64,000 bases of DNA from Daphnia carinata (lineage: Eukaryota): positions 62,001 through 126,000 of the forward strand of contig NC_081331.1 of NCBI RefSeq assembly GCF_022539665.2, given 5' to 3'. The notes under the pieces were generated by a model. That model did not search any database. It worked only from the letters and a program-made list of their open reading frames with translations, and was not told the DNA's origin. Both the position numbers and the translations under genes were made by a program. Positions 1 to 64,000 of the stretch are shown here, one piece after another (position 1 is the stretch's first letter; every line of letters begins with the position of its first letter).

Positions 1-830
1 CCCACACTTCATCGAAGCAATTAAACTCTTGATCGAACTCGGCATCGACAAAAACGCAAAAACCAACGATGGATCGAATGCGCTTCATTATTTGTGTCGA
101 AACAATTCAAGTCCACAATTAATCGACGCGATTAAACTCTTGATCGAACTCGGCTTCGATAAAAACGCAAAAAACAACTATGGATCGAATGCGCTTCATC
201 TTTTGTGTTATAACCATTCAAGCCCACATTTAATCGACGCGATTAAACTCTTGATCGAACTCGGCATCGATAAAAACGCAAAGGACAACCATGGATCGAA
301 TGCGCTTCATCTTTTGTGTTCTGACAATTCAAGCCCACACTTAATCGATGCGATTAAACTCTTGATCAAACTCGGCATCGACAAAAACGAAAAATCCGTC
401 GATGGATGGAGTGCGTTTCATAATTTGTGTTATTACAATTCAAGCCCACAATTAATCGATGCGATTAAACTCTTGATCGAACTCGGCATCGACAAAAACG
501 CAAAAACCAAATATGGATCGAATGCGCTTCATCTTTTGTGTCGAAACAATTCAAGCCCACATTTCATCGATGCGATTAAACTCTTGATCGAACTCGGCAT
601 CGACAAAAACGAAAAAACCAACGAGGGAGCGAATGCGCTTCATTATTTGTGTCATAACAGTTCAACCCCACATTTAATCGATGCGATTGAACTCGTGATC
701 GAACTCGGTATCGACAAAAACGCAAAAACCAACGATGGATGTAATGCGCTTCATCTTTTGTGTGAATACAGTTCAAGCCCACACTTAATCGATGCGGCTG
801 AACTCTTGATCAAACTCGGTATTGCAAATA
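1..830 (+). repeat. 111-bp coding tandem repeat (ankyrin units)
   Basis: The 'aatgcgcttcat' motif or a close variant recurs at ~77, 188, 299, 410, 521, 632 and 743, a period of 111 bp with high nucleotide identity. Confidence 0.95.
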
Positions 831-835
831 CGTAA
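1..835 (+). CDS. Ankyrin-repeat protein, 3' portion (gene starts before the window)
   Basis: Open frame to TAA 833-835. About 7.5 tandem 37-aa units (LIELGIDKNAKTxxGxNALHxLCxxNSSPHLIDAIKL) match the ankyrin consensus G-TPLH-A...V-LLL--GAD-N. Confidence 0.92.
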   Translation, partial: PHFIEAIKLLIELGIDKNAKTNDGSNALHYLCRNNSSPQLIDAIKLLIELGFDKNAKNNYGSNALHLLCYNHSSPHLIDAIKLLIELGIDKNAKDNHGSNALHLLCSDNSSPHLIDAIKLLIKLGIDKNEKSVDGWSAFHNLCYYNSSPQLIDAIKLLIELGIDKNAKTKYGSNALHLLCRNNSSPHFIDAIKLLIELGIDKNEKTNEGANALHYLCHNSSTPHLIDAIELVIELGIDKNAKTNDGCNALHLLCEYSSSPHLIDAAELLIKLGIANT

Positions 836-2175
836 AGCCCTCCTTCTTTTGATGGAATGCATGGATTTGAGCCGGCGTAATACAAATCTAGCAAATTGTA
901 ACGTGTACGAAATTTTTAAAACCGGATGAGGTGAATTTTCAAAGATATTATTTATGGCATTTACAAGGATATCAAGGTTGTTTGAAAACACACAAAACGC
1001 GCTACGTTGCAATAAATGATATTCTCGGCAAAATACAGATAACTATATAAATTGATCAATCGCAAAGAGTATTTATTTCGAACTGTAATGTCAACGCATG
1101 TAAGTTAAATAAATTAACACTCGAAAAAAATAAGGTACTGGTCGATGGACTATCTCACAAAGTAAGGCGCATCACATCAGCTAGAACCTGATTAAGGCGA
1201 AAGTTATAACACAAGTGAATGGACGTGTTTGAGGAGACGTAACGAAAAATTAATCCCTTCTTTTAGTAATTACGTCCTTGATAAGGAAATAACTAGTTGT
1301 TTTCGTCCTCTCCTATCATTGCAACCACGATAGAAATATTTTTGTTTTGTACAATTAAATGGAATCGTCAAACGTAAGCATTAAACTGTCTAAGTTGTCT
1401 GCGCAAAACCCTTATTGAAAACCATGGATTCCGCACAACACCATTGGAGTAGCCTAATTTCACTTCTCTTGAAATATCAACTAAAGCAAATTTTTGCCAG
1501 AGTCAAGTGAGTATTAACTGCTAAATGCACTTGATTGTGGAGAGTAATGAAAAGGACACTATAGATGAAAGATCTGTGCTATGTCACCATTGAATAAGCC
1601 ATCACTTAAAATATTTGTTTGTAGAATTTTGAGGAAAACGAACACAAATAAAAAAAAGGCAATGTGATACCTCATACAATCTAACGTGCAAGCACAGCTC
1701 TAAAACTTTGTAAAATGTAAAACCCTGATACGAAAACTAACCTGGAAATGCTCCACATAGTCCTGTCAAACAACAGCAATCTGCTAGACACCACACACAT
1801 TTGAGAAGTTGTGCAACATGGTCACCAATGAGCTGGTTTGTTATTCATCGTAAGCTGACGTGTAAGCAGTCAACCACTGACGGCCAAGCAGCTTTTGGTG
1901 TGACGTTTCCAACATTTAAACTGTTGGCCAGGTTCAATCCCTTCGAGTTTTAAAACCAAGTTTGCCAGTTTCATCACCAGGATTCATTTCATTCAGCAAC
2001 AAACTATGCAAAAACAAAATAAGCTTATTAAAATCAATGTTTAGTGAAAAAGAACCGTATTATAAACATTCAGCTCAATACTAGAGGCTAACAAATTATT
2101 TGCAGGTGATTGCTTAGATGCAACTGTTTTTACGACAGAAATGTAAAATTTTGCTTTCGTGTCAATAGTCCAATA

Positions 2176-2541
2176 TTATCTAAACAAATTTAAGTCAGTG
2201 GCGGTATGACAAATCAACCAATCTGCTTCTACAAACTGCAAAGAAAAAGAAAAGGTGACAACGCTCTCACATACTGACAAAGAAGCAAAGGGAAAAGGTA
2301 CATGTTCATAGGACAAAAACTCACCAGAACCACCAAACTAGAGACCAACACTAAAGCAAGAAGTATGGCAATCCGTTTTACCCTAAATAAAAATAAAAAA
2401 TATTGGCCTTTTTTTTCTGTTTGACGGCTACCTCCATCTAACGGTCACGTTTCTAGTTAAGTCTGTTAAAAAATAAGCCCGACTAAAAAAATAAGCCCGA
2501 CTTTATTTTTAAATGACGATTTTTTCAAAAACGGCTTACAT
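2176..2541 (-). CDS. Candidate small secreted peptide (signal-peptide-like exons), tentative
   Basis: AT|GTAAGC donor (~2539). Exon 2382-2325 (tttag|...|gtgagt) gives VKRIAILLALVLVSSLVVL. Acceptor ttgcag| at 2236 gives FVEADWLICHTATDLNLFR*. Confidence 0.3.
2467..2503. repeat. Short direct repeat (aaaaaataagcccgact x2), possibly at the edge of an interspersed-repeat remnant
   Basis: Two adjacent copies are visible in the sequence. No element family can be assigned. Confidence 0.6.
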
Positions 2542-5500
2542 GACAAAAAACTAATGGCTTTTTCTGAATCAGCGTTAAAATTAGGTTATACTGTGGGATT
2601 TTCTTCGCATTCCAAGAGATTTCGATTTTTACCGATTTTGACAAAAGTGGGAAGGCCTTCTCCTATAGCCTTCTCACTTTTTCAATTTTGGCAAAATTTT
2701 TGATTTCGCTTTAAATACGTGGTTTCGATGCAGAATTGAACGGACTTCACGAATATGAGGGTTGTTTTTTCGGGGGACTCATAGTTTTTGAATAAAACGG
2801 TAAAAGTTGGGTTTAAAAAAAAACGATACAAAGCGCTGTCACGTACTGGCGCGCTAGTTTTCATTGCGATGCAGGACAAATAATCAATCTATTTAAAAAA
2901 CGGTTGACTTAATGAAAAAAATAACAATTTTCCCGGAATAAGCATTCAATTTTGAGTATATCCTGTGATATTCAACCAATTCCATTGACTGTCAGTTTTT
3001 GCAGGTTTTTGAGGTAAAATTCCCAGGTTAATGTATTGGTAGACGTAGACAGCAGGAAGTAATCTTGTCCTCGTGCTCACTTGGTGGGTGTCCGGAAGGA
3101 AATGAAAGCTTCTTTTTCCGTTTGAAATCTATACAGAACCCAGTGAATTTGGACAAATTCTTTTATATAGCCATGAGGACGTTTGCAGGCCGTTTGATAT
3201 CACACAGAAGTCCTAAACCAACAGCAGCAAGGGACCCTTCCTTCAGATGGTCGTTCATCGACTTCCTTTCTTTATTCTGGTATAGACCTCGCAATGGTGG
3301 CCAATTCGTCAGCGCCATTTCCTTTTCCTCGTTCGAATTGTTATGTATAGAACGTGTGTTATTGTTATCGAATGTGTTGCGTCATAGGAAACGACGGAAA
3401 ATTGGCGCTGGGAGGTCCAACGGCCCACCGGGCATCATCTTGTTCCCTACACCATTGCGGCCTTGTCCTCTCGATAACACATCGATTCATCAATCAATTG
3501 TGTATCTATAGCCATTCACCCCTGCAAACAGGTAACGTCCCAACAAATGCTCAGAGCAATATAACGTCCGTTGGCTGGCCCATCCTGTATCTCTGCAATA
3601 TAAACGTAGAAATTAGAAAAAATTTGATTGCAAGTGGATTATTTGAATTTATCATTTACCTGCCCTGTCTGCGCTATTTTACAGTTTTAATACCTTGAAA
3701 TAAGTCCCACGAAGAATGGGCAAACAGATAATAAAGGATAAACTACTGCACATGTCCATATTTCCCATATATAAACGGCTGCAAAAGAATAGTACCGAAG
3801 AGTTGAAAGGGGAAATTCGTGATGGGTGGTTTTTATATCCACAGAGGATCGTCATGGCAAGGTGAGCACGTCTATTCTAAACAACAAGCAAGAGTTTCAT
3901 TGAATGCAAGAAGGCCCATTCTTCAAAAATGGCTGATGTAGTTTGTGGCTGCTACACTCGCGGGGGCCCAAAGAGTCAAGATGGAGGAGAGATGATCCCC
4001 TACGGAGCCTCTTGACACGATCACGCTCACAACGCAGCAACAGAGGTGGGTGCTCTTATATTATCTTTACTGCCTCTATTGTCGTTGACAACCACAAAAG
4101 TTGGATCCCTTTCACCCCACTGCTGCTGTCACACCTCTTGAAAAAACTTCTATTATTTCCACCCAGCTTCAAAATTCTCTCACAGGCTCTTGTCCCTTTT
4201 GCCTTTTATTCATTGTCACACCAAACAATTCATAATGCTGGCCCACTTGAGTTATCACAGGACATTTTTTTTCCAAGTAGCTGCTGTGTGTATTGATATA
4301 TTTATGCACATGGACCTATAGGAGGTCCTGGTTGGCTTATTGAATTGTTTGTGATTATTGTCGATATGATTTAAACAGCAGAGACCCACCGCTATGACAG
4401 TGGATGTGTACACATTGTTGGGTTGCTGTCCCACTTAAACGTTTTTGGCCTGGCTTATACTTGATCAGTTATACATACGGCAGCATCTGAACGAGGCCTA
4501 ATGTATAGGCTGCGCATAAATTATTTTTTTATTCGGAGAAATGTTGAAATGTTAAGCTTCTGTTTTTGCTTGTGACTCAGATCTCTTGGTCGTGATGATG
4601 CTCAACGCACACAACAAGACGCAATGTCCACTACATCTACACAGACATCCAGCTACGGATCAAGGATAGAGGTATAATGCCTGATGTGCTAATAGCTTTT
4701 TAATTCAGAGAGGTTCTCAGTGTGTGCCTGGACAAGATTTGTCCAAACTCTGTTGTCAAACAATAAAAGGAGTATAAGCAGCCCGGACATGTACATTCTT
4801 GCCCATTTGCTTCGCTTTATGATGGGGCTTTATTATATCTATACGTAGGCCTTGTGCTTCTACTGCTGGAAAAATGGGCAGACTTATCTTGGCGCCTTCA
4901 ATGCTGATGAGAATTGCCGCTCCTATTGACGGGGCTCGAGCCTGTGGACGGATGTCGGAGGTATGTCAACCCCTTTCTTTTTCCTGAAGTTTTTAAGTTG
5001 TGCGTTAGGGCCCAAGAGAGAACTCACTTGGCAATAAAAATCCCAATCGCGCATCAGCTTTTCACCAGATCAGCCCCGAAAGCAATTTGATCATATATAC
5101 ATCGTCGACACAGACTATAAAAGCTCTACATCCCTACCGATGTGGGCAATATAAATGGACGATGCCCAGTTTAGGCCTATAGAATATAGGTCTCATCTCG
5201 AGAGCACTATTTACTACCTACGTATTATGGATTCATATTTACTATGTGTCGCGTTCACTTGGCGTGTCATACAGCTGAGCTCAAGGTCTTGCCAGTTGAT
5301 TATGCCGAGCTTATTTGGGTTGTATCCATTTATAAGCCCTATATACAGATGAGATAGGCCTGCTATAAGAAATGATTTACAATGCGAGATGTGAGAACAG
5401 CGCACAGGACGTCACACCGAAATATAAATTAATTGACCAGGTAATTTACTTTGGCTTGTGTTTCTCGTATTGTGCTACGCATTTATAAACAAGTTCCGGT

Positions 5501-8500
5501 GAATATAAATCGAGATTGTTCTAGAAAAGAACAAGACAATACATAAATATGATAATTGCAAAATCTGTAAGCATTAGTTACATCATAATACGAGTTGAAT
5601 CAATTAAATTAAAAATTCTTACCGTGTTATGTCGCGCTGGCATCCCTTTTTCTCATAAAGGCTATTTATTTTTTCCTTAAATAATAATAATAAATAAATA
5701 ATAGGGCGACGACGCGGCACTTTTTTATTCGTCGTCGGCTATTGGATGAAATCAACCAACCGAAATCAAACGCTGGTGTCTATTGTTATGCATCTACCCC
5801 TCTGTCCTTTGGTTTTTTTCTCTTTTGTTATTCTCCTACATCCATTCAGCAGCGTCGCTACACGTCCGCACAAATGGAAGGGGAGGCCATCGCGGGGTGG
5901 GGCCTGCTGCGTATTTCAAATATATTTTGCTGTTTTAGAAATATTTTTTTGAGGGTCTGCAACGATAGTTGGTCTGGTTACAAAAGATGCGTACCATCCA
6001 TAAATAAAACACAAAAATTTAGATTTATTATGGGCCTACAATTATATGCCATACGTTGTATGTAGCGGGGCTTATTATTCGATTTCTCATTGGACGGTGT
6101 ATCGAAACGAATAAAAAGAAAAAGGCTTTACTCTTTCTCGTATTTCTTTTCAAGAATGAGAAACAGAGAATTGCTTAGCCGTCCCGTCGTGTTCTTTTTT
6201 GGTTAGAAAAATAAGCATTTGTGGTAGAAATCAGGGCTTTTTATTGTCCATCAGTTGACCTGATGTCGCGTACTCGCTTTCATTCTAAATGATTTTTTAC
6301 GTTTGTATGGGCTGGCACGTAGAGCCGACGTAGATGCTCCATGCTGCGAGAGCCTCTACGCTCGTACCAACATCCAATTCGAAAAACAATGAATGAAATT
6401 CAAAATCATGGTCAGCTTTGCCGCGTTCCATTTCCAGTTGATGTTTTTGTTTCGTATATTCGACGAGTAGATATTTTTCAGCGATGGTTAATCGCTCGAT
6501 TAAGCAAATTCTCATCACGGCTTATCAAAGGTGAATGAGAGATTCGTCCATGGTCATTTCGAATGCAAAGCCTCTTGCCTTTTTTCATGTTTGCTGATGT
6601 CCCATTTAAAAAGCTCGTGCCGATTCTTTTTTAAAGAGAATCAGCCGAATCAATGAGAAAGCTGGTCTTTTTTCATTTGATTTCCTTCAACGTCTGTGCT
6701 GAATTGGTGAGCGGCAAAAAAGTCTTTTGGCGGCTTTTTAATCACCGAGGTGCACAACGTTTGATGATCATTATTCATCCCCGCTTGGTTAGTCCTCGTT
6801 ATCAGAGCTGTCCTGATGCTTCTCCTTTTCACATTTTCCAAAATAAAAGCCCAATAGGGTCTCCCCGCTAAAGCCAAAAGGAAATCTCTATATATAAATA
6901 GTATGAAAAGAGAGAATGGAGAACCTCGTCTGTTACATGTCCAATATACCACAGCAAAAACCACCACCAGGTGTGGATGTGTACAAAGCACCTTTTTTTC
7001 TCTTTCTCTATTTTATTTTTTACTTTCCCCTGTTGTTGTGTTTTTAATGCATGTTGTATATGAGGGTATATCAACACTCAGAAATATAGCGTTTAGTTGG
7101 ATATAGGCGTCCGTTAGCCCGGACTAGATATAGAACTTGGACTTTGCGGAGCCAAGGGCCTTCAATGCGTCGTATATAATAGTAGACGTCAGCGTTTACA
7201 CAGTTGAGGCAATCCTTGACAATCATCAGCTGCCGCGTTCATTCTCTTGGCTCGATCTTTATATAGCAACCAACTTCTTTAGAATAGACCTATGCGATTC
7301 ACGTATAAATGAAAGAGTGTGTCATTGCGCAGCGACCGTTTCTTACTTTCGGCTTCGTTTTCGTCACTTGGTCTTGTCCCAGTGACTCTTGTCGAAAGCA
7401 AAAAAAAAAAAATGAATGTTGCTATAACGCGGGGCTTCTGAACTATTTCCTCTTTCATTTCAGTAATTTCAAAGAGAGCCTCTTGCGAACGCGACACGTG
7501 CCGGTCTTGGTTTTTCAGAACTAGAAATGTACGCAAGTGAAATCCTTCGTTCCAACATCGACATTGAATCGACGATGTCTAGAATTATGGCGATGTGTGG
7601 GGGTAACGGTAACGAAACGTTTTCTCTCCACTTCGGAATGAAAAAAGAAAAAAACTGTTCATTTTGATGGCCCATCCTACGATTATTCCCACGACTACTT
7701 TGCCGTTTTGTTTCTCCGCCTTTTTGTCTTGTTGCATCTAAAAGGGGAAATTTTCTCAGAATTCGATGGAAAGGATTGGCAACCATACCGACCCTTTTGT
7801 TTGACACCGTAAAAGGCCTCACTTTGACATACACACAAGAAATGAAAATGAATTTCGTTTGTCTACGTCTAGTGCCATAAGCAATAGCCAAATGATGGAT
7901 TGCACTTTACAGGCTGCAAATTCATTTGCAATATTGCCAGAGTACAAGAATAAAAATGGGGAAAGCCCCTCCAATCAGGAATGCCATTGGAATTTCTTGT
8001 TGCCTTTTCTACATTGACCGATTAAAAAAAGCACCGTGAAGCAATTGAAAAATACACGTTCAGATATAGATGTATTTTCTTTTATGATGGAGGGTGTGAA
8101 GCAGCAGCTAGAATCAATACGGCCAAACAGGTAGACTGGAATGTTCACGGTGGCCAATTCGCAGGTATGCCAATGTCGGCATCCGAAAGCCCAAAAAGGT
8201 AATTCTCCTCGCGGTTTTATATTTTCTGTCTATCGATTATGTTGTACAACTTCATTTCTATGTAAGACTTTGTGTGCTGCTTCTGCGTATGGATACTTTG
8301 AAGAGAGAGGCCGATCCAATATTGATCTATCAAACAAATCGTGAACACAACATAAGAATGGCTCATCTGGCCGCTTTGACTTCATGACCGCCATAGAAAC
8401 CCACATGAACAGGGGGGCCAGTGACGACGCAAGAGGACCAGTGGAATAGAGACACCAACACATTTCATTCATCCATAAGTAATGGCTGATGGATTGCAGT

Positions 8501-11500
8501 CGTGTGTTCTGCTTCTCTGTGTGCTAGCGAGAAGAATGACACACACACAAAAGATAGACAGAAGCGAATAAAATCAGGGAATTCCAATGCCCGTCTATTG
8601 GCAATATGGAGAAGACCAAACTTCATTCATGAACCGTGCGGAATTGGTTAAGTAACGGTGCCGCCTGGTGTGTGACTCTTGCACACTTTGGACACGGACA
8701 CCCTATCAAGCAGTTCATATCTTCCTTGTTATCGACACTTTTCAAGTTAGTGCTGCTAACATTTTCTCGTTCCCTCTGGTCGTTTTGAATGGAGACACGA
8801 TGTGCTGTTGGCTGCCGGTCACGCTGCATTATGCCCATCGAATCGCAGGGGCGGGCTCTTCAAAAAAAAAGGACGACCTAATCAAAAAGGCGCATCTTTT
8901 TTCAAACCATCGACGAAAGAATATTGAGAGGGGGAAGATGAACAAAAGATGAATGGAAGCGGTTTTTTTTTTGTGTATAACGAGAACCCATCAAAGGCCC
9001 AGTTGAGTATGGGAATAGAAGCGTGGAGAACAAGAGATTAACTCGTCAGACTTAAAGCTATTTGCTTTGGTTGAACCATCAGTAGCCAATGCTAGCTTCC
9101 TAAATAAAGAGAATATAGAACACGATGGATCGGACACGCTGAATTCCAGTTCTGCCGATTGGAAGTTTAATAATAATAGACTTGACTGAACCCAGTCTTT
9201 TCTACATACGTGAGGATGGCATTTACGCACAAGTCACAGATTATAAGGAATGCAATCAATCATTGTCCGCACAATTGCACATTCCATTTCGTTCTGTATA
9301 TAGGGCACGATCGAGAAACCAAACGTCTACATTCTTCTATTTTGCATTATAAACATACACACCGTTTGCGGCTTGTGTCCAGATCTAAACAGGCGTGAAT
9401 AGTTTTTCTTCGATACCAAACGTTGTGTTTTAGTTGTAAATTCATGCGCTCGGTTAAACACACGACGATGTGCTACCTTACTTTTTTTTTGACAGCTGCC
9501 GCCACTGAATGCTGCTCTTATAGCCCTAATAATCACAAGCTGCTGACAAGCCTCGTATTCTGCTGGCTCACTCATCGCACACAATGCCACCTCAATAGCT
9601 ACTTACTAACACGAACTACACGCATACAAAAAAAACAAGCCGAAACGGAACTTGCAAAAATAAAAAAAGCGACAATTGTATTTTCGTATAGATGACTCTT
9701 TCAGCCAAAAGTTCGACTAACGCATTCAGCCAGAACAAAAAAAAAGCCAAAGAAAAATCATAAAATGATAAAAAAAATAAAAGAAAGGAAACAAAAAATC
9801 ATTGCCTCCTGAAAGAAGCAAAAAAGCTTGTCGGCATCTCTACTACAACAGCACAGATCGACGTATATGTGTGTGTGTACATTTTCTATAAGCTTATAGG
9901 CCGAGGATAGGGCAAAGCAGGGGGGCTTCCGCTTCATCTCTCCTGCCTCTTGTGGCCTTTTTTCAAAAAGAAGACAAGAGAAGCCGACGGCTTTTGGCTT
10001 TTTCGTATGTAGTCTAAGAGCATAAACGTATACATGCATTGGTTTTTTTTAAGGGGGGACCATCTTTAAAGCAGAGCTTAGAAAAGAGAAGCCAAGATTT
10101 GGGGAGATCCATTGGCGGATATCGAGGTACACACTCGTAGAAAATACACAATGATCCGGGCCAAGTAAGGAGAGCAAAAAAGGAAGAAGGTGACACACAA
10201 AAGGACACACTGTGTCCGTCTGTGTGTAGCCACTAAAAAACGCCGACGACTGTTGTCCACCTTTTCTTTTCGTTTTGCTCATTTCGATATTAGTACTCCG
10301 TTTATTGTGTTCTATATGCCCCGCCGCATTTCTTCTTCTTCTTTTCTCGATTCATTTCCATCGACGATGCACTTTCCCTCTTTGGCTTTTTGCCTTCCTT
10401 TGTCAAACTGTTTTGTTCTCGTCTTTTGTAGGCGCATGATCCCCAAAAGTTCACTTGGTCAGATTGTTCAACCGGCACCCGATTCCCGCGCTCTCTTTCT
10501 ATCCCCCCCGCGCCAACGTTTAAAACGAATCTCTTTTCATATACACACAAAAAACCATTGGCTTTCGGCTTTTAACGTAGACATTGTAGTGCACAGATTG
10601 AAAATAGAGACGTGCTGACTTGCGTTGGGCAATCCACTTGTATCCATAGTCTAGACTTGTGTGTATATATTGAAGGTCTTGGTCTTTGGTCCATACACTA
10701 TTCGTCATTTTTTTAAGGCGCTTATAGGTGCAGCATGTCGGCTTCCTTGGTCAATGGTCGTGTTGAATGCAAAAGAATGGTAAGCGCGAACAAATCTTTC
10801 CGGTGCGGCACCTTTTTTCCCTTAATTCAGCCAAAGGCCAACGTCTTTGATATACATAAGAAAAAGTGGAGTACACCAAACCTATTGAATTCGGCAGAAA
10901 ACATACGTAGACACGTATAGGCCTACAGCTTTATTATACCATGCCGCACCTCAGCGTGTATAGCACCCACCGCTGTTTGAGCATAACAAAAGCTAATTAT
11001 AACTGCATTCATTGATTCCATTCAGTTATTTTTGGGGCGCACATTATCGTCCTCTGTAATGTCAAGATCTACCTGCTGTTTCATATAAAGATTTTACGGA
11101 TATCCGTAGATCGTTTCGTCGGGCCATCATCCGCACCGTCATCTTCCGCCCGTGTGACTTTTGTATCGATAGGAAAACGGCGGTTAATAAATACAGCGAA
11201 CAAGATATTCTTTTCCAATTGAAATTGGCGGTAGAAGTCGATGGACAAAGTCGCAGACAGGATAAGCCGATTAATTTTCGTGTGATGCCCCGTCAAACCG
11301 CGTGTTTATTGACCTTTTTTCTTGTGCATCAGACCAATGTGTATGGACGAGTTCATAAAGAGCAGTAGCTTTGCAGCGGTCGGCTAATCCGCTTATCTTT
11401 TTTCTTCCTCAAGTGTTTCAAATTGACTCTATACATGTAGATACTGGATTACTTCCGATTTATAAGCCCTTCCAAATAGGCTGACCATTGACCTGATGAT

Positions 11501-14115
11501 TTTCAAATTCTTTTAACAACCATCCTTGGCGATGAAATGAAGATCTACTCGCATCATAGAAGTTCAAAGTTAGTGTGAAAGGAACAAACAAAAATGAAGC
11601 AGAGGGGAGCCAAAATGGCGTGACGTTGCGATGACTTTAGATGTTGAGAAACGTTTGGCTGTGTTCATCGATGATAGTGGCATCACACACACAAAATACA
11701 AGTGTTGAGTTTCATAAGATAAGCAGGACGTATAGGTCCGCTCTCCCTCCTTTTTTTGGGAGGGGGGATGACGTTCTTTCTCAACCGTGAGTTTGTGCAA
11801 TTCTCCCGTCTGTTCACTTCTCTTTGGGGTGGTACAAAAGCCTCCCTCTCTATGCCTTTGTGTTGTTGTTTGTCCTCTAATAGAATCAAAGTGGGGGACT
11901 GTCGATGTGCATTTCCATAACACAAGGAGCGTTCGAGTGGTTTCTGCCACCACAAGCGCATCACGACAGACAAAAGAGCATCACCATGTTGTTTGCGGCC
12001 GTTCGATGGGGGCCATCATCATCGTGGCTACCCATCCACCCCTCTACAATCAAACGATTCTTATTGGACGCCGTGATGGGATCAAAAAAAAGGGGGAGAC
12101 TTGCGGAGGTTAAACGCATCCGCATGGAAACTGAAGGAGGGAAAGCTCTTCCATCGCCTTATAGAGGCAACAGCTCCCTAATGTATTATTATATCAATAG
12201 GAAATGTGTATTGTGCTGATGATCAATAACACCAGCAAATATCGAACATGCAAACACGCGCCTCGCTGATTCTTTACCTTCTCTGTTCTTATACGAACGT
12301 GATGCTGGTGAACGAAAAGAAACGGCCCTGTATATACAGATTGCACGGGACATAAACGAAATAACGTCATTTATAGAAATAAGAAATGTCTACAGTTGAA
12401 ACTCCCCCCCTCTTCGATTTCTGCATCCATTGTCGGTTGTGTAAATCCATTGATGAAAATAGAAAGAGGAGCATCAACAGTCACTCGCCTATTCGTTCAC
12501 GTATTTTTTTCAAAACGAAGAGGACAGTACAAGGGAGGTGTGTATAATATATTGCGAGGGGAGTTTCTTTTGGGCGTCGTATCTTGACGTTTCGGTCCCC
12601 GCCCAGGCGCACTCCGCCATATGGACGTTGTTCACAGTGGCTTACATAAATTGAGAGATGGCACTCAACAAAAGACCTTGGCTTACATTTTATTGATTAT
12701 TTTCAATTCCATCATCTGCGATTTTTTTCAATTGCATTTCATCATTCCACGTGTCCCTGACATTTCTCTTGAGTCTATCGGAAAGTGTTGGAAGCTAAAC
12801 AAATTCTTTTGGTCTTTGTCGATGAACAAAGGGGAAAAGCTACAGACATTCTTACGTCCTGAAAAATAAGGAGAGCACATTGACCAAAAAATCCTTTTGT
12901 TCGTTTATAGACACGAGCATTGGGGGACCGCAATTCCATAAGACGCGGTCACCTTTTCCTACATGAAAACAAATAGATAACGAGAGCGGCACGAGGTGTA
13001 AGTCCCTCGTCCATCAAACTTTCCAATTCTTATATTATAACACAGGCGACCCAGAGATTCCGCCTCAGCGATTCAGACGAACGTATGTTCCCCAACAGCT
13101 GATGTGTCACATATTTATTATTTAAATGAGAGCCAGATGGATGCCTTGTATTTATAAAAAGGCTAAATGCACGTTATGTAATGGCGATGAGCACAAAACA
13201 GATCGACACTTGGTAACAAGAATGTGCGCATTTAGCTGCCAATTCCCAGTCAACATCTTATCCGAAAATAGCGGCCCACATGTTATTCAATTTCTTGGAA
13301 TGTCAGTCTACTTTTGGATGCCAATTCCCAGCTGCCAGTGCACACCGGCAACAACTGGATTGAGTTCACTTTTAAAAATGTCAGACTAATTAAATTTTGA
13401 GAACTGATATGCTTGGACTACTATAAATGAAACATTTCCATCCCTTGCGTCGATCGATGAACAGAGACATTGATGGATTGGCATTCGCAATTCACATGAA
13501 AACCTAATTCAATTATTGCAGGTTGCGGGAACCCTCGATTTCAACCCCAACCCGCTGTAACTCGTCATCAGCAAACGCATTCAATCACGAAAAGCATCAC
13601 AATTATCAAACCCGAATAGATAGGAAGGCCCCTTCTGTTCTATTATAGGGAAGGATACCCTCGTTCCCATCTATTCCGCACGTTGGATGATGGGGAGGGA
13701 GGGGCTGAAAAAAAGAAAGGGCCAACCCCAAACGGAAGGTTTTATGTTTCAGGCTGGAGCGCTAAATGTGCCGGGAGGAAGAAGATAGAAGGCCCGGTTG
13801 GACGAGATGAGCCCAGTGGGCAAGTTCGACTGAGCATTCGTGCGTAAGCCCCTTTTGAAAATTCGGCCGGGCTCTGGTTGGAGGCCCGTCAGCGCCTCTC
13901 AGTTCTCACCACTCGGGCCCACAACGAGAGGCGCATAACGAGAAGCCCCTTCTTTCTACCTCTCCAACTTTCCCTATAGAATATGGCCATCGAGCCCTTT
14001 TTTTCTGTGCCTCCTCCCATTTTTTCGGGTTCACCCCTCCTACTCAGCCCTCCAGTACTGCCCTTTTTCTTTTTCTTCATGTGGATGGCCTCGATGGACT
14101 ATCATAGGCCTCACC

Positions 14116-14123
14116 TATATAAA
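14116..14123 (+). promoter_or_regulatory. TATA box of huckebein
   Basis: TATATAAA lies ~135 nt upstream of the ATG at 14253. Confidence 0.6.
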
Positions 14124-14252
14124 GACGGTCATCTCATCCAGTCGGATCAACATTGGCTGTCAACTGGCCATCGAGTCCAGTCCTCAACTTCCTTCAGTGC
14201 TCCCCTTCTATTTCTCCAGTTTGTTCTTGAACATTTCGGACATTTTTCGAAG

Positions 14253-15386
14253 ATGACGTGCATCCCGTGCAACACACAAAGTGAGAAGATCTTCCGGCCG
14301 TGGGATTCCGATTGCGGGGCCCGCAACAAAACGCCGCCCGTCCTCTTGAAGGAGGAACAACACGACCGGCTCTTGGTTGTCAGCTCTCCGGAGTCATCGC
14401 CTTTACCTTCCGGTGCATCGTCTTCATCCGGATCTTCGTCATGCGATGAATCGGAAGCCACGTCCAGCTTCCATCGGATGGATTTCTCATCGCCATCGGC
14501 TCACTCGGCTCTCCAGCAGGCCTATTCGGCCCACATGATGTCATTGGGCCAACATCATTTGCCATCGTCGCCTTACCTTTCGGCCCTCCCCGGATGGATT
14601 CCGACCGATTCGTTCCATCATTTGCACGGACAACAGCCACATCATCATTTACTCGGGCACGGCTTGCAGCCGGAAGCTGCTCCGTCCATGGAGCGATTCC
14701 TGGCATCGTTGGAAGCCTCTCCCGAAGCATTACATCCGAGCCGTTTGGCCGCCTTGGGTATGGGCCCCAATGAGATCGGAGAGCTGTACCAATTGGCCGG
14801 ATTCAAGCCTTTGATTCAACACCACTATCCGTCGGCTGTCGGTGCCAACATGGTGTCCTCTTCTCATCACAATCCGTCGGGCAAGAAGCAGCGGCCCAAG
14901 CGGTTCCGATGCCCGCACTGCCAAGTCGCCTTCAGCAACAACGGACAACTCAAAGGACACGTTCGCAGTCACACAGGTAATAATTCATAGCTCTTATTCA
15001 TAAACCTCATTTCGATTGATATTAACGTTTCATTTCTTTTTTGAAAAAAAGGTGAAAGACCATTCAAATGCGACGAAGAATCCTGCGGAAAGACGTTCAC
15101 TCGCAACGAAGAATTGACCCGACACAAGAGGATCCACACCGGATTGAGGCCTTTCTCTTGCGCCGTCTGCTCCAAACGTTTCGGCCGTCGGGATCACCTG
15201 AAAAAGCACAGCCGCATCCACCAACGGCCGGCCCATTCGGCCGCGCAGCACGGCCTCAACACGAGCAGTTGCAGTCAGGATCATTCGCCACATCATCCGT
15301 ACCATTACGGAGGACTTCAACAGCCTTCATCGGCCGGATCTCTTCCATCATCGGGCAGTAGCCATTCGACCTTTTGCTTCCAGTGA
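14253..15386 (+). CDS. hkb: Huckebein C2H2 zinc-finger transcription factor (exons 14253-14976, 15052-15386)
   Basis: N-terminal FRPW Groucho-recruiting motif. Fingers [81 protein letters not shown] closely match Drosophila Hkb as I recall it. Phase-1 GT-AG intron at 14977-15051. Confidence 0.92.
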
Positions 15387-18300
15387 TCGTTTTATTATTT
15401 GTGTCTTCACTCCTTCCTCGTTGACTCATTTGACGATGTTAATATTATACCTCAACAAACATATTTGTTTATAAATTATCGTGTACATTGAGATTGTATG
15501 GATGTTTCAAAATGATTTTTGCTCAAGGAAATGCATCAAATAACAAACCAAATCGAATCGACTTACGTTTCATTTATGGACTGTAGAGTCTACGTAAACC
15601 GGTTGGGGCATGAAGAAACTCTGCGACGACAATTGGCAAATAACAAAGTGAACCACCCGCTGCTCTGTGAACGGATGGGTCTACAAAAAAGACGTTGATG
15701 ACACACATAAGCGAGATTGAAAAAGGGCCGAGGTAAAAATGTTGGACGTTTTATGTAGGCGGAAGACGAAGGCCATTACGGCCCCCGATGACACGACATC
15801 GGCCGTCAAGCTTGGACAGACACTTACGGACGTGGAAGTGGATCGTAAAGATCACAATGGCACAATGCACCGACAAAACAGCAGGTGATCTCACACCCAC
15901 TCTGACTTTTGTACACATACGCATCGATATCGTACAGAGTATTAAGCAAAGTGTGACCTAAATGTGTCTGTAGGCTTTTTAGTTTGTATGTTGTAGGTTT
16001 TATTTTAAATGAAAAGAACCAGCTTACGTGAGTTGTTCATGTTTAAAGTATAAGCATTCAGCAGGTAGATGTCACGGATGAAGTTGGATTACAAATGCTG
16101 GTGACGTCGGTTCTAATTGAAACATGTAGGCCTATACGTGAATCAAATGGATCGGTGTACGCCTAGTGCATTTGCAATGACGTAACGATTACATAGTTGC
16201 CATTTCGTGTGTCTATAGCTAAAGTCTAGTGTTGGAATGTACATCTATATTTTGAAAGTGCTGTTTGCATTTGCTTTTAAAAGGAGGCAGGTGAACTAGC
16301 CCCTCAAATGCAGAAAAATCAAAGAGGCTGACAATCTCTGCCACTCGAGCCTTGAATGGCAATTGAACGTACAGCCAACAGGAGCAACCCATGCCAGACA
16401 AGAGGCTCTCCATTATATAAAAAGACGGGACAAAGTGAAAAGAAGAGAGTCAAAAATGAAAATATATATCGAGCCCGTCGTAGAATAGATTCCGGTATCA
16501 ATAGAAGGGTCCCCCTTCGTTGGTTGTACATCTCGCCATCGCTCATCGTCCATGCCAAAGTGATACTCCTTGTTTGTCCTATGGACGTTTGTTAGTGGTG
16601 CCCCTGCCATATAAGGCAATGGTAGCCAGGTCTAATTAAAAGGTGCGACACCCTTGAAGAGCCTCTTCTGAGGCCTCCCTTTTTTTGCAAAAAATAAGAA
16701 AATGCAAAAGAATAAAAAGACGGTGGGGGGAGGCAAATAAGAGAAGATGGAAGAAAGCGAGAAGGATAAATGTCTTTTCAATCTGACAGGACGAGAGCCT
16801 CCCGCTGTGAGCGAGAGGGCGTACCTGAGGGACAATTCTTCCTCCTCTTCTTTTTCATGGCTTTACCTTTTTTTCCCTAATTCTTTTCTTTTGCAGTGTA
16901 CATTTTCATTCAACCTGCCAATGTTAAAGTCTAGTGTCCAGCAAACAAGCATCTACCTTTATAAAACTATTTGAAGGTAAAAAAATGGAGAAGCCAACTG
17001 GCCAAATAGATTCTGAACATTTCGGCCTCACTGTTGTATTCTTCTATTCCATCTCTACAACAACTAAATACTTAGATATATAGGCCCAAGGATATGTACA
17101 CAAGATGGCTCATTCGATTGACTCTGGCCATTTTAGCTTTTGCATAGGCGTGTTGCAAGCGCAGGCATGTCGATGTAAAGCTCAATTTCTACAACTATAA
17201 TATTAGAAGAAGAACTAGCTTATATAGGTAAAACAAGAAAAGGTAGAAGGCGGCACGTCCAGACAGAGCGAATCAACTGGGGAATGAAAACAATCGCAAA
17301 TCTACCTCGACCGCCTCCCCGGAGGAATCGACTTTGCTATTGAACAAGAAAAGCGCAAATCCGGACTGACTAGACGACATCTAATTAAACGACTATATAT
17401 AGTGTCTGCATGCCTTTTCTTTTCCCCTGATCCAACGTGGTCGATGGGAGAAAGCAATTGGTTCTTCTTTGTTTTGGTGCTGTCGCCAAACATCTTCCCC
17501 TCGCATTTCTCTTCACGCCTTTGATGAAACGATGGAAAACCGCGAGAGAACAAGACTTTTCTCCCTCTCCTATTTATTACATGGACGGGGAATAAGTAAA
17601 ACAACGCAAGTATAAACAGAAGAGTCTCCATGCCCAACACGACGTACGTGCAATCCCGAATTTCAGGGCGACAGAAGCATCGAAAATGCTAAAGAAAAAG
17701 ATGGGTCGTCGTGCGTTTTTGTATATATTATACATACGCTTCACATGGACTTAACATTTCGGCCACACTGATGAGCTGAAGAGATTTGAAGATAAGAAAC
17801 TAAAAAAAATGAAAAGATGCGAGTCAAAAGACAAGATGATCCGGCCCCCCAGCATCGGCTCATTTAGTCGGCACTCTTTTAATTTAAAAAAGAAGAAAAA
17901 AATAAAAACTGTTGCTGTTGTGCTGTCCTTATCTGCAAAGCACCGAAAAAATCTGAATACGAGTTTATCTTTTCGCCCATATAATGCGTGATGCAGCGTG
18001 TAAAAGCGGGCCGTCTATTTCATCGCATTCGATACGCCGCATTTTCATCATGTGGCCGGTGCAAAGAGGCGACACTTATCTTTTTTCCTCAACTTGTCTT
18101 TTTATAAGCCTCACTTTTTTTTTCTTATCCAAAATGTTCCATCTCTCTCATTCCGTTGCCGGCCAATACAATGCGGCGCTGTCCAACAGCGCAGATTTAG
18201 GCGCTGTGCCCATGTAGCGCGCACCCAAACATCTTGGCTGCTGCCTCGTTCTATCTCAAAAGGAGAGAGAGGATGGCTAATTATGTATTCAAGCGAGAGG

Positions 18301-21300
18301 AAGAGCCACACGGGTGATATCCAATTAAAAACGCCGGCTAGTAGGAAAAATAAATGGCCAGAGACCGCACAACTAGCGACGCCAATTCAAACAACATCAC
18401 ATGAAAAGAACGAAGGTGGGCGCAATATTCTTTCAAAATTATATATACGTGCGACATCTTATTTGAATTGGCGCTCTATCGTGTATATGCCTTGTCTAGT
18501 CAGCGCCCTCCCCTGCGCAATGCGTTCGATGACTCCCGGTGTTTCGAAAAAAAACTTTTGAAAATTTTCATTTGATCTTGTCCGACCCTCATAAACGGTC
18601 ACTTCATGTTGCCTCTTCTATTTTACGTATAAATAGTTTTTTTATTTGAATAGCAGCAGCGCATCAGTCTATTATCAGTCTCGTGAATAGACTGAAACGT
18701 CTGGGAGGTGTTGCATCCCCTTTCGTTTCGGTCGGTCCGAAAAAAAGGGAGAAGATGACACCAGTAGAAAAAATATTATTTTGTAGAAATGCAGCAGGTA
18801 TAAAAACGGTGGTGGATTGAAGAGAAGGGCGGCATTGTGTGAGACTATTTCGTTTTTCTCCACGCTTGTCAACTTGCGATGACAAAAAATGGGAATTACG
18901 AGCGAAAGGCCCAATGCGAAAGTTTGTTCATTAGACGATGCACTTGTCCCACCTTGCCCTCGGCATGCATTAAAAACGAATATTACAAACAGAATTGAGC
19001 GATGAAAAACGATCGTGTCTCAGCATTTCATCAATTCTGACTTTTGCAAGTTTCGTGTGACAGTGGAATGTTTTCGTTTGAATACTCGTTGGCCTGGACA
19101 GCAACGGCCATCTTGTCCAATTCCGAGAAAATAGAAGGGGCTGGGTCCGAATGTCGGAGCAAATGAGACCAAACAAAGAAAGAGAGAGAGGCCGAATGGA
19201 TTGCTTTTGTTTCAAAACGTTTTGTTATCCCTACCTGTCTTTTTTTTACTCGCACCCATATACGCCCTCGGATTTTGATGTTCAGGTGAAATTCTTGGCG
19301 TATCCAAAATAGCTCAACTTGTTTTAAAGTCAAATGCCATTTGAGATAATGTTTTTTTTCGCTCGAGTTCGTTCCCTTTGATACTAAATTTTAATACTTA
19401 AATTTATAGACTTACGTTCGTACACCTGTCCTTCAGAATAATATTTTAGTCGGCTCCCTTGTACAACAATGTTTGTGTAGATGGTTTGAGTCGGCGATTT
19501 ATGTTCAACTTCGTAAGCGGATTACATTTGTTGTGTTTGTTTAGATTCGAACCCACGTTCAGCTGCGAGAACATGTTGACTCTGCCGAGTTAGTCCTACA
19601 CCATAGGCAAAAGTGACTTGTTTATGCAGTGCCAGTAGATTCAGTTGAACTGAGCTGCTTGTTTTGTGTGATTCGGAATGGTATATAAAAAGAGGGGGGC
19701 CACTTGTAGTGGACAACAAAGATTACAGAAGCCTTTCTTTATCGATGTATTTATGGTCTATTTTTCTGAATTGTTTGCTTTTTTTCAGCTTGTTGATGTA
19801 CCTAGTTGCGTCTCCGTGTCTATGTATAAATACACTGTTTAGAGTGTGAATCGAAAACGAAGAAATGATGGCCAAGAATCAACATGAAAAGAAAGAGGCA
19901 ATGGGGATAGTTTTTTTCATAAGAAATGGTGCCGGCTCTACCGAGTCAAAAATAAAAAACGACCATCTGTTGAGTATCATCAGCAGGTTCTTCATTTCTC
20001 ATCGCCGCTGTCTATTTCAGTTTTCTATGGAATCTAAATCAACGGCCGAAAGTACTAAAGGCAAACATCCAAAAAAAGTGAAATAGAAAGAAACAGCGTT
20101 TATGAATATCAAAATGTTATTTATACTGGAGAATCACAGAGTCGACTGCAAACGGCGCGGCCGGCAGCTCCACCCAATGCGTATTATAAACCACGAAGAT
20201 GTTGTGTCCCTTTTGTATGTATCCTGGCGCCGTTTTAATTCTTTTTATTGTTTATTATTGATTTTTTGTTAACCAGCTAAAGGTCAACTGTCTGCCACCG
20301 GATTTGAACCGTCTCAGACAGCCTTCTAACTCATTAAGCACAAAAGAGTCAAACCGCTCGCGACGTTCGACCTGACCTTTTTTACTTTCATCATTTCCCC
20401 ACCGACTTCGATGGGCCTTTTATTCAAGTCGATCAGAAGCTTTATATTGTCCATTTTGTGCTGGACGTATTGTTTGTCGATGGGCCTGTACTTCCCCCCG
20501 ATGGATCTAAAAGTCATTTGGGATATGTAAGGTGATCACTGCATTATAAAGCGAGGATATAAAGAATTGGGTGGTGTAAACATTGGGGATTACTTCAGAC
20601 AATAGGTGTCTAGACACGTAGAGGCATGTATTTTTTTTAAACAAGAAAAGCTACGTGCAAAAACGGAGGGAAATGCATCGTCACGTTGTATTCCGATCGT
20701 CTCGTTGATGAACGTTTTCAGCTCGTAACAGGTAAGAAGCAATTGCACAGGCTATCGTGATGTACCTACAAATAAGAAGTACTGTCTCTCTCTTTCTCTA
20801 ACAATAGGATTAGATGGAGGATCTATTTCTGATTTGTCTAGACTGATCAATTGACCTGCGAGTTGTAGGGAAACAAAAGAACATCCATCCCAGGAGATGG
20901 TCTTCCATTGGCCAGCACTTGTCCTCCACGCAAGTGCAAACTGTGCCGATGTGCTTTGATTTTGCTTTACAGCCTATTCTACTTCATCACAGTGCCATAG
21001 ATGCACGCCATATTTCATTAACTCGGAGGTATTTCGGAATGTTGGGCTGATTGTTGTTTGTGGCTTTGTACATACACTTTGTATTGGGCCTTGGCAGATA
21101 ACGGTAGCACTATATAGCCCCGCTTTTTGTGAGCCCCTTTCTTCCGGATGAGAGAAGAAGATTCGATGTGGATCATTTGCTTTTTCTCATTAAACGGCAC
21201 GCGGCTTCTTCTGCTCAGGTCATAAACTTATCGAGTACACATGCCTTGCTGCTGCCGAGTACTCCAGGTATATGGCCCCGGTTGGGCCAATATCGTCAAA

Positions 21301-22166
21301 GGTACGAGCCTTCAAAGGGGTTTGCAGGAGGTGCTGCTGGTGGTTGTACGACAAACGACTTGGCACACCTATTTTTCGAGCCAAATAGAACCTCGGTAGC
21401 AACTCGAATAAGGAAGGGACCTTGTTTGGCCTCTCGCTCCATCATAAAACCATAAAAAAAAGGGGAACATTTAGAAAATCGAAATGCAAAAGGCAAAGGA
21501 AGAATAATAATAATAAAAAAAAGGGACGAAAAAGAGAACGGCTGTGCTTCATCATCATACTCCATCGACCTGGCACCATATACCTCTATCAGCCCGTATC
21601 AATAATAATCATAAAAGAACACCGATATATACAGAGCTTCTATTGTATCTAAACCCTTTTCCCCTCATCAATGGCATCGTCACTATTGACAACGGCAATA
21701 CACGAAAAGGTCAGAAAAAAATACGACAACAATGCTAATATGTTATTGTAACAAGCAGTAGCTCAAATAAACTAGTCGAAGCTATTTTTTTTCCCCCCTT
21801 TTTTTGTGTCAGTAGACGAGTCACTTCCAGTAGCTTGAACGTGGACACAAGAGCCGGCACTATCCTCCATGATGGGATTACACACATCCGCGCCCACATT
21901 TTGGGGTCGGTGCGTCCCGCTACTGAATGTGCAAAAACATCATCCATGCATTATCAATTCATTCACAGAAATGACAGGGACAAATGATTAGTTTTTTTCT
22001 TCTTTACTTTTTCCCACTCGGTGTTGTATTTTTCTTCTTCACTATACGCTTTTAGTAACGCATGAAAAATAACAAAAAGGTAAACAGGGGTTGAATACAA
22101 GGGGAGGTTAAGAAAAGAGGTTCAATTCGGACGGCGATCATTTCTTCATTCCGTTTCTTCCACTCA

Positions 22167-24786
22167 TCAGCCGAGCAACGTATCACTTTTGGAGAGATAG
22201 CGCTCGACATTGAAACGCCGCTCGCCAACAGTCTCCTCGTCACCTATTTCAAACATGGGCGCAGATATAAGTAACCAAACCACCAAAATAAAGCAAAGAA
22301 ATTCATGGCTGAGATGATGGCAATAAGACTTGTTTCACCGTCTCTATTTATCATCTAGATCATGATCCTATGTACCTGCCGATGAAGCGTCGAGAAGGTT
22401 GCTGGCCGTCAGTTGACAAGCCAATTTGACCGGATGGCAATCAGCCGTTGAAGCGAATTCCACCCGCCATTTCTCCACCGATGAGCCGCTCCTGCACAAA
22501 CAAAACAATTGGATTTACAACCAAATTCAAAGCTGAATGGTAAACCCTTTTTTTTTTAAAGCCGCTTGTTTCTAAGACAAGCATATACTGTCGTGATCTT
22601 ATCTCGTTTTTTCTTCTTCTTCTTTAAATAAATCTTGTTATTATTCTTACTCTTGACGCTGGAAAAAGCCTTTTAGCAGACAAACGCCCAGCTGAAAAGA
22701 GAATTCTCGTCCGAGGTTATCAGGATCGCGAAAGTGTTCCAGTAGAGGAGTGACGACATCGCGAAGAGCCAAGTGAGGTAGCTGGAGTACCCTGTGGCAC
22801 AAAGCAACAACCTCAACAGCCGATTGGATTGAGATTAGGCAGTTCAGTTGATCGATGAAAGAGGTGCCATCTTGTGGTAAAAACATGGAGATGACGCGCT
22901 CGGCTACCAGATTATTGCCTGTATGCAATTGTCGATAAATTTTTTGTTGATAACAGCGTTTTTAATCAAGGCCAGCTTACCACTAAAGATGTAGAGGTAA
23001 TCGCGTTTCAACTTCTCGATGCCCATTTCGATGAGGAGAGAAACAGGTTCCATACCGTTCAACTGAGGAGGTGCATCGTTCTGACGCAACATTTTCCCAA
23101 ATTTCGTAGGATTGTCGAAAAATACCTGGTAAAATTCAAGTTAATATGATGATAAACGATATTTTTTAGTAATTACAAAACAATACCATTGGATGATCCG
23201 TTTTCGCGCGCTGTAATGTGTACTGCAAACTTTGGCACAAGTCGTTGAAACTGCTGCAGTTCTCTACAATGAGGTTTCAAGAACAATCAACAAAAACAAC
23301 TGATAGACCTAAGTTTTTGATCTTACGTGATAGTAATTCCCACAAGTGATCTATGAAATCCATCGGTGTCCGCTTGTAAATCAGCTGTTCGTCGTAAAGT
23401 TCCTCGAATTCAATTTTTTCTATGAAATAATATTGCTTTTAGTTTGAACTACAAAAACATCGGACTGAACGTATTCACAGGGATTCATTGGTCGTCCCAA
23501 GGCACCGAGACTCAAGCAATTACCTTTCAATTGGTAGGTATCGTCTTTGCAAAATGCTGCAATTAATTTATCTATTTCTTCTCTTAATGTTTTCTGTGAT
23601 GCTTTGACAAACCAAACGATCTCGAGCGACTCCAATCCCTTGATCAAGTGCTGAAGGGTGTTCAATTGCCGCCAGATCTCATAGGCTCCGCTGCAGGTTT
23701 CGCCAGGTAATGGGCGGATGATCTGAATTGAGGTGGAAACAATTCATTACGTGAGCTAGAACATGTACCAATCAAACTGGTAAAACATTATTTGTTGATA
23801 ATATATAATGCTAGGAATTTTAAAATCTATTCCTTCATCTTACGACTTTAGCTTGCGAAGCTATGTGGGGGAGTTCAAGAACTTTTGTAGGATTCTTCCA
23901 AGAACACTCCAGTCTGACAAATGCCTCATTCGTATCTGTATCGGCATTGACATCAACTCCTCGATAGGCTTCGTACGTAGCAATCGCTCGCGTTGAAAAC
24001 TGTCATAAGCGATAAATGATGTTGATATTAATTCGTTTCAGATAAGAAATTTCTTCACCTCTCCAACATTTGTGAAGAAGGCCATTTCAGATTTCAAATG
24101 ATCCAACTGGATGGTAGGATTGGTTGCTGTGATGGGACCAGCTACTGTTATCTTGTAACGAATGAGCTCATTATTCCTTCCCCTCTCAATGCCCAAGACT
24201 GATGTTCTTTCCCCATCTTCAGCATCCGCCAAGCAGAAGACTGGCAAAGCAGATTGGAGAGAGAGATCTAAAATGAAATTAGATAGTATCCCTCTATGGA
24301 AAAAAAAGGGTAGGTAAAAACATAGGGAAAAACAAGAACTGTTAACATCAAGCTCTTAAATACCGGGCTTCAAAAGATGAAAATGGTTTGTAAATACAAG
24401 TTTTCAGCTCTGAATGATGGGAGGATTCCATTGATTCTTTCGAGTAGAAATCTTCGTCTTGTATTTTCAACATATCCAAATCAAATGGACATTCCAAAGG
24501 GGTTCCCACCATATCAACTTCTTGTTGCAACTGTAGAGGTTTGGTTTGTGTTTCTGGTTCTACTTTAGGACTGTTTAGTGAGGCAACATCTTTTTGTGTA
24601 GAGACCTATTTTTAATAGAAATATCGTTATGCTTAGCGTTCCTAATGAGAGAAAACCTTACGATTATACTTCTTTTGTCTTGTAAACAAAAAGGCATTCC
24701 TTCTTTCTTATTACTGAAAGGAAATCACTATGAATAGGAAGTTGTTGCAGTATCGTAGATTGGAATACAGGAGCAGGTAATTTCAT
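22167..24786 (-). CDS. zwilch: Zwilch kinetochore protein (RZZ complex), multi-exon; terminal exons approximate
   Basis: Exon translations include DFIDHLW, PVSLLIEMGIEKLKRDY and EKWRVE, matching Zwilch motifs (DFAEQLW, PVQMLLEIGLDKLKKDY, QKWRVE). Short GT-AG introns. Probable ATG at 24786 and last exon GDEETVGERRFNVERYLSKSDTLLG*. Confidence 0.8.
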
Positions 24787-26610
24787 TTTACGACAATTAG
24801 CGTTTTTCGCGATATATGATTAAAATGTAATACAGAGACAATTTTGAATTTGAAATACGACGAATATTTCCAAGCACTTGCATAACGCACGAAACAATAA
24901 CACATTTGAAGTTTCGTTTGTCAACGAGTAATTTCTGGCGGGTAATCTTAGAACTACAAAGACAGATTGGTAGTATGTATTTTGTACATCGGGTTCTGCA
25001 ACTTGGTCGAACTGGCTGAAAAACTGAAAGATTTTGCCATTTAATCAGTGTAAAAATCTCGTACAATTCTCAAAGTGCAATTAATGATGTTATCATGAAA
25101 ACAAATTGGTAATTACGTTAGACTATCTTTTTGAAGGAACGAAGTTGTACAACCCAGTTAAATTTTCAAAAAATATCTTAAACTTCAGTGTTGCCATTTA
25201 AACTAAGCCAGTCTATCCTGTAAAATACAGAAAAAAAAAAGGCTGAAGAAGAAAAAACAGTTAACAAATAGACCCAAAGATAAAGGAAGATGTTATCAGC
25301 AGAAATTAAGATGCAGATTTTTTTTTTCATCTTCTGTTCAGTCTTAGAATGGACCCGGGGTTTGCTGTTTACGTAGCGTGGACGCCTAGAATATCTTCTA
25401 GGTTGAAATTTGAAACTCTTAAAAGCATTGAATGTCTAGAGCTATTCCCCATTGGTGAATTCATTCCACTTATTGACTAAAAATTAATTTGGTGATTTGC
25501 GAACTTAGGTGCCTGGCCAAAGATGTACAACTGTCAGTCTCAATCGACAGTATGTTACCTTTACGTAGCAGAACAGTTTTCATTTGGCTTTTTATCGCCT
25601 GCCACTCGTAATGCAACCTCATCGTTTAAGACATTACACAACAACAGTACCCAGCACCTATCAGTTAGTGGTTCGTTCTATCCGACATTGTGCTATGTAT
25701 AGGTCCCCCCATAATCGGTATTTCGGCCATGTACGGCTTTGATCCAGCGGAGCGAAGACAACTGAAGTACTGGACCATTATTTAATTCCATGGAGTGCCT
25801 TCTTTTATTCCTAGATGTCACCTTAAATGTAAATATATTTTAATTAATCACTTACATTCTTTTAAAACATGCATCATCATAAGATAAGTTTGTGTCGTTC
25901 AAAAGACATTCGACGTGTTTTGATTTTGGGCATTCCACATAAAGTATAAAACTATGGAATCGCACTGATTGCATCGGTTAAGAGATGTCGCTTTGAAAGC
26001 CCAACAAAAAGAACCCAAAACTAGCTTCAGGGCTCGTAATATACAGGAAGGAGAGCCGACGTTGAAATTGGCAGTGGAAGCCCCCAGAATCGTCCTTTCT
26101 CTCGAGTTGAACAGGTCACAGTCGATACGACTAAACGCAATTTGTTGCAGTAATTTTTTCGTGATTATCTATAACAATGATTTGTGTACACCAGAACTGT
26201 TGACTGTTTATGTATTTGTGATTTGTTCTCTTGGTAACACTTACATCTGTTATTTTCGTTTTCTTTTGTATTAGCTGTTTAATTTCAAACTTAGAACTCA
26301 TAAATATAAGTTATCAATTAAAAATTAAAAATAATAGCTTAATGTTAGTACGTGTTTATTTATTGAATGGAATAAGGTGGGATTTCTAAATAAAGAACGA
26401 AATACAAATTGGAATGTGACACATTTCCTGGTCTTTATTTGGCAACACCGTTCACTGTACCTCTCAGCTTGGACACGACTGGCGGCAAAAGAACGAACTA
26501 TTTCTTTTCTTTGGGAATAAGGCGGCCATTACCGCCATGACGGTTGTGTCGTCGCCATTGCTTTGGTGTTAAAAAACCCGAATTGGTTTCATTATTTATC
26601 CGGCCGTATC

Positions 26611-29600
26611 ATGGAGCAGGAGGGCCATCCGACCCACCCGCCTTACGATCGGCCTTCTTCAGAATCCTCTGATGGGTACAATTATAATTTTTGTATCTTA
26701 CGAGTAGCAATAAACGTGAATTTCACTTGATGGTGGATTTCGTTATACTATCCCGCCCCAGCACACAAGAGACCCCAAGCTTTCGCGTAGTATGCGTCGT
26801 CCAAGCCAACCGTTGTTTGGGGGCTAGTTTACCCATACGATTTGGTATTCTTCATTAAGAGTGCTATTGCAGTTGTGATTATTAGGAAAAAGTCGTTAGT
26901 TTCTTCTTGGTGTGAAAGAGCATTATTTTAATCTTAAAGAAATCTAGTGTTTCATCATCCTCCTACTGTGTGTATGTGACTGTGTATGTGATTAGTGACC
27001 CAAGCTTCAGGTTCAAAAACTTCCCCAAGCCTCCTCAACTGTCAATGTTGATGGAATTTAGTTTCTCTGGCAGGCTGTGTTCATGTGAATAATGTGAAAT
27101 GAGTGATAGTGATTAAGTTGTGTAAATTTTCTTAACCCTGGAACTATTACCTTTTCCAGATTTGCCATGTCCTATCGGAGTGAAGGGGAATCGACTAAGG
27201 AAAATGACAAAATGGTAAGATTTTTCATATTTGTCCATTTTTACTCTGCAACAAAGTAATAAAATACTCTATTTTTTAGATGTCTACACCTACTTCAAGG
27301 CCTGAGCCACCTCCAAGAGAGGAACCAATCCTTGAACCCATAAATGGGATTGTACAGCCTCCTGTTGTCCCTCCACCTAATCGTCCTGGAAGATGCACCA
27401 ATCAGCTCCAGTACATCCAGAAGTTTGTCATGAAAGCTGTGTGGAAACACTCGTTTGCTTGGCCCTTTCACCAACCTGTTGATGCCAAGAAACTTGGCTT
27501 ACCTGTAAGTCAACAAACCTGTTTTCCTTTTTTCTTTGCTTGCTCGTGCTCACTAGGCTTAAAATGAACTACTTCTTAGGACTATTTCAAAATCATAAAA
27601 TACCCAATGGACTTGGGGACAGTGAAAAAACGACTGGAAAATAACTATTACTGGAGTGCCAAAGAGTGCATTCAAGATTTTAACACAATGTTCACCAACT
27701 GTTATGTGTATAATAAGCCTGGGGAAGATGTGGTTTTGATGGCTCAAACCCTGGAAAAGCTTTTCCTGACCAAGGTAGCTCAGATGCCCAAGGATGAGAT
27801 TGAAATTGAATCAACACCAGGCAAAAGTAGTAAATTAAAAAAGGCACCTATTAGAGGAAGACCACCTGGCTCCACCAAAATCATTTTGCCAGGAGTAAAC
27901 CAGATAGCTGCAGGTAAGGATTCTGCTTTTGTACTCTACTTAAAGTAGTGATGTGAATGTTGCATTATTCAACTAGGTATAACTATGAACAATACCATGG
28001 CTGGTGGGCCTTCATTGATTGGGCCCCCATCTTTACCAGTTCCTTCCTCGGCCCCATCAGTCGGAGGGTCGTACTTTCCTGGTCCTGAAATGCCTTTGCC
28101 TCCAATCGCGACGACATTGAGCAACAATAGTAGCAGCAGCTCAACAACGTCCACTGTCCCATCAATGCCATCACATCCACCTCCTATGCGCAGTTTACCC
28201 GCCCCAACGCTACCACCTGTACAGACCCCCTTACCTACTCCAAATCCGACTCCGGCGATGCCCGTCCGAGGTCCGGTTAACCCAGTCCATCCGCCGTCTG
28301 CGCATCCCAGCGCGCCTTTGGGCGCTGGAGTGTTCCCTTCCAATCAGGGACCATCAGCCCCAGGTTTGGTTGACAGCGGACAGTTGAGCATGCACGATTC
28401 CTCATTACATGGAGCTGGTGTGCTGGGCAATCATAATCCAAGCAAAGTAAAGAAAGGTGTGAAGCGAAAGGCAGATACGACAACTCCCACGTCTAATACG
28501 CCCTACGATTCACCCGGTGGTATGGTGTTGCATAGCGCTGGCAAAGTTGCCAAGATCTCTTCGCGGCGCGAGTCTGGACGACAAATCAAGAAAGTGGTCA
28601 AAGACTTGCCCGACACGTTGCCGCAACACAGCTCGAAGCCGCGAGACAAACTGCGTGAATCAACAAAAGCCTGCAACGAGATTCTGAAAGAACTATTTTC
28701 AAAGAAACATTCTGGCTATGCATGGCCTTTCTACAAACCAGTTGATGCTGGATTGCTTGGGCTTCACGATTATCATGACATTATCAAGAAACCAATGGAT
28801 TTAGGAACGGTCAAGGCCAAAATGGACGGAAGGGAATACCGATCAGCGGCCGAATTCGCCAGTGATGTCCGAATGATTTTCACCAATTGTTATAAATACA
28901 ACCCGCCAGACCACGACGTTGTAGCTATGGCTAGAAAGCTCCAAGATGTTTTCGAGATGCGCTACGCCAAGATTCCCGATGATGGACCTGATGTGGAAGG
29001 AGAGTCCATTGGAGGTGATGACAAGTCATCAGGATCTGATTTAGAATCGGGCTCGGAGTCTGACTCAGACGGATCCGACAGCGATGACAGCGCACACGAT
29101 GAAAGAGATCGCAAGCTTATGCAATTCCAAGAGCAGCTCCGAATCATGCAAGAACAGTTGCGATCATTAATGGAGGACAGTGCCAGACGACGAAGAAAGA
29201 GGGAAAAGACCAAGAAGGATCTCAAACGAGATGTCAAGGACAAAGCGGGACCGCCGACAGCCTCTATGGCTGAAAGCAACACCATGGCAACACCAATGTC
29301 CGGACCGCCGACTTCCATGGCATCACAGGTTCCCATGGCGCCGATGAATGACATGAAATCCCTGCCACCCATGCCCATGCCAGGTATGCCTGGTATTGTC
29401 GACTCAAAGTTGGTATCAACAGGGAAACAAATGAAACCGTCCAAGGTAATTTCAACATTCATGGCTTTGTCATCATTAATTCATTTTCACGTTCGTTTAC
29501 AGGTGAGTGCTAATGCCGGTAGTCAACCCAAGAAACCGAGGTCTTCAACGTCCAAGTCGGCTGCTTCGGCACCGCCTGGTAAGAAAAAACCTGTTCCACC

Positions 29601-30495
29601 ACCTACAGGTGCATTCGACTCGGAAGACGAAGACAATGCCAAGCCAATGTCATATGACGAGAAGCGACAGCTCAGCTTGGATATCAACAAGCTTCCAGGT
29701 ATGTTTTTTTTTTTTTTAAATATTTGAATAATGGGTGTGACGTGTGTGTAATCATATTTGCTCGATTCTAGGGGACAAGCTTGGTCGCGTCGTTCACATC
29801 ATCCAATCTAGAGAACCCTCGTTAAGGGACTCGAACCCTGACGAGATTGAAATCGACTTTGAAACACTCAAACCCTCAACACTCAGAGAGCTTGAATCAT
29901 ACGTTGCTTCGTGTTTGCGCAAGAAGCCTCGAAAACCATACTGTATGTTATCTTCATTAAAGGCTAAGAATTCGTTTCGATCCTTAATGTAATCGATGGG
30001 CATTCTGGCAGACAAAAAGCAAGCTGGCAAGACGAAAGACGAAGCCATGCGAGAGAAAGAACGGGAGCTAAATGAGAGATTGCAAGACGTGACTGGAAAA
30101 CTGGGATCAGCCAAGAAGGTCCATCGCAAAGGTTAAAACTTTCCTTTTTATTCATTTAGACATTTAGAGCGATCAAATGCTGCCTTTTGTGTTGATTAAG
30201 GTTCACCAGCCTACCGAAAGACAAAATGTTGCGGCTAAATTCATTTTTAGTCGTAAATGACTTGCGTTTTAGTTTTAACATAGAAACTAACGTTTCCCTT
30301 TTTTTTATTTCAATTTTGTGCACATGTACTGTTATAGAAGAGGCTAAAGGAGCCGTCGATGGTGCTAGTAGTGGAGCTGCAGGAGCTGGGGCTGCTTCTC
30401 GTTTGTCTTCGTCTTCGAGCAGCTCCGATTCCGACAGTAGCAGCTCGAGTTCCAGTTCCAGTTCTTCCGATTCATCGGATTCGGAAGCAGGTTAG
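26611..30495 (+). CDS. fs(1)h: BET protein short isoform ending after the SEED region (read-through of the donor into TAG)
   Basis: SDSEA G|GT TAG at 30490-30495. The following 2.5-kb intron is 3'UTR-like, with AATAAA at 32609-32614. Confidence 0.7.
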
Positions 30496-33400
30496 CCCCA
30501 CTTCTCCGTCTTAAACTGAAAGACCGAACGTTCTCATCCCCTTCCTCTCAGCCCTCCCACATACCTCTCTTTTTCCTTTTTTATTTATTTTTTTTTTTTT
30601 CTTCACATTTCTACTGTGGTAGTTTCCTCCAACCAAGCAATAGCCGCCATTTCTTTAAATTCCATATTCATGGTAGTCAGTTGTGGAACGTAAGCATGCG
30701 TCAATAGCAAGGGAAAGTGTGACATTTTCTCGTTCTGGCTTGCGCACAGTATCACAGAAGCGACCGCGCGTTTAAAAAAAAAAAACCAACTGCCACAAGT
30801 TTACAGAGCTCTTCATTTTTGTTCAACATCGATGAAACCAAGTTTAAGCCAGTCTAAATTTTAATGAGTGAGGGGCAATTGTATAAAAACTGTGTGTGAA
30901 AAAGAAGAAAGCCGCGAGTGCAGAATGTGTCTTTTGGAGGCTCGATTTCGAGCTTTAATTCTTTTCCTCTTCTTCTTTGTTATTCTTCCTTTCTTTTTGG
31001 GTTCTCTTTCGACTGGCCACACGCTGAAAGGTTTTGATTTTTCGGTATTCCTATCTCATTCTTCATGACCATTCATTCACCTTGTGTCATTATCACGCAT
31101 AGACATTTAAAACATTCTGTTATTTACCCCTCCGTTGTTGCGCGAGGTGAAACACGTGTTTCCCCCTCTTTTTTTTTTTTTGTTTTGTTTTGTTTGTTGT
31201 TATCGCGGAGATCTCTTCGTTAACACGGATTCTTTATTATCCATTCCGCAACTCGTTTTTTTTTTTTTGGACCAGTGGATTTTTGTCTTTGCCGTGTTGA
31301 TAATCCACTGAAAAGTCTGGTACCTGAAAAGCTTGTGTCGTGAATTGTCGGAATCACTCTCCTTGAATTTCAGAGGAAACCAACTACACGTGTGTGTGAT
31401 TCTTGCTGGCGTGCGTCTTCATGAAGAACTTGAGGATCATCAGGCCTATTCCCCTTCTTCCGAATATTTTTCTTTTTTCTTTTTAAAAATTCGGGTCTCG
31501 ATTCTTTTGGTTTAAAAAAGCGCAAACAAGAGCCTCCAAGACGCTTTCAGCACTCAACGATTCCTCTCTTTTCAGATAACGACGTTCATCAATGACCTTA
31601 CTTAAACTATTTGCTCTTGTGGCATTCTCTTCTGGCTGCCACGTAGCACTCACACGCTCCCCGAACTTCCCTTTTCTTTCTATTCGGATTGGGTCTCAGA
31701 TTACCGGGGAAAAAAAAAATCTTGAGATTCGAGTGCTCAAATTTGAAGAAGAGAAAGCGTTCGGGGAGCTCTTTTTTTCTCTCTTTTTGAAACGATAAAC
31801 TGCCACAGAAATGAGTATTTAATTCCGTCGTTTTTTGTTTATTATTTGAGGATTGTAATATTCTCTTGAACGGTGAAAAATAAGACACGGACGGAGATAT
31901 TAGCAGCTCTGTCCCTGTTTTTTTGCATGGAGGTTAGCAACGACGTTTGCACTTGTACATAATTCCTCTCCTGACCTCTCCTCCATCTTGGAGAAAAGAT
32001 GAACAATTAAAGAATAATTAACGTATAGTGAAGATTATTTTTCGTTTTTTTTTTTTAAATGGGGGGTTAACTCTTTAAGAAAAAATCCCCTGCCCTCTGT
32101 CCGGATTTGATAATTGCTCGTTCGTTTTTTCCCCCCGAAATTTCTAATCTGATCCGCTAGCGTCGACGTAGAAAGTTGCCAACGTTCATGCGTGACGGCC
32201 TACTCCCCCATTTCGTACTTAAACAATTAAAAATTTGCCGCAAAAATATTTAAATCGTGGTCGTCGCGTGATTGAGAGCAAATTCTATCTCGAAAAATTC
32301 CTCCCGTTAACCCAAGAGAACCGCCTGTTTTGGCTTCAAAGATTCTGTGGTTCATTCGCTCATATTTGTAACAATGAATAGTTTCTCATCTGTAAAATGT
32401 TGTCATCGTCTCGTTCACATCTTCCCTCTTCACACACTTTTGTTACTCGGATTAAACAAATTTTTACATTTTTTAAAAACTTATTTTGGTTTTTAAGAAT
32501 TCTATACCCACCTTTTTTTCCTCTCTTCTTTCCTCTGTTTCATGGTTTACCGTACATCGTACAATGTATACCGTACACTGTGTAAGGTCATCGACAAGAT
32601 TTTTTTGCAATAAACGAAGTGAAACAAACACATGATTCATCCATGCCGACCCTTAAAGCTCTTTCGACACATTCACACACACACACGAAAAGGTCACACT
32701 TTCATGTCTCTGATTGATCTTTTTCTTTCTTTTTACTTTCTTCTTTGCCCTTCATCATCATCTTCTCAAAATTGTGCTCTTTTTTCCTGTTGGGTTATTT
32801 ATTTATTTATTTTTTTTGATGGAATCACATTCTGCACTCGGTCGCGCTGATACTGATCCGTAGATTATAGATTTTATTATATTCCTTTACCGCCAGCCCC
32901 ACGTAGTTTTAAAATTGTGGCTACCTTTTTTTTTTTAGAGCTGTCAGAATTTTTCGCGGGTTGTGGGAGAGGAAGAAGAGTTTTTTTTTTAATGTGGATG
33001 TAATAAAATGTGACGATGATATCAATCCTACCCCGCCTTTTTTCAGAAACAAATGCACAGCAGCAGCAACAGCAGCAGCGCAAGGCCAAGCGGAAGGAGT
33101 CCGAAGGCGAGGTAACACGTTGTGTGATTTTGAATTATTTGGCTCGTTTAACTAATTCGTTTTCTTCTTTTTTTTTTCTTCTAAAAAGGTGGTGGACGTA
33201 ATGAGCGTGACGCCTCGCCGAAGCTGGCCAACAAACGAAGGTGCTCACAATCAGGGTGGTAGCGATAGTCAGCGGTCGCATCCATCGACCGGTAACATTC
33301 ATCACCAGGCTCACCACCAACACGGCAATCGTCCCGTGAATATGACTGCTGGCCATACCAATAATTCTGCTGCTGCTCCTACTGCTAATAACAATTTGCC

Positions 33401-34958
33401 CTCACTCATGGAGTCGTCAGCTCAAAAGTCGAACTCACATGTTGGCCAGGCAACGCTCAAGCCACCACTACCGCCAGTGATGACACCGCAGCAGCAACAG
33501 CAGCCAACTCAGCAGCAGCAACAGTCGCTGCCACATCAGCAGCAGCAGCAACAAGTTCGACCTCTAGCAAATGCCGGATCCAACCTGCCTCCAGGTTCAA
33601 ACAGCCTCTTTAGTCCACCGTCTGGCACGTCGTTGCCATCTATGGCTGATATGCAACAACAACAACACCATCACCACCAACAGCCTAATTTATTCGTTAA
33701 CGGACAGTCGGAGATCAATCAGCAACAGGGCGCTGGCTACGCTGGAGTACCCGGCTCTTCGGCTCACAACAATATGGTACACGTCAAATCGGAACCGCTG
33801 AATCAGACGGGTGGGCAGTATGATTTCCAGTCCCGCATGGATCTCCCGATGAACGATTTTGACCAACACCAAAAGGACATGATGCAAATGCCGAGCGACA
33901 ATCTTTTCAACTCGATGGCGCAGCCACAGCAACAAGCGATTCACCATTCGCAATCGCTCGGCGATGTCAAATCGATGGCCCTTGCCTCGAATGTGTCGAG
34001 TCCGTCAGTGACGATGCCAGTCTCTGGCGGCAAACCCAAGTCCAGCTCAGCGGCCATGGCCCAAGTGCGCAATGCTAGCTCGTGGTCGTCTTTGGCCGGC
34101 CCGTCTCAACAAGGTGGGCCGCCAGGGTCATCAAAGTCGTCGAACATTGGCGATTCGTTCCAAATGTTCAAACGCCAAGCTAAAGAGAAGGAAGCTCGAC
34201 AGAAAGCTCTGATTGAACAGCAAGAGATGCGTCGCCAGCAGAAGGAACAGGCCGAACGGGAAAGAATGCGAGCAGAAGCCGATCGTAGACGCGAACGAGA
34301 AGAAGAAGAAACTTTGGAGAAAGCTAGGTCTGTATAACCCGTGTTTTTGTTTTAATATCTAATATGACTAACCTTTAAAACGATTTAGACGAGTGGCCAT
34401 TGGTTTGCAAGACGAAGCACGTCCGTCACCCCCAACAAAGACGGGATTGAGTCCAATTCAGCAGAATGCCGCCCCGCCACCGCAGCCGGTCGTCAACAAA
34501 ACACACCACTCACACGTGTCAGCCCAACAGCAACATCGTACTTCACCCGCCCCTACACCCCCATCGGCCCCTTCGCCAGCAGCGGCCGTAGGTGGAGGAG
34601 TTCCTCTTCCTTCGCCGTCTCCTAAAGGTATGTTGATTATTAATCTTTTTCGCATCTTGGACCAAACTTTCACCGCTCTAACGGCCTCTTTCTCTTGTTT
34701 AGGACAATCAGCGCCAAGCCCTGCTTCTTCAGCCCCGCCAATGGGTGGCGCTTCGACAAATGCTGATAAAGAACGTGAGAGGCAGAGACTGAGAGAGCAA
34801 GAGCGTAGGAAGCGAGAAGCGGTAAGTCCTCAATTTCTCTATTGCGTAAACAGTGCGGATAGTTGAACATCTTTTTTTGTTTCTATTTACAGTTGGCTGG
34901 CCAAATTGACATGAATCGCCAGAGCGATTTAATGGCAGCGTTCGAGGAATTGCTCTAA
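26611..34958 (+). CDS. fs(1)h: BET-family double-bromodomain protein, long isoform (exons 26611-26675, 27160-27214, 27280-27504, 27580-27913, 27977-29445, 29503-29698, 29772-29942, 30012-30131, 30338-30490, 33047-33111, 33189-34327, 34389-34627, 34703-34821, 34893-34958)
   Basis: BD1 ([36 protein letters not shown]), [13 protein letters not shown] motif, BD2 ([20 protein letters not shown]), ET domain ([36 protein letters not shown]), Ser-rich SEED region, Q-rich region and C-terminal motif [18 protein letters not shown]. All splice phases are consistent. Confidence 0.95.
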
Positions 34959-35955
34959 ATCTGGACGAGTCTTCTGCTATAGACGGATCGACGAGTTTAT
35001 CTTCTGAACCTTTTGTTACGTGTACTGGCCATTCAACCATTACAAACTTGTTGCGTTACGTATCTTGTTCTTTTTTTTTTTTTTTTTTTTTTGTCCTCCC
35101 TTTTTGTGTCCTATTTTTTTCCCTCTCAATAATTGATGCGACATCTTTTCTTATTTTCGTTTTCTTCTTCATCTCCGCCGTGTCTTTTCTCTTTCAGTGG
35201 AATCGAATGTTGAAAGACAACTGTCCCCTCATCATAGATTTAAGTTTACCCTAATTTTTTAATTATTATTCAATTGGAATTCAATGCAAGGACTCCCCTG
35301 ACCACCAACATCTCCACACCCCGTTCATCTCTACACCACCTCCCTTCATTTTTTTATAATTATTATAATTAAGTGTAATCGAATGTACATACTTGTGTAA
35401 CACGTAGGACACAATTTGTCTGAAACCACGAAATGTCAGCATTGGAAACGTCAAGGGTACTCGTTGACAGTGTAGACGTATTCAAAAACAAAAAACAAAA
35501 ACAAACAAAAAAAGAATGTGAAGAAAAAGATGACAAAAATTACTTCAAGTCTTATGTTTTTCCTCTATCTCTATCTGTCCTCTTATGATTCATTTGAAAT
35601 AAAGAAAAAAAAACCTTATAAAAAACAGCACAAATAAAATTTGCTGAATTCCTGTTCGAATTTCTTCGAGAACTGACACGTTGTGGCAATGATATTGTGT
35701 CGTGTCCTTGATTTTTTTTTCTGAAATGTGGTTTTCATTTACATACACAACTTAGCCATTAATCTGCTAAAACGTCTCATTTATTCAAATTGAATGTCAA
35801 ATCATACACCAGACTATCGAATCATTTGTAACAACGTTCGTTCCAACACGATGGAACAGAACATAATAAATCCCACGTGACAAAATGTACACACACTTGA
35901 TCCCGTTGGTTCGTGGAAAAGGAGTAAAGGTCATCAGCTTGTGCCCATCACATGC

Positions 35956-36750
35956 CTAATGGCAATGTTCTGTAATATCAACAAGGAACCCTTTCTGCCA
36001 TCCGAACAAGAAGTAGCCAACGGTGCATCCCAGAATCACAGAGATGAAAAGCCAAACGTTGTATGTCATCACGATCAACATGAGGAAATAGGAAATGATC
36101 ATCTGCAGAAGATGTAAAGCCGTTTGAATGTAATGGGACGCACTGGTCACACTCGTCTTGAAGCTAAACGTCATTGCAAAATATAATGCATTTAGCATTT
36201 TTAGGGACATACATTTACGTTGATGATATACCTCATTGGCGTTCTTGCTTGACTAGATGTTTCGCTACCTCCTTCGGGGGTTTTAACACCGTTGTAATTA
36301 ACAGATGTGTAATGTTTCCGACTCAGGTACTCTCTACAAATTCAGTAGGGAAAAGATTAAAGATCCGACTGGTTTCCAGAGCCAAAACAGCGATTACCTG
36401 AAGTATTTCAATCCTTCGTAAAGGATACCCATAAGAAAGATGCCGATACAGGATCCCACCATGGCACCAACAGATTGAATGTCCCATTGTTTGAATAAGA
36501 CAACAGCTGTGTAATCTGCATAGAAGTACATCTGCGAATTTGCAACAACGTAGTTATCGTTAAAACTCAAAGCATTTTGTTACATCAAAACAATTACCTG
36601 CATCATCATCATCATACCACCGTCACCGTGATTGTGTACAGTAGTTGCATCCTTCATCATCGCTGCGTGATCATGCATGGTCGTCGTCTCCATACCGGCG
36701 GCATGCATATCGTGTCCATCATGACCCATCATATGATGATCGTGTGACAT
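35956..36750 (-). CDS. Ctr1: High-affinity copper transporter Ctr1/SLC31A (exons 36750-36598, 36531-36398, 36333-36232, 36163-35956)
   Basis: His/Met-rich N-terminus ([16 protein letters not shown]...[12 protein letters not shown]), [11 protein letters not shown], MxxxM (MLIVM), GxxxG (GCTVG) and C-terminal HCH. Confidence 0.95.
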
Positions 36751-37275
36751 TTTGTGTTCTAGTTGGCAACTAGCGAAGAAAAATAAATCAAAACAAGTAA
36801 ATTAAATACATTACTCCCTAAGCCGCAATAGCATTAACCGAGATCGCTTACGACTAATTTAAACAATGTGGGAACAACGCTAAGAACGAACTGAACAGAA
36901 CAACTAGAGGAGATGCGATATCCAGGAAGAATAACACCGACTTCAGCGCAACAACATGGTTTTTCCCATTTCACTTTTTAAACAACAGCGTGGAAATTTT
37001 GCTGGAGGGGACTAAAGTGAAAGTGCCCCCCCCCCCTCCTCCAGCTTTCGCTGAAATAGGAAAACATTGCGCGAAAAAGACGCACTTTCTACGATTTAAA
37101 ACCATCTTAACATTCCCGTAAATTGTGTTAAAGTTATAAAAATTATGCAATCTCACCTAACAGTTCACAAATTTCAATGTTGCACGGTTGACTACCGAAT
37201 CGGGTCTAACAACGATTTCTCAGTCAGCTGGAGAGAACACCAGTGGTGACGCCCATCGGTGGACCCATGCGGCAT

Positions 37276-37282
37276 TTTTATA
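37276..37282 (-). promoter_or_regulatory. Putative TATA box for Ctr1 (non-coding first exon ~37250-37157)
   Basis: TATAAAA on the minus strand, with an AG|GTGAGA donor at ~37156 downstream. Confidence 0.45.
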
Positions 37283-37993
37283 TGGTTGGGTATTGTGGCG
37301 GCGCACGTGACGTAACGTTATCGTTCTTTAGTTATCTCCAAATAACAACAGGTTAATCTGTCTCGGCGGGTATGTCTTTTTCAAACGCATATTAATGAGC
37401 CTTTATTTTCAAGACGAAAGAGGATCAGTGCGTCCCACTACATTCAAATGACTCGCTATCGACAACTAATATGCGATTGATTACACACGACACAGTATTA
37501 GTCAATATTCAACTTTTAATATCCCCATAGCTAAAGAAAAGACGCAAATGTTCTAAGAACCCAAATACTACTTGCAGACGACGTACATTTTGCATGCCTT
37601 TAGCCAAAAATATGAGCCATTGGGACAGACAAGTTTTAGGAACTTCTAGAATCGGTTACAAGTAATTCCATGTAGTAGAAAACGAGCCTATCGTGAATAG
37701 CCTGGAATTCTATTCCCCTTTGCGACACCACATCTAGTCGAAAAATAGTTTTGCAGTTTAAGGTTCACCATTTCCCATCAGCTGATTCCCCCTTACCACC
37801 GGACGCCCAGAGTCTGTCCGGTGGAAGGGGATAAACCACTCCCGATCACCAAGTCAGTCACCACCCGTCGCACACTCTCCGCCCTTTCCTACTATCTTGG
37901 TGCTAACACATTTTCTGTTTTGTTATAATAAGACTCGACCAGCACACACAGCTAGTGACGTCAGAGACGTGCCGGCTGCAGACGAGACGTGCC

Positions 37994-38317
37994 GTGCGCA
38001 GTACTGGTATACCAGCGCCACTGTAACGCGAGATCGGAGGCATTTGGGTAAGTAAGAAAATTTCTTTTGATCAACGTTTATGCATTTAAAAAAAGCTATT
38101 CCGAAGAACTCACTTGAAAGTGACATAACTGTTTACAAAAAATTTGTTTTGCCAGTCAGTTTTTTCAGGAATTCTATTGCGATTCACAGGTATTCGGTGG
38201 GTAGAAGTTAGACGTTTGGGGTATCCTAGTCGTAACGAGCGCACAACGTTGATTTTTGTATGGGCCAAAGTCAGCATGGTAAGACGATGTAATCGACGTA
38301 CGGTAGTGTCGTGCGCA
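37994..38317 (-). promoter_or_regulatory. Cluster of three metal-response-element cores (TGCRCNC)
   Basis: TGCGCAC 37994-38000, TGCGCTC 38237-38243 and TGCGCAC 38311-38317, all on the minus strand upstream of Ctr1. Confidence 0.4.
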
Positions 38318-39485
38318 TTAAACGCGTTCGACGTCGAACGTGGAACGGTTGGACTGGCGAAACGCCTACGTGAGCTTTTCTAAACCTGATACTTCTATTA
38401 TACGCACATTGAGCAAATACCAGTTGCGTACGGGAAGTTTTTTTCTCCCCGTTGAACTTCGATCTCACCTGACCAGTTTTCAAAGCCAAGCAACAATTAT
38501 CGATATTTGCGTAAACAACTTTGTCATTCTCAAGAGACAAAATGCCTTAATATTTTGTCAGAAGTTGTTATTGGCTGAGGGTTTTGATGAAATCCGGATA
38601 TTGGCGTTTAACATTGCATATTTACGAGTAATTTTGATTATGCCCAAACACATTCTTCTTCAAGGTTGTATGAACAACTTAATATGAATGACATTCTGGG
38701 GCATGGATTAATGGCATATTTCTCCGATTTTCTACCCTTTGTCACCCGTCTTTTATTTCCCGCGTTTATTGCTGATCGACCTGCCATGCCGGAAATTCTT
38801 AGTATATTATAACATTCTTCCTCCTCGCTGCCAACACTACTAGAACATTGAAAAGGGCTTATTTAAAAATGTTGTTGATTCGTAAAAATTCCCCCATCGG
38901 TTGTTTTTCCAGTTCTGTTGTTTTGACGGTCGATCGAGATGCGAAATAAACACAAGGTTATTGCGATTACGCCAAGGTTGCAAAAGCTCTTTCCTTTTAG
39001 AGCAAATAAAACTTGATTTCCTTCCCAAAATAAGTTCAAGTTTGAATAATTTTTGAATTTATAATTTTATGTAATTATATCTGTCTCTTATCTGCCATCT
39101 TTCGTTGAGAGTTCGAACGACTGACTCTTTACGAATCAATAATCGAAATCACAATACATTAATCGACATTTGTGTTCGATACAATCAAAGTAGAATATAC
39201 AATGTGTTTCATAGGTGAAATGCATTTAAATCCTCGTGTTATTAACAGAAGAAATGCAAATTCTAGTTCGACATTCTCTTTAAAACGGAAGTGCGACGTG
39301 GTAGCTTCGTCTACACACTAGATTGTTACAAGAATTGAACCAATACATAAAATTAAACACAACTAAGTCAGACACTTGAGAAACATGGTGTAGTTCAAAG
39401 AGCCAACTAGAAAGAGTGAATAGGGTATCAACAAGGTTAGCAATCCAAACTGTCTTCTTTATAGCGAAAGCGGTCAATGGGTTAG

Positions 39486-41314
39486 TTAAAAAATAGTTAG
39501 TTTAGAAGAGCTCTTTCTTTGTTTTTGCTCATTCACTATATGACGATCAGAGGCTCGAAGATGGTCCAAATCCTTTTCTTTGTCCACTAGCCTCAGTCGA
39601 ATTTGTGAAACAGATGCTAGGTCACCACGGTCGCTTTGCCGTTGCAAAGACTGTTTTAATTTGGCGATTTCACGTTCAGCCCTGCGGATTTCTTCTCCAA
39701 CTTGCAAACTCTGAACGTTTAATTTTTCACGAGTTAAGTGACCCAACTTTGTCGTCTTCGGCCACGATGATGAAGTGCCAGGTAGTGCTTCACATGTTTA
39801 GACAATTTCGGTCAGTATGACAGATGATCCATGAAACAATTTTTTTAAGCTAATTACGTACCTTCTTTGGAATGAGGGCCGTTATTTTTTGTTAACTTGG
39901 AATTGATAAAATCGAAAACAGACGCTTTTCGTTCGGACGCAATTGGCTATCTGACGGGACCGAATCTCGGCTTTCGCTTTCTGGCGTTCCAATCGCTTTT
40001 CTACAGAAAGCATATTCAAACTTCCGGCTGCTTCTCTCAGCTCCATGCAACGATCTTTAGAATACAATAATAAGATTTGGTATAACGAATAATTTTCGAG
40101 AATCTCTAAAAAGGAGAAAAAAAGGCCTTTACCAAGTGATCGGCCAGGAGGAAAAACCATGGCTTCGACTGGTTCGATTCGGCCTTCTCCTTCCTTTCCA
40201 AGCCCAGAACCATGGACATAGCCCATTTTCGCCATCAAACGAGATCCAATTCCACGCGTGTGTTGTTCCCACAATCCAAACGATTCGATACCCGCTCCTC
40301 CAATGTTATTCATTTCGAGGTATTTTGAAGTGAACTGCGAGTCATCGTCATCTTCGTCCGTACTGAACTCCGAAGATGAATCTTCTTCTTGCTCCTCTAA
40401 TGAAATCAAAACCATTTAATCATTTTGTTGTGGCAAGGGCGTAGTAATGTTATACCAAGTGGATAAACACAGTGCAGATTAAGCAAGAGAGCATCATTGC
40501 AATGAAGAAATTTAACTGAAAATTCTGTTCCTTTAATAACATCTTCAACCCTTCCCTTGTACCATAGGTCATCTTTATATTTTGCCAACACCATGCAACC
40601 CTCAACAATTTGGCTATAATCTGGATCACTGTTAAGCAAATAAAATAATAATTATTGGAATATCTTGTATTTGCAGTGAAAAGTCATACCTGAGATCTTG
40701 CACTTCATCAAGCCTAACAGCATAGCCATGGGAATAATGGCATTTATCATCTGAATATTTACAATTTCCTTCAAGATAATAAGGACATGGCTGCATTTTT
40801 TTGTTGGTGGGATGCATGAAAACAGCTTTTACATATACCAGACCATCTTCATTTAACTCTGAGCCAAGGATAATAGCATTATGATACCCAATTCCACCCC
40901 ATTCATATTTGAAGGGTACTTTACATTTTACTCCTTCTAATGCTGAAAGCTCATCCTGTTAGAAGAAATGTAAAAAAGCTCTTAACTTACAAATGTAATT
41001 GGTATCACTACTGAGGAAAACTGACTTCCAAGCTTGATTCATTTTGGCTATCAGAGGTATCACTCTCTTGAGCTGTTGTGGTTGAAAGGCTCGTTTCCGT
41101 CAGTAATATGATTTCTTCCAAATCCTTAACAACTTGTTCCAAATCCGCTTTTTGTTCTTCTGACGCGACCAGCAATGCATCGTGGATTTGCTTGAGCTGT
41201 ATTCTTAAATTAATTTTAAGATTACAATTGATACTGAATATAGAATTATATCGTCTGAACCTGAGTTTTGTATAGCTGAAGAGAATCTTGTAATGATTGT
41301 GGGTCCTCAGACAT
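39486..41314 (-). CDS. ZGPAT: Zinc finger CCCH-type with G-patch domain protein; contains an apparent +1 frameshift at ~39941
   Basis: [18 protein letters not shown] start, CCCH finger ([21 protein letters not shown]), Tudor-like segment ([14 protein letters not shown]), G-patch ([35 protein letters not shown]), VFDFINSKL and a C-terminal coiled coil ending KLTIF. Confidence 0.9.
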
Positions 41315-44300
41315 GCTGGAAACGCGACACCAAAACTTTTGCAAGAAAACGATACGAAAAATAAACTCAGCCCCGTTTTTGTTGCTTTGTGTACAAAATT
41401 ATCATTATGTTGTCTGCTAACGGCATTGCCAGTTTGCCAGTGGCTCTAAAATGACAGCCACTATGAGCGGCCCTCTATCGCCTCCATCTCTAACTCTCCA
41501 TATCAAACTTCTCCGAACGGCGGGAAAATTTTGGTGCCGCTGTTATGTTTGCAAATGTTTGTTTTCCACCCCCATCCCCTTTTTCTCGCATCTAAAAACA
41601 AAGGAACATTAAACCGCAAACAGAAATAATAGCGGCACAAACATATTCCCGCCAATTCGGGAGGTCTCATAATTGTGGGTGCATATAATACATACTGGCG
41701 CGCAAACGCTCATTGTAAATTTGCAAGGTGAGGAGAAGACACCACGTGAAATTTTTCTCTGGTTTCGTTGAATGTAGAAATATCTCTTAGGCTGCTTTTC
41801 GCTTTGAAAACTGTTTAGCTTCGATTGTAAGTCAGAAGTTTAAAAATTTAATTAGAATAAGCACTGAGTAAAGAGCTCAAACAAAACGTAGCATGTGGGA
41901 TGTTGCAAAAAATTCTGGATAAGAGTCACGTTAGAGGAAAACATGGAAATTTAAACTTCTTTTGGGCTTTGCAACTTGAACAGTTTTGCCTTTCTATTTT
42001 TATACATTTCCTACAATTTGTAAGTGGGATGTATAATTTGTACCATTGAGTAAGTTTTTTAGCTCTAACAAGCAGATTTGGTATTTAAATAAACTAAACA
42101 TTTAATCCCTGTTAAACCTGAATGTAGGTACACAATGTGTTTCATGCTGAAGTACCTTATGTTCTTGAACAGAAGCAGTAGGATAAAACAGGATAGTAAG
42201 ATTCAGCAGTATGAAGTGAGTCCTCGAATCTTGGAAGATTTGCAATTGGTGGATTCTGCGAAAGAAATCTGAAACAATGTAAGGAAAAAACATTTGGTTT
42301 TTGTGAAGTGAGTCTGCCTTAAATTTCCCTTGCATTAATGGGTAAAAGTGGATAGGATCTATTGGGTTTATCCAGTACTGCATGAACTGTCTTCTTGAAG
42401 ATCCACTTGGGCCACTACATTGTATTATGTATGCTCCAAAAAATGTTTTAGTGGTTGTTGAATGTTGAGGCATATCTAGATACTAACCAGTATTTTGCTT
42501 TTTCAAGGATGCATTGGTTGATGGTTCTTCTAGTTCGAAAAAGCTTCCTGAAACCAACCAGAAGACCCACACAGACACAAATGTGGAGAAAATGTCAAGG
42601 AAATCCAGCCGTGAATCTTATAATATCCTGTTATCCAAAAAATGTGTCAGGATCGTCGGTAATAATTCTGATACGATATCTTTCATAAATAACAGCACTG
42701 TTAGCTATAACTGAGCCTATATAAAATACCATGCGTGACAGGGACTTAAGTGGGCCTAAACGTGGCCTGATTTGTACGCGTTTGGAACGAGAAAAAACTT
42801 TAGCTGTCGCTGAGCTCTTAACAAAGCTGACATCCAAAGTCACACTGCTTTTTCTTTTAACGCCACCAAATCCCTGGTCGTGTCCTTTTGGCTGATGCAG
42901 CATTAGCATTGAGAAAGGTAGTATTATTTCGTATCACCGTCAACCGAATTAGTAATTCATTCTGGAATACGTCCTAGGAAGGTGTAGATTCAAGATTCCT
43001 TTCACGGACAGTAAAAATGACTTGTTAACAGAGTGGCATCATCAATGCTGATGACGTTCTCGCCGCATTTCTTTCAGCCTATTGGAACCGAAGTCTCGTC
43101 TGAATTCTATGTACTGATAAGGTAAATACCCTTCCGTAGCAAATTTTTAAAATCATCAGATCGCGTAGACGCTGCAGTGCATGTTCGAAAGCGATAATTG
43201 TTTTTTGAGAATTTGACAAGATATAATGTAAATTTGTTTAATTTAGGGAATACTGTGGGTGTTAACATGAAATCTCTGAATTTCCAATTCAGTTGACCGA
43301 CAAATCGTTCCCAAATGGTTTGACCGCCTTGTGCAAAGGAAAGACGAGAGGAAGACGGATAGCCTCCTTGACCTCCGTATTTGCCGTGGTCTTACGGCTG
43401 TCATCAAGTGGTATATATCGGACCCAAATATTCGAGGTATATATTATGCTTGTGTTTATATTTAGACATCCCATAAATAAGTTCAGAAAATAGCAAAGTC
43501 CTTCAAGTGGTTGTTGCCACATGTAGCCGTTCTAATTTCATCCTCCAATTTCCCATTTTGTATAGACAATTTAGACCACTGGACAACAAGCCTTGCAACA
43601 GTCGGTTGAACAACGTCTATTACGCCTACAAGTCGTCCGGCAAAATGGGACAATTTTGTCAAAATTACCAGCGCTGTTTTCAGTATGCGTTACTGCAATG
43701 TAGACCTCAAAACCAGCCGACGAGCAAAATTCAAAACATTAATATTTCGTCGCAGATGCAAGGTGACCTAGTTTCTTATTCCAACTCTTTACGTCATTTG
43801 GGCGATACTTTTTATTACTAAAAATATGTTGATGTCTTTCGTTATCCCGGGGGAAATTTTAAAACTTGAGTAATGGACCCGAGACTGTCACGTACGCGGG
43901 AACTTAGCGGGACAGGCTGTAAGCAGACCGTTCCGCTCTATGCCTTGTCTCATTACGTGAAAGAGAGAGAGCTTATAGACTGATCACGGCATCGTTGGGA
44001 AATGAAATGGCATCCAAGCGCAGATGTTCTTGTTGAACCGACGTCTATAGGATAACGATTTTTGGGTGTGTATAAGACATAAATCTCGGCGTGACATTGA
44101 TTCGTTTCTGAGTTTCTCGGCAGAGCGGAAGCGGATTAGTGAGTATGAGTGAATATTCCCTGCTGAATTTCCGCTTCCGGCGGGAGGAAGTGATGAAAAT
44201 GAGCGATGAAACTTTATTTTCCGACTGCCTGACATGTCGAAGGACTTTTTCTCGATCGATACGCTTGAAATGAATGTTGAAATTGAAATGCATGCTAAAA

Positions 44301-45305
44301 ACCATTTATTTTTCACAGATATAGAATCCGACCACTCACCTTAAAATGAGACGTTGAGTGGAGCTCTTCTGGCGAACCCATAATTTCATCTGTTCGGTGC
44401 ACCCATTCACATAAGGTACGAAGTCTTTGGTTCGTTACATGTTTTTGTTTCTAAGCGCATCCAAACGGCACAGAGAATTGTTAGTGTGTTTTGTTATGGC
44501 AACAACATCCAGCGCCAGGACGTAGTCTGTGTACATCATATTGTTGTTGCGCTTCTTGCGTTTCATGCTGAGCCCGAATAACGGCAGACACAACCCAACA
44601 CCATGGCAAACCGAAACAAGCAGCCATCACTTGCAATTGATTACAAACAGTCAAAGCTCAGTTCCGTCTTCGGCCTCTCTTTTTCCTTCTTCGTTCTTTC
44701 TTTTTCTTTCGACTCCACGTTTTTATATACCGGGGGTAAAATGGTTTATATTTTACAAATAAACAACGCCAGCGACGACTAGGTTATACAAACAAGGCCT
44801 GCGACAAACGAATAACGATTTTTTATGTAATTCTATTTCTTTTCAGTGGCTGGACGAATTGCAGCCCCATCATTCCTGGTTGGCTCCGACATTCTTCCGA
44901 TCGATTGACCCAATAATATGCAAAATCTTCAGCGATGGTGGATGATGGAAAAGGGAACGAGAATAACAACAAAGAGAAGGTATTTTTCTTTTTACGTCAG
45001 ATAGGAGTAAGGGCATTACGACAAATGCATTTCCAATTCAATAAATAACAGCATATATGGAAGAGAACAAATTGAGAGGAAGAAAAACAATGTGGTTTTG
45101 ATGGATTAGCTGTTCTCTTCGACTCGGTAAATTTAATATATGAAATCAACAAATTTAACAATCAATTATCTAAGAATTGGCTTCACTTCATTGTTTTTGA
45201 TAATTCAATTCACGTAATACGATGACAGTGCTGGACTTTTTCAGTGAACGTTCTTGGCAATCAGTGGACGTTAATTCTATATTTAACCTTCGACTGTTTG
45301 ACACT

Positions 45306-45511
45306 TCAAGTCAAATTCATCGTCGAACTATTTGACGCTGCCAGTAGAGCGATGATGCTTGGTGTTGCCGCCGTTGTCGTCGTCGAATTCAAAATTGTCC
45401 CCAGCTGGCCTGTCTGTTGCGGCGAGAAAACATTGTTGGATGCCGTCCCGTTTATCATGTCCCCGTTACTTGAAACGGAAGTGAATGTCTGCAATTCATT
45501 TTCTTTCCGCA
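45306..45511 (-). CDS. Shared 3' (constant) exon: 68-aa Ser/Thr-rich putative ectodomain VRKENELQTF...MNLT*
   Basis: Strong polypyrimidine acceptor ccttttctcttttttctag| at 45512 with phase-1 entry (G|TG=Val). Four N-glycosylation sequons (NGT, NST, NSS, NLT). Confidence 0.75.
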
Positions 45512-48338
45512 CTAGAAAAAAGAGAAAAGGAAGTTGATGAAATAGGATGAAATAGTCACCACGATTGTAAGTGCAACTATATCATTTGAAATGTATAGAG
45601 TAATCGACTCGTGATACTTTAGGACCGTCCATTTGGAATTTTGCCCGCTGGTTAAAAAAGGAAATGGTCAGCAGACTATAACCAGAAGTCGATGACCGAT
45701 GGATACACGCCATGACCCGCCTTATACTCGCGAGTTATAGTTTCACATGGCAACTGTGAGGCATGTGATAATCCCATACAGCACGTTTCTACCGTCTGTA
45801 TAAACACAGAAACCTAGAGACGAGAAGTTCAAAACTGGTGGCCATCGACGGTGGAGGAAAGACCGCCAACGTCAGAGACGGAAGGAAGTTGATGGACTGA
45901 TTTATACAGCATTGCTTTCACTCATATCTAGTGGCTGAACCGCAGGACACTCGGCTGCATGCCAAGTGGACAAAAGAATTGAGTCGACGAACAACAAAGA
46001 GATGGCCGGCAAAAAGCTAAAATATGCAATACGTTTCTACTTTGTCATTGATGAAAGTAGCGACATTGTTTGCCTCATATTTTAAGCGTACCGTCCAGAA
46101 CAAACGGGCGGCAGCATCCGCAAATGCATCGTCCCAATCTAAACGTTTGGGTGACGCACTGTCCCATCACACGCAGTCCAGCACCGTGTCGCTTGAGAAC
46201 AAACAGCTGCTCTATTCTGGGAACGGCCAACCATGTAGGTCACACTGGATAGCTGCTGGTCCAACTCGGTTGAGTACGTCCGGCCTGATCTACTGAATGC
46301 ATACGCAGTGAAATGGTCTGCATGGCACATGTCATTCGTCAGATACAATCGGAACATTTTGATTCAGTGTAGAATGAGCCAAACATGCAACGTGATGCAG
46401 TTTACACGTAACTGAAGTGGATGGAACAACCAGTGAATTGCTCGTTCATCATCTTTTGGCCATCGATCGCATGACACGAAATCGCAGAGGCAGCCACTTG
46501 GCCGTTGAAAGATATTTCGTATGGCACAAATACCGTCATTCTAAAAATGGCTTCGTCACACAGCATTCGTCAAACGCCAGTTGATCGGTGAATGGAGCGT
46601 GAGAAGTGATCAAATTTCGCTGTCGTTTTGCATTTCCTGCTTGCCAATGTGTGCCCATTTCCCCATTTATGGACGGTTGAATTTAGAATAGTCGTCTGCT
46701 ATACGGGCGGTGAAACCCAATCTGCTTAGCAACTCTGCGAACACTGCCGACGTCTTTCTTATATTTAGATCGTCGTCGCGTGTCGTCTGTTGTAGCAAAG
46801 TTTAAAACGGGAGCAAAAACACACGAATACCAACTATTTCATCTTGGTGTCATACTGCCATTTTGCCAAGAATGTTGGCCGTTTCACAGCGTGACTGCCG
46901 AATCGTCCGTACCACATTAAAGTCAATGAGCTAGTCGGTCGTGAAGTCACATGATCGAAGGAAGAAAAAAAAATGGCTGTCTGCCTCCTTTTCCAGCAAT
47001 CAATAAGAGAGGATGAAAAAGGACGGCAGATTGGGCATCATTTTTCTTTCTTGCGCGTCAATAATGGACAGACACTAGACGCGTTCATCGGCGAATTTTC
47101 CAATCACGACTTGATGTATTCGTATTGAATGTGAGGCCCGTGTAACCTCACGGCGTTTCTGCAATCACGACAAAAGATGGGCAGCTATTTGGTTTCCGTC
47201 AAGTACAATCAATGACTCAACGTCAAATATTTTGTTGGCGCAAAGTCCTCAAAACGAAGACTCGGGAGAAAAGTTGGTAGACGGCCAGACAAATAAATGA
47301 CGGTCACTGAGTGCATCGAACCATCCGAACGAGTTAAGCTGGCCGTATACTGGATTTCTCGCTAAATGATGGTGCACATCGTAAATACGCAACCGCTCGT
47401 TTTTGCACAAGTTGGATTCGTTTAACACAAGAAGTTGAAGGAATCAAACAAGTTTTTGATCAATGAGATTGGATCATGGAAGAAGCCAGAGATGGTATTA
47501 TGAAATTGAATTGATTCAAGACGATCAATAACTTCAAGTTCTCGAGGAACGTCTCCATTTTTTCTTCACTTTATGGAAATGAGCTGCTGAACGCATTAGA
47601 TAATGTCTTCCTCCTGTACACACGAGCCGGGCACATGAAGGATTGCTAATCATGTCAAGTGCGCCAAAAGAAAGCCAAAGGATTTAGCCTGTAAAAAAGC
47701 TGTGTACATCCGACATGTAAGTGGTAATGGCGGTTAGGAGACATGAAGTAATAGCAGCATTTTGTATAAATGATGTATATATATAGAACTCTAGGTTTTT
47801 ATTTTTAGTTTGCCTAAACGAAAGAGAGAAGAAAGTATTTTCGGTGAGCTATAGACGTGCGTTTGCGCTCTGCCGGCCAGCGAGTGGACGCTCAAGACTT
47901 TGTAGAAGAAATAAACAATTTATTGTTTCGTTTCTATACAAGAGCCTCTTTCGTCTTCTCCTCCTTGCAGTCTGGCGTTTTCGTTGAGAAGCGCATTTGT
48001 GTATAATTTAAAGGCTGCCCCCATGTTGTGAAGGACAGTGACGTCACGATGTCTTTTGGGGGTGCGAAATGGCAATTTCACTTTCGAAACATGCTAGTGG
48101 GTGGCTTTCTCTATTAGCAGTTTGTAGCTTTTACATTAACTTGGGTAGACGATAAAAAACGGCCCACTGTTTATACAAAAAAAAAAAAGTCCCTTTGAGG
48201 ACACGATCAATACCAAATGTTTTAATCTTGTGAAGTCAACTTAAGAACGCTATTTCGTAACAGGCAAGTTGGCGCAAGATTTGGTCTGGCGCTGCACCTG
48301 CTGCTGAACAGATAAGACTTAAGAAAAAGATGAATTAC

Positions 48339-49193
48339 CGGCTTCATCAATGGCCGACGCGTTGAAGAGAGTTATAAGGACAAAGAGGGCGCTGGCCGTC
48401 AACAAGATGAACGTCGTGCAGACGACGGCCATGACCACTTTCTTGCGACGGCGTTCTTTAGGCGTCAATACTTGCTCTTGCTGTTGATACTCTTCGCTGT
48501 GGCCGTCTTTCAGCGCCGCTGGACTGCCATCGGCATTGTTTCCGGCTGCCAATAAGCTGTTGCTCGGGTACGAATGTCTTCGGTGATAAGACGCCAACGC
48601 GGAAGAATGAGTGGCCGGATGACGGCCATTGTTGTTTCCGGCGGAGAAAAGAGGACCACTGGAGGATCGTTCCACACAACGGCCGGAGCGTCACTGAACG
48701 CCACCCGTTTCTTGCGCAAATCGCTTTCGTGACGGATGATGGACAGACGCAAACAAGGTTCCAAACAACTTGTGCTCGAACCCAATCGGATGGCTCCGCC
48801 GTCCACACATTGCTGCATGCCGGAGGACGAATGCTGTTTACAACGAGCGGCCAACTGACCGGCTGGACCTTCCGACTGTCGTCGACTGACGCGATTACGA
48901 TTCTTCATGCCTTTGCTACGCGTTCCGACATCGCTTCCGTGTCGTTTGATGCTGCGCGGTCCACTGGCCACGGCGGCCCCGTTTGTTTTCGATCGAAGCG
49001 GATGGCTCTTGTGATCAACGGTGCCACCGGGTGGAGAAGAAATGGCCACGTTGATGCTGGTGCCACTACCGTTCGTCCTCTGTTCGCCATCCGGCTCCAG
49101 GTAATGGACATTGTAACGGCCCCATTGGTTGCAATCGGAAACGAAGTCGCTCATCTCGTTGCTAGTCCCAGACTCTTGCTGTCCGTTTGTCAT
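48339..49193 (-). CDS. Variable exon C of single-pass membrane protein; frameshift near 48675
   Basis: MTNGQQ...KKRVAFSDAPAV then a frame change into ERSSSG...KERRRKKVVMAVVCTTFILLTASALFVLITLFNASAIDEA G|GTAATT (phase 1). Confidence 0.65.
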
Positions 49194-52100
49194 TTAGAGT
49201 TTTGCACTATCACTTCTCTTGTTTAGATTTTACTTCATGAAACTCATTTGATCACCACTACCATCTGAATATTGCCAGCTATGAAAGAGAATCAGCAGGT
49301 AAAAGCCCTAAAGTCAATCTCCTACGATGAGCGATCAAGTCATCCGTCACAACAGCTCTGCAATTCGACACGCGGAGTTGGAGTGAGTGCCAAGCGGACT
49401 GGCAAATGCGACCAGTGGGACGACAGGACGCGTAGAATCACGCAAGCTGCCACCATTAAGCGCGTCTGATGGTGAGCGTCGCTCGGATAGGCCAACAAAT
49501 CACGATCGTTACGTGGAACGAATAAGAAACTGACCCGGCTGCTCCAGTTCTGCATTAAAGTCAAGAGGCAACGAGCCAACGTGAACCACTTGACTGACTT
49601 GATAAGGAACCGATCCGTCGAGTTGGACGATCTCGGCAACGCATTGGCAGCGTCGGAGGGCGTCGCTTCAACGAAAACAACACCTGCGTCAGTCGCCTCT
49701 TGACCACGACTCTCCAATCTCACGGTCCACGAATCTTGTGGCGAATTTGCACTACCGCCGCTATCGGAAAAAGTTGTTATGACGTCTCGCTTGCAAACCA
49801 ATAAAGCAGTTCCGCGTGCGGATTGAACGGATGGTAACAACAAATGCCTTGGTCTATTGGCCCGTTGGTGGTGGACTTTGCTCGTTGGCGGAGTCAAGCG
49901 GATCAAATAGAGGCTGGACATCAATGCAAAAATAAACTTCCAATGTTTTAAAGAAAATCCAATTCACGAAACCAAGGGCGGAAAGAGACGAAGCGAGTCC
50001 CCACCAGGAGGCGAATCTGCGTGCGTACTCATGGAAAGCCGCCGCTCAACTGAAAAGCTCCTATATTCCCCCTCTTTCTTACATTCACCAGTGCCAGTCT
50101 GTAAAAGAAAAGAGAGGCGGGGGTCCCGAACGACGCGGATGGGATGGTATCGTGTGTGCTTCACAGTATAAAATAAAGGAGAGGGTCTTGTTAGCCTCCC
50201 CACTTTCTCTCTATCCGTATCCCATCTATTCTTTCTTCGTATCCATCTATTCGGATGGCTATACAGAGTTTCATTCTTTACCGCTAGTGGCTTGACTGAG
50301 CGTGCAGACAACAACATGGGGATTTTTTTTTGTTTTTTCGTCCTCCTCTTCTTTTGCTTCGTTGTCTTAGCGATGATGGGGCGGTTGCGGGAACACACGT
50401 ACGCAGCTTCTATTCTTATAATATCAGCTGGCCGTGCCGAGTGCCCCTTGCGATTCGTGATTTCAGACAAATAAAGACACAACAAAAAAGGAAGGAATGT
50501 TGTTGGTCTCCTTATTTCCTTGTATTTCCATTTCTTTGCCGCTTTTGTTTCATCGCTGATGCACCAGCTGCTAGCTCACGACGGGAAAAAACTGGAACGT
50601 GTGGAATGAAGAGCCGCTTAGACTTGCCACTATTTTCATTCCGGCACGCTGAATCCCAACGAGTCTTGCGAAACTATGTTGTCTATACGTCACTGCAGTG
50701 CCCTATTTTTATGCTCAAATCATCAAGGTGTGATGCTGTAATAACCGAAGGCTAACTTGTTTTATCCTCTAATATTGAAGCAGACCTGTTTTGCAAGTCG
50801 CAATGGTTCTGTTCTTTGTTCTACATATTTTGTTGCTAATGGTCGTCAAGTGTTGCTCTTATTGTAACTCAAACTTAATGGACTTTGCAACACATGAAAC
50901 AATGTAAATAGAAGTTGGAAAGGCCAAGGGACAAGCAGCTATCATCACTTTAGCCTTTGGGGTCGATCATTTGTCACGAGCAGCAGCTGAAGATGGCCTC
51001 CTCTTTTGAAAGGTAATTTCAAAGGGCGAGAGACGTGAGAGATGAACGAAAGCTTTCGCCATTGGTTGCCGCTGTCAACTGAAAATGGCTGCTGCCACCT
51101 TCGAATTCAGCGTCTCCAATCAAATCGATCGCTCCCACTAGTAAAGGGAAAAAGATTTCGCTCGATTTCTTTTGTCTGTTCCCCAGTGAATTCGCAATCC
51201 CTTTCGGTTTGACTCACGAAAATGGCACACCCGTTCGATACCCGCCGACAAGGCCTCCCGACAGCAATCGTTTATTAGATCACGTCGGCAAGAGTCACGA
51301 GCGAGGCTGACTTGTTACTGTCACGTATAGATGTGTGCTCTTTAACTATGGGATAATGTCGGCCAATAGCGAGTTACCTCGATTGCATTAGGTTTAAACG
51401 CTGCACCTCTCGCTTCGAGTTTTGTCACGAGTGTGTAATTTAAATTTAGATGGACCCCACGTGATGCGGGCCTAGTTTGCCATCCTTCCAAATGAACGCG
51501 ATGTTGAACACGTCGCCAACAAACAACAACACATTCGTTCCCCTTTTATTTAAGGTCACCAACAACAGCCAACAAAGTCATTGAAATTTAGCAACGTTCG
51601 AATACATTGGACGTAGGTTTGCATGGCCATCAGCGGTATATCTAACGTATACTATCACGTTGAATAACGCTATTCATGTTTTCTTTGAACATTTCAATGC
51701 GAGTTATACAGCGCAAAAACGGGAATGCGAGAAAAAGCTGACGTCGTTGCTATGGTTACCAGGAACCCTCATAAATTGTATGCGCTAGCGTATCTCTCTG
51801 ACGTTCGTATCGACCTCTTTCGCAGTTTCTTTTCTCCTCTTTTACGGCGGGATCAGAGAAGATAGTCTTCGTTCCTCTCGAGTTTTGTCTTTGTGACGGT
51901 CGTGATGTTGTGCCGCAGTCCCGGTGAACTTCTACTTGCCCCATAGACTGGTATTCGTTTTGTTTTTGCTCTCTTTGTCCTAGCCTCGTCTCTGATAGAC
52001 GTGTATATATACATAAACGAGAGTAGATGGCTGGAGATGTACGTTGAGGCGTTCGGCAACGTGAATCCACTCCAGCGTGCATTGTTCCTTTATCGACGTC

Positions 52101-54069
52101 ATCGAAAAATCCTTTCGTCAATACCTCCTCGTTCTTTTCGATCCTTTGTCGATGAAATGACGAACAAAGAACTGACGTAGACTCCTGGCCTCGACATCGA
52201 AATTGTAAATCAATTATTATTTGATTGAATGAAGGCAACTGGCGTTGACCGCGACTCGGCCCACCTGCTGCATTTCTTAATCGATATCGGGCAATTAGAA
52301 CATTGGGGCGTGTATACGTTCAAGGTTGTGCGGGCAGTGCCACTAGCGTGAAACAGGCCAATAACGAAAGGTCAATGCGTTTTTATCATTTTTGAAAAAT
52401 GTCTACTCAAAATATTGGATGAATGAAACAAAATGGCCGGTGATGGTCGCCGAACTTTGACCATCACCTCTGGCATCGTGACAAATTCTGCATGGAATTA
52501 TTAGGATGCCAGACGATTAGCAAGTCAAAACAGTGCCACTCTAGCGTGCCTTTCACGCACGGCCGTCACGTGTACCTCGAAATCAACTCTTGAGACTGTG
52601 ACAAAAAATCAGACTTGTCATCGCCCTCTATTTACTGAGAAAATCAAAAACGATTGGTCTAGCGACGTGAACATGTTTTGGCTTGTAGAGAAAGCTCTGT
52701 AATGAAAATGAACGTTCCGCTTGGTTTCCCAAAAGTGATTAGCCAAAGTTGAGTTGACATGAAAAGTGGTTCAAGTCATGGCAACCGCTGCACGAGTCTA
52801 CTTTCGTCCCACTTCCTATATAGCGCCAACTAACTTACAAATAACGTTGGTAAAGAACTCATAGATGTCGGGAAAAAGTTTGTTGAACCGTTCATTACTG
52901 CACTCATTTATTTCGAAAGGGGAAATCTAATGAAACGAGTTTCTGGAAGAAAAAGGACGCCCTTCCCTCGGACTTGCAGGTGCCTATGGTGGTTACGTAA
53001 TCGAAGGAAAAAGGGAGTAGGTAATGAGTACACAGAGGATGGGAGTTGTACAAGGAAACAATGGAAGGGGACATCATTTGTACCACGAATTGGCGTTTCC
53101 ACCCAATGCCTCGGGTTGCATTCAAAAACAAATGCCGTTCATAAACAGGAACTTGTAAAAGTGTGTGCCAACAACGGCAGACCAGATTGATTAGTCCTAC
53201 AGTGTACACGGTCCAGTGCAAAACGGGTATGATTTCTACCTTCGCAGGGAGACGGCATGCCAATAATGACGTCGTTTAATGTTAGTTTTGTGCTCAATTA
53301 GATTCGTGTTGTTCAATAGTGGCGAGGTCGTTTAACGGAGGCCGTCATTCATCAGCCAGTTGAGTGCAACTTGAACTATATAGGAAACGTTATTATTAGA
53401 GACGCTGCCATTTAATGAACTCCCCTAGGTGTTTCCAGACGTCGACCCTGAATTTTGTGTATCGATCGTCACGTCTAGAGACACGCCCTTCAATCAAGGT
53501 AACGTTTCTATTTCTTGTGAAAACTTGAATGTCAAGCAAACACGGATGCATTTGTTTGACATTGTATTCCCCTGCAAGTAGAATCTCTATAGCATTCGAT
53601 TATCTTTTCTATCATCGAATTTTGAACGCGTTTGTGCACTGGACTGGAATTTGACTTGGTTATTCTACATGAACAAGAAATCGCATTGGTCTAACGTTCC
53701 ATATTTACATTCGATTTGAAAGCAATCATTCAAGATGTGATTCAATTTCGAGATGGAATTCTATTTAACGGTTAAAAAAGCGTTCAATAGACAAATGCTA
53801 GGCAACTGTAGTCAACCGTCACTCGACAGTTGCCACGACAAGAGGAATTTCAATTTCAAACGTTTTTCAGTTTAGAGAAGGTTCATCCACGAAGGTTTTA
53901 ACCAGGAGACGTTCATCAAACAGCCTAGCCTCATTTCCATGGCAATGGAACGGTCCAAGACATTCCCTAATCGATTACATGTAATCTGTACAAGTTTGAA
54001 TGTGTCAGAATGTGATGGCGACAGGTAAATTCGTGCGAGTTGAATGTGATGGTTTATTACATTTCTTAC

Positions 54070-55282
54070 CGAGGTCGTCAATGAGTGGAGCTAATCGCAA
54101 CGTAATGCCGACCATGAAGAGACAGGTGAAAAGGAGGAAGACGGACGTGAGGATGACGATGCCGCGGGCACGCCGACGTGGATTATTGCTTTCATCCGAA
54201 GACGAGAATGAAGTTTTATTGGCCACCCCAACTGTTACAACAGCCACGGCGGCAATGGCCGATGCGGCCGCTTTGACTGGTGCAGTTTTCGACCCATCGG
54301 CCGTTGCACGCGATCGACGGACTTTCTTTTTCTTCTTGTTGGCTGTGTTTATTGGTTGGTTGCTGACCACGTTAGTTTTAACGGCCTGTCGCAGTCCAGC
54401 ATCGGCCAGCATTGGCTCGGGTGACAAGACGACGAGCTCCGCATTGGGACTTTTGCGGGCCACCACCAAACGCGTGCCGATTGTGGCTAGAGGTGGCAGC
54501 ACGACGCAATCCTCGTCCAGCCCGTTGGCACCTTCTGCTGGCCGTTTGGTGTATCGCACTTGCTCGTCCAGCAGTTCCCCATCTTTCCGTTGCTGCGTTT
54601 CGTCTTCGTCTTCATCAACTTTATCGTAATGTCTGTCCAGTCGGCCCTGATGGCTGCCAACTGGCGATGGTCTCGGAGTAACCGATTGACGATGCATGGA
54701 ACAAGAGGACGAGGACAGATCGAGAAAGGACGGTGTCATGTCATCGCTTTTTGCCACCGAGTCGTGGCGAGTGCGGACTCCACCCGAACCGCCCAGGAGA
54801 TGAGTGGCGGCCAATACCTGCGGCACGTCATGATGACTGGCGTCGCACGAACGCCAACTGCGTTGCTCTCGGGTATCGGCTAACAGCCGCCGACGATTGT
54901 ACGGTCCGCTATTGGGCCCGGCGGATGACGTCCCGGCCACGGATTCTGAATGCGTCGTGGACTGGCGGAGTAAGCGAGGACGTGTTGATCCGGCCGTTGT
55001 TTGTCGATGCTTTTGATATTGGTAGTCGTATTGATTGTCTGAGAAGCGTTTGACGATCGACGTTGGGTTGGCTGATTTGCGTTTGCTCACTGCCGTGCCG
55101 GAAAACTGGTGAAGCGTCTCGTCCGACTGATAATATTGATTCAATTTGTGGTAGGAGAGTTGGCGGATGAGTTCGGCACCCGATGCTCTTGTGGCTATGC
55201 ATGTGGCGGATGCTCCGCTTGCCCCGTAGCTCAACCTCGGCTCGCCCACCAGTTCCTTCTTCCGCTCTGTTTCATTCGTCAT
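54070..55282 (-). CDS. Variable exon B of single-pass membrane protein
   Basis: 404 codons from MTNETERK to RRRARGIVILTSVFLLFTCLFMVGITLRLAPLIDDL G|GTAAGA (phase 1). Confidence 0.8.
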
Positions 55283-58200
55283 TTCCGATGATGGCACACG
55301 AAATTCATTGATTTTTAGATATCGTCCATCTTGTATTAAATTTTTTTTTTTTTTTTTTTTTTATGCCTTTAATATTTATTTTGTTTGAATGTTTTACGAT
55401 TGACCAAGGTCTATTGGCGTGTTCAACTGATTGGGAGCAGGAGGTGATGGTCGTTGGCACGTAGCAGAAGACTTTATTCTACCGGGCTGATCCAATCAAC
55501 AGCCGCGGCCATTGATTTCTCGGCCCCGCGCTTGCGTCGTCCGTCTCAGTTCAGAAACTCTTCGTCCCAGACGATTCTTATCGGCACCACGACGCATAGG
55601 GTAACAATCATTTCGACATTTATAAACATTGCTTCATCAATGTACTCATTTCTTGTCCACTTTCGAGAAGGTCCTTGTCACCTTTTATCCAATGCCGGGC
55701 ACGATGGACTTTTTGCCCGTTAAGCGAATGCAACTGTTGCTGCGTTGGTCCAGTGAGCACAAGCAAATCGAATAGACGCTGATCAGTTGCAACGAGACGA
55801 GGAAAGAACAAGGTGTGAGCCCCGACACCAGGTGTAAGGTATGTCAATAAATCGACCGTGTAGACGCTGCTGGATTATTGGATGGTGGACTTGCAGCGAT
55901 ACGCATCACTTAACCCTGCCCGTGTGTCTTGTGATGCATGAAAAAATAGGAAGAAACGTTGATGCACACGAAAAAAAAACAAGTGAAAAAGTCGGAGATG
56001 GTGCGCTGATTGAGCACGTTCTTACGCTATGCGGATAAACGGAGAGATGAGGCAAATGAAGTCGGCCATCAGTTGAGAAAGGAGACGAAACGACACGACC
56101 ACCTTCTACGAGTCTGGTACCACGACTGAATTCGGTAGAGCTCACCTGGCCAACCACCACACACTATCATCACTCTGCTCTCTGCTCTCTTTTATCCTTT
56201 TCTTTGAATCCTACCCTTTCCCCTTGCCATCTTCTTCCCTTTTCTGCCTCCCCTCTAGCGCCTTGACAGTGTGCGTGACGCAGCAGCCTCACAGACATCG
56301 ACGTCTTGGGCGAAACTATACTTTTACACAGACACTGTCTATATGTGTGTCCGCTGCCTATATGTTCCGCTTCGATGTGTGAAATGTAAGTGCTGCTGGG
56401 AACAGGGACTGATGCTCGGCCGAGTGCCCAGTCTTTGTATCTCGTATGGGAATTTGTACAGAGAGTGACACATACAGGGCACATGTGTGGAACAATGGCC
56501 GCATCCATTACGTCTCTCACGCATTTGACAGTTAATGCTGCAGATTTTTCACTTGCTTACGCGAGTCGCAAATCTGTTTGTGCAGAATGTCTTGTTTGCT
56601 CAGCTGCGATGCGATTGTTACGCGCGGAGGACGACTTGCGCCCGCTTGTTTGAAGACCAAAAGCCAACGGAACGTCAGCGCTGATCAAATGAAGATAGGT
56701 ACGCTCATTATTTTTAGAAGCGCATTAAACCAACATTTTTAAAATTTAACTCTGGCAAACGACTCGAGCGCGTAGCCACCGAAGACTGCGACATCAAAAG
56801 GATGGAACCAGAGTCGAATCTGTTCCTCTCTGCATATCTTATTGGCAGTGAAAGCGAGCTGTGTGCAGTGGCACTGAAACTCGAACCTGGACCCTTTATC
56901 AGGCCGTCTAATAATGTTAAGGTAATTCTATATAGACTTTGATGTCTCGTTGACCATTACATCTAATAAGATGGCGCAGACGAGTAAAGGCGTTTCAACT
57001 ATTTGCCTATTTTTTATCATTTTCAAATGCCACAGTTCTAATTCTTTTATCTTTGCTTGCTTTGATGCGTACGTGTGCCATGTCAACGAAATTGAAATTC
57101 AATCGATTGTGGATGTGTCGTTGTCGCTTCAGGTTCTACTTTCCCTGTAATTGCATCAAGGCTGCAGCGTCTGATGGGGGACGATCTATTGTGGAAGAGC
57201 ATGTGAGGAGTGGGTCGTTCACATCGACTTGGGAAAGAGAGAGATGATGGTGAAAGCTTCGAGAAAGACAGAAGAGATGACGCTGAGGATTCGTGTTGCG
57301 TAGTCGGGGCTGGTGCCAAAGGGGTAAGTGACATATAAATCTAGTACTCGTCAAATTTGCTTGGCACATAAACTTCCTTTGTCTTTTGAAGACATCCAAA
57401 TAGGGACATTTATGTAGTATCATAACATTATTCAGCTGTGCAGTTCTCGTTATGTAAATGGGTCTGGCGTACACAATTTGAATTATGGTCCTTTCAACGC
57501 TTAATTATGCATAAAAAGAACAGAATTCTTTGATCTTAGTCCAACTCTGAGTCGGGGTGTTGAATCGCTTCATAAGTTCCTTTTTCATAGGGTTTCAGAA
57601 ATCGATCCTGTTTTTTTTTTTTTAATGATCCTTGGGAAATCGATATCGAAGAATCGTTAAAGCCTCGTAATTAATGTGTTGCATAAATCGTCTTTATCAT
57701 CGAGTCGATTGGCTCTGTTTCAGTCATTTATCATTCAGATCCAAACAGCAGACGGTAGATTACAAGTGTAACGTTTCTAAAGATTATTGATGAAGAAGAC
57801 GTGGTAGATAAGTGAACTAAAAATCCATCGTTCATTTTTTTTTGCCATCCTTTTTTAAAACATCGTGGTGCACGTTCAGTTTGTGTCGAAAAATGGGAAA
57901 GTAAACTAAATCCTTTGGCTGCGCGATCCAGTGCAGATTTAGGGCATTTTCAAAGTATACAGCCCTCTCTAAAAATACATTTGAACGGAAAGAAAGTTTT
58001 TTTTTTTTATGGCGTCTCAATCGGAATGGACGTTTTTCCTCGTGTAAGAAATTGGCGCTATACGAGGCAGGTTGCTGTACGCTTTGGCAAGTTTAAACAC
58101 TTAAAGACGTCCGCTTTAAGCGAATTTTTCTTCCTGTTTTCTCGTCTCTCCATTAGGGATATCGTATTGACGTGGTGATACGATCTGTAGCTGCGAAATA

Positions 58201-60280
58201 TATCATGTTTGCTCGTGCTTCCTCTCCTCGTGATGCTTTGACAGCTGGCGATTATGCGAAACCATTGGCGCATGCAGCATTGCATTTTTTGTTTTCCTTT
58301 TCGACATCAAAGGGGGGTGATGATAAAACGTTTGATAGAGAATGCAGCTATGTCAAGTTATCGTTGGTTGTAGCACGCATACAAAAAAGTTGGGGGACGG
58401 CTGTCTTTCTTGCCTATAGAGACGTGTGCATGTTTGGCCGTCGTTTCCATATCGCATAAACCCATCCTTTTTTTTTAAAAGCCATTCTTCCGTCTTTTTT
58501 TAAGCGATGTTGATTCACGCTATAGCTGGAACTAGCTCGAAATGTGATATTTCGTGTTAATGCTGGCCGTCAATCAAAGGCTAGAACAACGTCGGAATAT
58601 TTGCTCAGTTCAGCGCAACGCCATTCGAGTTGTCCATCCAACCGAAATAGAAACGAGTAAACTTTGAAAGAACAAGCACCAATAACAAAAAAAAAAAAAA
58701 AAAAAAGGACGATCAATAGAGTTTCGCTCTTCGTGACCCGAATATGCCCACAACTGATGTAACTCCCCGTTCGCGCTTTTAGACTGTTTGAAATCGGTGG
58801 GGCAATATCTTGTATATAATGCTGCACAACGATGACTGGCGTATTGATTATCCGTGTTTGCCCTCGATATTCTCCATTTTTCTTCCTATCCGCTTCTCCT
58901 TCCACCGTCTTCGCCGTCCGCTCTAATACTCTTTGGCTCTCTATGGTCGGAAAATGATGGCGGCTGAATGACGCGAATAAAGAATTTTTGTTCGCGCGGT
59001 ATACCGAGTTTGGTGAAGCCGATCGAAATCACCTGTCAGGCCTCGTCTCTCTCTCGTTCGCTCATCGCTCATCCGATTTATGGCGCTTCGTTTGGCGTTG
59101 CCAAGTCGCTCCGCATTGATATCGCCATCCATTTGGCGTTCGTTCCTTTTTTTCTATAGGAAAACTATCAATAGCCTACTTCGACCGATGGCTCTTTACC
59201 TTGGCTTTTTATATTACATTGTGTTATCGCCCACTTTCAGCGCGGCTGCAATTCAACTCGTCGGCGAGACAGCTCAACCTGATTCATCAGGTCCTTGTCA
59301 AATATTTGCTTGTTTTTGTCTGCTGTTTGCAATCGAAATGGCGTGTATCAGTTAAGTCGCTTCACGAGGAAAGGCTGCCTTCTATTCCCGTACTCCTCCC
59401 CTCTCCCAAACTTCATTTTTGTTTTTCAGGAAATATTTCTCGCTTGGCCGGTGCGTGTACGTACATGGGGCCCCGTGTTTAAACATCCGCATCAGAGCGG
59501 GCGGACGGCCACACGCGGCAGCAGAAAGGGAGGAGCGAAAGAGACGGATGGACATGAAAGAATAGAAGAAAAACAAGAAGAAAGAAGAAAAGAGCGCTTT
59601 CTTGTTAGTTGAATTAAAGGCGAACGAAAGGCGGATGCCAAAAAGGCAACAGCAAAGAAATAGAAGAACGGGGGGGGGGGGGGGTAAGAATAAAGTGAGC
59701 ATATATAGACACACTCTTGCTGTGAAGTGTCTTGTATTTGCTACTCGGTAAATTCTCATCTGCTGCAATCCCCAACGTAGACACAACGGATTACTCGGTC
59801 AGTTGAAGAGGCGCGGCTAAAGGGCCGACTATATAAGGAATGAAGCCCGCACGGGCAATTGCTGGTCGATTGGATTCGTTGAAGAAGATCCTGTTCAGTG
59901 TCTGATGCCAACCAAGAAAAAAGACTAACGCGTGAAGGAGGGGAGAGAAAAGAAAAGCGATCGACCGATATAGAGGCCATAATATTAGACTTGCTATCGG
60001 CACACAAAACACTTGACGCCAAAGTGGACCGACTTGGCTCCGGCGCCCTAACATCTTGCCAACAACAAAGTGGGTGAGCATTTTTTTTTTTTTTCATTTT
60101 AAATCGTAAATGATGGACGAGATGTTTCAGATGATGGCTTGACCGCCTCACATTATCATAAGACAAGTGTGTGGCTATTAACATTATGAACGACTGACCG
60201 CACTTGGAAACTTGAAATTTTCAGGTTGATGCCATCAGTGCGTGTGTGACGGTGATTGAAATGACTTTAAATCGCCTTAC

Positions 60281-61664
60281 CGAGATCATCGATGTGTGTG
60301 GCAAGTCGAAGAGTTACAGTCACCATCAGAATGGAGAGGACGAGGAGAAAGGCGCCGACGGTGGCGATGATGGAAATGGTTCGGCGACGTCGTCGACCTT
60401 CCGGCGAGTTGTCGTCTTCATCCTCCGGTTCAGGCACCAGTTGCCCGCCTCCTTCTTTGCCCGTCGGTGACAATAGGAAAATGGCTGAAGCTTTGGACGA
60501 CGACGCCCGACGACGCTGTTCGCGATGGAAGCTGACGGCGTCCGATCCCAATGGCAGCAGAACATCGGCATCGACCGCCGCGTTGCCCATTCGATGGCTG
60601 GACGACCTTCGTGAAGTCGACACCATCGATTCATTCACTTTCAAATAGGCCGAATCGGTCAGCGACGAATTGCGACGCGACGACGAGTTGCTGATGGCCC
60701 CCATTCCGCCCGTCGTCATGGCCTGGCTGACTACGTCGACCGAGCCCCTGCTGGAACGCGGCCGTTGTGGATGTTGGTGGATGCCGTCCGTTTCGTGTTG
60801 TTGGCTGACTACCGATCCTCTCGGAGTTCCATTGATTCGTTTGCTATTGCGTCTACCGGATGTTGAAACTGTTCCTGGAATAGAATTCTTCTTATTGGCT
60901 AATGGCTGCTGTTTGTGCTGATAACGAGCCACAGCTTGGCCGGCCAGCGATTCAGCCTGGGCCGACGCTCTGCGACGATAATGTTGCTGCGATTCGGGTT
61001 TCTTGTGCTGTTTGGTCGCTTTGACGGGCAGGACGGCGGCAACCGGATGAGCGTCGTGTTCCATCATCTTGCGTTCAGAGGCGACCAACTGGGCCGAGAT
61101 GTTGGTGTAAGCGATTCGCAGATCCTCGTGACTGTAGCGTCTAGTGGCTGTCGGATGATTAGCGGCCGACGGCTGGATGTCAACGACGTCGACCATCAAA
61201 GGAGAGGACGATTGTTCACGGTTTCCTGGCTGCATTCGTCCGGCTGGTGTGACACTGCGCTTCCGTTGATCCCATATCCGTTGGGCTTCTCTCAAAAGTT
61301 CAATGGCAGCCACGGCTTCCGGCTCGCCGGACAAATAGGCGACCAAGATCTCGGGCGGTGGCTGTTGTTGCTCGTCCAGCGACAAAACTTGAACTGTTGA
61401 ACGCTGGCCATCGTCGGCCGACTGCTGACCATGATTGCACTCGACAAAAATGAGCGACGGTTGTTGGCCACCGACGTCCTCGTCGTCAGCCATTGCAAGT
61501 TGTCGCATGTCTTCGATCAATCCAACCGACTGCTCTTGTTTTTCTTCCTTCACCTCGTTATGGCCGGCCGACGACAACAACGCCTCTTTATCGAGACGCT
61601 TGACGTCATCATCCGTCATTTCGTTCGCCCTCCTTTGCGCATCCTTTACTACCAAATCTTCCAT
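60281..61664 (-). CDS. Variable exon A of single-pass membrane protein
   Basis: 461 codons from MEDLVVKD to RRRRRTISIIATVGAFLLVLSILMVTVTLRLATHIDDL G|GTAAGG (phase 1). Confidence 0.8.
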
Positions 61665-64000
61665 CCTTGACTACGTAATCAGGGTTTATCCCGTTCTTTT
61701 TTGATGAAACAAATCCTTCTTCTTGATCCCAGTCAATCAATCAATCGCCACACCATCGGAATAACAACGAAATGGAACACTGGAGGAAAACAATTCGACA
61801 TGCATAATATCTTTCCGGCGGGGGAATGTCGAAGGAAGAAAATCCAATCAAATCATTTGATCAACAGCGATGCCGCAATATCCCTTCCCTCCCTCTGAAT
61901 TGTTCTTCACTAAATGAAGTGACACGGAACACGAGCAGCCGATGATAAAGAAAAGAAAACCCAATAAAGAACAAGACCTGAGCAAGACAAGGGTCAAAAC
62001 GTCTAATAATGCGGGCCGAGACTGCGATGTGATGATGTTGTTTCGTCTGCACACGATCCTCCTTGACACGATGCCCGGTCGGGAGCAGCGGTCGGGAATT
62101 CAAACTGAAGACCACCGTCTCAGAGGAGCGACTGCCATAGTCGGTTGTTGGACCCAAATATAGTAGACGACGACGCCCGATGGGGAGGGGAATACGGAAA
62201 ACGGAGAAAAAGAGCGAAGAAGAGAAAGAAGAAGATTAAACGAAGAGGAAGAAGAAGAAGGGAGAAAAAAAAAAAAAACGTTTTCTGGCAGCCAGTCAGT
62301 GCCAATTGTAGTGGACTGCGTATACATCGGCAGCCACTACTACGTACACCGCACACGACGAGGCACACACACACACAGGCGCACTTATTTGGAGTAAGAG
62401 CTAGGCGCAGTCCATCACACCCACATGGCCTGATATCTCTTTATGCATTCACATATAGACAGCGGACGAGAACTCAGACACGGCATTTTCTTTCAGTTTC
62501 TATTGATGGAGAATCGACTCGAGTTTATCTTGCACGCTGAAAAGGGGCGACGATGATGGACCGAAAAGATTCCAAAATAGGCAGACGGTCAGCCAAAAAG
62601 ATTTATACGAACCGACAGTGACGGATCGCTTCGTACTGAAGCATCGCTCATGTCTATAGGCTTTATAGGCTGCGTATAGTAGAAAAGAAAACGAGGTAAA
62701 GTCAATATCACTTCTACATAGCCCCCAGCTTTTTTCTTTCTCTTGTCTGTTTTCATTCCAAGGCAAGAGAAACGGAATAGAGACGATGTACGGAAAACCC
62801 CGATAGTGTTTGGCTCTCTTTACGACTAAATGCATTTGCTATCTGTCCGATAGCAAATGCAAGTTTGCAATTCAAAGACCTTTGCACAGATCCAATCTTG
62901 CTAGGCATTAAGCAAGGGCGGAGTAAGTTTTTCGTAACAAACGCGCGCATGAGCTTAGCGTACCGAATAGCTCGGCAGGATGCGTGACATGCAGCAGTTC
63001 TGCGGTGAATATAAATTGCCTTGTGTGCGTGAATCATTTTTTGCGTTATGCTGCGACGTTGCTTTATATGCGGCAATTCGTTTGGGCGGACGTCGCTTCG
63101 TGCATGTTTGTAATCAAGTGTCGATGATATGTCCTTAACATTAAAATGGAAAGACACGTGATGTATTGCCTTCGCCTAGGAGGCACGCGACGTTGCCTCA
63201 GTCGACATGTATTGCACGCAAACGAAAAATGTATACACACAAGTGCAGCGCGAATATCTACGTGTTCTAACAAACGTCGGCACTGCCATCATTTGATATT
63301 CGTGTTCCTTCCGCTTCTGCCCTGTGCCGCTGAATAATGCAATACATCCCTATATCTATATACTTCCGCTTCATGTGGCACGTCGCCTATCGTTGCTTCA
63401 CGTGGCTCTTTGTTCTCGTATATAGCGCAGCTACAACAAAAATATGGTTTGGCATAAAGATTTTTATTGTGCGATAGAAGAGTTGTTGTTTGACGATCCT
63501 CCCATACACTCGCTGATGTTTGGCTTTCCGATCTGTCTACGTTCAAAAACCAGCCGCCGCATTTTGGACGAAGCCGTTTGATTGTGCTATTTCAGTTTGC
63601 GTCTGACACGACAACATCACATCAAGACGCCTCGTCATATCATCACCCGACGCCGAGTGACGCGCATTCACGACTGATACCGATCTGACAAATGTACAAC
63701 ATCATGTAAAACCCCAATTATTCGCAGTGCAAAGTCTATGTGTTGGCCGTGTCATTTGTCCAACAAATCATTTGCTTTATTGCGATATTGACGACAGGTT
63801 CAAAACGTGACCTAGAAAGCTCAGTGGCCGTTCGGTGCAAACGCTTTCAACAAGAGCTCGTCAACGTGAAATGTGATGGTTGTGCAGTGCGAAAAAAATG
63901 CGATTTATCCATCGAGCCTTGTGTTGGTTCGTGAAGGTCGCTGTTGTAACGCATTGTGGCATAAAACGGACAATCTTCGAGGTCTTTTACAAATCTTGTG

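What the first reader, a model, noticed from the sequence alone, without database searches (positions are those of the whole stretch)
45306..61664. Variable-exon / constant-exon cassette encoding a family of type II membrane proteins with swappable cytoplasmic tails
Seen in sequence: three large minus-strand exons (61664-60281, 55282-54070, 49193-48339) about 6 kb apart, each with its own ATG. Each has a long low-complexity N-terminal region that I cannot align to the others. Each then has a homologous end: an Arg cluster, a ~22-aa hydrophobic helix, and TLRLATHIDDL / TLRLAPLIDDL / TLFNASAIDEA. Each stops at the same position in a phase-1 donor (G|GTAAGG, G|GTAAGA, G|GTAATT). I found one matching downstream phase-1 acceptor exon (45511-45306), which extends all three in frame to ...IDDL/IDEA-VRKENE... 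plus a glycosylation-rich tail. Predicted products are ~529, ~472 and ~352 aa. Established knowledge: clustered protocadherins and UGT1A use tandem variable first exons spliced to constant exons. Inference: this locus uses the same logic but inverted, with a variable intracellular domain plus TM and a constant small ectodomain (topology from the positive-inside rule). I do not recognise the family. More variable exons may lie beyond 64000.
Basis: partly seen in the sequence, partly recalled or inferred. Interest (0 to 1): 0.92.

Follow-up and report, generated by a model that had tools for sequence, protein, structure and literature searches.

The report
Swappable-tail membrane protein gene cassette
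This water-flea gene has three large alternative exons, each encoding a different long tail plus a membrane anchor, that join one short shared last exon; it belongs to an unnamed family that likely keeps this layout in other arthropods, and one version is predicted to bring a phosphatase to the membrane.

Summary
The layout is real, with one correction. Exons A and B joined to the shared exon give exactly two RefSeq isoforms of Daphnia carinata LOC130692067. Open C homologues joined to the shared exon exist in relatives.

The family has no Pfam name, and my paper searches found no mention of it. A profile finds 259 relatives. Of 123 new ones, 68 read into an intron at the same junction and 53 are joined there. 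In 13 of 18 non-Daphnia joined rows outside the main clade, the closest tail belongs to a protein with a different membrane helix. The shared-exon layout therefore recurs in other, unnamed lineages, and a fourth exon type exists.

Glycosylation sequons in 52 of 53 tails support type II topology. C carries a PP1-docking-like motif in 54 of 55 tails. Separate promoters, PP1 binding and a partner for the conserved helix are untested. Variable first exons are a known design, and GCNT2 already has a membrane segment in them. What differs here is that 82-87% of the protein is variable.

The parts
60281..61664 (-). Variable coding exon A: 461 codons, long low-complexity tail, Arg cluster, membrane helix (about 60312-60380), phase-1 donor
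   Evidence: with the shared exon it is identical to P0021 (XP_057371124.1, isoform X1). The tail holds 8 [RK][RK]x[ST] sites against 1.2 in shuffles.
54070..55282 (-). Variable coding exon B: 404 codons, membrane helix about 54101-54169, phase-1 donor; the type with most relatives
   Evidence: with the shared exon it is identical to P0001 (XP_057371126.1, isoform X2). B clade holds 38 of 60 joined rows.
48339..49193 (-). Variable coding exon C, frameshifted near 48645-48651 in this sequence; membrane helix about 48370-48438, phase-1 donor
   Evidence: Open homologues joined to the shared exon: P0145, P0173, P0177 (Logan contigs) and P0183 (D. pulex RefSeq).
48672..48716 (-). RVxF plus two-hydrophobic-residue motif (KRVAF-x5-VV) in the C tail; predicted PP1 docking site
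   Evidence: 54 of 55 distinct C tails, shuffle rate 9e-5. RVxF in 0 of 81 A and 0 of 62 B rows.
45306..45511 (-). Shared last coding exon: 68 residues, starts with the conserved VRKENE motif, four N-glycosylation sequons, stop codon
   Evidence: (only such acceptor in the window).
56096..56130 (-). Candidate core promoter for B (Inr with DPE at +28), 845 nt before the ATG; weak
   Evidence: 3 such pairs on this strand, 1.5 expected in shuffles. A strong donor-like site lies 20 nt upstream.
62077..62190 (-). Weakly conserved non-coding stretch upstream of A, holding an Inr-like site at 62106; weak
   Evidence: matches upstream read-through in P0034 and P0100 (49% identity, E 0.002 in a small database, among many chance-level hits).

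Best explanation
One gene splices any of three tandem large coding exons to one shared last exon, giving predicted type II single-pass membrane proteins that likely act as membrane-anchored adaptors, with a common outer helix that would engage a common partner and a different inner signalling tail on each, the C tail being predicted to dock protein phosphatase 1.

Shown in the sequence: the exons, their phase-1 junctions, in-frame stops before each ATG (so each exon carries its own start), and the frameshift in C.

Shown in public records: A, B and C forms joined to one tail in Daphnia, and different helix types sharing a tail in other lineages.

Inferred: (1) each exon has its own promoter and the cap-proximal exon splices to the shared exon, as in protocadherins and GCNT2 (about 0.65); (2) N-terminus inside, glycosylated tail outside (about 0.9); (3) the conserved unit is one helix running from the membrane across the exon junction, which binds a common membrane partner or a second copy (about 0.4); (4) C recruits PP1 and A is a substrate of basophilic kinases such as PKA (about 0.65 and 0.5); (5) the break in C is an assembly error or a private null allele, not loss of the isoform in the genus.
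For:: exact match of A+shared and B+shared to RefSeq X1 and X2.

of 201 close homologues with the helix-end motif (of 204 stored), 12 are joined to the shared tail (A 6, B 2, C 4), 186 continue with Gly as expected from reading into a G|GT donor, and 3 continue otherwise. Nine of the 12 are NCBI gene models; 3 are Logan contigs.

contig L002 shows the A junction with no intron, while P0045 has the matching upstream sequence reading into the intron. P0205 (C type) has the same tail as L002 (100%).

259 relatives; of 123 new, 68 Gly read-through, 53 joined, 2 other; 52 of 53 tails carry a sequon.

the helix tree splits B from non-B (100/99), while tails group across that split. 17 of 22 non-B rows (13 of 18 outside Daphnia) have their best different-helix tail partner far above shuffles.

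one predicted helix, residues 6-51, across the junction (mean pLDDT 80, 9 sequences).

and PMC10743859 (passages): KKVAF is a PP1-binding motif in yeast eIF2-gamma, and GADD34 has its two hydrophobic residues 6 and 7 places after the Phe, as here.
Against: Exon C is not open in this sequence, and the C search returned no D. carinata record.

Four GenBank models give private 3' ends: P0026, P0048, P0073 and P0172. The end used by P0026 has a weak match at 59877-59812.

One gene model, P0271, holds two helix types in series.

Most B-clade joined rows showed no different-helix partner among the 150 hits listed. Many B-type read-through hits begin just before the helix, after what looks like an intron, so in that group the variable part seems split over several exons and may be single.

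The PP1-like motif is absent from 15 of 16 non-B rows of other lineages, and the 16th has only a weak match.

The 55 C tails are related, not independent. B has a second hydrophobic stretch (mean hydropathy 2.0 at residue 336) that could complicate its topology. Promoter signals are at chance level. 5 of 22 non-B rows have no clear tail partner.
Confidence: 0.6

Rival explanations
1. The three exons are mutually exclusive internal exons spliced from one shared non-coding first exon upstream, possibly beyond 64000. Isoform choice would then be made by splicing, not by promoter. The proteins would be the same.
For: Acceptor-like sites lie upstream of each ATG (62536, 55426, 50098) and no start site was measured. 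Promoter motifs are weak.
Against: Each exon has its own ATG with an upstream in-frame stop. Exons of 0.85-1.4 kb spaced 5-6 kb apart resemble first exons (inference). An Inr+DPE pair precedes B and a weakly conserved element precedes A.
Confidence: 0.2
2. These are in effect three old paralogues made by partial tandem duplication. They share the last exon and 3' UTR only because the duplications stopped at the intron, and the proteins work separately with different partners.
For: 82-87% of each protein is private. Each helix type is nearly invariant within its type but only 31-50% identical between types, which suits separate partners. Beyond about 10 residues the tail is poorly conserved between lineages (median identity 0.25-0.31).
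Against: The residues around the junction are kept in all types and lineages (L395 and D402 invariant; I401, V405, R406, N409 and E410 at 90% or more in 52 rows). None of the lineages with several types shows a duplicated private tail in these data.
Confidence: 0.3
3. Three independent genes with private 3' exons; the joins to 45511 are annotation artefacts.
For: Some GenBank annotations of D. magna and D. pulex model them as separate genes with other ends.
Against: Joined forms occur in assembled contigs, not only in models (P0145, P0173, P0177, L002). The private ends differ between annotations. Only one matching acceptor exon lies in the window.
Confidence: 0.03

Closest known systems
Vertebrate GCNT2 (IGnT) variable-first-exon cluster (PMC1885805, passages)
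   Same: Three tandem variable exons, each with a transmembrane segment, separately spliced to constant exons.
   Different: GCNT2 variable exons are highly similar, have the helix near the N-terminus, have shown promoters and encode an enzyme. Here the helix ends the exon, the tails are 260-430 aa and unalignable, and the constant part is a 68-aa tail with no domain. No sequence relation was found (Pfam scans).
Clustered protocadherins and UGT1A (PMC1885805 and PMC4835542, passages)
   Same: Large tandem variable exons joined to common 3' exons.
   Different: In UGT1 the variable exon carries a signal peptide and a luminal domain and the anchor is constant. In protocadherins the variable part is extracellular and the constant part cytoplasmic (recalled). 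Here the predicted orientation is the reverse, there are only 3 exons in the window, and no folded recognition domain is present.
Chelicerate sDscam 5' cassettes (PMC4835542, passages) and Drosophila Gr39a isoform-specific tandem exons (PMC10411586, passages)
   Same: Arthropod loci with tandem isoform-specific 5' units and shared 3' exons.
   Different: sDscam varies extracellular Ig domains in 2-4-exon cassettes, with 40 or more copies in one gene. Gr39a varies a chemoreceptor and its exons turn over fast. Here the exon types look old and stable.
PP1 targeting subunits with RVxF and phi-phi motifs, such as GADD34 (PMC10743859, passages)
   Same: The C tail has the motif with the same spacing, in a low-complexity region tied to a membrane.
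   Different: No homology beyond the motif; binding untested; motif limited to the C type of Daphnia-like records.
RefSeq uncharacterized genes LOC130692067 (D. carinata), LOC116916474 (D. magna), LOC124196089 (D. pulex), LOC124328872 (D. pulicaria)
   Same: The same locus. A and B are already modelled as isoforms in the first two; C+tail appears in the third and A+tail in the fourth.
   Different: No record seen holds all three under one gene, and none gives a name or function.

Membership tests
Multiple-variable-first-exon clusters (Pcdh, UGT1, GCNT2 type) | Tandem homologous variable exons in one orientation with the same splice phase | tested here: met
   Homology is limited to the last 36 or so codons.
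Multiple-variable-first-exon clusters (Pcdh, UGT1, GCNT2 type) | Each variable exon is separately spliced to common constant exon(s) | tested here: met
   Gene models for A and B in this species; joined C and A contigs in relatives. No junction reads from this species were seen.
Multiple-variable-first-exon clusters (Pcdh, UGT1, GCNT2 type) | Each variable exon has its own promoter | tested here: inconclusive
   Motif scans at chance level; acceptor-like sites upstream of each ATG.
Multiple-variable-first-exon clusters (Pcdh, UGT1, GCNT2 type) | Variable exons highly similar along their length | tested here: not met
   N-terminal profiles score under 8 bits across types.
Protocadherin, Dscam, UGT or GCNT2 protein families | Cadherin, Ig or glycosyltransferase domains | tested here: not met
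   No Pfam family reaches its cut-off in the exon products or in 28 relatives. Best PDB match E 0.055.
Type II single-pass membrane protein | No signal peptide, one helix, basic residues on the N side, glycosylated C side | tested here: met
   N-terminal hydropathy at most 0.5, one main helix (2.6-2.7), Arg cluster before it; sequons in 52 of 53 tails. Simple scales only; B has a second weaker hydrophobic stretch.
PP1 regulatory subunits | RVxF motif, with phi-phi motif, conserved in a cytoplasmic region | tested here: met
   54 of 55 distinct C tails; the miss is a 44-aa fragment.
PP1 regulatory subunits | Motif-dependent binding to PP1 | not testable with these tools

The most novel reading that the evidence does not exclude
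An unnamed membrane-adaptor family has kept a variable-exon/shared-exon locus since early arthropod evolution. Promoter choice swaps whole cytoplasmic signalling tails, one of them PP1-recruiting, onto a shared junction-spanning helix through which the isoforms co-assemble or bind one partner: a protocadherin-like locus turned inside out, diversifying output rather than recognition.
Probability: 0.3. Interest if true: 0.82.

Novelty: new variant of a known kind. Interest (0 to 1): 0.62.

Why it matters
It defines an undescribed, widespread animal membrane-protein family by a 45-residue signature and shows that its diversity comes from a shared-exon locus that annotation pipelines split or truncate in different ways. 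If the unnamed lineages prove to be chelicerates, decapods and insects (my inference, not shown), the layout is very old. It gives direct tests: 5' ends per isoform, PP1 docking by C, and the partner of a helix encoded across an exon junction. The design class itself is known, and two of the three isoforms are already in RefSeq.

Tried and rejected
RNA runs: no RNA holder was listed for 45300-55290, so no reads were laid; this is no evidence either way. No genome is held for the window, so sequence beyond 64000 was not examined.

Pfam gave only sub-threshold matches (ETRAMP, FAM70, INV_N, EVI2A and others), rejected as generic helix matches. PDB sequences gave nothing under E 0.055. The Atlas gave unnamed eukaryote clusters at 0.75-0.80 (Mollusca, Rotifera, Arthropoda), which is lead level only. 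I ran no fold search, since a single helix is uninformative.

A small intron in exon C was rejected: no canonical site pair was found and homologues align through the region. Five long ORFs between the exons have no Pfam match.

Paper searches for six further locus tags, for LOC116916474 and for four motif peptides found 0 papers. Topic searches (listings only, except the four papers read in passages) showed nothing on this locus. Supplements are not covered by these searches and were not read, so expression tables may list the genes. Earlier scan findings: none returned.

Full report
Observation. The window is animal DNA whose exons match Daphnia carinata RefSeq proteins exactly. On the minus strand, exons A (61664-60281) and B (55282-54070) are open from their ATG to phase-1 donors. 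The exon at 45511-45306 has a clean acceptor and 68 codons. Joined, they equal XP_057371124.1 (529 aa, isoform X1) and XP_057371126.1 (472 aa, isoform X2) of LOC130692067. A profile built from distant relatives finds exactly three helix exons and one matching acceptor exon in the 64 kb.

Correction. Exon C (49193-48339) is 855 nt and its ATG frame stops at codon 228; the helix is in another frame. Homologues switch frame at 48651-48645 and are themselves open. Whether this is an assembly error or a null allele is open, since no reads were available.

Splicing in relatives. Of 204 stored close homologues, 201 carry the helix-end motif and none carries two. Of these, 186 continue with Gly, as expected when a gene caller reads into G|GT; 12 continue into the shared tail (A 6, B 2, C 4); and 3 are GenBank models with other ends. 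A fourth model, P0026, also has a private end. Nine of the 12 joined rows are gene models, which I take from general knowledge to be partly RNA-guided. Three C rows are Logan contigs whose run type is not shown; transcripts are the likely source. Contig L002 shows an intron-free A junction directly, and its partner P0045 reads into the intron. Equal contig lengths suggest that A, B and C are linked elsewhere too: 83,207 bases for P0096, P0131 and P0192, and 14,892 for P0032, P0063 and P0153. This evidence is indirect.

A wider family. A 53-position profile found 259 proteins at E 0.001 or better, 70 at 1e-10, among 1.84 billion representatives; only the best 150 were listed, 123 of them new. 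These have no names. Of the 123, 68 show the Gly read-through, 53 are joined at the same position and 2 are other. No Pfam family reaches its cut-off in 28 of them that I scanned. A tree of the 42 residues before the junction (60 joined rows, few columns) separates a B clade of 38 from 22 others at 100/99. The tails do not follow that split. L002 (A) and P0205 (C) share an identical tail, and P0268, a fourth type, shares 91% of it. P0235 and P0294 share 96%, P0213 and P0239 93%, P0260 and P0301 80%, and P0210 and P0228 78%, each pair at 31-36% helix identity. For 17 of 22 non-B rows, 13 of 18 outside Daphnia, the best tail among different-helix rows scores far above shuffles; 5 are unclear. 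The simplest reading is a shared last exon in several lineages. That they are chelicerates, decapods and insects is my inference from recall, not a tool result. Against generality: most B-clade rows showed no partner type in the listed hits, and many B-type read-through hits start just before the helix, as if an intron lay there. One gene model has two helix types in series (P0271), which fits tandem exons mis-joined but could be a real serial join.

Protein anatomy. The variable exon gives 82-87% of each protein. There is no signal peptide, one main helix follows an Arg cluster, and the tail has 3-4 sequons. 52 of 53 new joined tails carry a sequon, which supports an outside C-terminus. B has a second, weaker hydrophobic stretch. 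The conserved core runs across the junction and is predicted as one helix. The three tails do not align with each other, but each has conserved islands. C has RVxF followed by two hydrophobic residues at +6 and +7 in 54 of 55 distinct tails, against 9e-5 in shuffles; RVxF is in 0 of 81 A and 0 of 62 B rows. A review gives KKVAF as a PP1-binding motif and the same spacing in GADD34 (PMC10743859, passages). The motif is missing from non-B rows of other lineages apart from one weak match. A has 8 basophilic kinase-type sites against 1.2 expected; B and C are not enriched.

Mechanism. Most likely each exon is transcribed from its own promoter and spliced to the shared exon. The result is a set of membrane adaptors with one outer helix and different inner tails, C bringing PP1. 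Promoters are not shown: an Inr+DPE pair at 56127 is at chance level, a conserved stretch at 62190-62077 is weak, and acceptor-like sites precede each ATG. The main rival is that the isoforms act as separate paralogues that merely share an end.

Comparison. Variable first exons joined to constant exons are known in protocadherins, UGT1 and GCNT2, and GCNT2 variable exons hold a transmembrane segment (PMC1885805, passages; its supplementary alignment was not read). Arthropod cases include sDscam (PMC4835542, passages) and Gr39a (PMC10411586, passages). This locus works like them but fails the test of exons similar along their length, and it shares no domain with them. Searches for its locus tags and motif peptides found no paper; supplements and most subscription papers are not covered.

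Verdict. A real, partly annotated, undescribed locus and a new variant of a known design. The layout has about 0.9 support; the full mechanism about 0.6. Interest 0.62.

Noticed in passing
window 48645-48651: Frameshift in exon C relative to open homologues; assembly error or null allele. It may explain why no C isoform of this species was found.
   Followed up: partly
P0268: A fourth variable-exon type with a tail 91% identical to that of L002 and P0205; no such exon lies in the window.
   Followed up: partly
window 59812-59877 (-): Stretch matching the private 3' end of D. magna model P0026 (70% over 23 residues); a possible alternative last exon for A or conserved intron DNA.
   Followed up: partly
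window about 54220-54277 (-): Second hydrophobic Ala/Val stretch in exon B, partly kept in B homologues, shortly before the main helix; possible re-entrant segment.
   Followed up: no
L003 6431-6545: B-like helix with a phase-1 G|GTAAGT donor in a 34% GC contig of another organism; no second helix exon in its 9.2 kb.
   Followed up: partly
P0242, P0247, P0231: Long B-type relatives share an N-terminal DKxVxT-like motif and a short conserved helix; it recalls a dynein light chain binding motif (recalled, untested).
   Followed up: no
window 27580-34866 (+): BET-family gene with two bromodomain matches and a weak BET match.
   Followed up: no
window 39882-41445 (-): G-patch gene downstream of the shared exon.
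   Followed up: no
window 2-835 (+) and 13980-14990 (+): Ankyrin-repeat ORF running off the window start, and a C2H2 zinc-finger exon.
   Followed up: no
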